Assembly (NCBI GenBank): GCA_018695135.1
Contig: JABHOV010000059.1
Location: 12,133 to 76,132, forward strand
DNA length: 64,000 nucleotides
Source: Candidatus Melainabacteria bacterium
GTDB lineage: Bacteria > Cyanobacteriota > Vampirovibrionia > LMEP-6097
Direction: 5' to 3'
In this document: piece after piece, positions 1-64,000 of the stretch
Position numbering within the stretch: the first letter of the stretch is position 1
How the letters are laid out: the number at the start of each line of letters is the position of its first letter
Translations under genes and position numbers: made by a program
Notes under the pieces: model-generated
What the model saw: only the letters and a program-made list of their open reading frames with translations
Database searches by the model: none
Told to the model about the DNA's origin: nothing

Positions 1-466
1 TGCCCTTGCCGCTACCGATATCAATTTGATAATCCTCAAGCGCTGGATATAACAGCTCTTCGGTGATTTTATTCAAGCGATGAATCTCATCAATAAAAAT
101 CACATCACCATCATTGGCTGACATCAATATCCCCAGAATATCTTTGGGACGTTCAAGCGCTGGTGCCGAAAAAATCTTGGCTTCTGTGCCAAGTTCACTA
201 GCAAGTAAATAAGCAAGTGAGGTTTTGCCAAGTCCTGGAGGTCCGTAAAGCAGTAGATGTCCAAGACTAGAGATGTCTTTGCGTTTTTTGGCAGCACTTA
301 TTGAGATTTTGAGGCTTTTGATTAGTTCTTTTTGACCAATATACTCATCAAAATTGTGTGGTCTAAGATTGTTACCACTCTTATTTTCAATACTCAGGTC
401 GACTTTAGTTGGCTCAGCCTTAAGTAAACTGCTGCTGGATTCTTGATGTGATGAGTTGATAGCCAC
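1..466 (-). CDS. ruvB: Holliday junction helicase RuvB, N-terminal part (gene continues beyond window edge); GTG start at 466 preceded by in-frame TAA
   Basis: Reverse translation gives ...[84 protein letters not shown]: Walker A, sensor and arginine-finger region typical of RuvB. Confidence 0.85.
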
Positions 467-508
467 TTATGTATGTAAGTATAGCATGGATTTGCCCAAA
501 ATGAGGTA

Positions 509-538
509 TTGACAGGTTGGAGAGAGTCGTATTATTAT
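509..538 (+). promoter_or_regulatory. Near-consensus sigma70-type promoter: TTGACA (509-514), 17-18 bp spacer, TATTAT (533-538)
   Basis: Read directly in sequence; lies between divergent ruvB start and downstream ORF. Confidence 0.45.
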
Positions 539-544
539 GTAAAT

Positions 545-1189
545 ATGCCTTATATTTCTCCAAGAATATTAAATCATTTAAAGAGTCAGAGGGGTTTGAC
601 CCCAGGGCTCTATCTCGGTAGGGATGCTTCGGATGGCGCACCGGGTCTATCACAGCCTAATAGGCGTGAAGTACTTGCTTTGGCTGGAGCAGGAGCACTT
701 GGAATTGGCTCATTGACATGGAACGATAATCTGGCAGAAGATGCTTTATTAGAACCAATTAAAACTGATATAGAAGCTGCTAGTCCAGTACAAAATCAAA
801 AAGCGTTGAGTAGAATTTTGGGCTTGATTGCAGACCGTGGAGATGACAAAAGCTTTATGGTTAAGCTTGCAGCTATGAGTTCTGACTTGAATTTAAGTCC
901 ATTTCTAAGAAAAGATGAGACTAGAGCTGGAGCAATTGATCCAAGATTGACTGACGCTAGTTTGAGGTCATTAATTATGAATGGAGATTTTGCAGCAACG
1001 GCAAGAACGATCCAAGCTATTGGTGCTAATGACTCTACAGAGTCAATGGCGATGAAAGCTCAAGTTATGTATGCGCTCAAGTCAATAATTGCTCCTGTAC
1101 AAATTAAGGATGCAAGGATTTCTGATGAGGGAGATCCAGCGAGAATGGCTTTGCAGAATGCTTTCAAGGCGCGCAGTGAGCAAGACTAG
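545..1189 (+). CDS. Hypothetical protein with possible twin-arginine (Tat) signal (..NRREVLALAGAGALGIGSL..); start uncertain (ATG 545 directly after -10 box, or TTG 596 behind GAGGGG SD)
   Basis: Long ORF; the six-frame start at 509 overlaps the promoter hexamers so was moved. Confidence 0.4.
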   Translation: MPYISPRILNHLKSQRGLTPGLYLGRDASDGAPGLSQPNRREVLALAGAGALGIGSLTWNDNLAEDALLEPIKTDIEAASPVQNQKALSRILGLIADRGDDKSFMVKLAAMSSDLNLSPFLRKDETRAGAIDPRLTDASLRSLIMNGDFAATARTIQAIGANDSTESMAMKAQVMYALKSIIAPVQIKDARISDEGDPARMALQNAFKARSEQD

Positions 1190-1195
1190 GGTTAC

Positions 1196-1849
1196 TTAAG
1201 CTGTTTGTGTAGCTGAGTGGTGACCTAATTGTCTAAGTAAATATGGCTTAGCTTTCATCGTATCTTGTAATTGTCCATCACTTTGCATGCTTTGTTTGAT
1301 AGTTTTTTGATGTCGTTCTGGGTTGATAGCGAGTAGTGGCTGTACTATTGCTTGGAATTTACTTTGAAGTTTTTGAGCTGTTTCTATAACGAAGTTGTGA
1401 TTAATTTGTTCAACTGGATAGTGATTAATAAGGTTGTCAAACCAGCTGAGGGTAATAAAGGCTGCATTAGCAAGTTGATTTAGGCTGTGGGCTGTTTGCA
1501 TTTTTGCTGAGTTTGAGTCTTGGGCTGCTATTGGAAACTTGATGTAGTTTGGAAAAGCTACTTGTGAGCGAGATTGGTTTTCTACGATCTGCTCTAGTCC
1601 TGAACTTATTCCTTCAGTAAAAGTATTTATATCAGCAGGATCGAATGATTCACCATGCCTGTCTTGATGTAGTCCTTCAATCAGCTGTGTCATTTGTATT
1701 AAGTCCGCTTCTACTGTCTCTGGGTTTTGGTCTTCAGGATGATAATGATATCCAAGCCCAGATCTAGTTGCTAGTTCTTCAATTGCTCCAAGTTTGGGCA
1801 AGAGATCAATAACTCTCTGGAAGGCTTGCGGGAAAGTTGTTGTTTGCAT
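1196..1849 (-). CDS. Hypothetical protein, 217 aa, no recognisable motif
   Basis: Long ORF tightly packed between neighbours. Confidence 0.4.
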   Translation of the reverse strand: MQTTTFPQAFQRVIDLLPKLGAIEELATRSGLGYHYHPEDQNPETVEADLIQMTQLIEGLHQDRHGESFDPADINTFTEGISSGLEQIVENQSRSQVAFPNYIKFPIAAQDSNSAKMQTAHSLNQLANAAFITLSWFDNLINHYPVEQINHNFVIETAQKLQSKFQAIVQPLLAINPERHQKTIKQSMQSDGQLQDTMKAKPYLLRQLGHHSATQTA

Positions 1850-1871
1850 ATTTCAATTATAACGTAAAGCG

Positions 1872-2927
1872 TTACTGTGTAGGGTATTGAATTGATTCTA
1901 GAAGTTTGTCAGTACGAGTAGTTTCATTAAACTCTTGATAGAGAACGGATTTAAGCCTTGATTTAGTCTTGGGATTTTTGAAGAAAAATATTCTCATCAA
2001 CTGAGAGTCTTTAGCCAGCAAGGCTTCCATGCCTTGAGCTTCCATTGCTCTAATAATCAATAGTTCATTAGTTTCATGCGCGCAGCAATTGCCATATAGA
2101 TCAAAACAAAGATCTGCAGATCTGGCTTCGAGCATCTCTGCTACAAAAATAAATCCTTGATCATCAAGTAGCTTACTGAGATTCTTAGTCATGTCTATTG
2201 CTTCATAGTTAAAAAGTTGTTCTTCTGTGCCATCTAGATACTTGAAGTATTTTTGTTCCAGATCCGAGGCTGCTTTAATATCATAGTTTTGCCAGCGTCT
2301 TTCCATGATCATTTGCTGTAGTGGGTAAGGACTTGGAACTTGGTCAAGGGCTTCTTGAAGTCTGACTTGCATTTTTTCAAAACTAGCATCTGCATTGCGT
2401 TTGAGTGGTAGCATCGCGAGTGCATCATAAACATAGTTCATGCTGATCATTGAGAATTGTCCTAATGACGTTGGTAAATTAAGCGCATCAAGTTCCAGAA
2501 AATCATAATGCCCGTCAAATTCTTTCAAGACTTTGTTGTTTTGGATATCTTCAAGGGCTTGTTTGCTTAGGTCACTGACTGTGATATGGATACGGTCAAG
2601 AATCTCAAGCTCGCGAGCTGCAACTAATATATTTTTGGCAAATAGTCCCTGCCCGGAACCAATATCTAAAATAGTAATTTTGTGATCAGCTGGATAGTTT
2701 GCCAGATTTGCTTTGAGGATTTCCATCAGGCTCGCTGCGTGAGCAAGACTATTGGTCAATGCGTTTGGGATTGGATAAGGGTGTTCTTGTTGGTAGATTT
2801 GGCTGCCATTCTCTATGTAGTATTGATTGCTACATAGTATGGATTTGTTGTAATCAGTCCAATCTTGGACTAGTTTGAGCTCCATAGCAGCCATGATATC
2901 ATTGCAATAGATGGCAGTGAAAACCAA
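1872..2927 (-). CDS. Class I SAM-dependent methyltransferase
   Basis: Motif I ILDIGSGQGLF followed by acidic residue pattern of Rossmann MTases. Confidence 0.6.
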   Translation of the reverse strand: MVFTAIYCNDIMAAMELKLVQDWTDYNKSILCSNQYYIENGSQIYQQEHPYPIPNALTNSLAHAASLMEILKANLANYPADHKITILDIGSGQGLFAKNILVAARELEILDRIHITVSDLSKQALEDIQNNKVLKEFDGHYDFLELDALNLPTSLGQFSMISMNYVYDALAMLPLKRNADASFEKMQVRLQEALDQVPSPYPLQQMIMERRWQNYDIKAASDLEQKYFKYLDGTEEQLFNYEAIDMTKNLSKLLDDQGFIFVAEMLEARSADLCFDLYGNCCAHETNELLIIRAMEAQGMEALLAKDSQLMRIFFFKNPKTKSRLKSVLYQEFNETTRTDKLLESIQYPTQ

Positions 2928-4188
2928 TCAAGATATACAAACTAGTTCTGGCTTCTTTATAAATGAGCTTGCCAATTCAAGCCATGTTTTTGCACCGATT
3001 GCAACGAAGATCTTGAACCAAGAGCGAGTGAGTTATGACGAGGGTGTCCAATTAATTCAATCAACCGAGCTTTTTCTTCTAGGGCATATGGCCAACTTTG
3101 TTCGTGAGCGTAAGGCTTATCAAACGGCAATTGCTCGTGGTTTTGATGAAGCGACTGCAGTTAAACGAATGACTCAAGTTTGGTGGAATACCAACTTGCA
3201 TCTTAACCCGACCAATGTCTGTATTGGCGAATGTGATTTTTGTTCTTTTGCCCGTAAACCTAATGAAGAGGGTGCTTACACCATGACTATCCGCGAAGCG
3301 CTTGATAGAGTGGCAATAGCAAGATCAGAAGGTGCCACTGAAGTTCATATAGTTGGTGGTTTAAACCCCAAGACTTTGGTTGAATACTATAGTGATTTGA
3401 TTCGAGCAATTAAGGCAGATAGTCCTGGAATTCACGTTAAGGCTTTTACCGCTGTTGAAATAGAATTTTTTGCCAAGTTTACGAAGACCTCTTATGAAGA
3501 GATTTTTAAAACATTGATTGAAGCAGGGCTTGATAGTATGCCTGGTGGCGGGGCTGAGATATTTTCTCGTCAGGTGCGCGATGAGATGTGCCCGGATAAA
3601 ATCCCCGCCGATGAATGGATTAAGATTCACCAAGTTGCTCACCAAATGGGTTTGCGGACCAACGCTACCATGCTTGCAGGGATTGGTGAGGAAGCTCATG
3701 AGCGTGTCGAGCATTTGGATATTTTACGTAAAGCACAAGATGAGAGTCTTGCGATATTGCAAGCTCAGGGCAGTCTGGAAGCCAATCAAAAGGGCTCCTC
3801 TGGAGCCTGGCAAACATTTATTCCTTTGTCTTGTCATTATGAAGGTAATGATTTACTTGAGCGCGGTGTAAAACCTCTTACTGGCTACGATCAACTCAAA
3901 AATATTGCTGTTTCAAGAATCATGCTCGACAATTTTGACAATATCAAGGCTTATTGGATTCAACTTGGCGAGAAGATGGCACAACTTGCATTGAGTTTTG
4001 GAGCGAATGATCTTGACGGTACGGTCAAGGCTGAGAGAATTACTCGGGCTGCTGGTGCTAATAAAAGATCACTTGCTGAAGAAAATCTCGAGAATCTTAT
4101 TCAAGGAGCGGGTTTTGAAGCTATTGAAAGAGATACTACTTATAATCCAATTGAATTGAGCGAGCATAGAGTGCTTGTTAATCATTAG
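2911..4188 (+). CDS. Radical SAM enzyme of the MqnE/MqnC/CofH family (aminofutalosine synthase or cyclic dehypoxanthine-futalosine synthase; CofH not excluded)
   Basis: NPTNVCIGECDFCSF CxxxCxxC cluster, TEVHIVGG, NATML, FIPL, C-terminal GANDLDGTV motif typical of this family. Confidence 0.7.
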   Translation: MAVKTNQDIQTSSGFFINELANSSHVFAPIATKILNQERVSYDEGVQLIQSTELFLLGHMANFVRERKAYQTAIARGFDEATAVKRMTQVWWNTNLHLNPTNVCIGECDFCSFARKPNEEGAYTMTIREALDRVAIARSEGATEVHIVGGLNPKTLVEYYSDLIRAIKADSPGIHVKAFTAVEIEFFAKFTKTSYEEIFKTLIEAGLDSMPGGGAEIFSRQVRDEMCPDKIPADEWIKIHQVAHQMGLRTNATMLAGIGEEAHERVEHLDILRKAQDESLAILQAQGSLEANQKGSSGAWQTFIPLSCHYEGNDLLERGVKPLTGYDQLKNIAVSRIMLDNFDNIKAYWIQLGEKMAQLALSFGANDLDGTVKAERITRAAGANKRSLAEENLENLIQGAGFEAIERDTTYNPIELSEHRVLVNH

Positions 4189-4234
4189 ACTTTCTTGGTT
4201 TGCTAGATCCCCTCTATTGCTATAATCATTCCCT

Positions 4235-5065
4235 ATGAAAGAACTTCACGTTAATATCGATCACGTTGCGACACTGAGACAGGCTCGTCAAACTGTTGAA
4301 CCTAGCCCACTTGAAGCGGTCAAGCTTTTGGAGATGAGTAAGGCTGCTGGTATTACTACTCACTTGCGTGAGGATAGACGTCATATTAATGATCAGGATA
4401 TTAAAGAGATTGATCAATATTTGAGATCATCTCGTTTGTCTTTGACTTTTGAGATGGGCGCCACTGAAGAGATTCGCCAAATATGTTTGACTACTGAAGC
4501 GAAGCTCGCAACGATAGTCCCTGAGAAGCGCGAGGAGTTAACAACAGAAGGTGGCTTGAACGTTTCTAACCAAAAACAGTTTTTGTCTGAGTTTATAAAA
4601 CCAATTATGGACAATGGAACCAAGATTTCTTTTTTTGTAGATCCTGTTGAAGAGCAGATTGCTTCTAGTAAAGAAATAGGAGCTGCTTTTGTTGAAATTC
4701 ATACAGGTACTTATGCCAACCTGTTTATTCAATATCATGCCGATAGAGCTAATTATTTATTAGCTCGAGATTTAATGCCACTTGCTTTCAATGATTTAGT
4801 GAAGCCAGTTCAAGATGAGCTATTGAGAATCGATGCCGCTATGAAATTTGCTCAAGAGCTTGGGCTCAAAACTAATTTGGGACATGGTTTGACGATTCCT
4901 AATTTGCCACCATTGTTAGAGAAGCTAGAGTCGATTAGAGAATTGCATATTGGGCACTCACTAATTGCCAACAGTGTTTATTTCGGTTTGATAGATATTA
5001 CAGACAAGTTTAGTCGGGTTTTGCGAAGTTCTAATTGCCCATCTCTTTTAGCATTGCATCAGTAG
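4235..5065 (+). CDS. pdxJ: Pyridoxine 5'-phosphate synthase
   Basis: NIDHVATLRQAR, HLREDRRHI, IHTG motifs. Confidence 0.9.
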   Translation: MKELHVNIDHVATLRQARQTVEPSPLEAVKLLEMSKAAGITTHLREDRRHINDQDIKEIDQYLRSSRLSLTFEMGATEEIRQICLTTEAKLATIVPEKREELTTEGGLNVSNQKQFLSEFIKPIMDNGTKISFFVDPVEEQIASSKEIGAAFVEIHTGTYANLFIQYHADRANYLLARDLMPLAFNDLVKPVQDELLRIDAAMKFAQELGLKTNLGHGLTIPNLPPLLEKLESIRELHIGHSLIANSVYFGLIDITDKFSRVLRSSNCPSLLALHQ

Positions 5066-5906
5066 CAAGATGTTCTGGATAAATACTTACTCCGCCGACA
5101 CCTAGTTCTTTGGCTACGCGCATTGAGATTTTGACCTCTTCACTATTGGTTCTATCACCATCAGTGATTAAGTGGATTCTAAGGTCGTCTCTTTTGGTTA
5201 ATTTACGAAGCCCTATAATACTGTCTTTGACGAAGTTGTAGACAGTGTCATGGTCGCGGTTCTTGAGTCCATGCCAGTAAGTCATTGGCATCAATACATC
5301 CCAGTTGGCTGCCATGTATTCCCAAGGATATTTGCTTTTGATTTCTGGAGAAAAGACTATTGCAATAGTTGGATAGTCAGCTGGGATTTGCGCTTTGATT
5401 TTTTGAGTATAACTTTTGACTGCCCAGAGTGCGGTGTTTTCTTCTATGTCAGCTGCCATACCATCAAGGCTTTCACCATCCTTGCTGACATAAAGTGCTG
5501 GTTCTACAAATTTGCGAACGTCAGTTGGAATATCTCGAAGGTAGCAGTAAGTCCAGCCTATGACTTTAATATCACGCTTGTGAGCTGCTTTGAGAATTTC
5601 ATCAACACCATCTTGTAATTTAAAAATGTCAGTTGTTGACCTATTGACTTGAAGATAAATTGTATCCATATCGAACTTGTCGAGTCTGTCCATAAATGCG
5701 TTAACGTCTTGGGGATAATTCCAAACATTGACCCAAACACCTCTGCCTTCCATCACCGCTTCTTTCAGATCATGATGTGGAGCGAGTTCTTTGAGTTGGT
5801 AGCTTTTTAAAGAAATTGGTTTTTGAATTGCTAGCGCGGGGCTTGTTAGTAGCAGCGCTAAAAGTAGGTTGAGGAGGATTGGCATTATAGATATTATACC
5901 CAGCAT
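5031..5906 (-). CDS. Secreted glycoside-hydrolase-like TIM-barrel protein (GHL10/DUF4015-like); start moved to Met of signal peptide MLGIISIMPILLNLLLALLLTSPALA
   Basis: Signal peptide plus GVWVN..IYLQV pattern; six-frame start at 5996 lies inside palindromic element. Confidence 0.45.
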   Translation of the reverse strand: MLGIISIMPILLNLLLALLLTSPALAIQKPISLKSYQLKELAPHHDLKEAVMEGRGVWVNVWNYPQDVNAFMDRLDKFDMDTIYLQVNRSTTDIFKLQDGVDEILKAAHKRDIKVIGWTYCYLRDIPTDVRKFVEPALYVSKDGESLDGMAADIEENTALWAVKSYTQKIKAQIPADYPTIAIVFSPEIKSKYPWEYMAANWDVLMPMTYWHGLKNRDHDTVYNFVKDSIIGLRKLTKRDDLRIHLITDGDRTNSEEVKISMRVAKELGVGGVSIYPEHLATDAMLKEMGN

Positions 5907-5910
5907 TTCT

Positions 5911-6032
5911 CCACCCACGTTGAGCCTTGCACTTCTTAACAGATAATTGCACTTTGATATACAGACTCCACCTTGACTTTGTCTGCGGGCATGCAATTAT
6001 CTGTTAAGAAGTGCAAGGCTCAACGTGGGTGG
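5911..6032. repeat. 122-bp perfect palindromic element, 41-bp arms with termini CCACCCACGTTGAGCCTT / AAGGCTCAACGTGGGTGG (family 4, copy A)
   Basis: Arms 5911-5951 and 5992-6032 are exact reverse complements. Confidence 0.9.
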
Positions 6033-7403
6033 CTATACCAAGCTAGTAACAAACTTAGTAATCAAGCCAAGATAAACCATAAATGTAATGATATCGATGG
6101 TGGTGGTGATTAATGGACCGCTTGCGACAGCTGGATCCATATCAAGCTTCTTGAATAAGAATGGAGTGATAGTACCAAAGGCAACGGCAAGCATCATGGA
6201 AATAATCAATGATAGCCCGATGAGAAAAGAGAGAGTTGGATTGTGGTAAGAAAAGAATGACATTAGTCCAGTAATCACCGCGCAAGTAAGTCCAATACTA
6301 AAACTAATAATCAGTTCGTGAACCAGTATCTGAGAGCTTTTACCAACTTGAATTTCACCAGTGGAAATCCCACGAACGATAATGGTAGAACTTTGGTTAC
6401 CCAAATTCCCTGATAGTCCAGAGAGTAATGGCATGAAGGATATAGCAATGGGGATTGCCATGATTGTTGCATCATAACTAGCAATTAAAGAAGCTGCCAA
6501 GTATTGACCAAGCAAGGTGATGATGATCCAGGGAGTTCTTGCTTTGTAGGCACTCGCATATTCTTTAACCAAGGATGTGACTACGTTTGAGCTGTCTTCC
6601 GTTTCAACATTAATACCACTTGATTGATAAATATCTTCAGTCGTTTCATCTTCGATAACTTCAAAGGCGTCATCAATAGTGATGATACCGACTAGCTGGT
6701 CATGATCATTGATAACGGGCACGGCAAGGAATTTATATTTGGCAAATAAATCTGCAGCAAGTTCTTGGTCATCATTAGCATGAACAGCAATGACTTCTGT
6801 GTTCATGTGCATTGCTACTGTATCCGTATCTGCAGCTAAGAATAATTCTCTTAGGCTCATGATCCCTACAAGCTCACCAAATCTTTTGGTGACAAAAATA
6901 TACATGATCTCAATATCTTCTTCGCGTGCTTTGAGTCTTACGTAACGCAGTGAAGCAGCAATTTTGAGGTCTTCACGAACACTAATGAAACTAGGTTTCA
7001 TGATACCACCACAGGTATCTGGATCATGACACAGTAGTTCTTTGATTTCAAATGGTCTTTGAATATTTTCCAAGATGCGCATCATGCGATCATCGTCAAG
7101 TAAGCTGACGATATCAGCGGCATCATCCAGTTCCATGTTGTTGGTGAATTTAGTTATTTGTTCATCGGATAAAGTTTGCATCACTTCTTCAATATCGTGA
7201 TTCTCTAGTTCAACCAGAACTTCAGCTCCCTGTTTGTAAGAAAGAATATCGAAGAGATGGGCTTTTTTGTTTTGCTCAAGATTGTGATATTCTTCTGCAA
7301 TATCTTGTGGGAAGAATTCATCTAAAACCGCGCGCAACTCTTTAAGATCGCAATCATCGATCTCGCTGAGTATATTGTTTAAATTGAGGGGGTTTTGGGG
7401 CAT
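6033..7403 (-). CDS. mgtE: Magnesium transporter MgtE
   Basis: N-terminal MgtE_N, tandem CBS and C-terminal TM MgtE domain residues (GNLGNQSSTIIVRG, PLITTTIDI). Confidence 0.9.
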   Translation of the reverse strand: MPQNPLNLNNILSEIDDCDLKELRAVLDEFFPQDIAEEYHNLEQNKKAHLFDILSYKQGAEVLVELENHDIEEVMQTLSDEQITKFTNNMELDDAADIVSLLDDDRMMRILENIQRPFEIKELLCHDPDTCGGIMKPSFISVREDLKIAASLRYVRLKAREEDIEIMYIFVTKRFGELVGIMSLRELFLAADTDTVAMHMNTEVIAVHANDDQELAADLFAKYKFLAVPVINDHDQLVGIITIDDAFEVIEDETTEDIYQSSGINVETEDSSNVVTSLVKEYASAYKARTPWIIITLLGQYLAASLIASYDATIMAIPIAISFMPLLSGLSGNLGNQSSTIIVRGISTGEIQVGKSSQILVHELIISFSIGLTCAVITGLMSFFSYHNPTLSFLIGLSLIISMMLAVAFGTITPFLFKKLDMDPAVASGPLITTTIDIITFMVYLGLITKFVTSLV

Positions 7404-7619
7404 CCAATAATCCTATATACATTAAGCCACGAGCACCATCCTAGCAAAACGCTTAGAGAGAGATGGGTGATCTTATCCTGATAGGGAACCATTTCCAGTA
7501 AAAAGCACGAGACTAATATAAAATACTGATTGAGACTTGGTAAAGTTGTTAAGAATGGGACTAGATAAAAGGAGTCATAACTGGGTAATCTGGTAAATAG
7601 AATTTTAATTGGCTTAGCT

Positions 7620-8468
7620 TTGATTGCTTTTGCTTTTTGTGCAGTTTATTTTGGTCCGGTTTTTTGGGCTCTGGTAATTTTGCTTTTTAGTATTCTTGCT
7701 TACCAAGAGTTTAAAGCGCTTTGTAATAATCTTGGAGTTTTTCCACAAGACTCTTGGATTTATTTTTTTGTTACGGTTTTTATTCTTGCACCACTTTTGA
7801 TTGGTAACGCTCATGACACTGGAATTGTTTATACTTTCTTGCTGACAACTGTTATTGCAGCTTATGTAATTATTTTTCCGCGTATCTTGCTGAAAAAAGA
7901 TTACACGAGGTTTGAAGATCTCACAGCTTCACTTTGGGCAATATTTCAGTTTGGTTTATTACCTTCTTTTTTTACTTGGATTCGTTTGATGGACCACGGT
8001 TTTGAGTATACGCTTTTGATGGTTTTAGTAATCTCAGCAAATGATGTTGGCTCTTTATTGTTCGGTCGTCTTTTTGGCAAAACACCACTTGCCCCTCGCA
8101 TCAGCCCGAATAAAACTGTCACTGGAAGTCTTGGTGGTTTATTTTCTGCCGTGTTGGCTTTTTACGGATTGATCATTTATTGGGGTTTTGATTTAAGTTC
8201 TGTTTTTGCAGATTCTTGTATTGCACCTTTTTATCAGGCATTAGATTCTTTTACTAATGCCAAGCTAGTTGTTTTAATCGTGCTTGGTTTGTTGTTTGCA
8301 ATTGTTGCCCAGATTGGTGACTTGATGGTAAGTGCTTTGAAGCGAGCAGCCGGAGTTAAGGATTCTGGGACATTGCTACTTTCACATGGCGGCATTTTAG
8401 ATAGAATAGATAGCCATTTCTTTGCAGTTTGGTTTGCTTATTTTATATTTGCATATCTACTGTCCTAA
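7620..8468 (+). CDS. cdsA: Phosphatidate cytidylyltransferase (TTG start)
   Basis: ISPNKTVTGSLGG and GDLMVSALKRAAGVKDSGTLLLSHGGILDRIDS signature. Confidence 0.85.
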   Translation: MIAFAFCAVYFGPVFWALVILLFSILAYQEFKALCNNLGVFPQDSWIYFFVTVFILAPLLIGNAHDTGIVYTFLLTTVIAAYVIIFPRILLKKDYTRFEDLTASLWAIFQFGLLPSFFTWIRLMDHGFEYTLLMVLVISANDVGSLLFGRLFGKTPLAPRISPNKTVTGSLGGLFSAVLAFYGLIIYWGFDLSSVFADSCIAPFYQALDSFTNAKLVVLIVLGLLFAIVAQIGDLMVSALKRAAGVKDSGTLLLSHGGILDRIDSHFFAVWFAYFIFAYLLS

Positions 8469-8519
8469 TCTGTTAATATATATAACGGATTTCTTCTGAG
8501 ATCTAAATAAACAAAGAAG

Positions 8520-9623
8520 ATGGACCAAACTACCATCGATGTGCAAACTATGCCTGCATTGCTCAAGCGGCCGAGTGCAGAATTTGTTGTGCCAGAAAAT
8601 AAGGCTGAGCTTGCTGATGAGAATTTTCAAATAGTACTTAAACCAGAAACATCAAACCCAAAGGCATTTCATCAAATAGAACAGCCAATCAATCTCAAGC
8701 CAAAAGCCAAAGTTGATGACCGTGCTTTATTACACAAGCTTTTGGTCGAACCTAATCATAGGAATATTTTTATCAGTTCGATTAATGCACTCTTGCATGT
8801 TATTGCCACCATCACATCATTTGATAAATCAACTGCTGGTTCATTAATGACAAGTGTACACAAAGTTTCTAATGATGCTGCATTTTTATTTAGTCAATGG
8901 ATTGCTCCAATTGTCTCTTATGGTTCTGCTGCTCTTGAAGCGTTCAAAAATAAAAAACCAATTGAGGCTTTTTTGAAATTGGTACCACCTGCATTTTTGC
9001 CTTTTGTTGCTAAAGCCAATATTGATACTGTCTATGGTAGTAGTACAGGCTTTAACCAGCCCTATGACATGGTTGTACAACGCATTGAAGAAAAATCAGA
9101 AAGTTCTGCTAACTACGCTAAGTATGCCAAGCAAGCCAATAGTACTTATACTGGCAATATCAAACTGACTTGGGAAGTATTTAAAGAACTTGTCAACGAG
9201 TTTGTACAAGGCAAGATGGATCCAAAGAAAGGAATATTTTTTATTAATTGCCCTATGATTCTTGCTGGTGCTTTACCAATTATGCTTTTTGCTAGGCAAG
9301 CTCGCGATACTTTATTAGCTAGATCTTTAGGTCTATTGAGAAATGCTGGTGGAATTCTTGGTGACATTGGTTGGATTTGGGGTGAGCCGGATAATCCATA
9401 TAAATTGACTGGTGGTATTTTATGTATGATTGGCGCTTGTGCTGATGTCGTTAAGCGTTGGGTTAGTGATGATACTTCAAGGGTCTTAATACATCTTGGC
9501 TCAGCTTTGAATGTATCAGCCTACGCCCTTTGGAATACTTTTAATGGTAAGAAAAATACAGAAAACCCTGTAAATGCTGCGGTTTTGCAAGCTGCAGAAG
9601 CACACGCTGAAAACTGGGTATAA
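8520..9623 (+). CDS. Hypothetical protein 367 aa
   Basis: Long ORF, no motif recognised. Confidence 0.4.
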   Translation: MDQTTIDVQTMPALLKRPSAEFVVPENKAELADENFQIVLKPETSNPKAFHQIEQPINLKPKAKVDDRALLHKLLVEPNHRNIFISSINALLHVIATITSFDKSTAGSLMTSVHKVSNDAAFLFSQWIAPIVSYGSAALEAFKNKKPIEAFLKLVPPAFLPFVAKANIDTVYGSSTGFNQPYDMVVQRIEEKSESSANYAKYAKQANSTYTGNIKLTWEVFKELVNEFVQGKMDPKKGIFFINCPMILAGALPIMLFARQARDTLLARSLGLLRNAGGILGDIGWIWGEPDNPYKLTGGILCMIGACADVVKRWVSDDTSRVLIHLGSALNVSAYALWNTFNGKKNTENPVNAAVLQAAEAHAENWV

Positions 9624-9649
9624 GATAAGAGTGCCTGTAGGGAGGGTGA

Positions 9650-9912
9650 CTTTGCGAATTATTATTGTTTTATTGTTGATTTTACTGGCCCAGGGCCCAG
9701 CACTTGCCTTTAACCCTGTTAAGTTAGTGTTCAAAGTTCCGTTTACTGTTGTCAAACTTGCAACGAAGGTCGCTTACAAAGTTGTTTCAGTGCCAGTTAA
9801 AGTAGCAATGACTACAGTCAAGACTGGAGTGAAAGCTACAGCTGCTGACAAGGTCGCTGTTTTTGCAATCAAGCATGCTCCTTATAAAGATCTTGCTTTT
9901 TTAGCTTTATAA
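9650..9912 (+). CDS. Small secreted Val/Lys-repeat protein (start guessed at TTG 9650 behind GGGAGG SD)
   Basis: Signal-like IIIVLLLILLAQGPALA then repetitive VK-rich segment. Confidence 0.3.
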
Positions 9913-9920
9913 TTACTTCT

Positions 9921-10808
9921 ATGCAGCTTCAGGATCTCAATTTATCAGAGCTTACGAAAGTAGCGATTCACAAAAGTGTGTCAGAAGAACTTATTTTTGA
10001 TGCCAATGTTTCTGTAGCTTTGTTTCAATTAGGCGAGCCGCCAATGACCTATTATCATCTGCATGGCGCAGAGAATTATCATCCTGCTAGTTTAATTAAA
10101 TTATTTCAAGCTTACTTGGCTAAATACAAAATCCAAAGCAATGTTGTAGATTTTGCCAGAGAAAAAATAGCCGAAACAGATTCTTTTGCATCATCTAATC
10201 ATATGGAGGATGTTTACCAGGCAATCGAGGCAAGTCTCAAAGACTCTGATAATGATGCTTTGAGTTATTTAGTGGACTACAATAGTGGTGTTTGTTCAGG
10301 TCCCCGGCTTGACGAAGAGGATTTTGCTATTTTTAAAGAAGCGCGCGGCGAGCTTAGTGAGTTTTTTCACGGACGAGGTTATAGCAAGAGCCTCAATATT
10401 CCAGGCAAGTGTTTTAGTTTTGCACCTTACGGTAGAGAGACTCAATTGAGCTTGGAGACAGGCGGGCTTGGAACTAATAGCATCAGTGTTCAAGATGTTG
10501 TACAAATTATGTACGCAATCAAAGTTGATTTCCCTGAATTATTAGAATCATTGAGGCGAGATATTGATGACACGGAAGATGAGCAAGTGCAGTTTATTGC
10601 AACTGGTTTGCGCTGCTACAGTGATCAAATTGAGGCTTACTATTCCAAGGCAGGTTGGACTTCGAGGGTTAGGCATGACGTGGCTTATATCAAGGTTAGA
10701 ACAGGCGAAGAATATATTTTGGCAATCATGACTAAGAATTTAAGTGAGTGTACTGATTTGATTCCCGAGATTGCAGAGTGGGTTATAGGATCTTTGTTTA
10801 AAGATTAA
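9921..10808 (+). CDS. Serine hydrolase, class A beta-lactamase-like
   Basis: SLIK (SxxK), SDN and KAGW(KTG-like) elements in expected order. Confidence 0.5.
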   Translation: MQLQDLNLSELTKVAIHKSVSEELIFDANVSVALFQLGEPPMTYYHLHGAENYHPASLIKLFQAYLAKYKIQSNVVDFAREKIAETDSFASSNHMEDVYQAIEASLKDSDNDALSYLVDYNSGVCSGPRLDEEDFAIFKEARGELSEFFHGRGYSKSLNIPGKCFSFAPYGRETQLSLETGGLGTNSISVQDVVQIMYAIKVDFPELLESLRRDIDDTEDEQVQFIATGLRCYSDQIEAYYSKAGWTSRVRHDVAYIKVRTGEEYILAIMTKNLSECTDLIPEIAEWVIGSLFKD

Positions 10809-10811
10809 CTG

Positions 10812-10860
10812 CCTTAAGTGAGTGCAAAGCTCTCTCGTGAGCTTTGCGCTCACTTAAGAC
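10812..10860. terminator. Bidirectional hairpin between convergent genes (CTTAAGTGAGTGCAAAGCTC..GAGCTTTGCGCTCACTTAAG)
   Basis: 20-bp inverted repeat read in sequence; no strong U-run. Confidence 0.5.
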
Positions 10861-10862
10861 GG

Positions 10863-11285
10863 TTAATCTTTGCCATCAATACTAAATTTGCCAGCACCAT
10901 GAGTTAGCAAGACGGAGAGCATTATAAAGTAGTAAAAAGGAATTTCAAAACCGTTAGCACTTGCAGCAAAACCGTTTTTAAAATGCACAACAAAGATTGC
11001 AACGAGCATTGTTACCATTAGTGGTAGCGCAAAGAATCTGGTTTTGAGGCCAAGCACTAAGGCAATTACACCAAGAGATTCTGCTCCTGTTGCCATAACC
11101 GCATTGAGATATGGAAATGGTAAGTGAAGACTATGTTCAAACCACATAACGATGTCGTTGAAATGAGTTAGTTTCTTGAGTGCAGGTTCATAAAAGCCAT
11201 AAGCTAGTGTGAAACGCAAAATCAATAAAGAGAGATCAGCAAAAGAGCTAGTAATTCTATTATATAAGGCTATTAAACTGTTCAT
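10863..11285 (-). CDS. DoxX family membrane protein
   Basis: Four TM helices, DoxX-like length and motif layout. Confidence 0.65.
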   Translation of the reverse strand: MNSLIALYNRITSSFADLSLLILRFTLAYGFYEPALKKLTHFNDIVMWFEHSLHLPFPYLNAVMATGAESLGVIALVLGLKTRFFALPLMVTMLVAIFVVHFKNGFAASANGFEIPFYYFIMLSVLLTHGAGKFSIDGKD

Positions 11286-11439
11286 GGCTTAAGCATAAAC
11301 CTGTGAATGATAGCTGTCAAAAACCAATAGGTACATACGTTATATTCTCAGGGAAAGCTTTTTGAACTGATAGTCTGCAAAGGCTTATGGAGAGAGGATG
11401 AATTTAACGGAGCTATTGTTTAATTGCTTAATAGGATTA

Positions 11440-11560
11440 AACCGGTTTTTATTAGAGATCCTGCAAAACTTTGTTTTGCTAGTGATGTCGACACAAAAAA
11501 GTTTGGAACGGTGCGAAGCGCTAGTTCCTGGAGTGAAGAGGATGGGCTTTTTTACAATAA
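11440..11560. repeat. Family 1 structured repeat, intergenic copy (core CCTGCAAAAC-TTT-GTTTTGCTAGTGATGTCGACA..GGAACGGTGCGAAGCGCTAGTTCC)
   Basis: Shares a ~70-nt core with copies at 14545-14665 and 58255-58370. Confidence 0.85.
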
Positions 11561-11899
11561 GTCTAATGAAATGGAGCAAGGCTTTGCCGTCTCCTCGTTT
11601 GAACCGTATTAAAATAAATAAATCCAGTCAAAAACAATATCAATATGTTTTAGGAGAATTTATTTTGCTGAAGACAAAGTATCAGGTTTGGACAAAAGCG
11701 TTAGACAAAAAGATTGAAAAGCCCAAAGAGATTTTTGAAGTTAAGATCTTAGATTAGCTTTATTTAATTTAAATGAGGTAGATGTTTTGCTTTAGTACAA
11801 GGCGCAAGTCGCCTGAAGAACCGGAGTTATGTGAGCCCATAATGAGGATTCTGAAGACGGCGAAGTAACGCAGTAATAAAGTGAAACGGCACCGGAATT

Positions 11900-12943
11900 T
11901 TACCAGTCGTCAATAATGGCACCCTTGGCATACTCAGTTGCTCTTGTCTCAAAGAAATTAGCATGCTCTTTACCATTCACCATAAGGTTGAGCCAAGGTA
12001 GAGGGTTTTCTGCAACGTCATAAATCGGTTCAAGATTTAAATCGCCGAGGCGTTTATTGGCAACATATCTAATATAGAGCTTGACGTCATTTGGACAGAG
12101 TCCCTCTACCGCTCCTAGTGCAAAACAAGTATCAATAAAGTTGTCTTCAAGTAAAACCATTTCATCGCAGGCTTTATAAAGCTCTTGCCTAAATTTTTCA
12201 GTCCAAAGTTCTGGTTTCTCTTTAATAAATTCTCTAAAGAGACTGCATACACCTTCGGAGTGAAGAGACTCATCACGAATTGACCAAGTAATGATTTGCC
12301 CCACGTTTTTGAGTAAGCCGCGACGCGGGAAGTTCATTAGGATTGCAAAACTTGCAAAGAGACTAACTCCTTCCATAAAGCCACCAAAGACAGCAAGGTT
12401 GCGTGCGATGTCTTGATCGTTTTTGATTGAAAAGTTTTGTAGGTATTCGTACTTGTTTTTCATTGCCTCGTATTCACGGAAGGCTTTGTATTCGACTTCT
12501 GGCAAGCCAAGAGTATCATTCAAGTGAGAGTAAGCCCAAACATGAATGGTTTCCATCGCTGCAAAGCTAGTAAGCATCATAGTGATTTCTGGTTTAGGAA
12601 AAACGTGAACTAGTTGTTGGTTGTAATTGTTTTGTACTTCTAGGTCACCTTGAGTGAAGAAGCGCAGTACTTGAATAATCAAGTTGGATTCCTGAGCCGT
12701 TAGTTTAGTTTTGAAGTCAACGATATCATCAGCCATTGGCACCTCAGTTGGTAGCCAGTGCGCTTGTTGTTGTAGTTTGAAGTACTCAAAGCATTGCGGA
12801 TATTCAAAAGGCTTGTAGTAATCTCGGACGGTTAATAGACCAGTGGTTTCACTGCTTTCGTATACGCGGTTTTCTTCAGCTTCAACAGCTTCTGTTGTGT
12901 CTGTTTCAAAATCATCTATTAGTACTTGTGTTTGTGGGCTCAT
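11900..12943 (-). CDS. nrdB: Class I ribonucleotide reductase beta (R2) subunit
   Basis: Di-iron ligand helices (EAIHVWAYSHL, EGV.LFASFAIL..), C-terminal tail. Confidence 0.9.
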   Translation of the reverse strand: MSPQTQVLIDDFETDTTEAVEAEENRVYESSETTGLLTVRDYYKPFEYPQCFEYFKLQQQAHWLPTEVPMADDIVDFKTKLTAQESNLIIQVLRFFTQGDLEVQNNYNQQLVHVFPKPEITMMLTSFAAMETIHVWAYSHLNDTLGLPEVEYKAFREYEAMKNKYEYLQNFSIKNDQDIARNLAVFGGFMEGVSLFASFAILMNFPRRGLLKNVGQIITWSIRDESLHSEGVCSLFREFIKEKPELWTEKFRQELYKACDEMVLLEDNFIDTCFALGAVEGLCPNDVKLYIRYVANKRLGDLNLEPIYDVAENPLPWLNLMVNGKEHANFFETRATEYAKGAIIDDW

Positions 12944-13221
12944 ATTTATTCTTTAGTTTTTAAGACGCTTAAGGTTTTCTTTAGATCCCGGATATAGTGT
13001 CTTGATACTTAAATTTCTTTAATTGAACACTGGATCTAGGGTTTCTCTAGCAGCCTCTTTCTTTCCTTGGCTAGAGCGTCTACTAAATATAGGTCCTTTT
13101 GACCTTGAATTCAAGTGGCAAGTCAGTAATAAAAATCTAATATTGGAGCAGATTCTGCTCTATGCCAGTTGGGCTCTAGGCTTTGTTCCCGAGATCGCAG
13201 TAATTAAAAGAGTTTAATGCA

Positions 13222-13668
13222 TTAATGCTCTTGACTGTGGAGAGGATTGCTGCAGCTAGTTTCACAGTCATAATGATGACAAAGTCTTAGGTTAATAAAA
13301 TGTGAAATGGCAATTGAAAGGCCACCAAGGCCCATGGAGATTGGATGAGGCATGATGCTTTGAATACTTTGATTTCCTTCGAAATGATGTGAGAGAAAGA
13401 AAAGCGCAGCACCGAGCAGTAATAAATAAAACGGTTCAAAACTACGATGCTTTTTGAGAAAGCCCCAGGCGGTGCTCAGGAAGGCAAGTCCAACTGTAAC
13501 CATCAAGAAGATCGCTTCAAACTTTTCTTCAAACAAAAAGCCAAGTCCAATCAGTGGCGCTATTGTAATCAACAAAGGAGTGAGTGCACAATGGATTGCA
13601 CAGAGCGTACTTGCGCCCATTCCGATTCTATCTACTATTTTTTGTTTTGACATTTGCTTGGTCGTCAT
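13222..13668 (-). CDS. Small membrane protein, MerC-like
   Basis: TM helices with CAIHCALTPLL-type cysteine pair. Confidence 0.35.
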   Translation of the reverse strand: MTTKQMSKQKIVDRIGMGASTLCAIHCALTPLLITIAPLIGLGFLFEEKFEAIFLMVTVGLAFLSTAWGFLKKHRSFEPFYLLLLGAALFFLSHHFEGNQSIQSIMPHPISMGLGGLSIAISHFINLRLCHHYDCETSCSNPLHSQEH

Positions 13669-13728
13669 CCTGTTTCGTCAGGACCTCGTGGCTAATATTC
13701 TAGCTTTCTTGGCTATTTAAGTGAATTA

Positions 13729-13758
13729 TTGGCAGATTTGTGGATGAATATGTATAAT
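13729..13758 (+). promoter_or_regulatory. Candidate promoter TTGGCA-18bp-TATAAT upstream of the Fic gene
   Basis: Hexamers read in sequence. Confidence 0.35.
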
Positions 13759-13769
13759 TATGGATAGAA

Positions 13770-14987
13770 ATGGATAGAAATGGACAAAGATTGGACAATG
13801 TCATCAGCCTTGATCTAAAGCTACAAGGTTTGATTAGTTCTAAATTAAAAAACATTGATCAGTTTAATCTAACTTGGTCAGAATTCGAGTTGAAGGAATC
13901 ACAAGAGTTTTTGCGTGAACTTAAAGAGCTTTCTACTATTCAGAGTATTGGTTCTTCTACGAGAATTGAGGGTTCTAAATTACAAGATGATGAAATTAAA
14001 ACCTTGATCGATAATTTAGATATTAATAAGCTTAAGTCGCGTGATGAAGAGGAAGTGAGCGGCTATTATGAAGCTCTTGATTTGATCTACGAAAATCATG
14101 AGAATTTATTTTTGAGTGAATCATATATAAAGCAATTGCATGCAATTTCGCTTAAGTATAGTTCAAAGGATACTCGCCACCGAGGAGATTATAAATCATT
14201 GTCTAATAAAGTGGTTGCTCAGTATCCTGATGGAAGTTCCAGGGTCGTTTTTGATACTACTGAGCCATACCTAGTGGCAAAAGAGATGACTGATTTGATT
14301 GATTGGTCTAATGAAAGACTTTCATATTCTGGGATTCATTCCTTGATGGTGATAGCTGTTTTTGTTTATGAGTTTCTTTCTATTCACCCTTTTCAAGATG
14401 GCAATGGCCGTTTGTCTCGCTTACTGACCAACTTGTTAATGATGAAGTCAGGTTATAAGTTTGTTCAATATATTTCTTTTGAGCATGTGATTGAACAAAG
14501 AAAAAAAGAATACTATCAAAATCTAATGGAGGCTCAGTCTCAGCGGTTTACGAGACACCCTGCAAAACATGGTTTTGCTAGTGATGTCGACATAAATAAG
14601 GTCGGAACTGTGCGAAGCGCCAGTTCCGCTAATGAAGAGGCGGAGGGCTTTCATGTGAACTGTGCCGCAAGGGAAGATCTTGGCATGTGGATGGTATATT
14701 TCTTAGATTGTGTTGAAAACCTAATCTCAAAACTTAAAACTAAGTTGCACACAAATGATGATCATTGTTTAGATGATTCTGGAGTAAATTTAAGTTCAAC
14801 TCAGAAACAAATCTACACTTTGATCAGCACGAATAAGTCTAGTAAAGTTGAGGATCTGATGAAAGTTTTTCCTGAGATAACGAGACCGACTATTAAATAT
14901 AGTTTGTCGAGGCTTGTTGAGCTTGGTTTAATCAGTCGCCATGGAAGAGGGCGAGGGACTTGGTACCAGACCGCTAAAGCTTACTAA
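13770..14987 (+). CDS. Fic family protein (AMPylase/Doc-like) with N-terminal inhibitory motif STRIEG and C-terminal winged HTH; carries in-frame family-1 repeat
   Basis: HPFQDGNGRLSRLL Fic motif; (S/T)xxxE(G/N) motif near the N-terminus. Confidence 0.85.
   Translation: MDRNGQRLDNVISLDLKLQGLISSKLKNIDQFNLTWSEFELKESQEFLRELKELSTIQSIGSSTRIEGSKLQDDEIKTLIDNLDINKLKSRDEEEVSGYYEALDLIYENHENLFLSESYIKQLHAISLKYSSKDTRHRGDYKSLSNKVVAQYPDGSSRVVFDTTEPYLVAKEMTDLIDWSNERLSYSGIHSLMVIAVFVYEFLSIHPFQDGNGRLSRLLTNLLMMKSGYKFVQYISFEHVIEQRKKEYYQNLMEAQSQRFTRHPAKHGFASDVDINKVGTVRSASSANEEAEGFHVNCAAREDLGMWMVYFLDCVENLISKLKTKLHTNDDHCLDDSGVNLSSTQKQIYTLISTNKSSKVEDLMKVFPEITRPTIKYSLSRLVELGLISRHGRGRGTWYQTAKAY
14545..14665. repeat. 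Family 1 structured repeat inserted in frame in the Fic ORF (encodes ..RHPAKHGFASDVDINKVGTVRSASSANEEAEGF..)
   Basis: Nucleotide identity to copies at 11460-11528 and 58266-58345. Confidence 0.85.
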
Positions 14988-16284
14988 TCCTAAGCTCTCT
15001 AACCCTGTTGTTAGAATGTTGCTCAATGCTTAGTATATAACCATCAACTATTACTTCATTACCAACTTTGGGTTCGGTGCCGATTTGTCCAAAGACAAAA
15101 CCACCGATGGTATCAAAACGTTTGGATGAGAATTTGGAGCCAAGTATTTCATTTATTTCATGAAGATTGGTAAGACCATTAACAAGGTAGTCGCCATTAG
15201 CAAGTTCTTGAATCTCTGGAGTCTCCTCTTCATCCTCATCTTCAATCTCACCAAAAATCTCTTCAATAATATCTTCTACTGTAACCAATCCAGTTACACC
15301 ACCAAATTCATCAATCAAAATCGCCACTGGTTTTTTATGTTCTTGCATTAATTCAATTAGATCAATGACATACATACCATCTGTGACTTTGAGCGCGTCG
15401 TTTGCAATAGACTTGATGTTGTTGTTAGTGTCCCCAGTTTCATAGGATTTGAGAATATCTTTGATGCTGATGTAGCCAACAATATTATCGACTTTTTCGT
15501 GATAGACAGGGAAGCGGGTAAAGGTTGTTTTATTGGTTTCGTGTGCAGCCTCAGCAATTGAGAGTTTGTCATTAAGGCAAATCATATCTGAGCGCGGCAC
15601 CATAACGTCACGTGCGATGGTGTCATTGAATTCAAAAACATTTTGCATTAGTTGTTCTTCTTCTGCTTCCAAGACACCTTGTGCTTGAGAAGAACTGAGT
15701 ATCATCTTGAGTTCAGCCTCAGAGTGAGCGGTGTCATTGAAGTTGAGTTCGATGCCCAAAAGTCTTAAAACGAAGTTGGCACAAGCATTGAGTACGTGTA
15801 CAGGGAACTTGAATAACCAATAAAGTGATCTTAGGAAATAGGCAAGCTTGAGGCTAGTTTCTTCTGCGTTGATAATGGCGATGTTTTTAGGAACTACTTC
15901 ACCAAGAATTACATGGAAGAAAGTCACAATGGAGATTGCAATAATGATTGATATAACGTGTTCATCAAGCGGCAAAGCAAATTGATGTATCAGTGGAGTG
16001 ATCCATTTTTCTATTCTGGCTTCAGCAACGGCACCAAGAGAAAGGCTGGCAATAGTGATACCGACTTGGCAAGCAGAAATATAGTCATTGATATTGACTA
16101 TCATTTTTTGTAAAACTCGGGCTGCTTTGATTTGGCTTGATGAATAGCTATTGTCTTCAGATTCTACAATTTGATCTATGTGAGTTTTACGAACTCTAGC
16201 AATAGCAAATTCTGCTGCTACAAAACTACCATTGAGAAGTATTAATCCAAAAATTAGCAGTATTGAGTATAGGTTTTCTAGCAT
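14974..16284 (-). CDS. HlyC/CorC (CNNM) family transporter: DUF21-CBS pair-CorC_HlyC
   Basis: Four N-terminal TM helices, tandem CBS, C-terminal transporter-associated domain. Confidence 0.85.
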   Translation of the reverse strand: MLENLYSILLIFGLILLNGSFVAAEFAIARVRKTHIDQIVESEDNSYSSSQIKAARVLQKMIVNINDYISACQVGITIASLSLGAVAEARIEKWITPLIHQFALPLDEHVISIIIAISIVTFFHVILGEVVPKNIAIINAEETSLKLAYFLRSLYWLFKFPVHVLNACANFVLRLLGIELNFNDTAHSEAELKMILSSSQAQGVLEAEEEQLMQNVFEFNDTIARDVMVPRSDMICLNDKLSIAEAAHETNKTTFTRFPVYHEKVDNIVGYISIKDILKSYETGDTNNNIKSIANDALKVTDGMYVIDLIELMQEHKKPVAILIDEFGGVTGLVTVEDIIEEIFGEIEDEDEEETPEIQELANGDYLVNGLTNLHEINEILGSKFSSKRFDTIGGFVFGQIGTEPKVGNEVIVDGYILSIEQHSNNRVRELRISKL

Positions 16285-16307
16285 TGTGCTGTTTTAATTA
16301 TACCCAT

Positions 16308-16397
16308 TGGGGTCGTATCCTGACATTGGACATTTCTACGGGTTAGGTATTATCACCTTGTTATTAGTTCAAAATGTCCAATGTCAGGATACGACCC
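16308..16397. repeat. Family 2 palindromic element: 26-bp arms GGGTCGTATCCTGACATTGGACATTT / reverse complement around a ~36-nt unique loop
   Basis: Exact inverted repeat; same arms at 47237-47325 and 54184-54276. Confidence 0.9.
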
Positions 16398-16451
16398 TGA
16401 TGGGTCATATGGACTATCTAGATATCCCAGTTAAAGCCGATTAACTATTAT

Positions 16452-17318
16452 ATGAATTTCTCTTTAATTAGAATAGTTGTGATGATCTCTATTTTGTTCT
16501 CCAGTTCAATGGCCCAGGCTGCTGAAACAGGGACCTCTGGTTTGAACCCGGAAACGCTTTCAGCCGGAATTGTTCATCAAGACGGCTACTACTTACCAAA
16601 AGGTATGCAAGTACCAATTAGTTTAAACACTCCGCTTGATACTAGGCTCACTCAAACTGGTGATCAGGTAACTGCACAAGTGACAGAAGATGTTTTGGTT
16701 GGTGACTATGTGATTATTCCAGCGAATAGTTTTGTGCATGGTTATATTTCTGAATTCAAGGGACCAGGCAATTGGGGCAGAGATCCTAAATTAGAAATTC
16801 AATTTGATACTATCTCGCTTCCTTCGGGAACGGATAGACGTTTTGTAAAGATCAAAGCAAGTGTCAAGGAGGTTGCTTTGCAAAGAAATAGCAAGCCAGT
16901 AACTGATGGCAGAATGACTTATAAATCGAAGAAAAAAATATTTGGTGCTACGGCAGGCGTTGGTGCTGCTGTCACAAGTTATGGTGTTATTGAGTTTGTA
17001 AGACCGTTTGCTAGCTACGGGATAGGAGGAATGTTAGACAATGTCTTCATTTTAGGTAGCGGGCTGACGGGGGCTTACCTAGCAACCAAAATGATTACAA
17101 AGGATGATATGCGAATTGAATCTGGCACAAGACTAGAAATGATTATGGACGCACCAGCACTCGAAACTTTTGCTGAGGCGCATGCTCTGTCACACAATTT
17201 AACTAAGGACCTTTCTGATGAAGAAGAATTGCAAACAGCCGTGAATGATGATCCAGGACTGGCTTATGACAAGATTGGTAATTTGGAATCGATTCCGCTT
17301 AATTATATAGAAAATTGA
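16452..17318 (+). CDS. Secreted hypothetical protein (signal peptide ..SSSMAQA)
   Basis: Long ORF with N-terminal signal. Confidence 0.45.
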   Translation: MNFSLIRIVVMISILFSSSMAQAAETGTSGLNPETLSAGIVHQDGYYLPKGMQVPISLNTPLDTRLTQTGDQVTAQVTEDVLVGDYVIIPANSFVHGYISEFKGPGNWGRDPKLEIQFDTISLPSGTDRRFVKIKASVKEVALQRNSKPVTDGRMTYKSKKKIFGATAGVGAAVTSYGVIEFVRPFASYGIGGMLDNVFILGSGLTGAYLATKMITKDDMRIESGTRLEMIMDAPALETFAEAHALSHNLTKDLSDEEELQTAVNDDPGLAYDKIGNLESIPLNYIEN

Positions 17319-17356
17319 AGTTCACCGATGCAGAGCATCGGTGATTAAAATCGGCA

Positions 17357-17389
17357 AAAAAAAGCTCACTCCGAAGAGTGAGCTTTTTA
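17357..17389. terminator. Bidirectional rho-independent terminator AAAAAAAAGCTCACTCCGAAGAGTGAGCTTTTT
   Basis: 8-bp GC-containing stem flanked by A-run and T-run between convergent genes. Confidence 0.8.
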
Positions 17390-17415
17390 GATAGTTTGCC
17401 ATTAAAGACTTGAAC

Positions 17416-17970
17416 TTACGCTTCGCTTTGAGTTTCTTCAGCAGCAGCTGGAGCAGCACTTTGTGGTGCAGTTACGTCAATGATTTTAACTTCAAAAGTA
17501 AGATCTTGACCAGCAAGTGGGTGGTTGTAATCCATTGTTACTTCTGTGTCAGAAACGCCAACTACTTTCATAGGTGTTTGTTTGACCTCACCTGTAGCAA
17601 GTTTGTTGTTTGCAAAAATAACCACGCCTTCTTTTAGATCAACACCTTTGAATCTTTCGTCTCTAGGAATTTTCACTACTTTGCTTGGATCAGCAACGCC
17701 ATAAGCATCTTCAGCCTTAAGTGTGAATTTGCCAGATTTGCCGGCGCTGATTTTTGCGATATGCTCTTCGAACTTAGGAAGCACTTGACCAGATCCCATA
17801 AGGAAACTAAGTGGTGCTTTACCATCTGTTGAATCAAAAACTGTACCGTCTTTGAGCGTACCTTTGTACTCTACTTTAACTACCGAACCACTTGTGATTT
17901 TTGGTGCTGTTGAACATGCAGTTATTGAGACTGCTAGTAACACTGCTACTAATAATTTTATTTGTTTCAT
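17416..17970 (-). CDS. FKBP-type peptidyl-prolyl isomerase lipoprotein (SlyD/FkpA-like)
   Basis: Lipobox LLAVSITAC, FKBP core residues, insert-in-flap layout. Confidence 0.75.
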   Translation of the reverse strand: MKQIKLLVAVLLAVSITACSTAPKITSGSVVKVEYKGTLKDGTVFDSTDGKAPLSFLMGSGQVLPKFEEHIAKISAGKSGKFTLKAEDAYGVADPSKVVKIPRDERFKGVDLKEGVVIFANNKLATGEVKQTPMKVVGVSDTEVTMDYNHPLAGQDLTFEVKIIDVTAPQSAAPAAAEETQSEA

Positions 17971-18111
17971 TTTGAAAAATACTCCTTGTATTTACTGATT
18001 GTCTTAAAAGACCACTTTAGTCTACAATACTATGAACCCATTTTCAAAGTTTTTTTGCAAAATTGAAGATTAAGATTTGCTGAGACTCGCCATGTTACAA
18101 TTCTTATCTGT

Positions 18112-18546
18112 ATGTTTAAGTTGGCATCATTACCTAATACAGATCAAATTCAGCATGTATTGCCACTAATGCAGGAAGGTCTTGAGCGTTTGCAAAAAAG
18201 CTATCTTGAACAAACAGTCCTGGCAGACCAGCTTCCCCTGAGACAACAACAAATATTGCATGCATCTAAGCCATTTTTGGATGATTCTGAAGATCTTCAG
18301 GGCTTGCATGATATTTTAAAAACTAATGTTGAAATGCAGCAAGAAACAATGAGTTTATTGGCGGCAGTTCAAAGCTTTGCAAGAAAATATATCATCGCTT
18401 TTGAGAAAGGACTCGTTTCAGCAACTGTGCCGGACAAACTATTCTCTTTGGCAGCAAACATAATGGCACATTTACGATCACCTATTAACCAGGTTATAAA
18501 AGAATCGGCGAGTGAGATTTCAAAGCACTTAGATACTGGTAATTAA
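18112..18546 (+). CDS. Hypothetical protein 144 aa
   Basis: ORF only. Confidence 0.35.
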   Translation: MFKLASLPNTDQIQHVLPLMQEGLERLQKSYLEQTVLADQLPLRQQQILHASKPFLDDSEDLQGLHDILKTNVEMQQETMSLLAAVQSFARKYIIAFEKGLVSATVPDKLFSLAANIMAHLRSPINQVIKESASEISKHLDTGN

Positions 18547-19181
18547 CCCACCATATCAACTGACTGATAATCCTCTCTTGCTAAATAATCACGCATAATG
18601 CTTTTGACATAGTTTTGAGTTTCTTTGTAAGGAGGAATGTCGCCGTGTCTTTCGACAGCTTGCGGACCGGCGTTATAGGCGGCAAGTGATTTTTGGAGAT
18701 TGCCATCAAATCGTTGCAGCATCTGCGCAAGATACTCTACTCCTCCTTTGAGGTTTTGATAAGGGTTCATTGAATTGTGTACACCAACTGACTTGGCTGT
18801 TGCTGGCATCAATTGCATCAAGCCTTCAGCGCCAGCATGACTCTTGGCATTTGGATTGAAGCCAGACTCTTGTTTGATAAGGCTTTTGACTAAGTTACTC
18901 GGTAGCTCCACACCATAGCGTAGACTAGTTTCATGAGTGACTTGATCGATATAGTTTTCAAACTTGCTTGGTAATTTAGAAAAATCATCTTGCTTAATAG
19001 TCGCTTTGACTGTTGCTCTGACTTCTTGAGTGTTGATACTGCTTTGTAGCAGATTTGCAAAACCACCAGCGATCGTTTTGCCTGGGTCATTTGCTTTAAA
19101 CTTGGCAGCAAATTTGTTGTCTATCTGATTTAGATAGTTATCAATTTGTGACAGTTTTTGTTGTATGAAATCTATTGACAT
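18543..19181 (-). CDS. Lytic transglycosylase (SLT domain)
   Basis: ESGFNPNAKSHAGAEGLMQLMPATA .. AYNAG motifs. Confidence 0.85.
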   Translation of the reverse strand: MSIDFIQQKLSQIDNYLNQIDNKFAAKFKANDPGKTIAGGFANLLQSSINTQEVRATVKATIKQDDFSKLPSKFENYIDQVTHETSLRYGVELPSNLVKSLIKQESGFNPNAKSHAGAEGLMQLMPATAKSVGVHNSMNPYQNLKGGVEYLAQMLQRFDGNLQKSLAAYNAGPQAVERHGDIPPYKETQNYVKSIMRDYLAREDYQSVDMVG

Positions 19182-19284
19182 GGTTCGCTACCTATAGAAA
19201 TTGAACCCTGTTCTAGCTTCAGTTACCTAGCCCTAAAAGCCCAAAAATATTGAGCTCTATAGGCTTTTGGGCTATTTGAGTCTT

Positions 19285-19319
19285 TAATATAACTCAATCT
19301 TAGTAATTTATGGTATAAT
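19285..19319 (+). promoter_or_regulatory. Extended -10 promoter TGgTATAAT (19311-19319) ending ~10 nt upstream of the antitoxin start
   Basis: Read in sequence; weak -35. Confidence 0.4.
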
Positions 19320-19328
19320 ATAGTAATA

Positions 19329-19625
19329 ATGGCTAAGAATGAGCGAATACAGATCCCAATATCTCTTGAAAAGAAGTTGAAATTGGAAGCTAGATCAGAG
19401 CAATTAGGTTTTGATAGTTCAACTGATGTAGTGAGATTCCTCATTAATAATTTTCTCAATGATAGAATCAACATCTCTATCGATACGGAATACGTTGAGA
19501 TAGCTAGTCCTGAGCTTGAAAAAAATATAAGAGAAGCAATGGAAGAAGTGAAGCAAGGACAAACTATTAGTTTAGATCCGAGTGATACTGATTTCCATAA
19601 TAAGCTAATCAAGTTTGCTGATTAG
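19329..19625 (+). CDS. RelB/DinJ-like ribbon-helix-helix antitoxin
   Basis: Small acidic protein immediately upstream of and overlapping a RelE/ParE toxin; N-terminal beta-strand/helix pattern. Confidence 0.5.
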   Translation: MAKNERIQIPISLEKKLKLEARSEQLGFDSSTDVVRFLINNFLNDRINISIDTEYVEIASPELEKNIREAMEEVKQGQTISLDPSDTDFHNKLIKFAD

Positions 19626-19932
19626 CAAAGGTGTGTCTGTGAAGAATTACGAATTAGAGTTTACAACTTGCTTTGCAAGAAAATATAGTAAATTAGTGAA
19701 GCATAATCTTGAATTGCAAAAGCAAATTCAGACGGTTTTGCTTTTGTTGCAGAAAAATCCTAAACTAACTAAGTTGAGAACACATAAGGTTAAAACTACA
19801 AAATATGGCTTGGTATTTAGTTCAAGAGTGAATGGTGATATTCGTATCATTTGGAATTTTAGTGAGAGCAAGATTATAATTAGCTTGCTGGATATTGGTG
19901 GGCATTCTGGTAAATACTGTGTCTATAAGTAG
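19615..19932 (+). CDS. RelE/ParE superfamily type II toxin (true start may be GTG ~19639)
   Basis: YELEFT..LRTHKVK..GDIRIIW..IIISLLDIGGH pattern. Confidence 0.65.
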   Translation: MLISKGVSVKNYELEFTTCFARKYSKLVKHNLELQKQIQTVLLLLQKNPKLTKLRTHKVKTTKYGLVFSSRVNGDIRIIWNFSESKIIISLLDIGGHSGKYCVYK

Positions 19933-19944
19933 TACAATGAATCC

Positions 19945-20127
19945 ATGCTCCCCTTTGGTATCGGTATCCCTGAACTTATAGTTATCTTAGTGATAGCACT
20001 AATTATATTTGGGCCTAAAAAGCTTCCTGAGCTTGGCAAAAACCTTGGCAAGGGCTTGAAGAGCTTCAAGTCTGGTATGGAAGAAGCAACCGACGAATTT
20101 AAATCTGAAGTCAAAGATTCTGACTGA
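19945..20127 (+). CDS. tatA: Twin-arginine translocase subunit TatA/E
   Basis: [25 protein letters not shown]. Confidence 0.85.
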
Positions 20128-20130
20128 AAA

Positions 20131-20171
20131 GTCCCATCTGCTGTGTTACATCTTTTCGTCGTATTACGGGG
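20131..20171. repeat. Family 6 short repeat (reverse orientation of CCCCGTAATACGAYGAAAAGAYGTAACRCAGCAG)
   Basis: ~36/41 identity with 29619-29659. Confidence 0.7.
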
Positions 20172-20186
20172 TATTAAACAAGGATC

Positions 20187-21404
20187 TTAATGCGTGCGCG
20201 TTGATGCTTTACTTAAAAACGCAGCCAATCTTTCCATCGCAATTTTGAGTTTATCCATTGGTTGCACTAAAGCAATACGCACATAGTCTTCACCAAACTT
20301 GCCAAAAGTAAGTCCTGGTACTAAAGAGACTCCTGTCTCGGCAAGCAAGTCTGCGGCAAAATCAAATGATGTCTTGTTTTGATCTATATATGATTTTGGA
20401 ATTGGCATCCAGAAATACATAGCTCCACCTGGTTTGGTGACTTTGATTCCCATGTCACAAAGAGCTTGGTAAACAAAGTCACGGCGGTTTTGGTATTCAA
20501 GTCTCACTTCTTCGCGGTACTCGTCACCTAGGTCAATAGCTGCTATTCCGGCTTCTTGAATTCCCATGCAAACACCATAATCGATATTGGTTTTGAGTTT
20601 ATAAAGAGTGCTAATGATATCAGTGTTGCCAACGGCATAGCCTAAGCGCATTCCAGCCATATTGTAGACCTTAGAGAAGGTGTGAAACTCAATTGCAATA
20701 TCTGAGGCGCCGCGAATTTCAAGAATTGAATGAGGTTTATTCTCATCAAACCAAATATCAGCGTAAGCTAAATCATTAATAAGTAGTATGTTGTAGTCTT
20801 TGCAAAGTGCAACTGCTTTTTCTAAGTAGGCTTTGTCAACTACTGATCCTGTCGGGTTATTTGGGTGACTCAAGATCATCATTCGCGCACGTAATAAAAT
20901 ATCTTCAGGGATTGTATCAAGATCAGCAACAAAATTGTTTTCTGGCTTAAGTTCTAGTTCATGCACATGCCCGCCGGCAAGCACGGTCCCGCGCATATGC
21001 ACTGGGTAATACGGTGACGGAATAATAGTCAACAAACCTTCTTGCATATATGCAAAAGCAATGTGGGCGATACCTTCTTTGGAACCATTGAGTGGTAGGA
21101 TGCCAGTTTCTGGATCTATATCAACTCCAAATCTTTTTTTGAAATGATCAGCGCATTTTTGTTTAAATGCCGGCAGTCCGCTAAAGATTGGATATTTTTG
21201 ATTGCGTGGTTTTGCCATACCGTCTGTCAGTGCTTGCAAAACTCTAGGATCAGTTTCTCTATCTGGCGAACCTAGCGAGAGATCGATAATTTCTTTGCCC
21301 TCTGCAAGTAGTTTTTCTTTAGTTGCGTCCAATTGCCCAAAGGCATATGAAGGCATTTCGACAAGTCTAAGGGAGGGCAGGATTTTGTTGTAAGGGGATT
21401 TCAT
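20187..21404 (-). CDS. Class I PLP aminotransferase (aspartate / LL-diaminopimelate aminotransferase family)
   Basis: IDLSLGSPD, NNPTG, SKVYNMAGMRLGY (Lys) motifs. Confidence 0.8.
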   Translation of the reverse strand: MKSPYNKILPSLRLVEMPSYAFGQLDATKEKLLAEGKEIIDLSLGSPDRETDPRVLQALTDGMAKPRNQKYPIFSGLPAFKQKCADHFKKRFGVDIDPETGILPLNGSKEGIAHIAFAYMQEGLLTIIPSPYYPVHMRGTVLAGGHVHELELKPENNFVADLDTIPEDILLRARMMILSHPNNPTGSVVDKAYLEKAVALCKDYNILLINDLAYADIWFDENKPHSILEIRGASDIAIEFHTFSKVYNMAGMRLGYAVGNTDIISTLYKLKTNIDYGVCMGIQEAGIAAIDLGDEYREEVRLEYQNRRDFVYQALCDMGIKVTKPGGAMYFWMPIPKSYIDQNKTSFDFAADLLAETGVSLVPGLTFGKFGEDYVRIALVQPMDKLKIAMERLAAFLSKASTRTH

Positions 21405-21430
21405 TATGGGGAAAAGTATAGCGTAAATGA

Positions 21431-22636
21431 TTAGTTGTCAAGCAAAAAATCTCTGATATTTTTTCTTCCGATACCCTCATAGTCAGCTTCAAATAGTTCA
21501 TCCATTGAAACTACATATTTTGGATAGTTGTCTTGGATTTCTAAAAGAGGCTTAAATTCTCTCTCAATTGTTTTCTTTGATTCTAGTAAATAACAGACTT
21601 GAATATAGAGTTTTTTGCCGCCTGACTCTGCCATAAAGTCTATTTCTAGATTATTTAATTTACCAACGTAGACTTTGTAGCCGCGTCTTTTGAGTTCTAA
21701 ATACACAATGTTTTCTAATAAGCCAGCGATATCTCCTTCTTTGTAGCCAAGCAGGGCATGTTTAAGACCATGATCGTTACAAAAATACTTGTCGTTTATT
21801 TCAAATATTTTTTTGCCTTTGATATCGTAGATTCTTGCTTTGTCAAAAATATAAGCTGAGCAAAGATAGTAGAGATAGTTTTGGATTGTGTCATTGCCAG
21901 CACTAATTTTTTTCTCTTTCAAAAAATCAGCGATATTTTTGGCTGATAAATTTGAACCAAGGTGCTTGAATGCATAAATGGCAATATTTTCAAGCAGTGC
22001 AACATTTCTAATTTCATATTTTTTGACTACATCCTTAAGTACAATTGTATTAAAAACTGATTGAATATAGTTAAAACTATTCTCGTCTTGTAGCTCTAAT
22101 AGATGAATTCCCGGTAGTCCGCCATAGCGTAAGAAGTTGAGAAATTCTTGTTTTTGATCTTGTTTTTGATCTTTACGAAAGTCAAGAAATTCTTTGAATG
22201 ACAACGGATAAATTGGAAACTCGATATAACGACCACTTAGGTAACTTGATAATTCAGAAGAGAGCAGGTCAGAATTGGACCCAGTAATATAGATGTCGAT
22301 TTTTTCTGTGTTATAGAAGGAACGGATAGCTTTTTCCCAGCCCTCTATTTCTTGAATTTCATCTATAAACAAGAAAGTCTTTTTCTTTTTATCAATCTCG
22401 GTTTTGATATATTGATTTAAGTCTTTATAATTTTGAATCAGCTCAAAGTCAAGAGATTCTTTGTCTATGTAGATGATTTGTGATTTTGTGAATTTAGATT
22501 TGATTAGTTCTATTACTTGCCTGAGAAAGTAACTCTTGCCAGTTCTTCTCATGCCAGTTATGACCTTGATAATTTGTGGTTTATCAAGGTAGTCCTGAAT
22601 TTTATCGATATATTGACAGCGTGCTATATTTGACAT
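21431..22636 (-). CDS. AAA+ ATP-binding protein with DUF4143-type C-terminus (COG1373 family)
   Basis: Walker A GMRRTGKSY, Walker B FIDEIQ; conspicuously AT-rich. Confidence 0.75.
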   Translation of the reverse strand: MSNIARCQYIDKIQDYLDKPQIIKVITGMRRTGKSYFLRQVIELIKSKFTKSQIIYIDKESLDFELIQNYKDLNQYIKTEIDKKKKTFLFIDEIQEIEGWEKAIRSFYNTEKIDIYITGSNSDLLSSELSSYLSGRYIEFPIYPLSFKEFLDFRKDQKQDQKQEFLNFLRYGGLPGIHLLELQDENSFNYIQSVFNTIVLKDVVKKYEIRNVALLENIAIYAFKHLGSNLSAKNIADFLKEKKISAGNDTIQNYLYYLCSAYIFDKARIYDIKGKKIFEINDKYFCNDHGLKHALLGYKEGDIAGLLENIVYLELKRRGYKVYVGKLNNLEIDFMAESGGKKLYIQVCYLLESKKTIEREFKPLLEIQDNYPKYVVSMDELFEADYEGIGRKNIRDFLLDN

Positions 22637-22980
22637 GATTATGATATACCATAATGATAACATAAAATAACGATGTGGTTATGGTATGGAATGATACTTG
22701 AATGTGGTATTTCGACAAGTCGACGGGAGTGTTATGACTCTTTACTTAATCCACACGTTTTGCAGAAGACCCATTTGATTAAACACAGAGCCCCAAGAAG
22801 AGCTTTTTAAAAAAAGGGCTTTTGTTTGTTGTAAGATAATTAGCGCATGGCTGTCCCTCCTGTAAATATAAGAGACTCTTTAACGATGATGGGTCGTACT
22901 CTCAACATAGTTGATTCTGATGATTTGATGGAAAACCCGTCAAAGTCAGATCTGCAAGATTATGCTAAACAGCAAGTCCA

Positions 22981-24834
22981 TTGAATCAAGCTGAGACTTT
23001 TACTGATGATGAGAGTGTTAAGGATTTAGCTGCTAGGTTTGTTGATTTTGTAGCGAACGTAGTTTATATGAACACGGGAGATTATGATCAAAGTATCGAC
23101 TTGGATCTAGAGGGAAGAGAATTTAGTTATACAGCAGGACAAACGCCTAGTTATCATCTCACTACAGGAGCGCATGCCCAGGAAGATGGTATTGAGGAGA
23201 TGACGATTGTCACTGACAAGCAAGATCTTGATGCAAATATCAAATCTATAAGTTATAAGCCGCTTGGAGCTACCGATTCTAAGTCTATTAAATTAGATGA
23301 ACCTTATTCTATTCCCGCTTCAATGCTCAGGCTGATTTATCCGGCGAACCAAGATGGTGTCAAAAGACGGGGCAACACGCGTTATGAAAAGGCTCATCGA
23401 TTATTAGAATTAAAGCAACAGCTTCCAGCTTTGGCAAAAGTGATTCCACCAATGTTTCTTGTTCCTAATGAAATATATCCACCGGATGATTTTATTAATT
23501 ATGGTATAGACCGCTTGAAAGAGCAATTGCCTGAGTATTTCCCTAATGCTGATGGTCACAAGTTAATAGTAAGAAGTTGTCACAAAAAAGAAGGTAGTGC
23601 TAAAGTCCCGCTTTCAGGTGTTTTTGAATCTATTCCAAATGTAGAGATGAATCTTGAAGCTATTAAGCAAGCACAAGAGACTATTCAAGACAAGGATTAT
23701 GCACTGCAAGAATTTAATTCACGACAGAAAAGCCATGCTGACCCAGTATACGCTGATGTTGGACATCTGATTATGCCTCAGGTTCGGGTGAAATACTTTA
23801 TGACTGTTGAACCGGTGGTTTATGCTGAACATCAACTAGCAGGTTCTATGAGGCGTGATGTTGATGCTTATTCAAAAACTCCTTTCCCAAAAACAGAAAT
23901 TGGTGGACGCAAGCTTGAATATGAAGTGAAGATATATGGTTCTCAAAATGGTGAACCTCACAAATTACTTAAAAGAAACACTTTGGCTGGTTTGACTACT
24001 GAGAGCTTAGAGGGATCAGGCGTGAATATAAGTCAAGAACAAATTGCTGATATGAAGAGAGTACATCAACAAGTATCAGATTTTTATTCTGATGAATATC
24101 AAGAAATGGAATTTGTTGTTGGTGAAGAGGCTTATGGCAATGACGAGAATCATAATTTGCACCTTGTACAAACACGTGACCAAGGGGCTTGGGAGAAGCC
24201 AGATGAAGACGAGACGGTGAAGCTGTATAAAAAAACTACGGTAGATTCAGGGGAACCGGAAGGCTTATTCACCTTGGTTGATGACCCTGATCAAGATTTG
24301 CCTTTACTGGTAATTGATGAAAGGCAATTGTTGGCTGATGGAGAGAGTATAGATGTTATGCCTCTTGAGGATATGCAAAAACGAGTAGAAAACGCTGCAG
24401 CGCTAATGAAAGATCGAATACAAAATGAACTTGGTTTTGGTCCATTTATTTTAGCAGTGCAGGATTTATCTCTTACTGCCAAAATAAATAACCCTAAAGA
24501 GGTTATTGATAATCAAGTAATTAGTAATATCGGATCTTGGTTAGATGTGATTAATACAGCAAGTCTAGTAATAGAAAATCGAAATGGTTCTCTTGCTAAT
24601 GCAACATCTTTTCATTCAGCACGCCCACGGAAGGGCTATAGTAAAGCTATGATCAAGTTGTTCTTTCCAATGTCTCATCTTGATGAAACAATAATGGATA
24701 GATTTACAGGACAATATATAAAGATTTTGGATAAAGAGGTCCTTAGTCTAAGAAGTTTCGTTAATACTTATAACAAGATTATGGATGGTTGTCGTAGCCC
24801 TGAGGGTTTTAAAGTTAGAGAAAGGGTTAGGTAA
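22981..24834 (+). CDS. Hypothetical protein 617 aa (TTG start)
   Basis: Long ORF; no motif recognised. Confidence 0.45.
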   Translation: MNQAETFTDDESVKDLAARFVDFVANVVYMNTGDYDQSIDLDLEGREFSYTAGQTPSYHLTTGAHAQEDGIEEMTIVTDKQDLDANIKSISYKPLGATDSKSIKLDEPYSIPASMLRLIYPANQDGVKRRGNTRYEKAHRLLELKQQLPALAKVIPPMFLVPNEIYPPDDFINYGIDRLKEQLPEYFPNADGHKLIVRSCHKKEGSAKVPLSGVFESIPNVEMNLEAIKQAQETIQDKDYALQEFNSRQKSHADPVYADVGHLIMPQVRVKYFMTVEPVVYAEHQLAGSMRRDVDAYSKTPFPKTEIGGRKLEYEVKIYGSQNGEPHKLLKRNTLAGLTTESLEGSGVNISQEQIADMKRVHQQVSDFYSDEYQEMEFVVGEEAYGNDENHNLHLVQTRDQGAWEKPDEDETVKLYKKTTVDSGEPEGLFTLVDDPDQDLPLLVIDERQLLADGESIDVMPLEDMQKRVENAAALMKDRIQNELGFGPFILAVQDLSLTAKINNPKEVIDNQVISNIGSWLDVINTASLVIENRNGSLANATSFHSARPRKGYSKAMIKLFFPMSHLDETIMDRFTGQYIKILDKEVLSLRSFVNTYNKIMDGCRSPEGFKVRERVR

Positions 24835-24835
24835 C

Positions 24836-26791
24836 TTACCTAAAAACAAACCAAGCAAGCATTAAACCAACAGCACTAACCATAATCAAAACGTAGTTTT
24901 GTAATTTACCAGATTGTTGAGTTTTAAGTACTTCACCAACAACTTCAGTTCCTCTCCAAGCGAGTCCATTAACTAAGGCCCCTTCAATAAAGAAGCGTTC
25001 GAATATTTTGAAAGTGATTCTAAAGAAGCCCATCAAGATTGAGACAAAGAAGTTGTAGATCTCATCGATGTACCACTTGTTAAGTGAGCCTTGATAAATA
25101 ATTGAGAAGTTAGTTTTGAACCATTCGTTGATTGTTTTATCACCGATTTTAGTTTGTGCCATATAAGTAAGGTAAGCGGCGATAGTACCAAAAATAAACA
25201 TCAAGAACGGCAGGTAACCCATAGGTTGACTAAGTTCGTGAAGGAAGAATTCCCAACCACTTTGACCATGTGCCATATGAGAATGGAAATGAGCATCGAA
25301 GTAATGCTGTAGTTTGTAACCCATCAATGGTGAACCTAAAAGCCCAAGTCCAATTGAAGGGATAGCTAAAACCATTAGTGGTCCTGTTACGCAAAGAGGT
25401 TGTTCGTGTGGGTGAGCGTGACCTCGGTACTGACCTTCAAATGTTTTGAAGTAAATCCTAAACATATAAAATGCAGTCATGCCAGCAGTGATAGTTGCAA
25501 TCCAAAAAAGAGCGGGACTTACTTCAAAGGCTTTTGCAATGATCATGTCTTTAGACCAGAAACCTGACATCATCGGGAAGCCAGCAATAGAAAGGGTTCC
25601 AATCAAAAATGTAATAGCAGTATAAGGCATATCTTTGCGCAAGCCGCCCATTTCGCTCATGTTTTGTTCGTGATGGCAGCCCATGATTACAGAACCAGAA
25701 CCTAAAAATAGCATCGCTTTGAACATCGCATGGGTAATCAAATGAAACATTGCAATGATTGGTGCGCCTAGACCAACAGCTAGCACCATGTAACCGAGTT
25801 GCGAGCAAGTTGAGTAAGCTAGAGCTTTTTTGATATCGTTTTGCGAGAAAGCAATTGTCGCTGCAAAGATCGCAGTAATCCCACCAATCCAAGCAATTAC
25901 TGGAAGCGCTTCTGAGCCGGTGATTCCAAGTATCGGGAAGATACGTGCCAGTAAGTAAACACCAGCAGCAACCATTGTTGCAGCGTGGATTAGAGCAGAA
26001 ATAGGAGTAGGTCCTTCCATGGCATCAGGTAACCAAATATGAAGCGGGAACTGGGCTGACTTTGCAGCAGCTCCCATAAAAATAAGTAAGCCAATTGCGG
26101 TAACTGAAACTATGCCAGTAAGAGCAAGCTCGTTGTGAGCAATTGCCCATTGAGTAGCACCTGCTAGTTTGCCGAAACTAAGAGTTGCGATGTCTTGATT
26201 ACTAGTCCAGAAATCCTTAGTGAAGTTGTAGAGCATTAATAAGCCAAGCAAAAAGCCAGCATCACCGACTCTGTTAACGACAAATGCTTTCTTACAAGCG
26301 TGCGCTGCGGCAGGTTTGTGCCACCAGAAACCAATTAAGAGGAATGAACAAACACCAACTAACTCCCAGAAAAAATACATCTGAAATAAGTTAGTCGCGA
26401 TTACTAAACCGAGCATCGAGAAGGTAAATAATGATAGGTAAGAATAAAATCTAGTGTATCCTTCATCCTCAGCCATATAACCATGAGTGTAGATTTGCAC
26501 CAGTAAACTAACCAAGTTGACAGTAAGCAGCATGCCAATTGCCAGTGGATCGATTAGACAACCAATTTCCAGGTGAAAATCTCCAGCACTAATCCAATTG
26601 AGGTTGATTTCATAAGGATGGTGCCCGTGGAAATTAAGAAAGATAACGAAGGAGTGGATTAAACCAAGTGCAACAGCACCGACTGAAAGTCCCATTGAAA
26701 CGATACGGCTTTTATGCGTAAAAAACATAATTAGCACAGCGGCGACAAGGGGATATATAGCTATTAACCAAGCATTATCAATATTATTCAT
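24836..26791 (-). CDS. nuoL: NADH-quinone oxidoreductase subunit L / NdhF-type proton-pumping subunit, stand-alone
   Basis: ~16 TM helices; conserved antiporter-like residues and long C-terminal extension of NuoL/NdhF. Confidence 0.85.
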   Translation of the reverse strand: MNNIDNAWLIAIYPLVAAVLIMFFTHKSRIVSMGLSVGAVALGLIHSFVIFLNFHGHHPYEINLNWISAGDFHLEIGCLIDPLAIGMLLTVNLVSLLVQIYTHGYMAEDEGYTRFYSYLSLFTFSMLGLVIATNLFQMYFFWELVGVCSFLLIGFWWHKPAAAHACKKAFVVNRVGDAGFLLGLLMLYNFTKDFWTSNQDIATLSFGKLAGATQWAIAHNELALTGIVSVTAIGLLIFMGAAAKSAQFPLHIWLPDAMEGPTPISALIHAATMVAAGVYLLARIFPILGITGSEALPVIAWIGGITAIFAATIAFSQNDIKKALAYSTCSQLGYMVLAVGLGAPIIAMFHLITHAMFKAMLFLGSGSVIMGCHHEQNMSEMGGLRKDMPYTAITFLIGTLSIAGFPMMSGFWSKDMIIAKAFEVSPALFWIATITAGMTAFYMFRIYFKTFEGQYRGHAHPHEQPLCVTGPLMVLAIPSIGLGLLGSPLMGYKLQHYFDAHFHSHMAHGQSGWEFFLHELSQPMGYLPFLMFIFGTIAAYLTYMAQTKIGDKTINEWFKTNFSIIYQGSLNKWYIDEIYNFFVSILMGFFRITFKIFERFFIEGALVNGLAWRGTEVVGEVLKTQQSGKLQNYVLIMVSAVGLMLAWFVFR

Positions 26792-26870
26792 ACAGGGTTT
26801 ATTCTATACTGAAAATACAAATTTGGCGAAGGAAGGGCAGATGAACTTGTATTGATTGATTGGGCTGAGC

Positions 26871-27125
26871 TTAACGAGTAATCTTAATCAAAATCTCATT
26901 AGCTTCAATTACTTTAATTTCTTCTTTAATAGTACGTTTCATACCAAGAAATGAATGAAATTCTTTGATTTTATTATTGAGTTTTTGATTGTCTTGAAGA
27001 AGTTCTTGGCGTTTGCTTCTTAGTTCTATGTTTTTTTTTATATTGTGGCTAAGGTCCATTAAATTAACGACAAAGCTCTTAGAAAATGGTAGTAATAGCA
27101 AAATCGCTAAAATAAACCAAAACAT
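26871..27125 (-). CDS. FtsB/DivIC-like septum formation initiator (start moved to MFWFILAILLL)
   Basis: Single TM then coiled coil, ..LGMKRTIKEEI.. tail resembling FtsB. Confidence 0.5.
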   Translation of the reverse strand: MFWFILAILLLLPFSKSFVVNLMDLSHNIKKNIELRSKRQELLQDNQKLNNKIKEFHSFLGMKRTIKEEIKVIEANEILIKITR

Positions 27126-27300
27126 AGTCTTGGATCGGTTGTGAGAGAGGCTTGCTTGATTGCTTTTGTTTGGCTGCGTTAGTTCGAGGCTTGGGATAGC
27201 CTGGGTTTGAAAATCGATATTATGTGGGTAATTAAATTGCACCATAGCAAAATTAGCTACAAAGGCAGCCATTAAGAAAAGAGACGTCAAATATCCTTAA

Positions 27301-28146
27301 TTGATCCGAGGGACTATACTTAATAGTACTTTGTTTAGGTATTTTGGGTTGATTTTGTTTTTGAGTTTGGCATCTGTCCAGGCTAAGCCATATTTGCCTG
27401 CTGATACTGAAGTGCTGGCACAAATCAATTCTTCTAAGAAGCTCAAGAAACTTAATGCAAGTTTGAAACAGGATCCAAACAATATTGATTTGGCTTATTT
27501 GCTTGCAAAGCAATATATTGCATTAGGCAAGGCCCAGGGGGACCCTCGTTACTATAGTTACGCTACGGCGAGCTTGGCTCCTTGGGCTAAGCAGAAAAAA
27601 AGTCCTCCGAGTATTAAATTATTGCTTGCTGATATAAAACAATATCAACACCGATTTAATGAAGCTTTGGAATTATTGGATGCGATTTTATTAGCGGAGT
27701 CAAATTATCAAGAAGCAATTTTGATGCGTGCTGCAATTTATACTGAGCTTGGTAAGTATTCGCGTTCTGATGATGACTGCCGCCAGCTTAAAGACCGTAG
27801 TCTTGAAACAACTTGTTTGGCTTTGAATAAGTTCCACAATGGCTATCCAGCAGAGGCTTATGATGATCTGCGGGACTTGAGTTTTGGTGATGATCAAGCT
27901 AGTCTTTGGTCACTTACTATCCTAGCTGAAATCACGGCACGCTTGGCAAAAACTGTAGAGGCTGAACGATATTATCAACAAGCACTTGCGATTAATAATA
28001 GTGATATTTATTTGCTTGGATCCTATGCTGATTTTCTTTTGGATCAAGCAGAGAATCAAGCGGTGATTGATTTACTGGAAGGGATGGAAGAGGTAGAGAG
28101 TTTGGCTTTGCGTTATAGGATGGCTCAAGGGGTGAATCATGATTAG
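27301..28146 (+). CDS. Secreted TPR-repeat protein
   Basis: Signal peptide; several 34-residue A/Y/L-patterned repeats. Confidence 0.65.
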   Translation: MIRGTILNSTLFRYFGLILFLSLASVQAKPYLPADTEVLAQINSSKKLKKLNASLKQDPNNIDLAYLLAKQYIALGKAQGDPRYYSYATASLAPWAKQKKSPPSIKLLLADIKQYQHRFNEALELLDAILLAESNYQEAILMRAAIYTELGKYSRSDDDCRQLKDRSLETTCLALNKFHNGYPAEAYDDLRDLSFGDDQASLWSLTILAEITARLAKTVEAERYYQQALAINNSDIYLLGSYADFLLDQAENQAVIDLLEGMEEVESLALRYRMAQGVNHD

Positions 28147-29374
28147 TTTAGTACTGGACTTCCTGCGCAAGTTTCGTTTTGCAGGATGTCTGCTGTTCTT
28201 GGTTTTGTTTGTGCTACCGGCGCAAGCACATAAGCCAAGCGAAAGTTTTTTGAAAATCCAAGCTGCTAGTCAAGCAATAACTATTGAGTGGGATGTTGCA
28301 ATTAGAGATTTGGATTATTTGATTGATTTGGATCTGAATAATGATTCTGAGATTAGTGGATTTGAATTTAAAAATCAAGAACAGAAGATCAGAGACTATT
28401 TGTTTTCACAAATTAAACTAGAGGCTTTTTCGAAGCCTGAATCAGTAGCTGCTCATCATCATGCGCATAGTCATGTTCATTCGTCTTCAGCTCATCACCA
28501 CGCGACTGGCTTGAAGAAATGGATAGGAGCTTATTGTAAGAGATCAGAGCAAGTTGACTTGTTGGTAGAAAAACATAGTGAGCTTAGTTATGTTGTTTTA
28601 TTGTTTGATTATCAATGTAGGCTTGAGCTTGATAAATTAAGCGTCGATTATAATTTACTGTTTGATGCTGACCCCGAACATAGGGCTTTAGTGAGTTTGG
28701 ATTATGACGGCAAGGTTCAAAGCTATGCCTTGACCAAAGATCAGCGGTATTTTAAAGCGAAGCTAGGCAATGTTGATTATAAATATCAGTTCTTGAATTT
28801 CTTAGATCAGGGGAAATGGCATATTTGGACTGGTTATGATCATATATTGTTTTTGCTTGCACTTTTATTGCCAGCTGTATTCGTTACAGGTAAAGGGAAG
28901 AAGAGAGAAGTAACTTTGAAATCAGTTTTTTGGACTGTTGTAAAAATAGTTACAGCATTTACAGTTGCACATTCCATTACTCTGTCTCTGGCAGCTTTAG
29001 AGATTGTTGAAGTTAATTCTCGCTTGGTTGAAATTTTAATTGCTTTGTCTGTTGCCTTCAGCGCTTTATTGAATTTAGTCCCTCGATCCCTTTTCTCTCT
29101 TCCCGTTACCCTTCTCCCTTTTTGTTTTGGTTTAATTCATGGCTTCGGTTTTGCTGGAGCTTTGCAAGATATTGGCTTGCCCTTGAAGGCTTTATTAGTT
29201 TCTTTGTTTAGCTTTAATCTTGGAGTGGAGCTTGGGCAGCTTGCAATTGTCGCTTGCTTTGTACCCATTGCCTATTGGCTTAGAGACACCTGGTTCTATC
29301 AGGTTATTGTTTTTAGGCTTGGTTCGCTTGCTATATTTGTGATGGCGATGTGGTGGTTTTTTGAGCGGTTATAG
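28139..29374 (+). CDS. HupE/UreJ-family membrane protein with periplasmic His-rich segment (AAHHHAHSHVHSSSAHHHATG)
   Basis: C-terminal TM region with HGFGFAG motif; signal peptide; overlaps upstream TPR gene. Confidence 0.6.
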   Translation: MISLVLDFLRKFRFAGCLLFLVLFVLPAQAHKPSESFLKIQAASQAITIEWDVAIRDLDYLIDLDLNNDSEISGFEFKNQEQKIRDYLFSQIKLEAFSKPESVAAHHHAHSHVHSSSAHHHATGLKKWIGAYCKRSEQVDLLVEKHSELSYVVLLFDYQCRLELDKLSVDYNLLFDADPEHRALVSLDYDGKVQSYALTKDQRYFKAKLGNVDYKYQFLNFLDQGKWHIWTGYDHILFLLALLLPAVFVTGKGKKREVTLKSVFWTVVKIVTAFTVAHSITLSLAALEIVEVNSRLVEILIALSVAFSALLNLVPRSLFSLPVTLLPFCFGLIHGFGFAGALQDIGLPLKALLVSLFSFNLGVELGQLAIVACFVPIAYWLRDTWFYQVIVFRLGSLAIFVMAMWWFFERL

Positions 29375-29524
29375 GTAAGAAAAAGCTTTAATGAATGTTA
29401 TTGGGGCTTTAATTTTAAGTTGGTTTGTAAGTTTCAGAAGATCCCTGGAAATTACGATGTAATTTCTCAGTGATGTATCGGGGGACACAGGTTTTCATTG
29501 AATCTAGAGTTGGCTGCTACCCCT

Positions 29525-29575
29525 GAAAGGCTTGCGAGTTTTTATGAACCGGAGTTGACTGGAGCCGGAATTGTT
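29525..29575. repeat. Family 5 repeat, reverse orientation (..CCGGAGTTGACTGGAGCCGG..)
   Basis: Matches 34393-34420 and 58024-58046 core ATTGACGGCTCAGTCAACTC. Confidence 0.6.
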
Positions 29576-29618
29576 CAGGGTTGTTGAATACGCATAGTTT
29601 AGACAAGCCGAACTGATA

Positions 29619-29659
29619 CCCCGTAATACGATGAAAAGACGTAACGCAGCAGCTGGGGC
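29619..29659. repeat. Family 6 short repeat CCCCGTAATACGATGAAAAGACGTAACGCAGCAGCTGGGGC
   Basis: Near-identical to reverse complement of 20131-20171. Confidence 0.7.
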
Positions 29660-29672
29660 TTTGCAAGCAGAT

Positions 29673-31142
29673 TTAGTTTGGTGAACCAGGAAGTGGGTCT
29701 ACGAGATAAGGAAAACTAGTATCAAACTGAGTTTCATCATTAAGTGCACCATCAGTATAAGCAAGGTCCTTTGAAGGCGCGTCTGCTATATCAAGCAAGA
29801 CGCCCATTGCAGCTCTTAGGGTAATGTCAATGACATCATCACCAGGTCTGCGTCCATTAGGATAACCAGCATTGTCGCCTGCGATTACGCCGAGGTTGTT
29901 TTGTGAACCGCTTGCGGTGATAGCAGTTGAAGTATTGAGTCTGAGCATCTCAGAAGCTGTAACTCCATCTACCTCATTCAAGCCTGTTACACCAGTCAAG
30001 AAGATTGAAATTAAGTCAGTTCTAGGGAAGAGAGTCGGTGCAGTTACTCCAAACAAGGCTTCAAGAATTGCAGGTATTGTTGGATTAGTTACATAGGTTG
30101 CAAATTGCCCATCGTCTCTTGGTTGAGAACTATTGAATAGATCTTTATCAGGAAGCCCGATTACAACTTCGTTAACTAAAGGAGCGCCAAGGCGAGATAC
30201 TTGAACGAAGGCTGTTGATGAGCCAATTATGTTTTTTAAGAAGCTTGGTTTATTTTTGAGGATTTGTCTAGCTGGAAGGCTAGCAGTCGTCCACGCTCCA
30301 ATAATTGGTTGTTCATCACTTTCTGTTAAACAAATTGTTGGTATTTCAAGAGCGATTGATGTGATGTTTTTATCAGCGGTGTCGCTTGCTTCGCTATCAA
30401 CATCGCCAACTGGGTTGAGATTAACAAGGTCAAAGATTTCTCCTAGGTTAACTTGAAATCCTTCCTTGCGTTGCCCAACAAAAACTCTGCCTGCTGTATC
30501 GCAGCCAGGGATTGTGATGTCATGAATAAAGCTGGCAGCATAAGTTGCATAGTCACTTACTGATTTGTTGCCGATATTGTCTTCTGGTATTGAAAATTCG
30601 GTGATTGAGTTTGTTCCGGTGATTGCTTTAGTTTTGCGTGGTTTGTTTGAGGCAGTGCCATATTTATACGCCGCTCTGCCTTTGATTTGGCCAATTGTGT
30701 AAGTAGAAAGTCTAGAGCGATTGCTCTCGTCTGTTGATGAGAAAGAACCTATATTGGCAAGAGCAATTGAAACTTCTTTGTTATCGATAGTGAGTACTTG
30801 TCCTTTACCTTGGTTGGTTAGTTCGTTTGTAAACTCAAAACGAAAAGTGATGTCTTCTATGGCATCGCCATCGTTATCGATTTTGATGTCATAAAGAGCA
30901 TTTTCGTCGAGCGTAAAATAGTTTGGTCCACCGTAAGCATCTTGTAGTGGGTCGTAATTAGCGACAATCGTAATAAAACCATCACGACCAGTTTCATAAC
31001 TTCTAAATAAGTAGAGATCGGTGCCGTCTACTTTGGGGCTATGAGTGATTTGAGGTGCCTCCCGGTGACTTGAAGCCATCACCGAGAGGTTGGTTCCAAT
31101 CATCATTAGGAGAGCTAGTACAACAGAAAATAGTTTATTCAT
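29673..31142 (-). CDS. DUF4331 family secreted protein (start moved to MNKLFSVVLALLMMIG)
   Basis: SSHREAP motif directly after signal peptide, characteristic of DUF4331. Confidence 0.75.
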   Translation of the reverse strand: MNKLFSVVLALLMMIGTNLSVMASSHREAPQITHSPKVDGTDLYLFRSYETGRDGFITIVANYDPLQDAYGGPNYFTLDENALYDIKIDNDGDAIEDITFRFEFTNELTNQGKGQVLTIDNKEVSIALANIGSFSSTDESNRSRLSTYTIGQIKGRAAYKYGTASNKPRKTKAITGTNSITEFSIPEDNIGNKSVSDYATYAASFIHDITIPGCDTAGRVFVGQRKEGFQVNLGEIFDLVNLNPVGDVDSEASDTADKNITSIALEIPTICLTESDEQPIIGAWTTASLPARQILKNKPSFLKNIIGSSTAFVQVSRLGAPLVNEVVIGLPDKDLFNSSQPRDDGQFATYVTNPTIPAILEALFGVTAPTLFPRTDLISIFLTGVTGLNEVDGVTASEMLRLNTSTAITASGSQNNLGVIAGDNAGYPNGRRPGDDVIDITLRAAMGVLLDIADAPSKDLAYTDGALNDETQFDTSFPYLVDPLPGSPN

Positions 31143-31162
31143 TATATAAAATCCTAACACAG

Positions 31163-31352
31163 CCACCCACGTTGAGCCTTCAGATAAGATCCCACCCGCT
31201 GCGTGACATACGCCACTTTTAAGATAAATCGTCTACACAATGGTATTTCTCTGTTGAGTCAGTTTTAGATATCATTTATCTTAAAAGTGGCGTATGTCAC
31301 GCAGCGGGTGGGATCTTATCTCAAAAAGTGGTAAAGGTTGAGACGTGGGTGG
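31163..31352. repeat. Family 4 palindromic element, copy B (~190 bp): termini CCACCCACGTTGAGCCTT / AAGGTTGAGACGTGGGTGG, 49-bp inner inverted repeat
   Basis: Read in sequence; shares 18-bp termini with 5911-6032. Confidence 0.85.
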
Positions 31353-31373
31353 CTAGTGCTATTATTTATTGCT

Positions 31374-32960
31374 ATGTTTGACTCCCTCTCAGGCAATTTG
31401 CAAGATACATTACAGAAACTTCGTGGTCAGGACAAAATCACTGAAGCCAATATTGATAGTAGTCTTGAAGAAATTAGGCGCCAGCTCTTAGAAGCTGATG
31501 TTTCACTCAAGGCTGTCAAATTATTTATTTCGAGAGTTCGCAGAGAAGCCCTAAATGAAAAAGTTTTGCGTGGAGTTAAGCCAGGTGAGCAATTTATAAA
31601 AATAGTTTATGAAGCCTTGGTTGAAAGATTGGGCGGTCAAGTAGAAGTTGATTCCGATAAGCAACAAAAGGTTCCCCTTGCTGAAACTATAGGTTTATCA
31701 AGTGATTCAGGGACTCAATCAATGTTGCTTTTGGGACTTCAAGGCGCAGGTAAAACTACCGCTGCTGCCAAGCTTGCGTTTAATCTCAAAAAAGAAGGTA
31801 AGAATCCTTTGTTAGTTCCTTGTGATTTGCAAAGACCTGCTGCTGTTAGACAATTGCAGATTCTTGCTGAGCAGGCGGAAGTAGATTTTCTCAATGTTAT
31901 TGCAGCCGATGGAAAAGGTTATATCGTTAAGAGCCCACTTGAGCTTTCCAAACTAGCCAAAACCCAAGCAGCCGCAAACAATAATGATGTCTTGATTTTT
32001 GATACTGCCGGACGTTTGCAAGTTGATACTGACTTGATGGCTGAGCTTTTGCTTTTAGAAAAACAAGTTGCAGCTAGTTCTAAATTATTAGTAATTGATT
32101 CTTTGATTGGACAAGAAGCAGCCAATGTCGCTGACAGTTTTCATACACAAATTGGCATCACTGGAATCATGCTCACTAAGATGGACGCAGATACCAGAGG
32201 GGGCGCGGCGCTTTCTGTTGTTGAAGCAACTGGTCAACCAATTAAGCTCGCTTCAACTGGCGAGAAACTAGAAGACCTTGAGGTCTTTTACCCTGACAGA
32301 GTGGCTTCGCGCCTTCTTGGGATGGGTGATGTGCTGAGTTTGGTGGAACGTGCTGAGGAGCAAATAAACGAAGAAGAATCCAAAAAACTTGAAGCTGAGT
32401 TGATGAAAGGCAATTTCAATTATGAGACTTTCCTTGGTTTTCAAAACATGATGTCCAAGCTCGGAGATTTTGGGCAGATATTTCAGATGATGGGAATGGG
32501 CGGTATGCTCTCTCAGTTTGGGCTCAAGTCTGCTGATCAAGGTGCTGTTCTTAGTCAAACTCAAAACAAAATGGTCAAGTTTAAAATTGCCATCAATAGT
32601 ATGACCAAACAAGAACGCAAACAAGTTGATTTGCTTGCTACTGACACGACAGCAAAATCACGTCGTGCCAGAATCACTCGCGGTTCTGGTCTTAAAGAAG
32701 CTGATATAGATCAACTCATAAAAGAATTTGGGCAGATGTCGAAAACCTTCAAAAAAATAGGTCCAATGATGAGCATGATGCAACAGAGTGGCGGGCAGAT
32801 GGATCCAAAACAAATGATGGGGCAAATGGCTGGAGCTAGTATGTCTAAACAACAGCAAAAAGCTATGAAAGCTAAAGGAATGCTGCCTGGCAAAGCCAAG
32901 AATCCTGGTGTGAAAATGAAAAAGGGTGTGAAACCTGCAGTTAAGGGTTTTAGGGATTAA
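31374..32960 (+). CDS. ffh: Signal recognition particle protein Ffh (start moved to MFDSLSGNLQ; long Met-rich C-terminal tail)
   Basis: N domain, GLQGAGKTT G-domain, M-domain methionine bristles. Confidence 0.9.
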   Translation: MFDSLSGNLQDTLQKLRGQDKITEANIDSSLEEIRRQLLEADVSLKAVKLFISRVRREALNEKVLRGVKPGEQFIKIVYEALVERLGGQVEVDSDKQQKVPLAETIGLSSDSGTQSMLLLGLQGAGKTTAAAKLAFNLKKEGKNPLLVPCDLQRPAAVRQLQILAEQAEVDFLNVIAADGKGYIVKSPLELSKLAKTQAAANNNDVLIFDTAGRLQVDTDLMAELLLLEKQVAASSKLLVIDSLIGQEAANVADSFHTQIGITGIMLTKMDADTRGGAALSVVEATGQPIKLASTGEKLEDLEVFYPDRVASRLLGMGDVLSLVERAEEQINEEESKKLEAELMKGNFNYETFLGFQNMMSKLGDFGQIFQMMGMGGMLSQFGLKSADQGAVLSQTQNKMVKFKIAINSMTKQERKQVDLLATDTTAKSRRARITRGSGLKEADIDQLIKEFGQMSKTFKKIGPMMSMMQQSGGQMDPKQMMGQMAGASMSKQQQKAMKAKGMLPGKAKNPGVKMKKGVKPAVKGFRD

Positions 32961-33080
32961 GGAACTAAATCCCCCCTCAGCAGTCTTTAAACTAGGTCCT
33001 AAAAATGGGCTTAAAAATCTTTTAGAAAAATGTCAAGTTCTGCCTTGACGACCTAGTGTTTTACATATACGCTAGGTCTT

Positions 33081-34340
33081 ATGGAATATACACAACAAGG
33101 TTTAGTAGGGGCGGATATCAAAGTTATAGGTGCAGGCGGCGCAGGCTCAAATGCCGTAAATGGGATGATCGCAAACGGTCTAACCAATATTGAGTTTTGG
33201 GTAGCCAATACTGATAGACAAGCTCTAGAAGTTTCTCAAACTGCAAACAAAATTCAACTTGGCGAGAAATTAACTCGCGGACTTGGAGCTGGTGGAAACC
33301 CAGAAACAGGTAAATTGGCTGCTGAAGAAAGCCATGAAATTATTTCTCAAGCCATTGATGGAGCGGATATGATATTTATTACTGCTGGAATGGGCGGTGG
33401 AACTGGAACAGGTAGTGCTGCTGTTATCGCTGACGTTGCTAGAGAAAAGGGCATTCTTACTGTTGGTGTTGTAACAAAACCATTTAGTTTTGAAGGACGT
33501 CGCAGAGTTAAACTTGCGGAAGAAGGTATCAAACAACTTAGAGACAAGGTTGATGCTTTAATTGTTATTCCTAACGATAGATTATTAGAAATTACTGAAC
33601 GACAAACTAGCATGACTGAAGCTTTTGCTCTTGCTGATAATGTTTTACTACAAGGTGTCCAAGGTATTAGTGACATCATTCAAGTTCCTGGTCTTATCAA
33701 TGTTGATTTTGCTGATGTTAAGTCAATCATGTTCAACGCGGGTAATGCAATTATGGGAATGGGTAGAGCAAGTGGTGAAGGTAGAGCGGTTGCTGCTGCT
33801 AAGCAGGCTGTGAATTCTCCATTACTTGAGGATTCGATTGCCGGTGCAACTGGAATCATTTTCAATGTTACTGGTGGTAAAGACCTTACTCTTCATGAAG
33901 TGAATGAAGCTGCTGAGTCAATCTATGAAGATGTTAAAGAAGATGCCAATATTATTGTTGGTGCTGTTATCGACGAAAAACTTCAAGGGGAAATTCAGAT
34001 TACTGTTATTGCAACTGGTTTTAAAGCAGTCGAAAAAACTGATACTCTTGCTCAAGCCACTGGTGAAAAAGAAAAAACTCCTTTTTACCTCAACTTTGGT
34101 GGTAACTTCGGTTCAGCTGCTAAAGCTAAGCCACAATTGCAAAATCAAGCTAAGACAGCAACAAGTCCAAACAATATGTTTTTCTCTAATCCAACTAGGA
34201 ATGAAGAACCTGCTTTGGAAGCGCAAGTTGATACTGAAATGAAGGTTCGTTCTCAGACTAGTTCTGCTCCTGCTACTCCTGCGAGCAGCAAGTTTACAGG
34301 GAATGTTGATATTCCGGACTTCCTACGCATGAAAAAATAA
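33081..34340 (+). CDS. ftsZ: Cell division GTPase FtsZ
   Basis: GGGTGTG tubulin signature and NTDRQALE T7 loop. Confidence 0.95.
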
Positions 34341-34380
34341 CTAGCTCTGGGCTAATTTCCTCAAGGACTGCGTTTTCGTC

Positions 34381-34445
34381 GATTTTTGACATCCTTATTG
34401 ACGGCTCAGTCAACTCCGGTGTCAAAAATCTCCTCAGCCTTGTCT
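34381..34445. repeat. Family 5 repeat with nested inverted repeat GATTTTTGACA..TGTCAAAAATC
   Basis: Core ATTGACGGCTCAGTCAACTC shared with 58027-58046. Confidence 0.65.
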
Positions 34446-34472
34446 TTGAGAAAATTATCACCATCGCTTAGT

Positions 34473-35663
34473 ATGCTACTTCAATCTTCTTATTACTGTT
34501 TTCTCGCTTTCATCGCGTCAAGCTTTTTTAGTCCGACAGCTAGAACTATTTTCTTAGTTGCTGGATTGCTTTTGTGGGCTATTGCGTCGTGGCGAGAGCC
34601 AACAACATTTGCGTCAATCCAAGCTGGTCTTAGTAAGGACTTACAAGTATTAAACAGGCTGTTCATTATATATATTTGTGTCAATTCTGTTCTTGCGTAT
34701 ATGCATGACTTGAGTATTTTTGCCTGGATCAAAACATTGCTGGGTACTTATGCTCAATGGTTTTGGGCACTTGCTTTATTGGCTGGTCTCAAGTTTGATT
34801 TTCAAAACAAAATCAGGTTAACTGTAATTGGAGTATCATCATTTACTAGTGTGCTGATCGTGTTGCAGCTGATTGGTTTAGTACCGATGGTTGGAGATTA
34901 TTATGGAGTTTTGTCTCAGGCTTTTACTAGTTCTGGGATGATTTTGGTTGGTTTGTTTTTGAGCTTGGCTCAGTTTAAATCTATTCCTTCTACTAATAGA
35001 CTTACTGAGAAAGCCCCCTTTACTAATGGAACTAGTGCGCCGCACCGTTCCGACAATTACCGCTTTGCTTTTGGACTAGCCTCTTTTGTGCAACTGATCG
35101 CATTATTCGCTCTAGGACAGCGTTCTGTCTGGGCAGGTTTGATTTTGTCTCTATTGTTTTATTTGATTATGACTAAGCAATATCTCAAAAAGAGTTTTTG
35201 GCTTGCCTTGGTTCTTTTGATACTAACTGGCAGTTTTGTGATTTCAAGTTCTGAGCGTGTCGGTCGTAAAGTTGAGCGTTTTGCAAATCCTCATTATTGG
35301 ACTCAGGCTAACAGTATTAAAGTCAGACAAGAACTGTGGCAGATTAATAAAGAGGCGTGGCAAGCTAAGCCATTGACCGGAATTAATGAAATCATTAAGC
35401 ATGAGGGATTGAGGCATGCACACAATATTTATTTCCAGCAACTTTATACTGGTGGCTGGCTTAGATTTATTGCTTGGTTGAGTTTTTATTTAGTCGCGGG
35501 ATTCTTTTTGTTTCGTCGAATTACAACAGCGCCTGAGTTTTTTGCTATCTATATTGCGCTGAGTGCAGAAGGAGTTTTGGAGAATTGGTGGGGAGATAGC
35601 GAGGTTCTGAGCTTGTTTTTAGTGGCTTTGATATTGGGATTGGGGAAGAAATATAAGGAATAG
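34473..35663 (+). CDS. O-antigen ligase (WaaL/Wzy_C) family membrane protein; start moved past the repeat
   Basis: ~10 TM helices and AHNIYFQQL motif in periplasmic loop. Confidence 0.5.
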   Translation: MLLQSSYYCFLAFIASSFFSPTARTIFLVAGLLLWAIASWREPTTFASIQAGLSKDLQVLNRLFIIYICVNSVLAYMHDLSIFAWIKTLLGTYAQWFWALALLAGLKFDFQNKIRLTVIGVSSFTSVLIVLQLIGLVPMVGDYYGVLSQAFTSSGMILVGLFLSLAQFKSIPSTNRLTEKAPFTNGTSAPHRSDNYRFAFGLASFVQLIALFALGQRSVWAGLILSLLFYLIMTKQYLKKSFWLALVLLILTGSFVISSSERVGRKVERFANPHYWTQANSIKVRQELWQINKEAWQAKPLTGINEIIKHEGLRHAHNIYFQQLYTGGWLRFIAWLSFYLVAGFFLFRRITTAPEFFAIYIALSAEGVLENWWGDSEVLSLFLVALILGLGKKYKE

Positions 35664-35723
35664 CTTGAAAAACTATTTATTTAGCGCCCTGCTTGTTACA
35701 ATAACAATCAGGACTAAATAATA

Positions 35724-36665
35724 ATGTCAATCGAAGCACTTACTAGACTTAATAACTTATCAACCTTGTTTGGCCGTTATGGACAAACGCAAGGATTGCA
35801 ATTACCAGATTCCGTTAAGCAACTCTCAAGTTCAGCAGGAATTGCTTTGGCGAAAGCTGTTGAGAGTATTCAAACCGAAAGCACAGCAACTACTTCACCT
35901 GCGTCTGGTGTTCGCTTGGCTTTTGCTAATTTAGGTTCAAGATTTGTAAACTATTTAAGAGATTTGCAAGAATCAGACAAAAACAAGGGTTTAGATCAAA
36001 CGTTAAATAGTACACTTTTTAAATTTCCTACTTTGAAACATACACAAAGAGACGTATTGAATGCTAAGGCCAAAGAAATTGCAAGAAAAATTAAGGCTTA
36101 TGATTATACTGGTGCTCATCCTAAGATATTAGAGCGTATTGAAGAGATTCATCGCTTACTCGAATGGTATCAAGAAGGTCACAGTAAAAATCTTCTTGAA
36201 AAAGAATTTGGTGTTAAAGAAGGTCAATTAGCTAATTATATTTTTGAAATGCTTGGCAAGGCTGATGAAAAACAAACCCCAGCAAGGGATATTATAATTG
36301 AATTAGCGTCTCGGGATGTACAGGGTACAAGACATGATTATGCAGGTCTTGCTACAGACAAGTCTAATCTCAAGCATCATGTTAGATTTCTTGATAAATT
36401 AGAAGCAGCTTTAGAACGTACTGATTTGCCACCAAACACTCGTAATAAATTATCTGCAATGAAGGAATATGCTTTTGCTTCAGCTGAATCATGTGTTAAA
36501 GAGATAACGGTGACACATGCAACGAGTAGACCGTCAATTTATGCATGGATTCAACGTTGGAATGAAAGAACAGCTGGAGATCCAGAGAAGTTTTTTGTCA
36601 AAGATTGGACTACGGTACAAAGACCAGTTGTAGAAGAAGCTAGAGTGTCAGCAGCAACTCTTTAA
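35724..36665 (+). CDS. Hypothetical protein 313 aa
   Basis: ORF only. Confidence 0.4.
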   Translation: MSIEALTRLNNLSTLFGRYGQTQGLQLPDSVKQLSSSAGIALAKAVESIQTESTATTSPASGVRLAFANLGSRFVNYLRDLQESDKNKGLDQTLNSTLFKFPTLKHTQRDVLNAKAKEIARKIKAYDYTGAHPKILERIEEIHRLLEWYQEGHSKNLLEKEFGVKEGQLANYIFEMLGKADEKQTPARDIIIELASRDVQGTRHDYAGLATDKSNLKHHVRFLDKLEAALERTDLPPNTRNKLSAMKEYAFASAESCVKEITVTHATSRPSIYAWIQRWNERTAGDPEKFFVKDWTTVQRPVVEEARVSAATL

Positions 36666-36685
36666 ATCCAAGTTAGAATATAAGA

Positions 36686-38338
36686 ATGTCAGTCCTGGGG
36701 CTAAGATATTTCACAGCTTTATTATTAATACTTTACTTAAGTTCTTGTAGCTTATTCCAGAAACCAATTGCAGCTGTAACTGGTGATCCACTTGCCACAG
36801 AAGCTGCTACCAAGATTTTGAAACAAGGTGGTACGGCTGCTGATGCCTTTATCACAGCGGTTTTGGTGCTTACTAACGTTGAGCCGCAAGCCTCTGGTTT
36901 AGGTGGTGGATTTTTTGCGATTTATTATGATGCCAAAGCTAAAAGAACCTATGCTCTTGACGCTAGAGAAGAGCAACCACGTAATCTAAGCCAGGATATA
37001 TTTTGGGATTATTCTCGGGGCAAGCCCAAGCTGGGATGGTTTACTAGTGGCGCTAGTATTGGAGTGCCTGGAGTTGCTGATGGTATGGCTGTTTTGCATA
37101 AGCATTTTGGTAAACTTGGTCGAGACGAGATTGTTCAACCAGCACTCGCAATTGCAGAGAATGGCTTTGAAGTGACGGAGTATTTTTATATGCTCTTGCA
37201 AAAATATTCAGACTTGCATCCATGGGGAGATTATCAAATTGGTGATCAGTTTATTAATAAGGATTACGCTGGGACACTCAAGTTGCTTGCCGTTAATGGT
37301 TTTGAAGCCTTTTATAATGGGGCTTTGGCTGAAGCGATAGTCCAGCTTGGTCAGGAAGGTAAGATGCCTAGTGCCATGGATATTGATGACCTCAAGAACT
37401 ATAGAGCAGTTTTTCGCCAGCCGCAAATCTATAACTACGGGCAGTATCAAATAGTGAGTATTGGTTCACCGAGTTCAGGTTCTTCTACTTTGTATCGTAT
37501 TTTTGATTTGGTTTTTGCTGGTATTGATGAATATAAAGCGATTGATGCATCTTACAAAATACGGAACACAAGTTTTGGAGACGAGGATTTTACTGAAAGT
37601 GAATGTCGAGTGAAGGAAGATGCTTTTGAGAATTTGAGTGAGCTTGATAGTTTTACTAGTTCCGTTAGTGAAGAGCAAGGGGACTTTGCTAGTGAGTTGC
37701 ATGAGGAAAAAGGCACCACTCATATTGCTATCACTGATCGTTATGGTAATGCAATTAGCGGGACAGTAACTATTCAGAGTGCCTTTGGCAGTGGGCGTTT
37801 GCTGCCAGGCTATGGTTTTCTTTTGAATAATGAGTTGAGTGATTTTGATCCTAAGCGCGGTAAATGTAATTCAATTCAAAGCTGGCGTAGATTACGTGCC
37901 GGTGCAATTGGACTAACGAGTGATGGGCAAGAAGCTAACAAGACTTATGGTGCTAAGAGACCAAGGTCGTCTATGACACCGATGATAGTTTTTGAAGCTC
38001 AAGCAGAACGCGAGATTGATAGTTTGGAAGCTGAGCCAGATGAAACTAATGCTGGGATATCTAGTTTGTCTAAGCCGGTTATGATATTGGGTGCGTCAGG
38101 TGGTTGGACTATTATTAATTCGGTTTATCAGGTTTTTACTAACATAATTGATAGTGATATGAATCTAGAAGCTGCAATTCAAGCTCCTCGTGTTTTTATT
38201 AAGGGTGATGGCAAGCTTTATGATGAGTCTGAACTGAGCTTTCCGACAGCCGTCAACGGCATTGTGATTAACGGCAATGATTTATCTGCCTATGCCGATA
38301 AACGCAAGAACGGTTCAGCGCAAGTAGATTTGTTTTGA
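36686..38338 (+). CDS. ggt: Gamma-glutamyltranspeptidase, lipoprotein
   Basis: Autoprocessing TTH site and GSG..FLLNNE..DF motifs; lipobox LSSCS. Confidence 0.85.
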   Translation: MSVLGLRYFTALLLILYLSSCSLFQKPIAAVTGDPLATEAATKILKQGGTAADAFITAVLVLTNVEPQASGLGGGFFAIYYDAKAKRTYALDAREEQPRNLSQDIFWDYSRGKPKLGWFTSGASIGVPGVADGMAVLHKHFGKLGRDEIVQPALAIAENGFEVTEYFYMLLQKYSDLHPWGDYQIGDQFINKDYAGTLKLLAVNGFEAFYNGALAEAIVQLGQEGKMPSAMDIDDLKNYRAVFRQPQIYNYGQYQIVSIGSPSSGSSTLYRIFDLVFAGIDEYKAIDASYKIRNTSFGDEDFTESECRVKEDAFENLSELDSFTSSVSEEQGDFASELHEEKGTTHIAITDRYGNAISGTVTIQSAFGSGRLLPGYGFLLNNELSDFDPKRGKCNSIQSWRRLRAGAIGLTSDGQEANKTYGAKRPRSSMTPMIVFEAQAEREIDSLEAEPDETNAGISSLSKPVMILGASGGWTIINSVYQVFTNIIDSDMNLEAAIQAPRVFIKGDGKLYDESELSFPTAVNGIVINGNDLSAYADKRKNGSAQVDLF

Positions 38339-38376
38339 AATGTTCAAGAGCAAGGCTAATGCTAAAATAATAGTGT

Positions 38377-39414
38377 ATGCGTTACCTCTGCTTGATTCTA
38401 TTATTGTTTAGCTCTTCTGCTTGTTCTAAAAAAGCTGCCCCGGTTGCTGCCGTAAAACCATTATTTGTCAAAGCAGAAGCTGCAACTACCGGTGATATAG
38501 AGCGTGCCTTTGAAACGGCTGGTGAACTGAAAGCGGATAAAGAGATTTTGGTTGCAGCTGAGCGGCCGGGGATGGTCAAAGAGATTTATGTGCGTGAAGG
38601 ACAATGGGTTAAGGCAGGTCAGGCTTTGATTCAAATAGAGGGTAAGGATGTTGATGCTGATTTAAAAAAAGCACAAAGTGATTTTGCTTCTTACCAAAAC
38701 CTGTTTGATCAGGGAGCTATTTCTAAACAAGAACTAATTAATTATGAAGCTCAACTGCGTAGAGTCGAGTCACAGATTGATAATCTCCAGATTAATGCAA
38801 TTAGTTCTGGATTTATTGGGGTGATATATGTTGATCCTGGTGACTATGTTAAACGAGGTGATAAGATTCTGGATTTGGTTAAGATTTATCCATTGAGAGT
38901 GAGTTATTCGGTGCCAGAGAAATTGATCTCCAAAATTTTAATTGGACAAAGCGTAGAACTACGTACTGACTCAGAAGCTGGCAAGGTTTTTAATGCAAGT
39001 GTTGATTTTATTTCACCAAGAGTTGATCCTAATACTAGAGCGGTTTTAGTTCGCGGGAAAATCAATAGCCCAAGTACTAATCTCAAAGCTAATCAGTTTG
39101 TTACTGTCAAACAAGTTATTAATAGTTCTAATACGACTTTATTGGTGAGAGAAGAAGCGCTCTATCTTAATCAAGGACAGGAGTATTTGTATCTCGCGTC
39201 GTCATTGCGAGCCGAGGCGAAGCAAGCTAATGTAGAGACTCCGGAGATCGACGCGTCTGATGAACTTGTAGCCAAACGTGTAGCTGTAAAAACCGGTCAG
39301 AGACAAGAAGGCATGGTAGAAATTTTAGAAGGTATTGAAGCTGGTGACAATGTGATCTATGCTGGTTTGCATAGTATTTATCCTGGGGCTAAGTTGGTTT
39401 TGGTTAGTGACTAA
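38377..39414 (+). CDS. RND efflux periplasmic adaptor (membrane fusion protein), lipoprotein; contains family-3 repeat fragment
   Basis: Lipobox SSSAC, coiled-coil hairpin, lipoyl and beta-barrel segments. Confidence 0.8.
   Translation: MRYLCLILLLFSSSACSKKAAPVAAVKPLFVKAEAATTGDIERAFETAGELKADKEILVAAERPGMVKEIYVREGQWVKAGQALIQIEGKDVDADLKKAQSDFASYQNLFDQGAISKQELINYEAQLRRVESQIDNLQINAISSGFIGVIYVDPGDYVKRGDKILDLVKIYPLRVSYSVPEKLISKILIGQSVELRTDSEAGKVFNASVDFISPRVDPNTRAVLVRGKINSPSTNLKANQFVTVKQVINSSNTTLLVREEALYLNQGQEYLYLASSLRAEAKQANVETPEIDASDELVAKRVAVKTGQRQEGMVEILEGIEAGDNVIYAGLHSIYPGAKLVLVSD
39193..39260. repeat. Family 3 repeat fragment inside adaptor ORF (..TCGCGTCGTCATTGCGAGCCGAGGCGAAGCAAGCTAATG..CGACGCG)
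   Basis: Left arm near-identical to 51136-51167. Confidence 0.75.
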
Positions 39415-40043
39415 GATCCTTGCTGTAATTTCATATAGTTGTTAATTGCTGTTACTGGATCGTAGTAAGAGTCAGTAGTTTCTCGCTTCACCGTTAGAAG
39501 TATGTCAAAGACATCATGATAGACATCGTCTGATTTAATCTTTTGTGTATCTGCTCCTGCTACTTCGAAATTAGAATCAAATATGAGAATAGAAAGATCG
39601 CTTATTGTCGAGAAGCTGTGATCAGCAGGGAAGTCAGCGACTATTTGGTCACTCAGTTTGTAGGCGAGTTGTTGAATATATGCCTCTGGCATTTGTTCTA
39701 TCTTTTTTCTAAATGCACTTGATATTTCTGTGCGCATTTTTTCATTTGACACGAGGCTACGCGGGAAGAGACCAGCATCTAGTTGTCTATCTTCTGGCAC
39801 GCTGAACTCACCAGGAATTACATTACTTGTTGTTGGACTGCTAGTTACTGCAGCAAGTCGTCTGGCAATTTCTTCTGCTTTGCCTGTGGCCTCAGTAAGA
39901 CTTGTAGAGCTATCTATAAGTTGGTGACCGAGAGCATGCGTGAAGGCATGTGATACTTGCGCTGCGTTCACTCCCTTTTGTACATAAGAACTATTAGAAG
40001 GTGTTTTGTTTACTTCCATATTTCTTATCTTAGTACGCCCCAA
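39411..40043 (-). CDS. Hypothetical protein, antisense ORF sitting between adaptor and RND pump genes
   Basis: 210-aa ORF in AT-rich DNA; HAFTHALGH segment; no family recognised. Confidence 0.35.
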   Translation of the reverse strand: MGRTKIRNMEVNKTPSNSSYVQKGVNAAQVSHAFTHALGHQLIDSSTSLTEATGKAEEIARRLAAVTSSPTTSNVIPGEFSVPEDRQLDAGLFPRSLVSNEKMRTEISSAFRKKIEQMPEAYIQQLAYKLSDQIVADFPADHSFSTISDLSILIFDSNFEVAGADTQKIKSDDVYHDVFDILLTVKRETTDSYYDPVTAINNYMKLQQGS

Positions 40044-40067
40044 ATTGCTAAGATTGTAACAACAGCA

Positions 40068-43000
40068 ATGAAAATCAGCTCTTTACCAGATTTAGCAATT
40101 CAAAAACCAGTACTGGCAACAGTGATGTCTTTGGTTATTGTTTTTGCAGGAGTCCTTGCTTGGACTAATTTGCCGGTGCGTGAATACCCGGATATTGATC
40201 CGCCGGTAATTACTGTGACGACGGTTTATCCTGGTGCAAGTTCAACGGTTATAGAATCAGAAATTACCGACCTTATTGAAACAGAACTTTCTGGGATTGA
40301 AGGTATCAAGTCGATGGTCTCAAGTTCAAGAGATCAGGTTAGTAGTATTGTGCTGGAGTTTGTGCTTGACCGCAATATCGATATCGCTGCTCAGGATGTG
40401 CGTGACAAGGTCGCTAGAATATCAAGGCGCCTGCCTGACAATAGTGATGATCCGGTTATTGCCAAGGCTGATTCGGACGCGCAGCCCATTATGTGGATTT
40501 TAGTTCAATCTAAGAACTTGTCTGGGAAGACCCCTCTGCAGGGTGTCGCTGAGCCTTCTCAAACAGACTCTCCTGAAAGAAACCTAATGGACTTAGCTGA
40601 GTATGTTGATCAGGAGATCAAGGATTATTTTCAAAATGTGCCAGGGGTCTCCAAGGTTATTTTTGGTGGGGAGCGCCGCCGTGCTATTCAGGTTTTGCTT
40701 GATACCAAGAAACTTGCTTACTACGGTATTTCGGTAATTGATATTGAAAAAGCATTGCGCGAGAATAATATCGAATTGCCGGCTGGTAGTATTCTCTCGA
40801 AGACCAAGGAATTTAGTATCAATGTCGATGCCAAATTAACCAAGCCCGAACAGTACGCCAATATCAGTATTAAGGATTCTCGTTTTGGCAAGGTCAAACT
40901 CAAAGATGTGGCGCAAGTGATACTTGGAGCTGAAAATGATAAGAGTTTTGTACGTTTCAATGGGCATCAGGGTTTTGGATTGGGTATCGTTAGGCAAGCT
41001 AAATCTAATACCATTCAAATCTCAGATGATGTGCATAAATTAGTCAAAGAATTGCAAAAGAAAATCCCTGAGGATATTGAACTTGCTGTTGGTTATGATG
41101 CTGCTGAATTTATTCGCTTGAGCTTGCAGGAATTGTACATGACCATTTTCCAAGCAACACTATTAGTGCTTTTGGTGATTTTTGTGTTCTTGCGTAATAT
41201 CAGAAGTACTTTGATTCCTGGTTTGGCAATTCCTATTAGTCTTGTTGGTGTGATGATTGGGATTCAAGCTTTTGGTTTTACGCTCAATCAAATGACTCTC
41301 TTGGGTTTGATTATTGCAATTGGGATTGTGGTGGATGATTCGATTATTGTGCTTGAGAATATTTATAGGTATATAGAACAAGGCATGGAAGCCAAGGCTG
41401 CAGCCAAAAAGGGTGCTGAAGAAATTAGTTTTGCGGTAATTGCAACAACTCTGGTTTTGATCTCTATTTTCTTGCCAATTGGTTTTCTGTCAGGGATTAC
41501 TGGTAGACTGCTGTCTGAGTTTGCTTTTTCACTATGCTTTGCTACAAGTATTTCTAGTTTTGTTGCTTTGACAATTGCGCCGATGCTTTGTTCCAAGGTT
41601 TTTGCGGTGAGCTCTTCACCCAAAGCTGATGAAAAGACAACGGCTCTCAAGAGTTTTTATTCAGGTCTTAAAATAGTATTAGAGAACTTCTTCATTCGCT
41701 TAGAGAGGTTCTATACAGGAATTCTTGATTCTGCTTTAAAGAATAAGACAAAACTAATTAGCATTGTCTTGCTTAGCTCAGTTGTTCTATCCGTCTTTCT
41801 TTTTACTAATTTGCCTAAGGACTTTATTCCAGATGAAGACAGAGGTACTTTCTTTGTGATCTTTAAGAGTACTCGCGGTAGCAATATCGGGGTGATTGAT
41901 AAACAGATTCGTAAGGTAGAGTCTTTTTTGGCTACTATCCCTGAAGTGACGATGACCATTGCTGTTGCAGCCTTTGGGCGCGATGCTCCTGGTAAGGTGA
42001 CAGAGGGGATTATAATTACCAGGCTCAAAACTTGGAAAGAGCGAGCCAAAAAAGTCGGAGCAATTGTTGGTCCACTTTACCCAGTATTTTTTGCGATGCC
42101 AGAGGTTTTTACTTTGCCAATCATGCCCAAGTCTGGTCCAGATAGTGGTTTTGGCTCACAGCCAATACAGCTAGTGCTCAAGTCTAATAATCTTGATTTC
42201 TTAGTTAAGGCTTCAGCGCAAATTACTCAAGCATCATTTGGCTTGCCAGCTTTGATGTTTGCTAGATCCAATTTGAGTCTTGATAAACCAGAACTCACAG
42301 TTGATATCAACCGCGACAAGGCTCAGAGTCTTGGTTTGTCGATGGAAGACATCTCTAAATCGATAGAGCTTTTGTTTACTGGAATTGATGTAACAGAGTT
42401 TAATGATAATGGTGAGAACTACAAGGTAATATTGACGGTGGCTCGCAAGGAGCGGGAGAACGTGCGCAAGATTGGTGAGTTTGCTTTGAGAAATGATCAA
42501 GGAGAGATGATTCAATTGAGTAATTTGATTACGGTAAGAGAAACAATTGGAGCTGAGGATCTTAATCATCACAATCGCAAGAAATCAGTGACTATTGAAG
42601 CATCACCCAAAGAAGGAGTTACGCCTTCTGACGGGTTGAAGGCATTAGAGACTTTGGCTAAATCCCTTATTGAAGGGATGGAGGACGTGCCGGCTGATTT
42701 TGAGATGGATTATTTAGGCACTTCTAAGGAGCTTAGAGACTCTGATGCAGCTTTGTATTTTGGTTTTATGGTTGCTCTGGTTTTTGCTTATCTATTCTTG
42801 GCGGCACAGTTTGAGAGCTTTGCCTCGCCAGTGATTGTGATGCTAACAGTGCCACTTGCGTTGATTGGCGCCTTGTTGGGTTTGTATGCTTTTCAATTCT
42901 TTCCGTGGCTTACACAAACACTCGTTGGGATTTTGGGCGAGAAATTCTTTTGGCTCAAGTTTGTTATTCCACAGTTTAAAAATATGAGCTTGAATATCTA

Positions 43001-43322
43001 TTCTCAAGTAGGGATGATTATGCTTATTGGCATGGCAACCAAAAACGGAATTTTGCTTGTTGAATTTATGAATCAACTTCGCGAGCAAGGAATGTCAACG
43101 ATGGATGCAATTAAAGAAGCAGCGCGCTTGCGTTTGCGACCTGTGCTGATGACAGCGATTTCAACGGTGCTTGGTTTATTGCCAATCGCTTTAGCGCTTG
43201 GTGTTGGTACCGAATCTAGGCAAAGTCTTGGGGTGGTGATTATTACGGGGATGACTGTTGCAACTGTTTTGACTTTGGTTTTGGTGCCTGCAGTTTATGC
43301 TGTGTTTTACGGGAAGAAATAG
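40068..43322 (+). CDS. RND (HAE1/AcrB-type) efflux transporter permease; start moved to MKISSLPDLAIQKPV
   Basis: 12-TM AcrB architecture, two large periplasmic loops. Confidence 0.9.
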   Translation: MKISSLPDLAIQKPVLATVMSLVIVFAGVLAWTNLPVREYPDIDPPVITVTTVYPGASSTVIESEITDLIETELSGIEGIKSMVSSSRDQVSSIVLEFVLDRNIDIAAQDVRDKVARISRRLPDNSDDPVIAKADSDAQPIMWILVQSKNLSGKTPLQGVAEPSQTDSPERNLMDLAEYVDQEIKDYFQNVPGVSKVIFGGERRRAIQVLLDTKKLAYYGISVIDIEKALRENNIELPAGSILSKTKEFSINVDAKLTKPEQYANISIKDSRFGKVKLKDVAQVILGAENDKSFVRFNGHQGFGLGIVRQAKSNTIQISDDVHKLVKELQKKIPEDIELAVGYDAAEFIRLSLQELYMTIFQATLLVLLVIFVFLRNIRSTLIPGLAIPISLVGVMIGIQAFGFTLNQMTLLGLIIAIGIVVDDSIIVLENIYRYIEQGMEAKAAAKKGAEEISFAVIATTLVLISIFLPIGFLSGITGRLLSEFAFSLCFATSISSFVALTIAPMLCSKVFAVSSSPKADEKTTALKSFYSGLKIVLENFFIRLERFYTGILDSALKNKTKLISIVLLSSVVLSVFLFTNLPKDFIPDEDRGTFFVIFKSTRGSNIGVIDKQIRKVESFLATIPEVTMTIAVAAFGRDAPGKVTEGIIITRLKTWKERAKKVGAIVGPLYPVFFAMPEVFTLPIMPKSGPDSGFGSQPIQLVLKSNNLDFLVKASAQITQASFGLPALMFARSNLSLDKPELTVDINRDKAQSLGLSMEDISKSIELLFTGIDVTEFNDNGENYKVILTVARKERENVRKIGEFALRNDQGEMIQLSNLITVRETIGAEDLNHHNRKKSVTIEASPKEGVTPSDGLKALETLAKSLIEGMEDVPADFEMDYLGTSKELRDSDAALYFGFMVALVFAYLFLAAQFESFASPVIVMLTVPLALIGALLGLYAFQFFPWLTQTLVGILGEKFFWLKFVIPQFKNMSLNIYSQVGMIMLIGMATKNGILLVEFMNQLREQGMSTMDAIKEAARLRLRPVLMTAISTVLGLLPIALALGVGTESRQSLGVVIITGMTVATVLTLVLVPAVYAVFYGKK

Positions 43323-43344
43323 ACCTCGCCAATGAGTATATACA

Positions 43345-43389
43345 AAGCGTTACGGTGTTATCACCCGGTGTTGATAGCGTAACGTTTTA
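43345..43389. terminator. Imperfect hairpin plus TTTT after RND gene
   Basis: AGCGTTACG..CGTAACG stem then TTTT. Confidence 0.5.
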
Positions 43390-44433
43390 GATGTGGTTGC
43401 TGAGAAATGTCTTACGATGCTCTTTAGTTAAACCATGTTCTTGAATGGCTAGCATGTGTTTTTTGGTGCCGTAGCCGACATTTGTGACCCAAGCATACTC
43501 TGGTTGTGAACTGGCTAATCCTTTCATATAATCATCGCGCTTGTCTTTTGCAAGGTTGCTAGCCGCCGCAATCAAACTACTATGTGAGTCACCCTTGACT
43601 ATGCTTTTTTGTCTGATGATGATCTCGTTTTTCTCAGCTTTGAGTTGCATGTGAGTTTGTTTACAATCAAGCCCAAGCTCAAGAAAACTAAAATCCACAA
43701 TCTTGCGTTTTTTAAAGATCTCTCTACTAAGCTCTGCTAGGTTTTGGATGGTCTTATTGCCATCAACTAGTAAAAGAATTTCATCTGGGTAACGATGATA
43801 AAGATCAAGATGTTCTTGAACGATATTGATGAGATTCTCGGTCATAGAACGCCAAATTGCTTTGACTATGCCGTGCTTGTCGATATATTTAGCACTTTGC
43901 ATATTAGTTGAATGAAATAGATGTTGATCGGCACTGAAATAAGGCAGGTCGAGTAAAGCCTTGCAGAGTGCTTTGCGTTTGGATTTGAGGACTTTTTTAC
44001 TGTCATCCAGCAAAAGTAGAGAGCTAATCTCTTGGACATTTTGCAATTCTTCTTCAACATTGGTTTCGTTGATGATTGTTTCAGCGTAATAACGGTCCCT
44101 GTTATTGAGTGAAATGAAATCACCACTCATCAATTGACCTGATCTTTTGACATCATTTAAGAGGTCTTGCTTTTCAGCGTAAAAACTAGAACAAGAGTAT
44201 GCACCAGTACAAACTGGTCCAGCAACACAACCTCTGCCAACCTCATCAAAGCCAATAATGAGAGTGCCTTCAGCTAAATCCAAATAGAGATCCTCATCAA
44301 AGCTAATTAAACGAGAAAAGTTTTCAAGGTGTTTGCCTGAATAGAGTTGCTGATAGTTCTTGCGAACTTTGGGCTTGGTGGAAGTAAATAATTTTTTACG
44401 TCGTTTCTTCTTTTTGGTTTTTGCCAGACTCAT
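43387..44433 (-). CDS. rnhB: Ribonuclease HII with Lys-rich N-terminal extension and ~50-aa internal insertion
   Basis: IGFDEVGRGCVAGPV, DSHSSLIAAASNLAKDKRD, GYGT..H motifs. Confidence 0.8.
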   Translation of the reverse strand: MSLAKTKKKKRRKKLFTSTKPKVRKNYQQLYSGKHLENFSRLISFDEDLYLDLAEGTLIIGFDEVGRGCVAGPVCTGAYSCSSFYAEKQDLLNDVKRSGQLMSGDFISLNNRDRYYAETIINETNVEEELQNVQEISSLLLLDDSKKVLKSKRKALCKALLDLPYFSADQHLFHSTNMQSAKYIDKHGIVKAIWRSMTENLINIVQEHLDLYHRYPDEILLLVDGNKTIQNLAELSREIFKKRKIVDFSFLELGLDCKQTHMQLKAEKNEIIIRQKSIVKGDSHSSLIAAASNLAKDKRDDYMKGLASSQPEYAWVTNVGYGTKKHMLAIQEHGLTKEHRKTFLSNHI

Positions 44434-44782
44434 ATGATTTTGCTAATTCTAAACGGCTGCCACTAAAGAAATCAAGAAAAAGTTCTTTGAATTCTTTGGA
44501 GCAATTGTGTCCGCAAACAATTGTACAAGATCTAAGTAGTCTTACATATTTTCTAAATATCTCAAATTCTTCACCCTCTAAATCGCTGTCTTTGCAGGCA
44601 ATAATTTCACCTCTGGCAGCACGTAGGTAGCGATCACTCTTTTGAAGTCTAGTAATACATTCTTTGAGATTGGAAGCTAAAGCCTTAGATTTGAGTGAGA
44701 TTTCAGCGAGTACAGGTTCAAGCTTGGCGAAAAGCTCGTCATCATATTTTGCTAAATCTTGATTTAATATCTCAATATTCAT
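44396..44782 (-). CDS. Hypothetical protein 128 aa
   Basis: ORF only. Confidence 0.35.
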   Translation of the reverse strand: MNIEILNQDLAKYDDELFAKLEPVLAEISLKSKALASNLKECITRLQKSDRYLRAARGEIIACKDSDLEGEEFEIFRKYVRLLRSCTIVCGHNCSKEFKELFLDFFSGSRLELAKSYESGKNQKEETT

Positions 44783-44823
44783 GTTGTTACAAATCTGCCA
44801 GTTAGCTGGTATCCTTTAGGTAT

Positions 44824-45660
44824 ATGAAGATATCATATTTAGGTCCAGAAGGTTCATATACTCATATTGCAGCCAAACAAGCGTTTAATGGGGCGGACTT
44901 GGTGCCAAGCTCAACTATTACTAATATAGTTCATGATCTTGCTGTTGGTTTGGTGGATAGTGCGATTGTGCCTGTGGAGAATTCTATTGCTGGCGGTGTT
45001 GCTGAGACTATCGAGGCTTTGCAGCAGTCTGAAGATATTTATGTGGTACATGAATATATTTTGCCGATAGATCATTGTTTGCTGGCTTTGCCTGGTTTTG
45101 ATAAAAACAAACTTGCCCAGACTCAAAGAATTAGAGCCCATCATATGGCTTTAGGTCAGTGCATGGATTATATTCGGAGTAATTTACCAAATGTAGAAAT
45201 CTTGCCAAGCTCGAGTAACAGTTCAGCAGCCAAGGCACTCAAAGCCAATGAAGCAGAGAATCCTAATCAAGTTGTTATTGCAAGTGAGCTTTGTGCGGAG
45301 ATCTATGGACTTGAGGTTTTAGAAAAAGCAATTAATGATAGTAATATTAATGAAACTCGTTTTTGGATTTTGTCCAAAAAACTTGAGGACTTTAAGCCTG
45401 AAGTAAAAAACAAAACCACGATTTTATTCCAAACAAAAGATGAGCCAGGTAGTTTGCAGGTTGTACTTAGATTATTTGCCGTAAACAATGTCAATTTGAG
45501 TCGTATTGAATCAAGACCGGCAAAGAAAAATATAGGAGAGTATTTGTTCTTGGTTGATTTTGATTTGCACAAAGAAGACCCGCGCTATGACACGCTTGTG
45601 CGTCAAGTAAGGCAGCATTTTAGTTATTACAAATGGTTAGGATCGTATTCTCAAGTTTAA
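44824..45660 (+). CDS. pheA: Prephenate dehydratase (PDT plus ACT domain)
   Basis: ISYLGPEGSYTH, TRFWIL, ESRP motifs. Confidence 0.85.
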   Translation: MKISYLGPEGSYTHIAAKQAFNGADLVPSSTITNIVHDLAVGLVDSAIVPVENSIAGGVAETIEALQQSEDIYVVHEYILPIDHCLLALPGFDKNKLAQTQRIRAHHMALGQCMDYIRSNLPNVEILPSSSNSSAAKALKANEAENPNQVVIASELCAEIYGLEVLEKAINDSNINETRFWILSKKLEDFKPEVKNKTTILFQTKDEPGSLQVVLRLFAVNNVNLSRIESRPAKKNIGEYLFLVDFDLHKEDPRYDTLVRQVRQHFSYYKWLGSYSQV

Positions 45661-45661
45661 T

Positions 45662-47236
45662 ATGTCTAATTTTCGTTATCGCAGCATACAAATACTCATT
45701 GCTTTAGCATTTCTTGCTATCTTGGGACGTTTATTTCAATTTCAAATTCTTAATGGGCAAAAATATTCTGCTTACATTAAGCGCTATGGACAGACCTACA
45801 AAATTAGTCCTGCAAGAGCAGAGATTGTTGATCGTAACGACAAAGTACTTGCTTTGGATTTGATGAAATATACACTTGAATATAATCCCGTGACTACTAG
45901 TGAGGATAGAGGCATGCTTGCTTTCAAACTAGAGCAAATGATTGATTTGAAAGATCCAGAAGATCTCAATGCTAGTTATAGTAAGACTCTTGCGCATGGT
46001 TTGAGTCGCGAACAGGCAAACAAAATTAGGAAGCTTGATTCCAAATTATTATACTTGCGTCAAGTTAGGCGCAGATTTTATCCACAAGATGAGCTGGCTT
46101 CTCATGTGCTTGGCTATGTTGATCTTTATGGACAAGCAAGGCAAGGTATTGAAGCTGACTATCAAAAGAGATTAGAAGAAGACTCAGAGAACAAGCTTAG
46201 ATTGAGCTTGGATTCTCGCTTGCAAGTTTTTGCCGAAACAGAATTAAAGAAGCGAATTGCTGAAACGAAGGCGGCAAGAGGGACTGTTTTGTTAATGGAA
46301 GTTGCTACTGGACAAATGATGGCAATGGCTACTAGCCCAGGATTCAATCCTAATAACTATTTTGATTTTAGTTTGTCACAAATTAAAAACTGGCCTTTGG
46401 TTGATGTCTATCAACCGGGTTCTATTTTTAAGATAGTGACAGTGGCATCTGCCCTAGAGTCTGGGACTATAGATTTGAGTCATCGTTTTGTAGATGAAGG
46501 CTTTTTGGAGATTGATAAATGGAAAATCAAAAATCATGAATACAAACTAGGTAAGACTGAGGCTGAGGAATTGAATCTGCAAAACTTGTTTGAACGATCA
46601 AGTAATACTTTTGCTGCACATCTGGCACTAGCAATGGGTCCTAAGGTTTTTCATGATCAGATTAGCAAGTTTGGCTTTGGGCAAAAAACGGGGATCGAAT
46701 TAAGTGGGGAGTCCAAGGGTATTTTGCTTAAGCACAAAAAATGGCGTAAGTCCGATACTGCAACTACAGGCATGGGTCATGGTGCCATTTCTGTTACTCC
46801 GTTACAGTTGCTGGCAGCAGCTAATGTCATTGCCAATGACGGTCATTGGGCTAGACCGACTTTGTTTCTTGATTCTAAACAGCCGTTGGCTGAAGAGCTT
46901 GAACCAATTATCAGTGCTGAGCATGCTTATAGTATTAGAAATCTTTTGGCAAGAGCCATTGATCACAATTTGAAATTCAAATCTAGCGTGGCTGGACGTG
47001 TTGATAATTTGACGATAGCTGGTAAAACTGGCACAGCAGAGAAAATCAAAGCAGGTGGAGGCTACTCCAAAAAAGAAACAGTCGCTTCTTTCTTAGGTTT
47101 CTTCCCGGCTTATAATCCAAAATATATCGCCTTAGTTGTAATTGATGATCCCAAGACTGATGGTCGTTGGGGTGATACTGTGGCTGGACCTTTGTTTAAC
47201 AAGATTGCTGCTTACACTAGAGACTTGTATTTATAA
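45662..47236 (+). CDS. Penicillin-binding protein, FtsI/PBP2-type transpeptidase
   Basis: N-terminal TM anchor, SIFK (SxxK), KTGTAE. Confidence 0.85.
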   Translation: MSNFRYRSIQILIALAFLAILGRLFQFQILNGQKYSAYIKRYGQTYKISPARAEIVDRNDKVLALDLMKYTLEYNPVTTSEDRGMLAFKLEQMIDLKDPEDLNASYSKTLAHGLSREQANKIRKLDSKLLYLRQVRRRFYPQDELASHVLGYVDLYGQARQGIEADYQKRLEEDSENKLRLSLDSRLQVFAETELKKRIAETKAARGTVLLMEVATGQMMAMATSPGFNPNNYFDFSLSQIKNWPLVDVYQPGSIFKIVTVASALESGTIDLSHRFVDEGFLEIDKWKIKNHEYKLGKTEAEELNLQNLFERSSNTFAAHLALAMGPKVFHDQISKFGFGQKTGIELSGESKGILLKHKKWRKSDTATTGMGHGAISVTPLQLLAAANVIANDGHWARPTLFLDSKQPLAEELEPIISAEHAYSIRNLLARAIDHNLKFKSSVAGRVDNLTIAGKTGTAEKIKAGGGYSKKETVASFLGFFPAYNPKYIALVVIDDPKTDGRWGDTVAGPLFNKIAAYTRDLYL

Positions 47237-47325
47237 GGGTCGTATCCTGTCATCTGACATTTCAATGTATTACAAACGATCTTAATTAGTGATACACTGA
47301 AATGTCAGATGACAGGATACGACCC
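47237..47325. repeat. Family 2 palindromic element, variant arms GGGTCGTATCCTGTCATCTGACATTT with three compensatory changes in the partner arm
   Basis: Both arms read in sequence. Confidence 0.9.
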
Positions 47326-47871
47326 TGTTTGGCGCAGGAAATCTTCATGTGCATTTTTATTGGTGTAGTTGGTAACGCGCAAATAAGCTGACCAAGGTAT
47401 TTGATTTTCGCTTGCAACTTTGGCTATACCGTAGAGCTCCATGTTTTCTATAATTGCGTCTGTTTGATAATGTTTAATAATTTGTTTGGAGATAGTCTCG
47501 TCTTGAGTGATTTCAAGACTTGAGAGGCATAAAATATTCTTTGAATCTGGATGACTGGCGTGAAGAATAGGATAAATATCTTTGATAGTGTAGCTAAGTC
47601 CTTGAACTGATCCGAGATTTAAAAGAGCTGCAGCACTAACTATGATTTGCTCGCCAATCTTGATATTTTGGCTATAGGCACCGGCTGTGCCAGTAAAGAT
47701 GATTTCGGAGATATCGTTTCTTGATTGAAGTAGTTTAGAGAGATTGACAGCTGCTTCAAGATAGCCAATGCCAAGTACCTCTAAAATATGGGTTTTACTG
47801 GTTAAATAGGGCAAATCCGCTGGATTCTCTGCTAGTTCGTTTTTGCAGGCTGCGCAAATAAGGCTTGTCAT
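47305..47871 (-). CDS. PNP/MTAN-family nucleosidase, possible futalosine hydrolase MqnB
   Basis: Short 188-aa MTAN-like layout (..IIFTGTAGAY..). Confidence 0.55.
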   Translation of the reverse strand: MTSLICAACKNELAENPADLPYLTSKTHILEVLGIGYLEAAVNLSKLLQSRNDISEIIFTGTAGAYSQNIKIGEQIIVSAAALLNLGSVQGLSYTIKDIYPILHASHPDSKNILCLSSLEITQDETISKQIIKHYQTDAIIENMELYGIAKVASENQIPWSAYLRVTNYTNKNAHEDFLRQTGSYPVI

Positions 47872-48047
47872 CAGATTAATTCTAGCTTATTTCTCTATTA
47901 GATTAAAGCTTCTAGGGCAGATGACCGATATAAAAATTAGAGCTTGTTTACGGCGGGTTCTAGAGGGTCAATAAGACAACAAGTCCTGATGGTGTGCAAC
48001 AGAGCACTAGCTTGGCTCATAGGCTAGGGATTTTACAGGAAGTTTAG

Positions 48048-48371
48048 ATGGAAGTTTCTCAAGTAAGCAAGATGCTCGCATACAGTTTTGTATCAGAGTT
48101 GATTAATAAAAAGAAAGTCAAGAGCAATGGTCGTCTTGTTGCTTCTGATGAGGTAAGTGAAGAAGCGTTTGATATTTCCGAGATGAGTTTTGGTGATCTT
48201 GAAACATATTACAAAAATGTTCTAACTATCATTGAAGATACTCCTGAAATACGAAGTTCCTTAGTTGATTCAATTAAGCGTGCTCAAGAAGATGGTGAGG
48301 ATCTAAACCTACGTTATCCAGCTAAATTAATTGCACAGGAAGAATCTTTGCAAAAACAGTTATTTATGTGA
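48048..48371 (+). CDS. Hypothetical protein 107 aa
   Basis: ORF only. Confidence 0.35.
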   Translation: MEVSQVSKMLAYSFVSELINKKKVKSNGRLVASDEVSEEAFDISEMSFGDLETYYKNVLTIIEDTPEIRSSLVDSIKRAQEDGEDLNLRYPAKLIAQEESLQKQLFM

Positions 48372-48372
48372 G

Positions 48373-48405
48373 TATTTCTGAAGCTGTAAGCTTCAGAAAT
48401 ACTCA
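48373..48405. terminator. Perfect 15-bp-stem hairpin AGTATTTCTGAAGCT-GTA-AGCTTCAGAAATACT directly after stop codon
   Basis: Read in sequence; no U-run. Confidence 0.45.
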
Positions 48406-48444
48406 TCGCGTCGTAGCGTAGTGAAGACGGATAACGTCTCTCTG
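48403..48444. repeat. Family 3-related repeat fragment TCATCGCGTCGTAGCGTAGTGAAGACGG..
   Basis: Aligns with reverse complement of 51425-51464. Confidence 0.55.
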
Positions 48445-48460
48445 GTGCTAGAATAGAAAT

Positions 48461-49189
48461 GTGCTCAAAATAGCCCACCTCTATCCCAAACAACTCAATC
48501 TCTATGGTGATGGGGGTAATATCATGGCTTTATCCAAGCGCCTTGAGTGGCGTGGCATTGATTTTCTCGTTGATCAAATTGATCTTGATGACGAAAAGAA
48601 GATAGCTGACTACCATTTATTTTTTATTGGTGGCGGGCAAGATAGTGGTCAAGAGCTTGTCGCCTTTGATTTACTCAAGCGTAAGAAAGAGCTAAGTGAT
48701 TTTATTGAAGCTGGCGGGGCTGCTTTGGCTATTTGTGGTGGCTATCAATTGCTTGGTAAGAGCTATGAAACTAGTGATGGTTCTATTATGCAAGGACTGG
48801 GGATTTTGGATTGTGAGACTAGGGCGCCAAGTTCTACTGCCAAGTTTCAAGATAGATTGATTGGTAATGTAGTTGCTGAGCTTTTACTGGATATTGAGCC
48901 TAAGACTCTTGTTGGTTTTGAGAATCATTCTGGCAGAACTTATTTGGGTGAAGGCGCAAAGCCCTTGGCTAAAGTCATAAAGGGATACGGCAACAACGGT
49001 GAGGATGGCTACGAAGGTCTAATTTATAAGAATTTAATTGGGACTTATTTACATGGCAGTGTCTTGCCAAAGAATCCACATTTGACAGATGAATTATTAA
49101 GAAGAGCAATTGCTTTTGCCGGACTGGAGCTTGAACTCAAGCTATTGGATGATCAAATCGAAACCAGAGCGCATGAGGCTTTGCTATGA
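48461..49189 (+). CDS. GatD-like type 1 glutamine amidotransferase (CobB/CobQ-like GATase; lipid II isoglutaminyl synthase glutaminase subunit family)
   Basis: LNLYGDGGNI, FFIGGGQD, ICGGYQLLGK, GFENHSGRTY, GYGNNGEDG, LHGSVLPKNP motifs. Confidence 0.7.
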   Translation: MLKIAHLYPKQLNLYGDGGNIMALSKRLEWRGIDFLVDQIDLDDEKKIADYHLFFIGGGQDSGQELVAFDLLKRKKELSDFIEAGGAALAICGGYQLLGKSYETSDGSIMQGLGILDCETRAPSSTAKFQDRLIGNVVAELLLDIEPKTLVGFENHSGRTYLGEGAKPLAKVIKGYGNNGEDGYEGLIYKNLIGTYLHGSVLPKNPHLTDELLRRAIAFAGLELELKLLDDQIETRAHEALL

Positions 49190-50052
49190 CCTACTTGATT
49201 GAAGCTGATGACTTGGTTGCAACAGTGCCTGGGACTTTGACATTGAAAGATTTGGATAGTGATTTAATTCAACAGTGTTTAATTTCTACTTTGCTTGCTC
49301 CAGCTCATTATACAATTGCACAAATCTTGGCAGAGGATTGGGGACATGACGCTAGGCAGGTTCTGGGACTTGGTTTGAAACATGCCAGTGGCTTGCATAC
49401 CAAAACCGGCGGCAAGGTAATCAAAAATGTATCTGGTTATGATTTGAGTAAAATATATTTAGGTAGTTGCGAATCCTTGGCAAAGATTGAAACAGCAAGT
49501 TTGCGTTTGGAGAAACTACCATTATTGATTTGTGAATTGAGCTTGAAGCTTGAACGAGAACTTGATCTTGACTTGATTGTTTTTTTGCACAAAATAGCGA
49601 CGATGGATTTTGATGAGAGTTTTGATGTGGAATTAAATATGCTCGGTGAGATCAAGTTGAGTTTTACTGCCACAAGTAAAGAACTCATGGCTTTGAAACA
49701 AGCTCGCTTGGCTAGAAGGCTAGAAGGTTTTTGGGATCATGAACTTAGTTTGGATTTTGTGGTACAGCCTTATAAAAAACAATACCCCAGTACTGATTTA
49801 AGGATTGAAATTCATGGAGTTTTGACGACTTTGCTCAATACCGCAAAGTCATTAGGGCAGCCTTGTCAGATCTACCCCAAGAGAGGCTATCTACTGTTAG
49901 AGTCTTCTGTCCAGAATTTAAAAAAGCTAGATGATTGTTACTACTATGTTTATCCCAAGACCGATGAAAACAAAAAACTAGAAACCCAGTTGAACGATAC
50001 TGATAACGCAGAGTTGGATTTATTCAAACAACTCCAAAAGGATTTTGCTTAA
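49186..50052 (+). CDS. GlcE-like FAD-binding subunit lacking the N-terminal part of the FAD_binding_4 domain
   Basis: KTGGKVIKNVSGYDLSKIYLGS motif of glycolate oxidase GlcE; starts where GlcE homologs are ~90 aa in. Confidence 0.55.
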   Translation: MTYLIEADDLVATVPGTLTLKDLDSDLIQQCLISTLLAPAHYTIAQILAEDWGHDARQVLGLGLKHASGLHTKTGGKVIKNVSGYDLSKIYLGSCESLAKIETASLRLEKLPLLICELSLKLERELDLDLIVFLHKIATMDFDESFDVELNMLGEIKLSFTATSKELMALKQARLARRLEGFWDHELSLDFVVQPYKKQYPSTDLRIEIHGVLTTLLNTAKSLGQPCQIYPKRGYLLLESSVQNLKKLDDCYYYVYPKTDENKKLETQLNDTDNAELDLFKQLQKDFA

Positions 50053-51344
50053 TGGACGCAGCGACGATTAATGAAACGATTAAGGCTTGTATTCATTGCG
50101 GTATCTGCCTGCCAGCCTGCCCGACTTATCAGGTAACAGGTAATGAAGGACATTCGCCGCGTGGAAGATTGTACTTAATTAATGATCTCTTGACTAATGA
50201 GACTGGAGCCAGGGAAGATGTCGTTGAGTATTTGGATGGCTGCCTTGAATGCTCCGCCTGTGAAACGGTCTGTCCATCAGGTGTTGACTATGTCAATATT
50301 CTTGAATATGCTCGCCATGAATTGGGTCTGAGCAATTACACTAAGGGCTTTATGGCTGCTGTTAGACGCCTGGTGTTCCAGTATTTATTGCCGAATAGAG
50401 TCTTGTTGAATCTGGCAAGAGTGATGGGGCGTTTTTTGCCTTTGCGGTTATTCAATAAGCTAGCGCCGGGTTTTGATTTTGAATACAAAAAAATCAAGAC
50501 GGATTATATTTATAAATCTCAAAGTCGGACTTCGCGGACAGTCTCCATGCCACTGGGTTGTGTAATGGATACGATTTATAATGATGTGCATTGGGATAGT
50601 ATTCAAGTACTCAACGCTTTTGGTTATGATGTCTATATACCTGAAACTCAGTGCTGCGGTGCTCTTGCTTATCATAGTGGTGAAAACAAACTTGGTGAAA
50701 AACAGCTTGAGGAAACCACGTCGATACTAGCTAAGCATCAGTATCCAGTAGTAATGAACTCAGCGGGTTGTGGGGCTTTTATTAAAAATCATTCTGATTT
50801 AGAATCGATGGATTTAATTGAGGCTTTGAAACAAGCACCGTCATTGCGAGGAGCAGACGCGGCGCGGCAATCTAACGCAGGGGACTGGATTGCCACGCAC
50901 TCTTTGAGTGCTCGCAATGATGAAATAATTTATGCCGTTTACCACCCTGCCTGTCATCTCAATCATAAGCAAGGAGTCTCGCAAGACTATGTTGAATTGT
51001 TGAAAAGAATCCCAAGTTTGGAATTAATACCACTACATGAAGCAGACCTTTGTTGCGGCTCGGCTGGATTTTATAATTTAATTCAAAGCAAGCTTGCTGG
51101 TGAGATTGGTAAACGTAAGGCAGAGAATATTACATCGTCATTGCGAGCGTTAGCGAAGCAATCTAATGCAAGATCCAAGGGCGCGGCAATTAAATTCTCT
51201 GTATTAGATTGCTTCGCTAACGCTCGCAATGACGTGATTGTACTTACTGCAAATCCCGGTTGCATGTCTCAAATCCAAGCTCACTTGGGTGATGAATATC
51301 AAGTTATGCATCCTATTAGTTTGATTAAGCAATACTTGAATTAG
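50052..51344 (+). CDS. glcF: Glycolate oxidase iron-sulfur subunit GlcF-like with two in-frame family-3 repeat insertions
   Basis: Two CxxCxxCxxxCP ferredoxin motifs, two CCG domains. Confidence 0.8.
   Translation: MDAATINETIKACIHCGICLPACPTYQVTGNEGHSPRGRLYLINDLLTNETGAREDVVEYLDGCLECSACETVCPSGVDYVNILEYARHELGLSNYTKGFMAAVRRLVFQYLLPNRVLLNLARVMGRFLPLRLFNKLAPGFDFEYKKIKTDYIYKSQSRTSRTVSMPLGCVMDTIYNDVHWDSIQVLNAFGYDVYIPETQCCGALAYHSGENKLGEKQLEETTSILAKHQYPVVMNSAGCGAFIKNHSDLESMDLIEALKQAPSLRGADAARQSNAGDWIATHSLSARNDEIIYAVYHPACHLNHKQGVSQDYVELLKRIPSLELIPLHEADLCCGSAGFYNLIQSKLAGEIGKRKAENITSSLRALAKQSNARSKGAAIKFSVLDCFANARNDVIVLTANPGCMSQIQAHLGDEYQVMHPISLIKQYLN
50839..50922. repeat. Family 3 palindromic repeat, copy inside GlcF (CGTCATTGCGAG..CTCGCAATGATG)
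   Basis: Arms CATTGCGAG/CTCGCAATG with nested GGCAATC/GATTGCC. Confidence 0.8.
51136..51234. repeat. Family 3 palindromic repeat, full copy: 32-bp perfect arms CGTCATTGCGAGCGTTAGCGAAGCAATCTAAT / ATTAGATTGCTTCGCTAACGCTCGCAATGACG
   Basis: Read in sequence; in frame in GlcF. Confidence 0.9.
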
Positions 51345-52692
51345 TCGTTTGACAAAAACTCCTAGCCACCTTAGCTATATTACCCGCTCCCACTATAAAT
51401 AAATAATCGCAGTCTTGTAAATGTCCGTCTTCTCTCTCGTTTTCGCTCCGCTTCGACGCGATGAAACTTTCAATACCAGGTCTCAGAGCAGCTACCATAT
51501 CAGCATGATTACCTTGGCTAGTAGCTCTTGTATCTATCGGTGCTAAGAACTGCACATTGGTTTTATTAATTGCAGCAACCAGTGAAGCCGAATCAACACC
51601 ATTGATATGCTGACTACGAGCTACATAAATATCAGCAATCAAACAAAGATGCGGTTCAGGAAATTCTTTGAAGACTTCTATAAAATCATTCCAAAATTGT
51701 TGAGTACGTTCTGGGTGATGTGGTTGATATACAAAAACTAGTCGTTTGGGATTGAGGCTTAGAACTCCTTCTAACAGTGCTCGCAGTTCGGTGGGGTGGT
51801 GGGCGTAGTCATCATATACACGAATGCCGTTATAGTCTGAATTGATCAGTTCAAAACGGCGCTTGATGCCATTAAAAGATTGAAGAGCTTTAATTGCAGC
51901 TTCTGTGTTAAGCCCTAGTGCCTCTGCTGCTTTGATGCAACCCAATGCATTGAGCTTATTGTATTCACCTGGCATTGTTAATTGAATGTCGTAGTCATTT
52001 AATTCAGAACTTGAATATCTAATCAAAGTCTTTCCACTCGATTGCTTCGCTTCGCTCGCAATGACGTATTCCTTGAGTAACGCATCATCCATATTAACAA
52101 CAGCAATTTCTGCACTATCAAGAAATTTATAAAAACAATCACGAATCTCATTCAGTCCACCAGGATAGTTCTCAAGATGGTCTTCTTCAATACAAGTAAC
52201 CAAGGCTAGATATGGATTGGTAATGGTAAAGCTCTTGTCGCTTTCGTCACCCTCGAGCACAAAATACTCTCCAGAACCTGCTTTGGCATTACTCTGATAA
52301 TTCGATAGAATTCCACCTACTGCAAAACTAGGATCAAAACCAGTCTCAACTAAAATATGTGCAAGCATCGCTGAGCAAGTGGTTTTGCCATGAGTGCCCG
52401 AGATGACAATTTGTTTGTGTCCTTGAGATAAATAATTCAGCATATCTCTGCGGTGCCAAACAGGCAAGCTGCGAGATTTGAGTTCGAGGTAATCAGCATC
52501 ACCGATACCAATTGCAGTACTGCGCACTACTAAGTCAATATCATTATCGAGTGGATCATTCTCTGTGTAACTTAAATCACTTTTAGAAATTTTGACCTCT
52601 GGTTTTTGCTGAGCAAGGATTTTAACCAGTGCAGACATACCGATGCCTTCGGCACCTAAAAATCTTGCATGTTTAAATCTCTCTTGAGACAT
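51325..52692 (-). CDS. murC: UDP-N-acetylmuramate--L-alanine ligase with two family-3 repeat fragments in frame
   Basis: ISGTHGKTTCSAML, DDYAHHPTE, C-terminal VGAGNIAK. Confidence 0.85.
   Translation of the reverse strand: MSQERFKHARFLGAEGIGMSALVKILAQQKPEVKISKSDLSYTENDPLDNDIDLVVRSTAIGIGDADYLELKSRSLPVWHRRDMLNYLSQGHKQIVISGTHGKTTCSAMLAHILVETGFDPSFAVGGILSNYQSNAKAGSGEYFVLEGDESDKSFTITNPYLALVTCIEEDHLENYPGGLNEIRDCFYKFLDSAEIAVVNMDDALLKEYVIASEAKQSSGKTLIRYSSSELNDYDIQLTMPGEYNKLNALGCIKAAEALGLNTEAAIKALQSFNGIKRRFELINSDYNGIRVYDDYAHHPTELRALLEGVLSLNPKRLVFVYQPHHPERTQQFWNDFIEVFKEFPEPHLCLIADIYVARSQHINGVDSASLVAAINKTNVQFLAPIDTRATSQGNHADMVAALRPGIESFIASKRSENEREDGHLQDCDYLFIVGAGNIAKVARSFCQTTNSSIA
51425..51464. repeat. 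Family 3-related fragment inside murC 3' region
   Basis: Reverse complement TCATCGCGTCGAAGCGGAGCGAAAACGAG. Confidence 0.55.
52039..52066. repeat. Family 3 right-arm fragment inside murC (CGATTGCTTCGCTTCGCTCGCAATGACG)
   Basis: Near-identical to 51207-51234. Confidence 0.75.
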
Positions 52693-52764
52693 AAGCTAGA
52701 GTTTACACCATATTTGGATGAGATTATCTTGTCAAGATCATTAAAATAGTTACTTTGTATAAGG

Positions 52765-53886
52765 ATGGAGACATCTTCTACAAGAAATCTTGCTGGACAT
52801 TTAGATAATTTGAGAAAATTAACTCAGGGAATACAGTCTCTGCCTATAAGCTTAGAGCAAACACTTGATCAAGTTGAAACGGAACTAGATATTGCAGATC
52901 CAGTGGATCGAGCTTCAGCCAAGGCCATAAGAGAAGCGTATTTTTCCTTGCTAGAAGCATGTGGTATTCGGTTAGACGGGGAAGTTACCGAGGATCAATT
53001 AGTTGATGCAGAAGCTAATCTTGCTGATCAGTTAAATGAGCAACATGGACAAGTATTAGAACAGTTGCAGCGTATGTTTCAGTTTGCTCCAAAATTGCAA
53101 GAACTAAGTAGTGCGGCCCTTGGAACTATTATAAGTGAAGATGCAAACATGCTTACTCCTCCAGAGACCAACTCTAGTGCTCAGTTTACTTTGGATATTA
53201 GTTCTGAACTTGAATTGACAACTGCTTATATGGGCAAGGGAAACATCACCCAGTGGATGACTAGAGCCAAACCATCTAACAAAGCTCTTGCTAATTATCA
53301 TTTTGTAGAAGTTCAAAACTCTAATGATGCATCTAGCAAATCTGCTTTGGTTAATTTACTTTCAACGATGACTGGCACTGAGAAGAAAAGTTTTGTGAGT
53401 GATCAAGTGCGTTTGGCAGAAGCCAAGGCTGATAAATTAATTCAGCAGTTCTTTTATGCAAGGATCGGTGCGTTACGATCAAGGTCTGTTACTGATGATC
53501 AGATCAATCGTTGTGACGTTGAGTTTGATATGAAGATAGATCAGAATATTTATAATACTTTGAATCACCGTGTCGTGATAAAGCATGAAGACAAGCATAA
53601 GACCTTGCGTCGTTTGTGCTTCAATCAAATGATTATTCCTCAATATCGGGACTGCCAAGCTGATTTAGAAACAGCGATCGTGGATCTGCGTTTAGTTCAG
53701 TATATGGATAAAGCACTGGTAACAACTAGTTCTGTCGATGAACTAACTGTAATGTTAAATTCATTTGATGATCAGAAATCACAGCTTAAACAGCAGTTGT
53801 TTCGACCAGTAGCTGCTGATCCTGTTATTAATTTGAACGAAATTAATCTCAATGATTTACGAGATTTCTTGTTTCTGGATGAATGA
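52765..53886 (+). CDS. Hypothetical protein 373 aa
   Basis: ORF only. Confidence 0.4.
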   Translation: METSSTRNLAGHLDNLRKLTQGIQSLPISLEQTLDQVETELDIADPVDRASAKAIREAYFSLLEACGIRLDGEVTEDQLVDAEANLADQLNEQHGQVLEQLQRMFQFAPKLQELSSAALGTIISEDANMLTPPETNSSAQFTLDISSELELTTAYMGKGNITQWMTRAKPSNKALANYHFVEVQNSNDASSKSALVNLLSTMTGTEKKSFVSDQVRLAEAKADKLIQQFFYARIGALRSRSVTDDQINRCDVEFDMKIDQNIYNTLNHRVVIKHEDKHKTLRRLCFNQMIIPQYRDCQADLETAIVDLRLVQYMDKALVTTSSVDELTVMLNSFDDQKSQLKQQLFRPVAADPVINLNEINLNDLRDFLFLDE

Positions 53887-53893
53887 AATTATA

Positions 53894-54160
53894 CTAAGCA
53901 GTAAGAGCTTTAATCTTGGCGGCTAATCTAGATTTGTATCTAGCAGCGGCATTGAGATGAATAACTTTGCGTTTAACGGCTCTATCAATTCTTGAAAACG
54001 CTTCTGGCAATTTTGCAAGAGCTTCTTCACCATTAGCAGCTTCTATTGCTTGACGAACAGCTCTAATGGCCGTACGCATACTTGATCTAACAGTGGCGTT
54101 ATTGATTCTGTTGCGTTCTGCTGTTTTTACTCTTTTCTTTGCTGATTTTATGTTTGGCAT
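53894..54160 (-). CDS. rpsT: 30S ribosomal protein S20
   Basis: MPNIKSAKKRVKTAERNR..AAARYKSRLA. Confidence 0.9.
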   Translation of the reverse strand: MPNIKSAKKRVKTAERNRINNATVRSSMRTAIRAVRQAIEAANGEEALAKLPEAFSRIDRAVKRKVIHLNAAARYKSRLAAKIKALTA

Positions 54161-54183
54161 AGTGAAAAAGATTGTATCACATA

Positions 54184-54276
54184 GGGTCGTATCCTGACAT
54201 TGGACATTTGCTACACTATATATTATCCGCTGGGCAAAGTTATTTAACTAAAATGTCCAATGTCAGGATACGACCC
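54184..54276. repeat. Family 2 palindromic element, third copy
   Basis: Same 26-bp arms as 16308-16397. Confidence 0.9.
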
Positions 54277-54280
54277 TACT

Positions 54281-55096
54281 ATGGCACAACCAATCTGCAT
54301 TTTTGAACCTGAACAATACGACCTTATTCGTGAGGCTGGCAGGCTAGCTGGCGAGGCTTTGCATCGGTCTGGAGCGATGGTCAAGCCTGGTGTAACGCCA
54401 CTAGAGCTTGATGAATTTGCCGAGACTTGGATTCGCGAGCAGGGGCATATACCTACCTTTAAGGGATATATGGGTTTCCCTAATACTTTATGCATGTCTA
54501 TTAACGAAAATATCGTTCATGGTATCCCAAACACCAAACCGCTTAAAGAAGGTGACATCGTTAGTATCGATGTTGGTGTTACGGTTACAGAGAAATTTAA
54601 GGCTAAGGATTTTACCTATGTTGGTGACAATGCTTTTACTTTCCCTTGCGGGGAAGTCAGTCCTAAAATCAAACGCTTGCTAGAACATACTAATGAAGGA
54701 CTTTGGGCCGGAGTTGATGCGATTGCAGCAGGTAATCACATTAGTGATATTTCCAAAGCAGTTGAGTCTATTGCTACAAGACAGCGTTATGGCAATGTCG
54801 AGGAGTTTGGCGGCCATGGAGTTGGACCAAAGTATCATTGTGAGCCTTTTATCCCCAATTTTGCAGGATTTTTTGATGACTATCACGACACCGAGATCTT
54901 GGTTGGAATGGTCCTAGCAATTGAGCCAATGTACAATATTGGCGTTTCTGATATTTTTAAACACAAGGATGGTTGGACAATTACAACAGCAGACCGCAAG
55001 CCATCAGCTCATTTTGAGCATGAAGTCTTGGTTACCAAGGATGGTATTGAAGTAATTACTGATGTGCGCAATACAAGAAACTGGAAGCCTGAGTAG
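54281..55096 (+). CDS. map: Methionine aminopeptidase type I (start moved to MAQPICIF, outside the palindrome)
   Basis: Metal ligands D..D..H..E..E pattern, GHGVGPKYHCEP. Confidence 0.9.
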   Translation: MAQPICIFEPEQYDLIREAGRLAGEALHRSGAMVKPGVTPLELDEFAETWIREQGHIPTFKGYMGFPNTLCMSINENIVHGIPNTKPLKEGDIVSIDVGVTVTEKFKAKDFTYVGDNAFTFPCGEVSPKIKRLLEHTNEGLWAGVDAIAAGNHISDISKAVESIATRQRYGNVEEFGGHGVGPKYHCEPFIPNFAGFFDDYHDTEILVGMVLAIEPMYNIGVSDIFKHKDGWTITTADRKPSAHFEHEVLVTKDGIEVITDVRNTRNWKPE

Positions 55097-55137
55097 GCTT
55101 CCAGTTTCGGTTGCGTTTACTACGTAAACTGGTTGTG

Positions 55138-55260
55138 GCACTTCGTGCCTGGTTGCGCTTCGCTGTTTCTTATAGTTTTGTCCTTAGAGGCAGGAGCTTT
55201 AGCTCCGCAAGCAACGAACGATAGTGAGCGCAACCAGGGAGCGAAGCGACCATATGCTAT
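55138..55260. repeat. Palindromic region upstream of infA: CCTGGTTGCGC..GCGCAACCAGG plus internal GGAGCTTTAGCTCC hairpin
   Basis: Read in sequence. Confidence 0.5.
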
Positions 55261-55272
55261 TATGTCAAAGAA

Positions 55273-55512
55273 GTGGCTAAACAAATCATAGAAATGGAAG
55301 GCGTAGTAATTGAAACTGTTCAAGGCGCTAAGTTCGTGGTTGAATTAGAGAATGGTCACAAGGTTTTAGCTAATATTTCAGGTAAGATTCGTAAGCACTA
55401 TATAAAGATTCTCCCAGGAGACAAGGTTAAGGTGGAGCTTACTCCTTATGACCTCAGTGTTGGAAGAATTACCTTTAGAGCTGGTAATAGACGTCCGCCA
55501 CCGACAGCGTAA
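55273..55512 (+). CDS. infA: Translation initiation factor IF-1
   Basis: S1-like OB fold sequence [16 protein letters not shown]. Confidence 0.9.
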
Positions 55513-55663
55513 ATATAGTTTTTGCTGATAGAACAACGATTTTTCTGAGAGTGTCGGAGCTTTAATATTGTTTTAATGCCAGAATACCCGTAAAAATAAT
55601 TAAAAATTAATAGTAGCAAGGTTCGGCGTGATAAGATCTTGGACTTCGCCAGGAGGCAATACC

Positions 55664-55777
55664 ATGAAAGTCAGATCTTCAGTAAAGAAAATATGTAACA
55701 GTTGCAAAGTCATTAAACGACATGGCAGGGTCATGGTGATTTGCGAGAACCCAAAACACAAACAGAGACAAGGATAA
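55664..55777 (+). CDS. rpmJ: 50S ribosomal protein L36 (37 aa; missed by ORF track)
   Basis: [37 protein letters not shown] with AGGAGG SD 7 nt upstream. Confidence 0.85.
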
Positions 55778-55788
55778 TTTAGAATATA

Positions 55789-56166
55789 ATGGCCAGATTA
55801 GCAGGAATAGATTTACCAAACAAACGTATCGTCATAGCATTGACGTATATATACGGTATTGGATTGGGCACCTCCAAGAAACTCATCGCAGATGCAGGCT
55901 TGGACGAGAGTAGTAGAGCTCATGCTTTAAGTGAGGAGGACCTTAATAAATTAAGAGACCAAATCAAAAAAATTCAAGTAGAAGGTGATTTACGTAGAGA
56001 AGTTGGACTTAGTCTTAAACGTCTTATCGAAATCAACTGTTTTAGAGGTCAAAGACATAGACGCGGGCTACCATGTCGTGGTCAAAGAACTAAAACCAAT
56101 GCTCGTACCCGTAGAGGCAAGAAACGTATTGCTGTAGCAGGTAAAAAAGTAGCAGGTAAGAAATAA
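55789..56166 (+). CDS. rpsM: 30S ribosomal protein S13
   Basis: [22 protein letters not shown]. Confidence 0.95.
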
Positions 56167-56178
56167 TAGGATAATTTT

Positions 56179-56580
56179 ATGGCACAACCAACAAAGACAA
56201 AAGTTAAAGGCAAGAAAAAAGCAAAGAAAAATATCGTTAACGGTATTGCTCATATTAGCTCTACCTTCAATAACACCATTATTACAATCACTGACGCGGC
56301 GGGTAATGCTTTATCTGCAGGATCAGCTGGTAATGTTGGTTTCAAAGGATCTAAAAAAAGCACTCCGTTTGCAGCTCAGTTAGCAGCAGAAGGTGCAGCA
56401 CGCAAGGCCATTGAGCGTTGTGGTTTGCAAAAAGTAGAAGTAAGAGTGAGTGGTCCTGGAGCTGGTCGCGAGACTGCTACAAGAGCATTACAACTATCAG
56501 GTTTGCAAATTACTGCAATCGCTGATGTAACTCCATTGCCACACAATGGGTGCAGATCACCTAAGCAACGTAGAGTCTAA
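56179..56580 (+). CDS. rpsK: 30S ribosomal protein S11
   Basis: [18 protein letters not shown]. Confidence 0.95.
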
Positions 56581-56604
56581 ATTTAACCGAAGGGAGCAAC
56601 CAAT

Positions 56605-57603
56605 ATGAACATTGAATTAAAAATCGCAGTCGAAGAACAAGCACAAGAAGATGGAACCATCAAAGGTAAGTTAGTCTTACATCCACTTTATAGAGGCTTT
56701 GGCCACACAATGGGTAACTCAATCAGAAGATTGTTACTAGGTAGACTTAAGGGCTACGCTGTAACTCACATCAGAATCGAAGGAGTTAACCACGAATTCA
56801 CTTCTCTAGATGGAATTTCTGAAGATACACTTAACATCATTCTTAACCTTAAGCAGTTAGTTCTTAAGATGCATACAGACGAAACTCGTACTTTGAGTCT
56901 TAGCACTACTACTGGTGGTATTGTAACTGCAGCACAAATTCAATGTCCTAGTGACGTTGAGATTATCAACAAAGATCTTGAGATTGCTACTTTAACTGAA
57001 GGCAGCAAGCTCAATTTAGAAATCCTTGTTGGAAGTGGTTATGGTTATGTACCTTCTGAGGATCATGACAAAGGTCAATCAGTTGATATGATTCCTGTTG
57101 ATTCTTTATACATGCCAATCAAAAACGTTTCATACGCTGTTGAACCTATCAGTACAACTGGTGAGACATCTAGATTCGACAAATTGATTATGGACCTTTG
57201 GTCTGATGGATCAATTTCTATCAATGAAGCTATTGGACAAGCTGCAGCTCAATTGGTTGAGTTGATGAACCCATTGATCAACTACACTGGTCAAAAAGTC
57301 GGAGTTATCAAAACAGTTGATGAGACAGTTGAAGAAGAAACTAAAGCTGAAGACAATGCTACTAATGTAAGTGTTGAAGAGCTTGAGCTTTCAGTTAGAT
57401 CTTATAACTGTTTGAAGAGAGCGAATATCAATAGTCTTTCTGATTTACTACAACTTAGTGATATTGATTTAATGAATATCAAAAACTTCGGTAAGAAATC
57501 AGCAGAAGAAGTTTTAGACAAATTAGAAGCTCTAGGCTACACACTTCGTGGTAAGCCAAGAGGCGAAGCTGCTCTTGCTGCTGGATTTGCACTTAGAAGT
57601 TAA
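56605..57603 (+). CDS. rpoA: DNA-directed RNA polymerase alpha subunit
   Basis: NTD dimerisation and CTD (SVRSYNCLKRANI) motifs. Confidence 0.95.
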   Translation: MNIELKIAVEEQAQEDGTIKGKLVLHPLYRGFGHTMGNSIRRLLLGRLKGYAVTHIRIEGVNHEFTSLDGISEDTLNIILNLKQLVLKMHTDETRTLSLSTTTGGIVTAAQIQCPSDVEIINKDLEIATLTEGSKLNLEILVGSGYGYVPSEDHDKGQSVDMIPVDSLYMPIKNVSYAVEPISTTGETSRFDKLIMDLWSDGSISINEAIGQAAAQLVELMNPLINYTGQKVGVIKTVDETVEEETKAEDNATNVSVEELELSVRSYNCLKRANINSLSDLLQLSDIDLMNIKNFGKKSAEEVLDKLEALGYTLRGKPRGEAALAAGFALRS

Positions 57604-57620
57604 TTTCATAGGAAAATATA

Positions 57621-57974
57621 ATGAGACACCAAATAAAGAAAAATAGAATGAATAGACCTGCCGATCAGCGTAAAGCTGCTCTAAGGGCTCTTGCAACATG
57701 TTTACTTCGTGAAAAACAAATCAACACTACTATGGCTAACGCCAAAGCAGTTGCTCCTGAAATCGATAGATTGATTGGACTTGCTGTTCGTGGTGATCTT
57801 CACGCTCGTCGCCAAGTTGCTTCTTTTATTTATGATAAAGATGTAGTCAAAGATTTATTTGCCAATATTGCTGAAAGATATAAAGAACGTAAGTCTGGTG
57901 GATTTACACGTATTGTCAAAGATGGTTTCCGTCGTGGTGATAATGCGCCTAAAGCAATCATTCAACTAGTCTAA
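57621..57974 (+). CDS. rplQ: 50S ribosomal protein L17
   Basis: MRHQIKKNRMNRPADQRKAALRAL. Confidence 0.95.
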   Translation: MRHQIKKNRMNRPADQRKAALRALATCLLREKQINTTMANAKAVAPEIDRLIGLAVRGDLHARRQVASFIYDKDVVKDLFANIAERYKERKSGGFTRIVKDGFRRGDNAPKAIIQLV

Positions 57975-58102
57975 AACTTGCTCTGAGAACTCGATAACTT
58001 CGTTACGCTCGCCCTAATAAGTCATCATTGACGGCTCAGTCAACTCAGCCTTATTAGAACTTCGCAAGCCTCGTTCTCGAGACCTCATAGCAAGTTTGGT
58101 AT
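57975..58102. repeat. Family 5 repeat embedded in a nested palindrome (outer AAACTTGCT..AGCAAGTTT, inner CTAATAAG..CTTATTAG) filling the rplQ-GNAT intergenic region
   Basis: Core ATTGACGGCTCAGTCAACTC at 58027-58046. Confidence 0.65.
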
Positions 58103-58109
58103 TCGGGTA

Positions 58110-58682
58110 ATGAAAGTACGAAAACTAACAACAGATTACTTCAACCAAGTACATGATCTGATCAAGTTTTATTCTGAGCGTCGTTTGATGTTGCCACTTA
58201 GTCTTGATGAGCTTTATCATAGAGCGCAGGCTTATCGAATTATTGTAGGGGACAGCGATAGACATCCTGCAAAACAAGGTTTTGCTAGTGATGTCGCCAC
58301 AAAAGAGGTCGGAATCATGCGGAGCATGTGTTCCGCTAAGGGAAATGAGTTAGACCTTGGCAAGAAGCCTATGGGGACAGTCCTTGCTTGCGCTCATCTC
58401 GATATTTTTACACCACAACTCGCTGAAATCAAAAGCCTTGCTGTTATTGAAACGGAGCATGGTAAAGGCTATGGTAAGACTTTAGTCATGGATTGTGAGC
58501 AAGATGCCAAGGCTATTGGTATCAAGAAGCTTTTTGTCTTAACTTACCAACAGGATTTTTTTACTAAGCTCGGTTACCAGGTTGTTGATCGTAATACTTT
58601 GCCTGAGAAGGTCTATAAAGAATGCATCAAATGTAGCTATTTCGATGATTGTAATGAAATTGCGATGGTTAAGAGCCTCTAG
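58110..58682 (+). CDS. GNAT family N-acetyltransferase with in-frame family-1 repeat
   Basis: Acetyl-CoA binding ..EHGKGYGKTLV.. motif A. Confidence 0.75.
   Translation: MKVRKLTTDYFNQVHDLIKFYSERRLMLPLSLDELYHRAQAYRIIVGDSDRHPAKQGFASDVATKEVGIMRSMCSAKGNELDLGKKPMGTVLACAHLDIFTPQLAEIKSLAVIETEHGKGYGKTLVMDCEQDAKAIGIKKLFVLTYQQDFFTKLGYQVVDRNTLPEKVYKECIKCSYFDDCNEIAMVKSL
58255..58370. repeat. Family 1 structured repeat inserted in frame in GNAT ORF (encodes ..DRHPAKQGFASDVATKEVGIMRSMCSAKGNELDLGKKPMG..)
   Basis: Core CCTGCAAAAC-AAG-GTTTTGCTAGTGATGTCGCCACAAAAGAGGTCGGAATCATGCGGAGCATGTGTTCC. Confidence 0.85.
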
Positions 58683-58736
58683 ATAAGAGTGTGATATAAT
58701 GTGTATTAATAGTTCCAGGGACTATTTGGGTGCAGA

Positions 58737-60995
58737 ATGGTTATCAAATTTGACGGTGAATATGCTGATTATGGTGAAGGTTTTGAAAAAACCGGTAATA
58801 GTCGTCGCAAATTTAAAGGAAGTGAAAAGTCTACAGGCAGTCAAAAAAATCGAGAGGGAGATAGAGCATCCAAAAGAGTGTCTCATCGATCTAGTGGAGC
58901 CGCAAAGCAAAGAACTGAACGAGAAATAGAAAGCCATTTTATACAACTAACAAAAACAGCCCAAAAGATATGGAAGCCATTATTGTCCAAAGTTGACAGA
59001 CAGGCAGAGTTTTGGAAGGAGATAGAGGAAGGTCATAGACCTACTAAATTTGAGGCTACTAAAGCATCAGAAAGAGCATTTATTACAGCAGCCAAATATT
59101 CAAAATTCTTTTTGCAAAATCATTCAGGTTTAAATATCAAGAATTTGGGTGCATTGATGAAAGGCTTTGGTGCTTGTTCTTACGATTATGACGCTAGTGA
59201 TCCTAGGCAGTCAACTGAAGTCAGAGCTTTCTTGCATGAGTTAGAGCGGGTTTTGCCAGGTATTAATGAAGTAGATTCGCACAGTTTATCTCATATCATT
59301 TATAGCTTAAGTAATTTGGATAATAGTGATATTCCTAAATCTCTTGTTACAGAGTTGGCGAAGAAAGTTGAAGAATCTCCGGATAACTGGTCTTTGTTAG
59401 ATGTTTCAATGGCGCTTTTTGGTATTAAGACGATAGCAGATGATGAGGTTCAAGATATTTTTAATATGATTGTCTCCAAATTGACTCACCAGTCCAAGCT
59501 AGATATTGATGCAGCAGGTTTGATCAAGGCTATAAAGGATAGACCACCGGCACTTATAAAAGACTTGTCGGATAAATTACAACAGCTCTTGACACAGAGC
59601 GTGTTTAATCAAATGTCTGAAAAGGATTTAGCCAATACTGCTGATGCTATAGCTGGTTTACCTGAATCTGCTTGCCCTGAGTTGTTCCAGCGTGTGTGGT
59701 CACAATGGCAGCGCGTTGAGTCTCCAGCCATATTAGCTTCAATGCTGCATTCATTTACTAAATACAATGACAATACTAGCTGCCAGTATGTCAAAGAGAT
59801 AGCTAACAAGATCAGCGAGGCAGAAAAGAATTTTACGACTATCGATATAGCGAGATGTTTTATAGGCTTGAAAGCAAAAACGTTTTCAGGCATGGATGCT
59901 TTTATTATTGATTTGACACAAGCTTTAAAGAAAGTTGCCCATCAATTAGATCCTAAGAGATTTGGGCAGATTCTTAATGCTTGTCTTTCTTTTTGTCCAA
60001 AGAGTTATGCAGAGTTGTATCAAGTTCTTGCTGATGCCTTAAGCAGCGGCTTGAAGATAAGCATTCCTAGTATTGTATCTTCAGCAATGTTGGGACTTTT
60101 AAAAAAAGATCCAGCAATGGTTGAACCATTATTACAAGAGCTAGAGAAACAACTTGATCAGAATATTAATTCAATGGGATTAGTTGAGATCTCAGATATT
60201 TTTTATGCTTTGACTTATAATACCAGTGCTACTGCAACAAGCATTAGAAGCAAACTTAAGACAAGATTGGAGACTGTAGTTAATGCGAATTTGGGAATGT
60301 CACCGGCAGAGGTTTATAAAGCTCTCTCTAAGATTTGTTATGGCGCACGTTTTGATGATCGACATCTAGCAGTAGCTACTAGTGTATTGTCTACAATGTT
60401 GCAATCAGACCAGGAATTACCTACTGAAGCTATTACATATGCTGCTATTGTAAGTGGTTTGCGCTTGAATCCCTCAAAGCACTCTGCTTTGCTTGATATC
60501 TTAGAGCAAAATCCATTGAATAACAAAGATGATCAAGCCTTGTTATTAAGAGAATTAGTGCTCTTGCAGTTTGCTGGCAAGGGCAAGATTGCTTGTGAGG
60601 AGAAGTTATCAAGCTTGATTTGCAAGCTTCAAGAAGGTTTGGACAATGAGATAGATACTCCAAATATATCAGGATCATCATTTGAAGCTATGGTTTTTGC
60701 TGATTTAACTCGCTTGCAACCTAATCTCAACTTTAGTGCAACTAAGTATGTGGATGGCTTTGAAATGGATATTTATCTACCAGACTTGAAAATAAATCTG
60801 GAAGTTGATGGACCTTATCATAAGCTTGAGCTAGTAAAAAAAGACAATCAAATGCGAGATGATTATTTACAAGAGACTTATGGAATTGAGACTTATAGAG
60901 TAGCTTTAGATTCGGAGGGCAAGATGACAGCGAAGGAAGTAGCTTTGCAGATGGAAAAACATCTACAGACTCGTCTTCGCCGTAGTCAAGCTTAA
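58737..60995 (+). CDS. Large helical-repeat protein with C-terminal RAP-like domain (FASTK-like, eukaryote-type)
   Basis: C-terminal ..FEMDIYLPDLKINLEVDGPYH.. resembles RAP domain core (IEVDGPSHF); basic N-terminus. Confidence 0.45.
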   Translation: MVIKFDGEYADYGEGFEKTGNSRRKFKGSEKSTGSQKNREGDRASKRVSHRSSGAAKQRTEREIESHFIQLTKTAQKIWKPLLSKVDRQAEFWKEIEEGHRPTKFEATKASERAFITAAKYSKFFLQNHSGLNIKNLGALMKGFGACSYDYDASDPRQSTEVRAFLHELERVLPGINEVDSHSLSHIIYSLSNLDNSDIPKSLVTELAKKVEESPDNWSLLDVSMALFGIKTIADDEVQDIFNMIVSKLTHQSKLDIDAAGLIKAIKDRPPALIKDLSDKLQQLLTQSVFNQMSEKDLANTADAIAGLPESACPELFQRVWSQWQRVESPAILASMLHSFTKYNDNTSCQYVKEIANKISEAEKNFTTIDIARCFIGLKAKTFSGMDAFIIDLTQALKKVAHQLDPKRFGQILNACLSFCPKSYAELYQVLADALSSGLKISIPSIVSSAMLGLLKKDPAMVEPLLQELEKQLDQNINSMGLVEISDIFYALTYNTSATATSIRSKLKTRLETVVNANLGMSPAEVYKALSKICYGARFDDRHLAVATSVLSTMLQSDQELPTEAITYAAIVSGLRLNPSKHSALLDILEQNPLNNKDDQALLLRELVLLQFAGKGKIACEEKLSSLICKLQEGLDNEIDTPNISGSSFEAMVFADLTRLQPNLNFSATKYVDGFEMDIYLPDLKINLEVDGPYHKLELVKKDNQMRDDYLQETYGIETYRVALDSEGKMTAKEVALQMEKHLQTRLRRSQA

Positions 60996-60998
60996 TCA

Positions 60999-62216
60999 CT
61001 AGTCAAGTAGTTCATACCTAACAGCTTTCATCACAACCCTCTCTTTAGTACTAGTTTCAACTTTGATATATTGAGACTCTAATTGCCCTTGTTTTAAATC
61101 ATAGTCACCAAGTGGCAGCCAGTAATTACTATCTTTGTTTTGATCAATCATGACGCTGCTCATGCCATGAGCGTGACCTATCATAAATTTGGTTTTGGAA
61201 TTTAGCTCTTTATCAAGATGCGGCCATTTGGCATAAAGTTTGTAGTGTCCAGCTTCTTTGATATAAGGATTCCATCTTAGGCTTTGGTCTTTATTTCTGC
61301 GGAACCATGATTTTTTGCTAATGAGGTAATTTTTTTTATGTTTCCATTTCCCCGCGACTTGGGCTGAGTCAATTTTGTATTCTTGAATAGGATTAAGCTG
61401 CGCTTCACCAGTCCAAACTCTGACATAGTCAACATAGGTATGATCTGGCAGTTCACCAAAATCATCTGTTGCCCAGCCACCCATCTCAGTACTAATAATC
61501 ATATGCATCGGAATATTGGCGATACGTGGATTGCTCCATCTTTCAACTTCTATATCATCAATAAACCAAATCAATAAACCTTCTTGCCAGTATAATCCGA
61601 ATTTGCGATAGCCACCTGGGGCATCATGAGAGATAGCATACCTCGCTCCCATTGATTGGCGAGTTTTTTTGTAACCATCCCAGTGAGCGGCATAGTGGAA
61701 GCTATTTGGCCCCCATTCACTAAGGTGTTCCATGATATCAATTTCCATTCCCTTAGTGCCTTTGATATTGAAAGTAGACCAAGCTTTGGGTACAACCCGG
61801 TTTGGCATTAGCCAAAAAGCAGGCCAAAGTCCGGCACTTTGTGGGAGTTTCATTCTTGCTTCAAAGTAGCCATATTGTTGTGTGAATTTGCCGAAGCTAT
61901 TAATTTGTCCGGAGTGATAGTCTCTTTGAAATCTTTGACCTTTGATGCCAGTGAGCTCATGTTTGCCTTGATTAGAACTAATTATCAGATCGCCATTTGC
62001 TGTTGTGACATTCTCGTCCAAGAAAAAACATATTGAGCCACCAAGGCGTACTCTACCTAGTGGCAAGCTTGTATTCCATTTTTCAGTGTCTAAATGATCA
62101 AAGTCATCAGAGAAACTAAGTTGCCAGTCACCTGGGATTGGTGGTTTGTCATATGACGCTAATGCCGCGAGTGGGCTTAAACAGAGAAGATAAATTAGAA
62201 TTAAAGTATGTCTCAT
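60999..62216 (-). CDS. Secreted glycoside hydrolase family 16 (beta-glucanase/laminarinase-like) with C-terminal extra domain
   Basis: Signal peptide; catalytic GMEIDIMEH (ExDxxE). Confidence 0.8.
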   Translation of the reverse strand: MRHTLILIYLLCLSPLAALASYDKPPIPGDWQLSFSDDFDHLDTEKWNTSLPLGRVRLGGSICFFLDENVTTANGDLIISSNQGKHELTGIKGQRFQRDYHSGQINSFGKFTQQYGYFEARMKLPQSAGLWPAFWLMPNRVVPKAWSTFNIKGTKGMEIDIMEHLSEWGPNSFHYAAHWDGYKKTRQSMGARYAISHDAPGGYRKFGLYWQEGLLIWFIDDIEVERWSNPRIANIPMHMIISTEMGGWATDDFGELPDHTYVDYVRVWTGEAQLNPIQEYKIDSAQVAGKWKHKKNYLISKKSWFRRNKDQSLRWNPYIKEAGHYKLYAKWPHLDKELNSKTKFMIGHAHGMSSVMIDQNKDSNYWLPLGDYDLKQGQLESQYIKVETSTKERVVMKAVRYELLD

Positions 62217-63316
62217 TATTGCAGGGCTTCTACTACTATTCTAAGCTCATCATCAGTTAATTCAGGATAAATTGGTATACAAAGTATAGTTTGGCTTGCT
62301 TTTAATGAATGCGGGAAGTCTTCTGCTTTATGACCGAGATGCTCAAAGAGTTTTTGCATATGCAGCGGTAGTGGATAGTAAATCTCTGAAGAGATCCCTT
62401 TATCTGCCAGTTCTTGTTTGAGCTGGTCTCTATTACTATCAACTGCAATAGTATATTGGTGATAGATATGGCTTGATTGAGGAATGCATTTTGGACTTTG
62501 TGCTCGAGTGATTCCTTGATCGTAGATCTCGGCAATCTCAGCACGCCTTTGGTTCCAGGTGTCTATATGTTTGAGTTTGATTCTCAAAATAGCAGCTTGA
62601 ATTTCATCCATGCGTGAATTGACACCAAGCTCGTCGTGGTAGTAGCGTCTGTCAGAGCCGTGTACCCTGATGCGGCGCAGGCGCTTAGCTAGCTCATCAT
62701 CATTAGTTGTGCACATGCCGGCGTCACCAGCAGCAGAAAGATTTTTGGTTGGGTAGAAACTAAAAGTCCCAATGTCTCCAATTGACCCTACTCGTTTGCC
62801 GTTATACTTGGTTCCAAAAGCTTGAGCGGCATCTTCAATCACTTTGAGATTGTGTTTGCGGGCAACAGCCATGATTTCATCCATCTGCGCAGCTTGACCA
62901 TAGAGGTGCACAAGAATAATAGCTTTGGTTTTGTCCGTGATTTTCTTTTCGATTTCTGCTGGATCGATATTATAAGTCTCTGGATTGATATCGGCAAAAA
63001 CAGTTGACGCGCCAGTTTGCTCAATTGCTTCTGCTGTTGCAGCAAAAGTGAAAGGGGTAGTTATAACTTCATCACCGGCTTTGATATCAAGCGCGAGTAA
63101 TGCAATATAAAGTGCGTCTGAACCATTGGCGCAAGTGATAGCGTGTTTGACTCCAAGAAATTCAGCGGCTTCTTGTTCAAAAGCTTGAACGTTGGGTCCC
63201 ATTACAAAATGTGCAGATCTAAGTACATCTATTACAGCTTGCTCAACTTCGTTTTGAATTTGAGAATATTGCGCTTTAAGATCTAAAAGGGGTATTTTTT
63301 TGGTCGTTGTAGACAT
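62216..63316 (-). CDS. DegT/DnrJ/EryC1/StrS-family sugar aminotransferase
   Basis: PLP-Lys motif [16 protein letters not shown]; N-terminal HFVMGP. Confidence 0.85.
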
Positions 63317-63459
63317 AAGATATTTAAATCCGGATGTGAACCTGATCTTGATTCAAGATTGTCAAATGCAAGGCTTGCGAGCCCGAAGGGTTTACTCGAA
63401 GTTTATTTTCATAAACGAGGGTGAGCAAAACACAGCAGTTGGCGATATTGGATTAAGAT

Positions 63460-63555
63460 CTATGCTGCTTTAGCTTTTTTGGCCTTACGCTTAGCTACCT
63501 TGGCTGCTCTTTTTACGCCACGTTGTTGTTTGTCTGGGTTGATTTTTTTACTCAT
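63460..63555 (-). CDS. Possible 31-aa highly basic small protein MSKKINPDKQQRGVKRAAKVAKRKAKKAKAA
   Basis: ATG with AAGGA 3 nt upstream; below ORF-track cutoff. Confidence 0.2.
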   Translation of the reverse strand: MSKKINPDKQQRGVKRAAKVAKRKAKKAKAA

Positions 63556-63632
63556 TTCCTTGCTCCAAGACTGTCAATACTAGCATATAAGATATCCATT
63601 ATGTAGCACGGATCTTTGCTAGAATTGGACTA

Positions 63633-63962
63633 ATGAAAACAGACTGTAATGAGCATAGTTCTTGCCCTTCAACGGCTTTGAAGGCCGTAGAACTTGAAGA
63701 ATATAAAGTAAAAATAAACAAGAATTGGCAATTAATGGATACAGAGCCTCAGCAGCTTGTTAGGGATTTTGAGTTTGATACTTACCTGGCTGGTTTTGAT
63801 TTTGCAAACCAAGTTGCCCAAATTGCTGAAGAATTGAATCATCACCCTAATATGATTTTAGGTTTTAAAAAAGTCCGAGTAGAGTATTATACTCATAATG
63901 CTGGTGGTTTGACTGAGATGGATTTTGATTCAGCTGCTAGAATAGATTTATTACTGGACTAG
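63633..63962 (+). CDS. Pterin-4a-carbinolamine dehydratase
   Basis: HHPNMILGFKKVRVEYYTHNAGGLTEMD signature. Confidence 0.85.
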   Translation: MKTDCNEHSSCPSTALKAVELEEYKVKINKNWQLMDTEPQQLVRDFEFDTYLAGFDFANQVAQIAEELNHHPNMILGFKKVRVEYYTHNAGGLTEMDFDSAARIDLLLD

Positions 63963-64000
63963 GTGCAGTAATTTCCCCCTCCCTTTTTAGGGCCTGTAAC

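Follow-up and report, generated by a model that had tools for sequence, protein, structure and literature searches.

REPIN-like repeats have mostly been studied in Proteobacteria, and Correia/NEMIS, ERIC, RUP and Nezha are examples of bacterial MITEs. Bacterial MITEs have been reviewed (PMC3184786). REPINs are doublets with inverted ends that form hairpins around a less conserved spacer, and they occur alongside singlets and clusters (PMC3116915). Di Nocera and coworkers (2013, PMC3733652) described non-REP TIR families with units of a few tens of nucleotides, whose single, dimeric or grouped copies are associated with genes for tyrosine transposases (TIRYTs). The element considered here occupies positions 5911-6032 of a window of 64,000 nucleotides (the whole stretch of DNA that was analysed) from a Candidatus Melainabacteria bacterium. 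It is one copy of a small repeat family that is scattered in the intergenic DNA of an uncultured Melainabacteria species, and the family is a new one of a known bacterial repeat kind in a little-studied phylum. The element is probably a REPIN- or MITE-like non-autonomous repeat, that is, an inverted doublet of a 36-nt non-coding unit (unit A) belonging to a lineage-specific intergenic family. As repeat DNA it is in all likelihood selfish or neutral, and not a dedicated switch for mgtE, the magnesium-transporter gene behind which it lies.

The element consists of a perfect 41-bp inverted repeat and a 40-nt spacer. An inverted-repeat search found the left arm (5911-5951, 41 nt) and the right arm (5992-6032, 41 nt) to be fully complementary (41/41, 100%) across a gap of 40 nt. 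The outer 36 nt of the left arm (5911-5946) are a copy of unit A, CCACCCACGTTGAGCCTTGCACTTCTTAACAGATAA, which is recognized in this arm by nhmmer at E = 3.4e-9, and the outer 36 nt of the right arm (6032-5997, minus strand) are a second copy in inverted orientation. Both outer ends of the element are formed by the 18-mer CCACCCACGTTGAGCCTT, in agreement with the original prediction of 41-bp arms with 18-bp termini. The description of the whole as a 122-bp perfect palindrome holds for the arms but not for the centre (5952-5991), which is non-palindromic and contains only a mini-stem of 5-6 bp; the 122 nt are 80% identical to their own reverse complement. The hairpin is well outside chance expectation, with a predicted DNA folding energy of -53.4 kcal/mol for the 122 nt (z = -16.9) and an RNA folding energy of -96.5 kcal/mol for the mgtE strand with flanks (z = -12.7). 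A third copy of the 18-mer lies at 31163, and the three copies observed in the window compare with none expected from dinucleotide shuffles. The element is flanked by TTTCT and CTATA, and the sole open reading frame that overlaps it arises when the next gene is extended mechanically in the upstream direction. A second copy of the 40-nt centre is missing from the approximately 360 kb of sequence compared, which thus gives no evidence for transposition of the element as a whole.

Unit A has the form CCACCCACGTTGAGCCTT-(G/T)CACTTYTT..-(C/G)AGATAA or, as a pattern, CCACCCACGTTGAGCCTT.CACTTYT....AGATAA. The 18-mer continues in the same way in every family copy (nhmmer E from 1e-9 to 6e-6), and the predicted family sharing the 18-bp termini is borne out by further loci with an identical continuation. 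Five separate loci of low GC content carry unit A; the window contains two of them, and metagenome contigs (L015, L017 and L019) provide the other three. The copy number of about 2 per 64 kb is known from these five loci alone. Two of the loci carry singlets, one between the stop of a glycosyltransferase gene and the start of a malic-enzyme gene (L015) and the other 80 nt upstream of rplI (L019). The element at 5911-6032, between mgtE and a gene encoding 284 aa, is a simple doublet. The remaining two are compound palindromes of the form A+B...B'+A', in which there is also a related unit B, CCACCCGCTGCGTGACATACGCCACTTTTAAGATAA (as a pattern, CCCACCCGCTGCGTGA...AGATAA); unit B has the same length as unit A, shares with it the frame CCACCC...CACTTTT..AGATAA and sits inside unit A in both. 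One of these compounds is on L017 (flanks GCGTC and CGAAA). The other spans 191 bp of the window (31163-31353; flanks CACAG and CTAGT) in the divergent promoter region between a DUF4331 gene (minus strand) and ffh (plus strand). Its order is the 18-mer followed by AGATAAG, unit B (31192-31227), a loop of 44 nt, unit B' (31311-31276) and unit A' (31352-31316), in which the GTTGAG hexamer is inverted.

The arms of the family copies are near-identical while the intervening sequence varies from locus to locus. The compounds at 31163 and on L017 have arms that are identical at 47 of 47 positions and loops (44 and 62 nt) that are unrelated. The inner ends of the arms are variable, giving arm lengths of 41, 51 and 53 nt. 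The units taken singly fold like shuffled sequences (-0.1 to -3.5 kcal/mol, z from +0.65 to -1.7), so they are not self-complementary. The four nucleotides outside eight ends (TTCT, ATAG, ACAG, CTAG, CGTC, TTCG, ACTG and TCAG) contain no conserved tag, and the flanks of the copies at 5911-6032, at 31163 and on L017 share no direct repeat of at least 2 nt that would mark a target-site duplication. A longer element spanning the left flanks of the 5911 and L017 copies was considered and rejected, as the likeness of these flanks comes down to a GGGTATA-type box and an ATGCC start at both genes.

Several searches defined the distribution of the family. A metagenome scan with the 18-mer returned 10 contigs, namely one with the present locus (L021), the three other family loci (GC 0.38-0.40; the window has a GC content of 40%) and six unrelated contigs. 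These six do not belong to the family, since their sequence stops matching past the 18-mer, and the four of them that were measured have a GC content of 0.44-0.72. The original prediction was to be refuted if the 18-mer were unique to the two window loci and without conservation in relatives; the first part does not apply, since the 18-mer has copies elsewhere, but the second does, since relatives do not conserve it. The nhmmer profile detected no further copies of unit A in the window and approximately 300 kb of related loci, and no new copies appear in the approximately 4 kb before the window or the few kb past its end. A scan of 185,579 species-representative genomes (596 Gb) with the 18-mer gave two one-off matches, both from unrelated bacteria (a Yoonia and a Bacteroidetes MAG), where approximately 17 chance matches are expected by our own estimate, and no match from this organism or its relatives. 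No similar DNA was found among plasmids, phages and viral contigs. Rfam has no match in the window at gathering thresholds; three microRNA-hairpin matches obtained in E-value mode are attributable to chance (17-21 bits against thresholds of 53-88). No transposase or RAYT domain was detected in the 28 open reading frames scanned (part of those in the window), nor any transposase domain in the precomputed Pfam annotations of neighbouring loci.

The genes on either side of the element are both on the minus strand. The mgtE gene (6033-7403) encodes a protein with MgtE_N, CBS and MgtE domains, and its TAG stop codon (6035-6033) directly adjoins the end of the element at 6032. The 284-aa gene downstream (5031-5885) encodes a hydrophobic N-terminus that, as read from the translation, is predicted to be signal-peptide-like. 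It had been labelled GH-like, a designation for which Pfam offers nothing but matches below threshold (GHL10, E = 0.063; GHL6, E = 0.14). Gene callers start this gene at an ATG at 5906, which gives a protein of 291 aa. The ATG at 5906 is not conserved, as relatives with approximately 90% identity have either an ATG three bases downstream (L008) or ACG (L027-L030), and the ATG at 5885-5883 is common to all relatives. The true start is therefore most likely 5885 and not 5906. Accordingly, the placement of the element between an mgtE stop at 6033 and a start at 5906 is right on the mgtE side, where the stop adjoins 6032, but probably not on the other.

A -10-like box, GGGTATAAT (5893-5901, minus strand), lies 7 nt upstream of the ATG at 5885. 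The element ends 12 nt from this box (TATAAT) and 25 nt from the ATG. The box is also present in the sister species; in the relatives with approximately 90% identity, GGGTATAAT-N7 precedes the equivalent ATG, and in more distant relatives GGGCATAAT or GGAATATAAT does. The 284-aa gene may thus have a leaderless or short-leader start at this box. The same box occurs 7 and 12 nt upstream of the ATG in two genes of the window (5883-5901 and 16285-16305, both minus strand). The sister species has an identical box at both sites, and at the first site farther relatives have related ones as well. This suggests that the GGGTATAAT boxes are -10 boxes of leaderless or very short-leader mRNAs in this lineage.

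The MgtE homologues and cluster members come from MAGs named Candidatus Melainabacteria, Cyanobacteriota or Caenarcaniphalales, and the exact MgtE protein is encoded on contigs of several metagenomes. An unaltered copy of the element is found on eight contigs from the same species, whose MgtE is 99.6-100% identical, and its centre has the same orientation wherever it is assembled. An invertible switch is rejected on account of this single orientation in all assemblies; 40 bp is, to our knowledge, too short for inversion by a recombinase. One contig (L025) ends within the element and another (L026) has an N-gap there, which is typical of the trouble that repeats and hairpins cause in assembly. 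An assembly artefact in the form of a fold-back chimera can nevertheless be dismissed as extremely improbable: assemblers can make palindromes and these two contigs break at the element, but the sequence, together with both unique flanks, was assembled independently from several samples and by several pipelines (ENA, JGI, Logan).

The gene order cdsA, mgtE, 284-aa gene and pdxJ is kept in relatives, and the element is absent from the junction. The spacer to the conserved ATG is 57 nt long in relatives whose MgtE is approximately 90% identical (L008, L027-L030), 35 nt at 83% identity (L009 and L010) and 22 nt at 73% identity (L011 and L012). Just after the mgtE stop of the sister species, CTTCATAAAGATAA matches the inner part of unit A at 14 of 15 nt (p approximately 0.03-0.04, uncorrected) and is a weak hint, at the level of sequence, of a possible remnant of the element. 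At the site equivalent to 31163, the sister has a 113-nt spacer that is homologous to the loop and the inner approximately 20 nt of the right arm (score 47, compared with a maximum of 31 in 1000 shuffles) and that is without the left arm and the outer modules. In total, the sister (proteins approximately 90% identical) has no repeats at three shared sites and decayed or different forms at three others, and 43 kb of its DNA contains no long inverted repeats, compared with three in the window region syntenic to it. At another place, the relative with 73% identity has a doublet that resembles unit B, CCCAGCCGCTGCGTGA, with 15 of 16 positions identical. From these comparisons, the superfamily is of long standing in the clade and perfect doublets are a trait of this species, with absence or decay in the sister.

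Other repeats are present in and near the window. A separate palindromic family with arms GGGTCGTATCCTGACATTGGACATTT has copies at 16302-16405, 47236-47326 and 54182-54278. The first copy adjoins another GGGTATAAT box upstream of a CNNM gene. The sister has a 12/13-nt piece of one arm only at the 16302 site, and a different sequence with no copy of the family at the 47236 site. A motif of approximately 90 nt is found in three direct copies that are 83-86% identical (11448-11541, 14547-14640 and 58259-58339). It contains two small hairpins, GCAAAAC....GTTTTGC and GGAAC..GCGAAGCGC..GTTCC, has no Rfam match and lies in frame, with two of its copies, inside a Fic gene (13770-14987) and an acetyltransferase gene (58110-58682), resembling in this respect the in-frame palindromic elements of Rickettsia. 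The stretch it encodes in Fic, RHPAKHGFASDV..., is missing from the Fic protein of the sister. A palindromic doublet tagged with CGTC, CGTCATTGCGAGCGTTAGCGAAGCAATC... (51136-51234), is likewise in frame, within a gene with Fer4 and CCG domains (50052-51344), and has a solo copy at 52040-52070; the orthologue in the sister has shorter, related insertions at the same two places of the protein.

A hairpin at 48369-48405 that is followed by CGCGTCGTAGCG-AGTGAAGACGG is single in the window and forms approximately three tandem repeats in the sister (L039, approximately 9810-9990). A pair of 47-nt inverted repeats (20128-20174 and 29616-29662, 89% identical) is separated by 9.5 kb, and each copy is just downstream of a gene end, that of an aminotransferase gene and that of a DUF4331 gene. 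On the aminotransferase side, the bracketed segment (20128-29662) carries AAA_14/DUF4143 and PPDK_N-like genes that are absent from the syntenic stretch of the sister. The pair could mark the boundary of an insertion or inversion. Just past the end of the window, a segment of approximately 74 nt, CAATTGAGTTACAGGCCCTAAAAAGGGAGGG..., adjoins a putative tRNA gene (recognized by eye) and is present in two copies in two assemblies and three in a third (L031 1400-1650, L032 and L033), a copy-number polymorphism within the species.

As a REPIN- or MITE-like repeat, the element would owe its spread to factors other than itself. An enzyme acting in trans, with its gene at another place in the genome, may spread or maintain the copies of unit A; the leading candidate would be an HUH/Y1 RAYT-like transposase acting on the single-stranded hairpin. 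Gene conversion may provide an additional or alternative route. In this species, this family and the other palindromic ones are abundant, and at the corresponding sites of the sister they are missing or decayed. The sister site equivalent to 31163, with its homologue of the loop and its decayed partial arm, fits a long residence followed by decay and would also fit the building of palindromes in place.

The building of the palindrome in place, whereby a single 36-nt unit beside native sequence, as the mobile or ancestral entity, would be copied in inverted orientation across local DNA by intrastrand template switching or fold-back repair to give perfect arms with a locus-specific loop between them, is rather unlikely but accounts for several features of the family. 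Each locus has its own loop although different loci have identical arms, the arms stop at variable points on their inner side (41, 51 and 53 nt), singlets exist, and the fully matched arms at 5911-6032 (41/41) suggest a recent event. The sister spacer at 31163 is homologous to the loop and the inner right arm and has no left arm, and CTTCATAAAGATAA behind the sister's mgtE stop is weakly similar to inner unit A (p approximately 0.03). However, the similarity behind the mgtE stop loses significance once multiple comparisons are taken into account, and the 40-nt centre has no homologue in the spacer of the sister. The 16302 site of the sister, with one piece of an arm and no loop, is more simply explained as a deletion from an ancestral doublet. 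Moreover, three families are perfect here and all are decayed or absent in the sister, as expected upon loss of a maintaining enzyme. In a related proposal, which we consider unlikely, the repeated entity is the 36-nt non-palindromic unit, and perfect palindromes are generated or regenerated around locus-native DNA by fold-back copying or by conversion between dispersed units, so that every locus would have a loop of its own between identical arms. The sister, whose equivalent sites show nothing more than decayed single arms, would have lost this process. If true, such regeneration in place would be a way of forming REPIN-like hairpins that is distinct from transposition of a whole doublet.

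Whichever way the arms arose, the position of the repeat may have consequences for its neighbours. Transcripts reading through mgtE would carry a perfect 41-bp RNA stem from the first base past the stop codon, and this stem could pause the polymerase, block 3' exonucleases or undergo cleavage by RNase III. Selection for a function of the hairpin in the RNA of the mgtE operon is quite unlikely; the candidate functions are stabilisation of the 3' end, processing by RNase III and inefficient termination that would uncouple the next gene from mgtE. Its start exactly past the mgtE stop on the transcribed strand, the perfection of its 41-bp stem and its identity across all contigs of the species favour such a role, and for some transcribed REPs roles of this type are given in the literature (PMC3733652). 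However, the stem is not followed by a U-run, relatives with an identical operon layout do without the element, and the next gene is equipped with a conserved TATAAT box of its own. Other copies are situated in divergent promoter regions or in front of genes and could not act there as 3' elements. The element had been judged too long and too perfect for a simple intrinsic terminator, and this assessment is sound: a scan of 5500-6500 on both strands gave no terminator-like sites, and neither strand has a T-run behind the stem (the mgtE-strand sequence past the stem is AGAAATGC). The suggestion that it acts as a dedicated terminator, attenuator or operator is not supported by the comparison with relatives, as those with 90%, 83% and 73% MgtE identity share the gene order without the element. 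Nor is the family tied to mgtE or the next gene, since its other copies are near the DUF4331-ffh pair, rplI and the glycosyltransferase-malic-enzyme pair.

The element has replaced, it would seem, the ancestral spacer immediately upstream of the conserved TATAAT box, including any -35 region. A function of the unit as a protein-binding or promoter module upstream of genes (an operator, an activator site or a substitute for the -35 region) is very improbable. At four gene starts (5911, L017, L015 and the left side of 31163), a TATAAT- or TATATA-like box follows the CCACCC end of the unit at a distance of 12-14 nt, and a promoter scan gave a hybrid TGGAGA-18-TATAAT across the junction and TTGAGC-16-GATAAT within each arm. 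These informative cases are few, though, and in compact intergenic DNA the end of a palindrome can hardly avoid facing a gene start. The terminal sequence is unlike a -35 hexamer, the promoter-like match in the arm points into the loop, one end of the element at 5911-6032 adjoins a stop codon, and relatives keep the downstream box without having the element.

Two further classes of element were considered and rejected. The attC sites of integrons have cores of the form 5'-RYYYAAC ... GTTRRRY-3' at the foot of an imperfect hairpin with extrahelical bases and are associated with an integrase and gene cassettes. The degenerate cores are matched by GTTGAGC and GCTCAAC, but on both strands these two follow each other in the reverse 5'-3' order. 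The arms are perfect and without bulges, the neighbours are housekeeping genes in a conserved order, and the locus has no other integron-like trait. Transposons of the Tn3 family, and the miniature elements derived from them, have ends with inverted repeats of approximately 38 bp that start with GGGG and end with TAAG, and they generate 5-bp target duplications. The unit is of similar length (36-38 nt) and some copies end in ATAAG, but the outer end is CCACCC, the last bases of the copy at 5911-6032 are ATAAT, and a 5-bp duplication is lacking.

A REPIN- or MITE-like non-autonomous repeat therefore remains the preferred reading. The element is missing at the same spot in close relatives, which makes it likely to be selfish or neutral, and this absence together with the unrelated contexts of the other copies argues against a selected regulatory role. 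Any effects at the mgtE locus would be by-products. The hairpin after mgtE is a recent, lineage-specific passenger, and a tempting but unsupported story of mgtE regulation is thereby removed. The species carries several families of palindromic repeats, some of them in frame inside genes. Together with its sister it constitutes a natural system for the expansion, persistence and decay of REPIN-like repeats outside Proteobacteria, and the pair of genomes allows a test of whether hairpins move whole or are rebuilt in place. In practical terms, the repeats break short-read assemblies, with contigs that end or gap inside the element at 5911-6032, and they mislead the calling of start codons at the neighbouring gene.

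The element resembles several known systems to different degrees. With intrinsic terminators it shares a stem-loop right behind a stop codon, but its stem is 41 bp long compared with the usual 5-12 bp, its loop is 40 nt and there is no U-run. Like the TIR families, it is made of inverted-repeat units that are single, dimeric or grouped and moderately abundant; unlike many TIRs, it does not contain the GGGGWSAS motif (PMC3733652), and its end is CCACCCACG / CGTGGGTGG. It differs from MITEs in that there is no target-site duplication, the ends but not the body are common to the copies, and a parental insertion sequence whose ends match did not come to light; plasmids, phages and viral contigs contain no similar DNA. 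It is like MITEs in its size within approximately 100-200 bp (122 bp in total), its non-coding nature, its terminal inverted repeats (here perfect and 41 nt long) and its intergenic location; MITEs are often co-transcribed and fold into long RNA hairpins able to affect mRNA processing, and the element would be comparable to them in this respect. A classical REP is a small, GC-rich, imperfect palindrome of 20-40 nt with an unpaired tag (GTAG or CGTC) at one end, and the repeats flank the gene of a cognate RAYT (HUH/Y1 transposase). Unit A departs from this in two defining features, since its 36 nt do not form such a palindrome and have no conserved tag, neither GTAG nor CGTC. In contrast to the less conserved spacers of REPINs, the spacers here are wholly unrelated between loci, and only five loci are known. 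Nevertheless, like REPs and REPINs, the element is a short extragenic repeat with conserved inverted ends around a spacer and a predicted hairpin, without target-site duplication, and belongs to a family in which singlets, doublets and clusters coexist and whose abundance is specific to the lineage.

Follow-up and report, generated by a model that had tools for sequence, protein, structure and literature searches.

A probable frame-preserving miniature transposon in conserved genes of an uncultured Melainabacteria member

The nrdB-doxX locus and the copies in the window

The DNA analyzed here (the window; 64,000 nt of a Candidatus Melainabacteria contig, G+C 39.6%) belongs to the Melainabacteria/Caenarcaniphilales lineage. 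It carries nrdB on the minus strand (11900-12943) and, on the plus strand at 11398-11757, a small, conserved ORF of unknown function. Relatives keep the gene order CNNM-(Fic)-MerC-NrdB-small ORF-DoxX-beta-lactamase-like. The window NrdB is also present on ENA and Logan metagenome contigs, and the organism is represented in samples ERZ24794639 and ERR13319378. Among the GTDB species representatives its nearest counterpart is found in genome L005 (90% identity), with some twenty more at 75-89%, and these relatives are MAGs labelled Melainabacteria, Caenarcaniphilales or Vampirovibrionia, or deposited as ‘uncultured Gammaproteobacteria’. The beta-lactamase-like gene (9921-10808) is only 90% identical to its counterpart in L001/L002, with neighbouring genes at 99-100%, a pattern suggestive of local divergence within the population.

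Copy 1 of a 109-bp element is located inside the small ORF at 11455-11563 (plus strand), 336 nt past the nrdB stop and in opposite orientation to nrdB, and agrees with the family consensus at 87 of 109 positions. It is preceded by TATTA (11450-11454) and followed by a degenerate duplicate of this target, TAATG (11564-11568). The 69-mer quoted in a first-pass annotation of the locus was found on the plus strand at 11460-11528 with 0 mismatches, where chance predicts no match. The host gene encodes 119 aa. Its homologues, identified by position in L005, L006, L008, L070 and L122 and joined by two database proteins, are 73-85 aa long, and those with an examined gene context occupy the same nrdB-doxX position. 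Aligned with the window protein, each of the seven shows a gap of exactly 38 residues between ...NRFL(x)(x) and W(S/T)..., and translation of copy 1 in element frame +0, duplicated target counted in, yields the 38 added residues ILQNFVLLVMSTQKSLERCEALVPGVKRMGFFTISLMK. Over a conserved 27-codon block the small ORF and its L005 homologue differ by 14 synonymous and 7 non-synonymous codon changes, and codon positions 1, 2 and 3 differ 7, 4 and 18 times, respectively. Because the homologues are conserved and the substitution pattern is that of protein-coding DNA, 11398-11757 is, as judged from sequence, a protein-coding gene in which copy 1 forms an in-frame insertion of 38 codons. The first-pass annotation had placed copy 1 in intergenic DNA with no coding constraint, which is wrong given its position in an ORF with seven homologues that lack the 38 residues. 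The element is absent from the nrdB loci of all 77 relatives despite the conserved synteny.

Repeat finding returned three copies in the window (11448-11541, 14547-14640 and 58254-58347), in line with the number given previously; the full copies 2 and 3 extend over 14554-14662 and 58261-58369, both on the plus strand. The earlier description of the copies as nearly identical was overstated: in the quoted 69 nt copy 1 is 88% identical to copy 2 and 78% to copy 3, values that fall to 75% and 67% when all 109 nt are compared. The downstream box said to be common to copies 1 and 2 does recur (GTGAAGAGGATGGGCTTTT versus ATGAAGAGGCGGAGGGCTTTC). Copy 2 is inserted in-frame (frame +2, HPAKHGFASDV...) in a Fic-domain gene (13770-14987), and copy 3, also in frame +2, lies in a GNAT acetyltransferase gene (58110-58682) at a turn between two beta strands. 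The reading frame used in copy 1, EILQNFVLLVMSTQK... (ILQNFVLLVMSTQK...), is unlike that of copies 2 and 3 (HPAKxGFASDV...). An HMM built from the three full copies recovered an additional degenerate copy on the minus strand at approximately 34984-35113. This copy 4 (34999-35101) is old, with a clear 3' half and a 6-nt deletion, and is read antisense in frame -2 (KAPFTNGTSAPHRSD) within a Wzy_C-like membrane-protein gene (34386-35663). Finally, a 34-nt mini-copy on the minus strand (28157-28190) is reduced to the two terminal repeats, GACATCCTGCAAAAC-GAA-ACTTGCGCAGGAAGTC, with flanks CA..CA. It covers codons 7-18, in the N-terminal hydrophobic region of a HupE/UreJ-type gene (28139-29374), and together with one flanking CA it measures 36 nt, i.e. 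12 codons. All window copies (three full, one degenerate, one mini) are thus intragenic.

Comparison with related genomes, which the first-pass annotation had proposed as a check, was positive, with empty sites in relatives (L005, L122 and L123 among them) for three of the host genes, the small ORF, Fic and GNAT. Filled and empty sites were compared in codon-aware alignments, as a plain MAFFT DNA alignment misplaced the gap. Syntenic empty sites at the nucleotide level were found in L122 and L123, the one in the small ORF in L122. In L005 the Fic orthologue (64% identical) is 38 codons short where copy 2 is inserted in the window. The GNAT homologues P0018-P0023 (150-152 aa) are without the insert present in the 190-aa window protein; here the difference amounts to 40 alignment columns and not 38, because the loop length varies too. 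The insert is present in the GNAT homologues P0015 and P0016. In the GNAT orthologue P0017 (176 aa) both insert ends are kept and 17 internal residues are gone in-frame, an illustration of the way in which old insertions decay while the host gene stays unbroken. An AlphaFold2 model of the window GNAT protein, of low confidence (mean pLDDT 53; insert 25-33), hints at a disordered loop for the insert.

Ends, target duplication and hairpins

The element is exactly 109 bp long in 24 of 29 copies and carries no transposase gene. Its boundaries are sharp, with similarity starting at GACATCCTGCAAAAC and stopping at GCAGGAAGTC, and it ends in imperfect terminal inverted repeats of approximately 10 nt (5'-GACATCCTGC ... 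GCAGGAAGTC-3') that match at 9 of 10 positions in the consensus and at 12 of 14 in the copies L082b and L082c. Direct repeats flanking the 29 copies indicate an AT-rich target duplication of 5 bp with the consensus TAWTA. The flanking 5 nt agree at 88 of 145 positions as compared to 79.4 +/- 3.0 in shuffled pairings (2 of 2000 shuffles reach the observed value), the signal is seen in register 5 only, and the variable middle base is concordant in 17 of 29 copies. In all three full window copies the duplication is degenerate (e.g. TATTA/TAATG). Element and duplication add up to 114 bp (109 + 5), i.e. the 38 codons found in excess in the small gene and in Fic, and with the duplicated target counted, the earlier estimate of an element of at least 110 nt holds. 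A duplication of 5 bp is therefore supported by the family statistics and by the codon arithmetic of the empty sites.

A 2-bp TA duplication, giving a net gain of 111 bp or 37 codons, was also considered. On that model the small gene, with the insertion subtracted, would still exceed each of its seven homologues by one codon. The model was rejected because 38 codons rather than 37 are missing from the small-gene homologues (7 of 7) and from the Fic orthologue, and because the direct repeats are significant only at 5 bp.

A parent insertion sequence would be expected to end in GACATCCTGCAA.../...GCAGGAAGTC. A regular-expression search of the window and 125 retrieved loci for a complete insertion sequence with the terminal repeats at its ends returned none.

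Two hairpins are formed within the element. In hairpin 1 (11455-11489 in copy 1) the 5' terminal repeat GAGATCCTGCAAAAC pairs, across a 3-nt loop, with an internal inverted copy, GTTTTGCTAGTGATGTC, over 15 pairs; 99% of the cells are paired, an invariance that is partly forced because the metagenome copies were picked by an exact 22-base pattern. Hairpin 2 (11505-11528; GGAACGGTGC-GAA-GCGCTAGTTCC, 9 pairs) shows compensatory changes on both sides at 4 of its 9 pairs, which none of 500 shuffles reached, and in L082b and L082c its sequence differs yet the hairpin still forms. The fold z-scores of copy 1 (-1.9 and -1.7) are unremarkable.

The two hairpin loops differ in what they hold. The loop of hairpin 1 (alignment columns 18-20; window 11470-11472, 14569-14571 and 58276-58278) is hypervariable, with 15 different triplets in 29 copies beside an element that is otherwise about 90% conserved. 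It may mutate at a high rate when extruded, or nested insertions may have left this footprint. Exactly in the loop of hairpin 2, three contigs carry an extra insert of approximately 72 nt with its own hairpin (GGGTCTCTTGAGACCC), giving composite elements at L084 1486-1670, L090 324-513 and L094 2196-2392. These represent at least two different genomic loci, and one composite is read through in-frame in P0012; a stand-alone occurrence of the nested insert was not seen in the sequences collected.

Distribution of the family and use of reading frames

About 30 distinct copies, which align gap-free, were gathered from the window, one NCBI MAG and 39 JGI metagenome contigs. The JGI copies were found with the exact 22-base pattern; the NCBI assembly GCA_027618255.1 (L082), with three copies within 20 kb, was reached by a peptide-profile search. 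The 23-base core had no exact match in 185,579 species-representative (GTDB) genomes, and an exact-pattern scan of viral contigs gave no copies of the element. The empty genome and viral scans mean either that the family is narrow or that it has diverged elsewhere. An exhaustive search recovered the frame +2 peptide in only 14 of 1.84 billion representative proteins, for which reason we regard the family as narrow; a word-indexed protein search with the insert peptide returned a single protein. No description of such elements in Melainabacteria was found in the literature. The element represents a new family of a kind already known and not a new kind of element.

The consensus is free of stop codons in four of six frames, a value reached by 0.25% of shuffles, and the copies use each of the four open frames and either orientation. 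Of those with enough flanking sequence, roughly one third are internal to long ORFs, one third are located at ORF termini and one third are intergenic. Metagenome genes with an internal in-frame copy include murI (glutamate racemase), pgi (phosphoglucose isomerase), tsaE and a VTC-domain gene. The Pfam matches of the host genes stop at the insert or resume around it. One copy is situated 5' of the methylase domain in a SpoU methylase gene, the true start of which is possibly downstream of the copy, and some of the other ‘N-terminal’ intragenic cases may really be upstream of the true start codon.

Antisense translation of the element in frame -0 gives a hydrophobic peptide, LLTELVLCTVPTFFVSTSLAK..FAGCL, which lies at the very N-terminal end of several ORFs (L083, L109 and L121; window 28139-29374) whose products appear to be exported or membrane proteins. 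Either a signal or transmembrane segment is supplied or extended in these cases, or the ORF has been over-called through a stop-free element in the 5' UTR.

A probable frame-preserving transposon and its alternatives

The element is small, bears terminal inverted repeats and a target duplication, and occurs in dispersed copies whose presence or absence differs between relatives. We therefore consider copy 1 very probably a copy of a non-autonomous miniature transposon (MITE) of 109 bp with terminal inverted repeats, two hairpins and a 5-bp target duplication. The suggestion that the repeat had been mobilised is supported by the dispersed copies, sharp boundaries, terminal inverted repeats and duplicated target. 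Mobilisation would be provided in trans by the DDE-type transposase of another insertion sequence, and the hairpins would matter as DNA or RNA structure in that process rather than in any host function. Because 114 bp equal 38 codons and four of six frames lack stops, an insertion into a gene would keep the frame, add a segment of 38 residues and not end the protein. For the same reason, insertions would persist where they land in loops or near protein termini, provided that such inserts are tolerated at the protein level, as we infer. Copy 1 would accordingly represent an insertion in the conserved small gene between nrdB and doxX and is predicted to be translated as part of it.

It is improbable that the same selfish element was moved by a hairpin-directed single-strand route, i.e. 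REP/RAYT-like or by an IS200/IS605-like tyrosine (HUH) transposase. A 5' subterminal hairpin of 15 bp that is strictly conserved, the second, covarying hairpin and the failure to find a parent insertion sequence with matching inverted repeats in the sequences collected would all suit such a route, as would the precise nesting of a second small element in the loop of hairpin 2 on three contigs, which suggests structure-directed insertion in this genome. IS200/IS605 and REP elements, however, are not known to leave a target duplication, whereas a 5-bp duplication is supported here and is required for the empty sites of 38 codons. The element also differs from REPs in being 109 bp long and often intragenic. 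REP palindromes are described as 20-40 nt long, extragenic and headed by GTAG or CGTC (PMC3733652); the element starts with GACATCC.

The first-pass annotation had favored a mobilised small RNA gene or transcription-terminator module, with copy 1 as its unconstrained intergenic version. We rate this as highly improbable, even though the element folds into two hairpins and a T-run (GGGCTTTTTT) follows a weak stem in copy 1. That T-run is peculiar to copy 1 and missing from the family consensus (GGGGACTTTCGC), and copy 1 itself lies in sense orientation within the reading frame of a conserved ORF, where a terminator would be harmful. Relative to their host genes, the copies point either way, and some lie midway through housekeeping genes, a position at which a terminator would be lethal. 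A scan of 11200-12000 returned no terminator-like site and, in the element, no promoter-like site, the only one in that region being on the minus strand at 11320-11292, outside the element. No Rfam family reached its gathering score in the window and a relaxed search gave only a chance-level match (E=4.9). The small RNA or terminator reading is unsupported because of the missing terminator site, the missing Rfam match and the unremarkable fold z-scores of copy 1. Hardly credible, too, is a functional peptide module spread by recombination, the DNA repeat being secondary to selection on the protein. The frame +2 peptide, RHPAKxxFASDVDTKKVGTV.STSS, is indeed well conserved in unrelated host proteins. 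Yet a single DNA sequence yields unrelated peptides from four frames and two orientations, and it also occurs between genes in L082; these two facts make a peptide module unlikely. Conservation is moreover seen at the nucleotide level, terminal inverted repeats and target duplication included, the insert has no Pfam match, it decays by in-frame deletion in P0017, and the frame +2 peptide is confined to the 14 representative proteins mentioned above.

The frame-preserving MITE can be compared to several known systems. The closest in behavior are the Rickettsia palindromic elements (RPE; Ogata et al. 2000, as cited in PMC2229807 and PMC10969869), which are described there as palindromic elements of 105-150 bp with terminal inverted repeats and stop-free frames, several families of which share one genome. 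The element resembles them in size, in its terminal inverted repeats and stop-free frames, in frequent frame-preserving insertion into conserved protein genes, and in that the agent of mobilisation has not been found. It is not a member of the RPE families. Its host belongs to the Melainabacteria/Caenarcaniphilales and not to Rickettsia, and its sequence is taken to differ on the grounds of host and of the absence of the exact core from the 185,579 genomes rather than by alignment. Four frames and both orientations are used by the element and its 5-bp target duplication is detectable, a feature that for RPE is uncertain in the table of PMC2229807.

Bacterial MITEs such as ERIC/IRU (127 bp), the 107-bp Correia/NEMIS element and RUP are listed with TA termini (PMC2229807, Table 1). 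According to the same source they measure approximately 100-130 bp, duplicate their target and have transcripts that fold into stable stem-loops, and ERIC and the 107-bp Correia form possess open frames and occur as in-frame fusions inside genes. The element shares with them its size, terminal inverted repeats, TA at both ends and a duplicated target. They represent different sequence families in different phyla, and two internal hairpins are present here instead of one end-to-end stem. The target duplication of ERIC, Correia and RUP is the TA dinucleotide, whereas our data favor a 5-bp TAWTA duplication. RPE-like behavior is also shown, to a lesser extent, by ERIC and the 107-bp Correia form as these are portrayed in PMC2229807 and PMC10969869. 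Within the broad phylum-level lineage, Nezha, MITEb and MITEe of Anabaena PCC 7120 and the Microcystis MITEs are likewise small and non-autonomous, and some have ORFs or interrupt genes (PMC10969869). They are mainly portrayed there as intergenic or gene-disrupting and, by that description alone, differ from the element, with its frequent frame-preserving insertions.

In-frame selfish palindromes in conserved genes have been regarded as almost peculiar to Rickettsia, apart from scattered ERIC and Correia cases. An unrelated family with the same behavior in an uncultured member of the Melainabacteria suggests that this strategy evolves repeatedly. The anatomy of the family is unusually clean, and its defined ends and target duplication make it a tractable case for studying how such elements move and what proteins tolerate. 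Gene callers and annotators will also misread the copies, calling a repeat in a gene intergenic or extending N-termini through a stop-free element.

The window contains a second palindromic family, unrelated to the first, and in this respect the genome again resembles those with several RPE families. Its element of approximately 104 nt (51135-51238) has perfect 32-nt arms (CGTCATTGCGAGCGTTAGCGAAGCAATCTAAT / ATTAGATTGCTTCGCTAACGCTCGCAATGACG) and lies inside an ORF for a Fer4/CCG-domain protein (50052-51344). Single arms are found at 39196-39232, 50820-50850, 52021-52051 and 53928-53958, one of them inside a HlyD-like gene (38377-39414), and this family may also insert without breaking the frame. 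We consider it possible, though rather unlikely, that the MITEs of this lineage have evolved for compatibility with coding sequence, through increments of exactly 38 codons and four stop-free frames, and that their peptides are sorted by type of host protein; the elements would then repeatedly supply proteins with new segments, signal and transmembrane segments included. Under such sorting the hydrophilic frame +2 peptide may end up in loops of soluble enzymes and the hydrophobic frame -0 peptide at the N-termini of exported or membrane proteins. Taken with the family at 51135-51238 and the nesting in the hairpin loop, an RPE-like mode of life would then have arisen independently outside obligate intracellular bacteria.

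A third repeat family comprises palindromes of approximately 100 nt with 26-nt arms (GGGTCGTATCCTGACATTGGACATTT ... AAATGTCCAATGTCAGGATACGACCC) at 16297-16398, 47224-47326 and 54171-54277, the first of which is located between ORFs.

Follow-up and report, generated by a model that had tools for sequence, protein, structure and literature searches.

A Fic-family gene from a marine Melainabacteria genome carries a 114-nt segment (38 codons) that is very probably an old copy, no longer mobile, of a non-autonomous transposon (MITE). The family is abundant in a clade of marine Melainabacteria-like Cyanobacteriota. The window, the whole 64-kb stretch of DNA analysed, holds five copies (three full and two partial), each within an open reading frame (ORF): Fic, a GNAT acetyltransferase, a small conserved ORF, a Wzy_C membrane protein and a HupE/UreJ-like protein.

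The Fic insertion

The Fic gene (13,770–14,987, + strand) was called as an ORF of 405 aa. Its Pfam Fic domain covers aa 115–223, the HPFQDGNGR catalytic motif is intact, and a C-terminal winged-helix part lies downstream of the insert. DNA alignment against the L052 and L054 orthologues left a single clean 114-nt gap at 14,552–14,665 (+ strand), which comprises the MITE copy and its target duplication. A covariance model of the element matches 14,549–14,667 with 108.3 bits. In a 12-sequence protein alignment, the 38 residues that follow ...QRFT are missing from all 11 homologues. Nearly all of the 119 other homologues among the matches listed are 348–368 aa long, with outliers of 308 and 385 aa. 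The first-pass annotation had proposed a structured repeat that sits in frame inside Fic and is tolerated as extra peptide, and had suggested comparison with orthologues as its test. The gaps at the DNA and protein levels bear the proposal out, and the size it gave for the extra peptide, about 35 residues, is corrected to 38 aa.

The AlphaFold2 model of the protein has a mean pLDDT of 87.4. In it the insert is coil with pLDDT <50, flanked by confident helices at 245–256 and 305–330. The insert is predicted to be disordered and lies in a loop between two helices that connects the catalytic core with the C-terminal winged-helix part. It is presumably translated and may be neutral for Fic function.

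The 405-aa protein is present on 4 contigs of several sources, with identical insert junctions in L031, and an identical 190-aa GNAT protein with its own insert is found on 12 contigs from different samples. Reading frames are kept exactly. These observations leave next to no probability for an assembly or binning artefact, that is, a repeat-induced chimera in the metagenome-assembled genome (MAG), although contigs L024, L028 and L037 share only one flank of a copy, as in repeat-induced misassembly.

Element structure

The element proper is ~109 nt, and its 113-nt consensus runs from TAGAC to GTCTA. Copies were gathered by a pattern inside hairpin 1, and the invariance of alignment columns 14–36 is therefore an ascertainment effect. 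The Fic copy shares 83% identity with the copy at 11,448–11,541 across the first 94 nt, and its 3′ terminal repeat is decayed.

Both hairpins described in the first-pass annotation were recovered in the consensus fold. Hairpin 1 (14,554–14,588, + strand) has an outer stem, GACAyC/GATGTC, an inner stem, (CT)GCAAAAC/GTTTTGC(TAG), and a variable 3-nt loop. It is fuller than annotated, as the outer stem surrounds the GCAAAAC-nnn-GTTTTGC noted before. Pairing in its helix 1 reaches 98.8%, and compensatory changes give GGCATC/GATGCC and GACCTC/GAGGTC. Hairpin 2 (14,603–14,628, + strand) reads CGGAAC-nGTGC-nnn-GCAC-n-GTTCCG, also with a variable 3-nt loop. Here 97.5% of cells are paired and 7 of 11 pairs have changed on both sides. 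The two hairpins together form 26 base pairs with 98.3% of cells paired and 9 pairs changed on both sides, and none of 500 shuffles was as good. Folded as RNA, the Fic copy has a z-score of −3.2; folded as DNA, the consensus has one of −3.8. The loops are hypervariable and hold the most variable positions of the element; inspection of the loop table revealed no kissing-loop complementarity between them.

In the consensus, the imperfect 12-nt terminal inverted repeats, TAGACATCCTGC and GCAGGAAGTCTA, agree at 11 of 12 positions. Across 33 copies, 72% of their cells are complementary, versus 27–39% when the partner is slid by 1–3 columns. The right repeat decays quickly. No covariation was seen between the repeats, and a base-paired terminal stem was therefore rejected. 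On the flanks, 15 of 22 independent sites carry the same middle base of TA-n-TA left and right of the element, versus 7.0 expected (p about 0.0005), which fixes the direct-repeat spacing at 114 nt. Five perfect 5-bp flanking repeats were found, including TACTA/TACTA. The target duplication is 3 or 5 bp, within TA-n-TA. Length (109–113 nt), many dispersed copies, terminal inverted repeats and a flanking target duplication are the generic marks of a MITE.

The hairpins might instead mark a module that functions as structured RNA or as regulatory DNA (an mRNA stabiliser, small RNA or protein-binding site) and that the host has spread and kept, with in-gene copies as by-products. This is improbable. 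Covariation in both hairpins and a fold more stable than shuffled sequence agree with it, as do intergenic copies that adjoin gene starts. However, Rfam 15 gave no match at the gathering threshold over the whole window, nor at E ≤ 1 over 14,450–14,770, and a terminator-like tail or promoter signal was not found. Copies also occur in sense and antisense orientation to genes and use four reading frames, and variation is greatest in the loops, where recognition usually takes place. A role of this kind is compatible with a MITE origin.

Other copies and host lineage

Full-length copies in the window score 108–115 bits with the covariance model, where 0 chance matches are expected. The copy at 11,450–11,568 (+ strand; 115.4 bits; frame F2) lies in a small conserved ORF of 119 aa (11,398–11,757). 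The syntenic orthologue (L052:7683–7937) is 85 aa long and lacks exactly these 38 residues by BLASTP. DNA alignment of the DoxX-RNR spacers was too noisy to define this empty site, and protein comparison supplied it. The first-pass annotation had rightly listed this copy but had placed it in an intergenic region; it is an exact 38-aa in-frame insertion in the small ORF. The copy that it had reported in a GNAT gene was found at 58,256–58,374 (+ strand; 113 bits; frame F1), within ORF 58,110–58,682 (Pfam GNAT). The encoded peptide, RHPAKQGFASDVATKEVGIMRSMCSAKGNELDLGKKPM, is placed between two predicted beta strands, and alignment to PDB 5yge resumes immediately after it.

Two window copies had been missed. 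A decayed antisense copy (34,994–35,073, − strand) lies in the Wzy_C membrane-protein ORF 34,386–35,663 (Pfam Wzy_C) and is read in frame R1 (..EKAPFTNGTSAPHRSDN..). It scores 35.7 bits (E 1e-8), having kept hairpin 2 and the right end while the left half diverged. An internally deleted 47-nt derivative (28,152–28,198, − strand) falls in the N-terminal hydrophobic region of ORF 28,139–29,374 (Pfam DUF6702 and HupE_UreJ_2) and is read in frame R2 (LDFLRKFRFAGCL). It consists of the left and right terminal repeats fused (CAGACATCCTGCAAAACGAAACTTGCGCAGGAAGTCCA), identified by terminal-repeat match with 1 mismatch, and its covariance-model score is weak (8.7 bits).

The annotation had made its reading depend on additional genomic copies, and these occur in the window, in metagenomes and in related MAGs. 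One lies 4 kb left of the window. Metagenomes contain 47 loci with the element, and about 40 distinct copies were counted in marine metagenomes plus three related MAGs. Species-representative MAGs hold 4 loci in 3 MAGs, and one related MAG has 4 copies within 20 kb. The syntenic relatives L052–L054 have zero copies. Two patterns did not find the element in viral contigs, blastn against 72,556 plasmids gave zero matches to it, and no presence/absence polymorphism was seen among near-identical strains.

The host is a marine Melainabacteria/Cyanobacteriota MAG, consistent with the non-Rickettsia host suggested earlier. Window proteins are named Candidatus Melainabacteria or Cyanobacteria bacterium at NCBI. 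RpoA of the window is nearest to Firmicutes and cyanobacterial RNA polymerases and distant from that of E. coli. For RecA of the L001 MAG, the named relatives are Cyanobacteriota, Obscuribacterales and Vampirovibrionales. Gammaproteobacteria were considered as the host of L001–L004 and were rejected by RecA comparisons.

Reading frames and host proteins

Four of the six consensus frames are open. Frame F1 is hydrophilic (GRAVY −1.45), and the other open frames range from +0.12 to +0.56. Among 37 distinct sites, copies within open frames of at least 150 codons use F1 at 16 sites, F2 at 0, R1 at 2 and R2 at 2. Host proteins are Fic, GNAT, the small ORF, TsaE, UvrC, an AMP-binding enzyme, Wzy_C and the HupE/UreJ-like protein. 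The hydrophilic frame is found in soluble enzymes and the hydrophobic frames in membrane or signal-peptide contexts; frame usage seems to fit how hydrophobic each host context is.

The F1 peptide, RHPAK..FASDVDTKKVGTV..SSVSKDKGNFRRKSN, is conserved, and 16 of the 20 long-ORF copies use this single frame. Both points would suit a true protein module, such as a peptide motif or a linker, spread by exon-shuffling-like duplication for a benefit at the protein level. Such a module is very improbable: nucleotide identity extends to synonymous positions, copies occur in intergenic DNA, the three other frames give unrelated peptides, and the segment is predicted to be disordered. Run against 1.84 billion cluster representatives, a HMMER profile of the insert peptide also matched just 15 proteins, and several of these are spurious small ORFs. 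The count is probably too low because insert-bearing proteins cluster at 50% identity with insert-free orthologues. A 44-aa peptide profile run against a word-indexed protein database matched only 3 small spurious ORFs, since the word index requires many shared words.

Proposed mobilization

As a MITE, the element would insert at TA-n-TA sites with a duplication of 3–5 bp. With ~109 nt of element, each insertion would then add exactly 114 bp, or 38 codons. Four stop-free frames would allow insertion into coding regions without frameshift and, in most phases, without termination. Copies would persist where the extra 38 residues fall in a tolerant place, which in Fic would be the inter-helix loop, and selection would then sort insertions by the encoded peptide.

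Mobilization would be in trans, putatively by a DDE-type transposase. An autonomous element or parent transposase with the same terminal repeats was not found in the fetched sequence (212,641 bases to about 0.3 Mb). The only terminal-repeat match outside MITE copies in the fetched loci was the deleted derivative at 28,152–28,198. The literature offered nothing usable for assigning a transposase family from the length of the target duplication. Hairpin covariation is superfluous to a simple DDE-transposon model.

Two further repeat families were observed. A 78-nt element is nested in the hairpin-2 loop of the 114-nt MITE, and a 99-nt CGTC-tagged REP doublet lies inside GlcF in the same window.

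Single-stranded mobilization by a hairpin-recognizing Y1/HUH transposase (IS200/IS605-derived, or acting as RAYT does on REP/REPIN) would make the hairpins recognition sites and the terminal repeats incidental. This is unlikely, as the class yields neither a flanking direct repeat, which is statistically supported here, nor clear terminal inverted repeats. The hairpins are internal and not subterminal at both ends, their sequences are unrelated to each other, and the GTAG or CGTC tag that bounds such hairpins is absent. Set against this are the compensatory changes that keep both hairpins, the terminal repeats without covariation, the REP-doublet-like family in the same genome, and the nesting of a different element in the hairpin-2 loop.

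Comparison with known elements

Rickettsia palindromic elements, RPE-1 to RPE-10, were described by Ogata et al. (2000, 2002). As summarized in PMC2229807 and PMC10969869, they are small dispersed repeats of 105–146 bp, close to the 114 bp here, and both systems have terminal inverted repeats of roughly 12 bp and open reading frames. In both, nearly half of the copies lie in frame in conserved protein genes that are unrelated to one another, where they encode a peptide typical of the family at surface positions that tolerate it, and several repeat families act so in both genomes. For Rickettsia gmk, enzyme activity with and without the inserted residues has been compared (Abergel et al. 2006, cited in PMC2229807). 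They differ in host, a free-living-type marine MAG here versus an obligate intracellular alphaproteobacterium. Architecture differs as well: terminal repeats, target duplication and two local hairpins here versus one long stem-loop in RPEs, for which the target-duplication entry in PMC2229807 is "?", whereas a duplication signal was obtained here. The first-pass annotation had taken in-frame tolerance as the hallmark of RPEs. RPE-like behavior across unrelated genes holds, whereas RPE membership does not, given the Melainabacteria/Cyanobacteriota host and the differing architecture. The comparison is a sound analogy and not one of family membership because the host is not Rickettsia. We regard the element as probably a separate, undescribed family, set apart from RPEs by its host and architecture. 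Searches with Rfam 15 and plasmid blastn showed no similarity to known repeats.

Classical MITEs (Correia/NEMIS, ERIC, RUP, cyanobacterial Nezha and Anabaena MITEs; PMC3184786, PMC2229807) resemble the element in size, terminal inverted repeats, TA termini, short target duplication and high copy number. Occasional ORF fusions, as here, have been reported for ERIC and Anabaena MITEs (PMC3184786, PMC2229807). Classical MITEs are mostly intergenic, however, whereas at least 16 of the 37 sites here are in long ORFs. All six RUP frames contain stops. The length gained per insertion here is always a multiple of three. Nezha has an ISNpu3-like parent insertion sequence, whereas no parent of the Fic element was found in the fetched sequence.

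The MITEs QMITE1 and QMITE2 of Coxiella burnetii (PMC5896051) likewise encode peptides and overlap with annotated ORFs. QMITE2 forms a hairpin and is an IS1111 target (PMC5896051), comparable to hairpin 2 here with its nested 78-nt insert. QMITEs overlap functional genes at their 3′ ends, whereas the insertions here are internal to conserved domains or linkers. They are also about 190–400 bp long, with sequences unrelated to the Fic element.

REP/REPIN repeats moved by RAYT transposases, which are GTAG- or CGTC-tagged palindromes (PMC3733652), are also dispersed and hairpin-forming, with maintained stems. The Fic element has about three times their length, carries terminal inverted repeats and is flanked by a duplication. 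Membership among these 20–40 nt tagged palindromes was rejected given the 109–113 nt length, the terminal repeats, the direct repeat and the untagged hairpin ends.

Implications

RPE-type DNA in genes has been seen as largely a Rickettsia peculiarity, and a 2024 review (PMC10969869) calls such selfish DNA in protein genes beyond Rickettsia only "conceivable." The Fic copy is a clear instance from a distant lineage that is uncultured, and it also suggests a design rule: 114 bp per insertion, four open frames, and a frame filtered by hydropathy. Tentatively, and with considerable doubt, this marine Melainabacteria clade could represent a second "Rickettsia-like" case, one that lies outside obligate intracellular bacteria, with several unrelated codon-neutral repeat families routinely fixed in conserved proteins. 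If so, new protein loops would regularly arise from repeat insertion, and the covarying hairpins might reflect a hairpin-dependent mode of mobilization not yet described for elements that carry terminal repeats and duplicate their target.

The element offers a natural experiment on protein loops that tolerate a 38-residue insertion. Gene callers and homology tools will mis-size proteins of these MAGs, and spurious small ORFs are called over intergenic copies, as seen here.

Insertion in the Fic gene

The Fic-family ORF (13770–14987, plus strand; 405 aa; ORF call and Pfam) is identical in sequence to an NCBI entry titled [quoted passage not shown]. Its four closest relatives are 360–366 aa long with 60–69% identity, and the remaining 115 homologues among the matches listed are 348–368 aa long, except two (308 and 385 aa). 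An alignment of 12 Fic proteins contains a single 38-column gap in every other protein, between QRFT and REDLG. At the DNA level, orthologues in two syntenic relatives, L052 (GCA_028817775.1) and L054, have one 114-nt gap at 14552–14665 with both flanks aligned. These gaps bear out the position and unbroken reading frame given in the first-pass annotation, and set the insert at 38 residues, not ~35.

An AlphaFold2 model built with 79 homologues (mean pLDDT 87.4) places residues 257–304 in coil, with pLDDT <50 at 268–297, between confident helices 245–256 and 305–330. The insert is thus predicted to be a disordered excursion from the loop between the C-terminal winged-helix part and the Fic core, and it leaves the catalytic motif untouched. 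The right end of this copy is decayed, its identity to the copy at 11448–11541 is 83%, and it is missing in relatives of 64–69% protein identity. As a MITE copy it is therefore old, yet lineage-specific.

Ends and hairpins

The element has the consensus TAGACATCCTGCAAAACnnnGTTTTGCTAGTGATGTCGACACAAAAAAGGTCGGAACGGTGCnnnGCACTAGTTCCGTTAGTAAAGATAAAGGGAACTTTCGCAGGAAGTCTA, is 113 nt long in nearly all full copies, and has terminal inverted repeats TAGACATCCTGC and GCAGGAAGTCTA that match at 11 of 12 positions. TA-n-TA is found on both flanks. The left and right variable bases are identical at 15 of 22 independent sites (7.0 by shuffling, p ~0.0005), and at five sites the direct repeats are perfect over 5 bp, among them one with the unusual TACTA/TACTA. 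This flanking repeat is a target-site duplication of 3 or 5 bp. Under either length the direct-repeat spacing is 114 nt, exactly the length missing in the Fic orthologues and in the orthologue of a small ORF at 11398–11757. The target duplication and terminal repeats weaken the alternative that the element is mobilized as a single strand by an HUH mechanism. The element has the generic attributes of a MITE, a known parent insertion sequence excepted.

Two hairpins were predicted using RNAalifold. Pairing holds in 98.3% of alignment cells, both sides change in 9 of 26 pairs, and none of 500 shuffles reaches any of five measures; sliding the partner by 1–3 columns lowers pairing to 30–44%. Invariance in alignment columns 14–36 is uninformative, as these were set by the search pattern, which covers no part of hairpin 2 or of the outer stem of hairpin 1. 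Compensatory changes in that outer stem convert GACATC/GATGTC to GGCATC/GATGCC or GACCTC/GAGGTC, and those in hairpin 2 convert GGAAC/GTTCC to GGGAC/GTCCC, GGCAAC/GTTGCC, or AGAAAC/GTTTCT. No covariation is seen between the terminal repeats: pairing is as good or better in 174 of 500 shuffles, and the covariation score is equaled or exceeded in 197. They look more like protein-binding ends than a stem. Master lineages may have required the hairpins for transposition; alternatively, the hairpin covariation may come from intrastrand correction of quasi-palindromes or serve a role at the RNA level. The element has no Rfam match and no terminator or promoter signal.

Variability, measured as entropy, is far higher in the two 3-nt loops (1.54 bits) than in the stems (0.22), the linker (0.40), or the 3′ part (0.95). 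The loops occupy columns 21–23 and 66–68 of the copy alignment (14569–14571 and 14614–14616 in the Fic copy) and vary even between otherwise near-identical copies. Among the variants are the reverse-complement pairs AAG/CTT, AGA/TCT, and AAA/TTT, and certain combinations, such as CCC with GGC or GGT, mark subfamilies. In three loci (L018, 2250–2342, minus strand; L006; L013) with different flanks, the hairpin 2 loop precisely encloses a ~78-nt (26-codon) element whose palindromes, GACCCATGTTGGGTC and GGGTCTCTTGAGACCC, overlap; this element is read through in frame in protein P0143. Either the loop was the target of another element or a composite moved.

Copies and distribution

The Fic element recurs at 11448–11541 and 58254–58347 with 69–83% identity over 94 nt. 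All three copies share an identical 31-nt core, for which zero matches would be expected by chance. A covariance model built on 33 copies scores these three full copies at 108–115 bits and detects a decayed antisense copy at 34994–35073 (35.7 bits). It also weakly matches a deletion derivative at 28152–28198 that fuses the left end to the right; similar derivatives occur in L014/L044. On the gene strand at 28139–28200, close to where the HupE/UreJ-like ORF begins, the left terminal repeat of the window's derivative provides an ATG in frame (GGATGTCTG), so MITE ends could be a source of alternative start codons. The model finds a further full copy in L055, 4 kb beyond the window's left edge, four copies within 20 kb in a related MAG (L059), and none in syntenic relatives L052–L054.

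A scan of 185,579 species-representative genomes returned four loci in three MAGs, and one scan of metagenome contigs returned 47 loci. Two of these 47 are copies from the window itself, and another three (L007, L030, L047) match the pattern by chance and lack the rest of the element. About 40 distinct copies remain once duplicates are dropped. Contigs L024, L028, and L037 (also L012/L036, and proteins P0136 and P0142) share one MITE flank and differ in the other, which indicates repeat-induced chimeric assembly or recombination between copies; site counts from short metagenome contigs are therefore to be read with caution. The peptide profile matches just 15 proteins among 1.84 billion cluster representatives, and nothing was found in the viral contigs or plasmids searched. 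Within the scope of these searches, the family is confined to one marine Melainabacteria-like clade.

The window's RpoA scores 250–258 bits against Firmicutes and cyanobacterial RNA polymerases and 177 against that of E. coli, and NCBI names for the window's proteins are Melainabacteria or Cyanobacteria bacterium. A variant subfamily (RHPAKRSFASDAA...) occurs in three MAGs titled "uncultured Gammaproteobacteria". The records L001–L004 (CAZKAT010000008, CAYQSL010000009, CAZELI010000026, and CAZELI010000018) are titled "uncultured Gammaproteobacteria bacterium", a label that is probably wrong judging from sequence relationships. Named relatives of the L001 RecA are Cyanobacteriota (81–84% identity) and Obscuribacterales or Vampirovibrionales (~70%), and this RecA is at least as far from that of E. 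coli as from that of Mycobacterium.

Coding behavior and mechanism

Stop codons are absent from four of the six frames of the consensus. The F1 (forward) peptide, RHPAKxxFASDVDTKKVGTVxxTSSVSKDKGNFRRKSN, has a GRAVY of −1.45; those of F2 (forward), R1, and R2 (reverse) are hydrophobic or Cys-containing (+0.12 to +0.56). At 20 of 37 distinct sites, the copy is in an open frame spanning 150 codons or more (F1, 16; F2, 0; R1, 2; R2, 2). The four reverse-frame cases are 8–23 codons from the upstream stop and so may lie upstream of the gene start instead. F1 hosts are unrelated enzymes: Fic, GNAT, TsaE, an AMP-binding acyl-CoA synthetase-like enzyme, and UvrC (L001). Window copies use all four open frames: the copies in Fic and GNAT are read in F1, that in the small ORF at 11398–11757 in F2, that in a Wzy_C membrane protein in R1, and that in the hydrophobic N-terminal segment of a DUF6702+HupE/UreJ protein in R2. 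The syntenic orthologue of the small ORF, 85 aa long, aligns with it at either end and is missing exactly 38 residues in between, so the copy first taken as intergenic is a third clean in-frame insertion. Alignment of GNAT to a solved short N-acetylglutamate synthase resumes directly past the insert. The same 190-aa GNAT protein is encoded on 12 contigs from several samples; this insertion is thus fixed in the population.

The best-supported reading is that a transposase would move the MITE in trans, recognizing the terminal repeats and cutting at TA-n-TA. Because 38 codons are added and stops are absent in four frames, a coding insertion would be a loop rather than a knockout, and copies would be kept where a 38-residue loop is tolerated. 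No parent transposase was found when the terminal repeat was sought outside MITE copies in the fetched loci. That the 38 residues are instead a protein module is made less likely by copies in intergenic DNA and in other reading frames. Soluble enzymes carry the hydrophilic frame, and membrane contexts the hydrophobic ones, a match that we infer to be the outcome of a peptide-level survival filter.

Rickettsia palindromic elements (RPEs) are 105–146 bp long with 12-bp terminal repeats and open frames, and 19 of 44 RPE-1 copies are in protein genes (PMC2229807, PMC10969869). Compared by description, they agree with the MITE in function. The RPE likeness proposed in the first-pass annotation thus stands for behavior (size, terminal repeats, open frames, and in-gene copies) but not for family membership, from which the host excludes the element. 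ORF fusions made by MITEs are reported in enterobacteria, Anabaena, and Coxiella (PMC3184786, PMC5896051); no link between MITEs and Melainabacteria was found in the literature searched.

Other repeats

MITE-like repeats are unusually abundant in this genome. A CGTC-tagged family, unrelated to the 114-nt MITE, looks REP/REPIN-like. An inverted doublet of its unit CGTCATTGCGAGCGTTAGCGAAGCAATC (51136–51234; 99 nt, 33 codons) lies in frame in a GlcF-like ORF (50052–51344), directly before the conserved IVLTANPGC, where the NCBIfam GlcF alignment ends. A single unit (39200–39227) is read in the same frame (SSLRAEAKQAN) in an RND efflux adaptor ORF (38377–39414). At least three more palindrome families have arms of 28–51 nt that are 93–100% complementary, mostly between genes. 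These long near-perfect palindromes are found at 16302–16405, 47236–47326, and 54182–54278; at 31179–31324, with half-copies at 20119–20174 and 29616–29671; and at 5911–6032. The nested 78-nt element, the CGTC-tagged units, and these palindromes suggest a lineage that habitually carries repeats in frame across its genome, which would raise their interest if confirmed.

A conserved non-coding block at 11800–11899 (L052, 8030–8129; ..AGTACAAGGCGC..GAACCGGAGTT..AATGAGGATTC..AACGCAGTAAT..) has no Rfam match at the gathering threshold; it lies just downstream of the ribonucleotide-reductase small-subunit stop, and the rest of the spacer has diverged. The DnaB helicase of related MAG GCA_027618255.1 (L059, 16412–18715) contains an intein with a LAGLIDADG endonuclease domain (Pfam).

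Follow-up and report, generated by a model that had tools for sequence, protein, structure and literature searches.

Small dispersed repeats and MITEs of 21-27 nt, whose families co-exist and nest in intergenic DNA, are said to have been described by Elhai and colleagues in 2008 for heterocystous cyanobacteria. Correia elements carry 26-bp repeats, duplicate TA and are not known to be served by any transposase, and the inverted repeats of IS30 are 26 bp long too. Bacterial MITEs such as the Correia elements (NEMIS) of Neisseria are short and non-coding, carry terminal inverted repeats and are often located immediately upstream of genes, to which their ends can contribute promoter elements (PMC10969869). 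IS30 inserts into near-palindromic hot spots, where the central 2 bp become duplicated, and its own ends serve as targets as well (PMC9333248). REPINs are REP doublets which form hairpins and are mobilised by RAYT transposases (Bertels & Rainey 2011, PMC3116915); they combine conserved inverted ends with a less conserved spacer and common compensatory changes (PMC3116915). In this work, a family of hairpins, here called family 2, was analyzed and compared with these systems. On balance, and with moderate confidence, family 2 was taken to be a family of small, non-coding and non-autonomous mobile hairpins of about 84-94 bp in Candidatus Caenarcanales genomes.

In the window, the whole 64-kb stretch of DNA that was analyzed, three elements of 88-93 nt were found, each consisting of 26-nt perfectly complementary arms around a loop of 36, 37 or 41 nt (Table 1). 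A preceding inspection of the letters alone, the sequence-only reading, had listed copies at 16308, 47237 and 54184 with loops of about 36-40 nt; the three copies were all present, copy 1 starting at 16310 since 16308-16309 are its flanking TG, and the longest loop slightly exceeded the expected range. The arm GGGTCGTATCCTGACATTGGACATTT and its reverse complement both occurred exactly in copies 1 and 3. The same exact 26-mer had been ascribed to all copies, but copy 2 carries a variant with three differences from GGGTCGTATCCTGACATTGGACATTT, each of which was mirrored on the partner arm. No arm match was obtained in any of 100 dinucleotide-preserving shuffles of the window (chance expectation 0). 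Stems of 28 to about 37 bp per element were revealed by folding, with energies of -53 to -65 kcal/mol as RNA (z -9 to -15) and -31 to -38 kcal/mol as DNA (z about -10 to -14), and a single arm showed no fold of its own (z 0.96 and -0.59 against shuffles). With their 26-nt perfect inverted arms and a total length of 88-94 nt, the elements are non-coding and have no ORF of their own. These results confirmed that the three hairpins of the window are real and not chance repeats.

Table 1. Parts of the three hairpins in the window and location of the three additional sites
Feature	Position in the window	Remarks
Copy 1, left flanking dinucleotide TG	16308..16309	repeated at 16398-16399
Copy 1, left arm GGGTCGTATCCTGACATTGGACATTT	16310..16335	
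Copy 1, loop	16336..16371	36 nt
Copy 1, right arm	16372..16397	exact reverse complement of the left arm
Copy 2, left arm, variant GGGTCGTATCCTGTCATCTGACATTT	47237..47262	
Copy 2, loop	47263..47299	37 nt; ends prolong the stem
Copy 2, right arm	47300..47325	the three changes of the left arm are present in complement
Copy 3, left flanking dinucleotide TA	54182..54183	repeated at 54277-54278
Copy 3, left arm	54184..54209	identical to copy 1
Copy 3, loop	54210..54250	41 nt
Copy 3, right arm	54251..54276	contains an in-frame ATG
L004		between the starts of a glycosyltransferase gene and a queA-like gene
L006		intergenic
L010		118 nt downstream of a flagellin gene

The window belongs to an 80.7-kb contig of JGI metagenome 3300072015 with a GC content of about 40%, and identical DNA is present in several ENA and JGI assemblies. 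Judged by the methionine aminopeptidase and the CNNM/CorC protein, the closest named genomes are Candidatus Caenarcanales / 'Melainabacteria' MAGs. Further copies were searched with a two-arm pattern, in which the outermost 13 nt of both arms had to be separated by 50-80 nt. This strict pattern had no match in a collection of genomes from 185,579 species, from which the present species is absent, and it matched eight short JGI metagenome contigs of the same organism, five of which re-sample the sites of the window. The new loci L004, L006 and L010 were thereby added, giving six distinct sites in one organism. The sequence-only reading had named three copies alone without flanking duplications as the outcome that would speak against it; what was found is six sites, with repeated flanking dinucleotides at 4/6. 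Recapture across three metagenomes (5/9 for the window sites, and only three other sites, seen once each) suggested that the family is probably low-copy, with roughly 6-10 copies with intact outer arms in this genome, an estimate that is a lower bound for variants, as the exact pattern misses for example arms of the L110 type. No further copy was present in about 10 kb of extra sequence flanking the contig, and no solo, degenerate or decayed arm was detected in about 74 kb (window plus contig flanks). A protein-database search with arm-encoded peptides, which was intended to find more copies, returned nothing at E <= 10. The covariance model built from the six copies found only the L110 ortholog in relatives and one other long hairpin in the window.

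Truncated arm termini were observed beside two of the additional copies, namely TAGGGTCGT at 5 nt from the L010 copy and TACGACCCTA at 13 nt from the L006 copy, the latter at the contig end. At the copy-1 locus of another sample (L008 1826-1872), a population variant was seen in which 21 bp of the left end of copy 1, cccattgGGGTCGTATCCTGA, are duplicated in tandem between two CATTGG microhomologies. No excision or empty-site variant occurred among 7 independent contigs of the same population.

All three copies of the window are intergenic, as had been stated before, and the neighbours of the copies are housekeeping genes. Copy 1 is located between a divergent CNNM/CorC gene and a TrbI-like gene, 25 nt from the CNNM/CorC start, and copy 3 between the divergent genes rpsT and map, at a distance of 23 nt from the start of rpsT and 4 nt upstream of that of map. 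Copy 2 lies between the convergent ftsI-type PBP and PNP-like genes; its left arm begins immediately after the TAA with which the PBP/FtsI gene (45662-47236) terminates, and its right arm, which encodes GSYPVI-stop on the minus strand (47305-47325), provides the PNP-like ORF (47305-47871) with its final 6 codons and its stop. Owing to the ATG in the right arm of copy 3, gene callers prolong Map by 7 residues, MSGYDPT (54260-54280), and the glycosyltransferase at L004 is likewise extended by MSDVRIRPYET. The in-frame ATGs and the stop codon of the arms are therefore a source of misannotation, as in the added start of Map and the GSYPVI end of the PNP-like protein. The position of copy 2 between convergent genes would suit an ordinary bidirectional transcription terminator. 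Nevertheless, no T-run or terminator-like site was present at any of the three window copies, the loops of 36-41 nt are far too long for an intrinsic terminator, and copies 1, 3 and L004 are situated between divergent gene starts; chance palindromes are contradicted by a 26-nt arm repeated at six loci. Terminators and chance palindromes were thus given almost no weight.

It is unlikely, though it deserves some weight, that the copies are structured elements in the service of the host, either as a DNA recognition site for a host protein or as a stable RNA hairpin of 5' or 3' UTRs. Such elements would act in processing or stability, or provide a ribosome-binding AGGA or a -35-like box, and their loci would be kept by purifying selection. 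In line with this, an outward ATGTCA of the arm is found 18 nt from the -10 boxes facing CNNM (TATAAT) and rpsT (TG-n-TACAAT), and AGGA of the arm stands 9 and 12 nt before the start codons of the queA-like gene and map. The promoter-like matches, however, did not outnumber those of shuffles, and L110 has not kept the -35-like box. A portable promoter, made of the arm ATGTCA and a -10 in the flank of copies 1 and 3, was rejected on the same two grounds, and the -10 boxes themselves are ancestral. The neighbours of the copies share nothing (rpsT/map, ftsI, flagellin, the glycosyltransferase/queA pair, CNNM), and the positions are mixed, including divergent starts, convergent ends and downstream sites. 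A family of hairpin RNAs, the alternative offered by the sequence-only reading, may apply but gained no support: no Rfam family matched at gathering thresholds over the whole window, and under permissive settings nothing but generic models of miRNA-precursor hairpins appeared, far below threshold. Assignment of an RNA strand from wobble pairs also failed, as the favoured strand differed between the window and L110.

The -10 box TACAAT of rpsT (minus strand; window 54161-54183) is conserved in relatives (L093 9590-9640; L012 9855-9880), and in L093 it is preceded by a perfect TTGACA at a distance of 19 nt. In the window, copy 3 occupies the upstream side of this box, only 7 nt away, so that the -10 is cut off from any former -35 and the arm ATGTCA is found at 18-nt spacing.

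Among the six copies, 156/156 arm pairs were Watson-Crick. Four arm variants were distinguished, with differences at positions 14, 18 and 19, each mirrored on the partner arm. The both-sided changes amounted to 3 pairs (6 cells), and their covariation score was reached by 0/500 shuffles. In the lineage of copy 2 and L006, the stem reaches into the loop and contains one more compensated pair, T-A versus C-G. These compensated arm changes show that the complementarity itself is maintained. The outer 13 bp of the arms were invariant, and the inner arm contains a tandem GACAT-type heptamer. The loops behaved differently and diverged far faster than arms or flanks. The sequence-only reading had called them unrelated, which was right for the three loops of the window (z -0.6 to 1.8) but not for the family, where the loops of copy 1 and L010 are homologous (30/36 identical, z 9) and those of copy 2 and L006 show a more diverged homology (z 4); the remaining loop pairs were unrelated in alignment. 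Between copy 1 and L010, 0/52 arm positions differed compared to 6/36 loop positions (P about 6e-5 under equal rates), which means that the arms are constrained or homogenised and the loops are not. This difference could also be expected of elements with a host function.

Loops of this kind might be acquired protospacer-like sequences presented by a constant hairpin, that is, guide or spacer loci, given their length of 36-42 nt within the CRISPR spacer range and the constant arms. In conflict with this, the repeats are inverted and not direct, the copies are dispersed singletons and not arrays, and no cas-like genes were found in the contig. The search for protospacer-like targets that the sequence-only reading had proposed gave no meaningful phage, plasmid or viral match: only one match (36 nt, 89%), at chance level, was obtained from 50,697 phage records, and the loops had no match in 72,556 plasmids, in viral contigs or elsewhere in the 1.5 Mb of searched DNA. 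The loop of copy 3 had no relative among the other copies, in the phage, plasmid and viral collections or in other DNA of the organism. In addition, two copy pairs with diverged but homologous loops indicate descent, not acquisition, and an origin of the loops by acquisition was judged extremely improbable.

Shared inverted repeats around unrelated middles, at several intergenic sites near gene starts, are also what a set of invertible DNA switches would show, in which one site-specific invertase flips the unique middle via the repeats; the Mpi-controlled promoters of Bacteroides fragilis are switches of this type. Recombination between the repeats would keep the arms identical and would explain the compensated changes. 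The middles, however, are only 20-42 bp long, and the known invertible segments are much longer. Moreover, the loops contain no convincing promoter, copy 2 sits between convergent gene ends, no recombinase gene was found in the contig, and the loop orientation was the same in 7/7 independent contigs from several samples (consensus contigs). It is therefore quite improbable that the hairpins are switches of this type.

The flanks of the elements were then considered. The flanking dinucleotides of the six copies were TG/TG, AA/TG, TA/TA, TA/TA, AG/TA and TA/TA, so that the 2-bp duplications for which the sequence-only reading had suggested a check were found as identical dinucleotides at 4/6 copies (TA three times, TG once), while 2/6 copies had unequal ones (AA/TG, AG/TA). 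The base following the right arm was T in every copy. In several cases the flanks continue the palindrome, as in copy 1 (ACCCAT-TG..TG-ATGGGT) and L004 (TTCA-TA..TA-TGAA). Past the dinucleotide, flank complementarity was 16/36 compared with 9.2 expected (P about 0.01), and ATG or CAT was present within 7 nt of 7/12 ends compared with 0.94 expected. Because TA is palindromic, duplication and arm extension are inseparable for the TA cases, whereas TG/TG is a direct repeat. From this pattern, we infer a putative 2-bp target duplication.

Based on the comparison with relatives, the history of the three window sites was traced. At the copy-3 site, every relative examined had rpsT next to map, and the spacer, which measured 20 nt (L092), 23 nt (L013), 56 nt (L014), 61 nt (L094) or more (L012, L093), contained a hairpin in none of them. 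The flank of copy 3, ...attgtatcacaTA[E]TAct-ATG with [E] for the element, aligned with ...ataacaTAtacc-ATG of L013 and ...aacaTAt-ATG of L092, and this alignment is compatible with insertion at a TA. In L093 there is no room for an element at the copy-2 site, where the PBP and PNP-like genes share 6 nt. Compared to L093, about 18 C-terminal codons of the PNP-like protein of the window have been lost or replaced, and owing to this difference at the 3' end a clean copy-2 target could not be reconstructed from L093.

The copy-1 site, from which most could be learned, is occupied in another species, L110/L111 (CNNM 81% identical), where a related hairpin was found at exactly the same position with alignable flanks. 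Its arms read GGGTCGTAT-ATG-GACATTGGACAT where the window has ...-CCT-..., and the partner arm has CAT instead of AGG, which makes three further compensated pairs in a block. The loop of L110 is 20 nt long and could not be aligned with the 36-nt loop of the window, while the surrounding spacer is about 75-80% identical. The flanking dinucleotides are TA/TA in L110 and TG/TG in the window; as each pair is internally identical, independent or repeated insertion with 2-bp duplication is the simplest explanation. In the closer relative L108/L109 (CNNM 88% identical, syntenic over 21 kb), the copy-1 site lacks the hairpin, the left arm and the loop, and retains only the inner half of the right arm at 12/13 positions; no inverted repeats of at least 18 nt were found in the syntenic 21 kb of L108. 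The pattern at this site suggested that the element is old and vertically inherited with losses, or that the site is a recurrent target, or both. Two candidate remnants were rejected: a supposed decayed copy in L112, a relative at 73% with a spacer that likewise measures 167 nt, aligned no better than shuffles (z 0.9), and a degenerate arm in the right flank of copy 1, GGGTCATATGGAC, proved to be ancestral flank sequence according to L110 and L108.

What is most unusual in family 2 is that, at an orthologous site, a perfect stem has persisted with a change compensated as a block, together with complete turnover of the loop. Since the loop was replaced while the flanks and arms stayed, the 20-42 nt loop could be regarded as a rewritable segment, and the arms as the site of a dedicated trans-acting protein that maintains the loci. 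Family 2 would then be a hairpin-borne cassette system of Melainabacteria, guide-like or a switch, and not a selfish repeat, but such a system was considered quite improbable. A function for the host would likewise account for arm sequence and pairing kept at an orthologous locus in two species with a replaced loop, and for a low-copy family in which all copies are perfect and no decayed ones occur in about 74 kb. Against it, the sister L108 has lost the element, relatives lack it at the other sites, and the arms of the paralogues (copy 1, copy 3 and L010, which are identical) are closer to each other than those of the orthologous pair of copy 1 and L110. Arms that are identical in paralogues and differ in orthologues speak for within-genome spread or homogenisation, and not for locus-by-locus conservation.

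The preferred interpretation of family 2 as a mobile hairpin is based on its spread over multiple loci, on paralogues that are homologous over the whole element, on sites found empty in relatives and on the pattern of the flanks. It also shows the generic traits of MITEs, with terminal inverted repeats, short length (<300 bp), non-coding sequence, dispersion and presence/absence differences between relatives. The interpretation given in the sequence-only reading was partly borne out. Among its proposals, MITE-like character was the best supported (unlinked copies, two empty sites, paralogues, flank repeats at 4/6 copies, short non-coding sequence); the further claim of a variable cargo did not hold, as the loops are a fast-diverging spacer. 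According to the mechanism proposed here, an enzyme encoded elsewhere in the genome would move or copy the whole element. Within the arms, a trans-acting transposase would probably bind the inner part with the tandem GACAT-type heptamer, and the spacer of 20-42 bp would be unconstrained in sequence. The predicted targets of insertion are AT-rich, near-palindromic sites between genes (CA-TA-TG-like), whose central 2 bp would be entered and duplicated, a mode that matches IS30-type or IS630-type DDE transposases; a TA-only duplication would suggest IS630 instead of IS30.

At some stage, the element would exist as a single-stranded or extruded hairpin, and a change in one arm would at this stage be either lost or copied onto the other arm. 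The matching of the arms might come from selection for hairpin-competent copies and/or from templated 'quasipalindrome correction' during replication, a process established in template-switch mutagenesis, and the unpaired spacer would mutate and be replaced freely. The strict, compensated complementarity exceeds the need of protein-bound terminal repeats, and points to a hairpin form as in REPINs. Several observations weigh against mobility. A mobilising gene is absent from the window and from the rest of the annotation of the 80.7-kb contig, where no transposase, RAYT, integrase/recombinase or cas gene was found. The TA flanks could merely extend the arms, 2/6 copies have unequal flanks, and comparison with L093 shows that no clean insertion took place at the copy-2 site. 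The apparent copy number is low, no empty-site variant was present among the 7 independent contigs, and a freely proliferating MITE family usually leaves decayed copies or solo arms, of which the 74 kb or so contained none. At one and the same site, copy 1 with its perfect stem has been retained, or has arisen again, in two or more species, which could instead reflect a host function.

The window also holds several other hairpin and repeat families, one of them directly beside an arm fragment of another, and such co-residence is typical where small mobile elements have colonised a genome. The hairpins at 5911-6032 (41-nt arms) and 10800-10871 (33-nt arms) are perfect or near-perfect and fill gaps between genes; their counterparts in L108 are a 57-nt gap and a 4-nt gene overlap, and by this comparison they are lineage-specific insertions too. 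A 146-nt hairpin at 31179-31324 (51-nt arms) fills the spacer between a DUF4331 gene and ffh. The 15-nt fragment directly before it (region 31164-31324) equals the arm start of the 5911-6032 hairpin, which suggested nesting. Its inner arm agrees with the family-2 arm at 14/26 positions, with the TGACAT core in common and 50 bits in the covariance model R1, and it may represent a distant cousin family of family 2.

The motif TCGTCATTGCGAGC...GCGAAGCAA forms a hairpin at 51136-51234 and occurs as a half-copy at 39199-39232, inside the 3' parts of the ORFs 50052-51344 and 38377-39414. Just downstream of rplQ, a hairpin of about 125 nt (57974-58097) has a counterpart at the same place in the 80%-identity relative L012 (14102-14226); the inner parts are conserved (CTCGATAA..CGTTACGCTCG...CGCAAGCCT.GTTCTCGAG) and the outer stem sequence differs. 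Its loop motif TCATTGACGGCTCAGTCAACTC, which recurs at 34392-34416, has no Rfam match. A family of direct repeats of about 94 nt, 69-83% identical, was located at 11448-11541, 14547-14640 and 58254-58347. It constitutes a 38-aa in-frame insertion in a Fic protein (13770-14987) compared with the Fic protein of the sister L108, and its peptide motif RHPAK[HQ]GFASDV..KEVG..RS is also found inside an acetyltransferase (58110-58682). In this respect the repeat resembles the Rickettsia palindromic elements, which are in-frame coding insertions. Just past the right end of the window, a length difference between L103 (7183-7502) and L104 (4960-5205) was tried as an indel of an element and rejected. 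It is an unrelated 74-nt tandem repeat which copies the 5' part of a tRNA gene and its upstream sequence, between a Pterin_4a gene and the intact tRNA, in 3 copies in one assembly and 2 in others.

Compared to REPINs, family 2 has the same conserved inverted ends around a spacer constrained mainly in length, which can form a long hairpin in single-stranded DNA or RNA. It is likewise extragenic and non-coding with common compensatory changes, and likewise persists long within a lineage and decays where the system is lost (compare the remnant in L108). Differently from REPINs, the family-2 arm has no REP-type internal palindrome, and A14T of copy 2 breaks the only weak one and is not compensated within the arm. 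Furthermore, no RAYT gene is present in the contig, the copies appear to number about 6-10 versus tens to hundreds per genome, and the flanks suggest a 2-bp duplication, which is not made by HUH/Y1 enzymes. The failed test for a REP palindrome lowers the case that family 2 is a REPIN, not that it behaves like one. With the Correia elements, family 2 shares the form of a short non-coding element with terminal inverted repeats. In Correia elements, however, the copies have a conserved interior and the repeats may mismatch, whereas in family 2 different lineages have unrelated interiors and the arms pair strictly, with compensated changes; the sequences are not related either, the host belongs to another phylum and family 2 is low-copy.

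The likeness to IS30 lies in the flanks (ACCCAT-TG-ATGGGT, TTCA-TA-TGAA, ACCCAT-TA-ATAGGT) and in the truncated arm termini close beside the copies at L010 and L006. As no IS30-type transposase or full-length element with family-2 ends was seen, this is a behavioural analogy only. The cyanobacterial repeats reported by Elhai and colleagues are found in the sister phylum of the family-2 host. The Caenarcanales are an uncultured, non-photosynthetic sister group of cyanobacteria, and this work provides that poorly known group with a defined family of palindromic repeats, together with its covariance model and a comparison of orthologues. Family 2 also offers a compact case of compensated arms, including a 3-bp block, with spacer turnover faster than that of the neighbouring intergenic DNA. 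It leaves the current understanding unchallenged and bears on the persistence of REPIN- and MITE-type elements. Taken together, family 2 is most likely best filed with the bacterial MITE/REPIN kind, as a fairly ordinary element in uncultured Caenarcanales.
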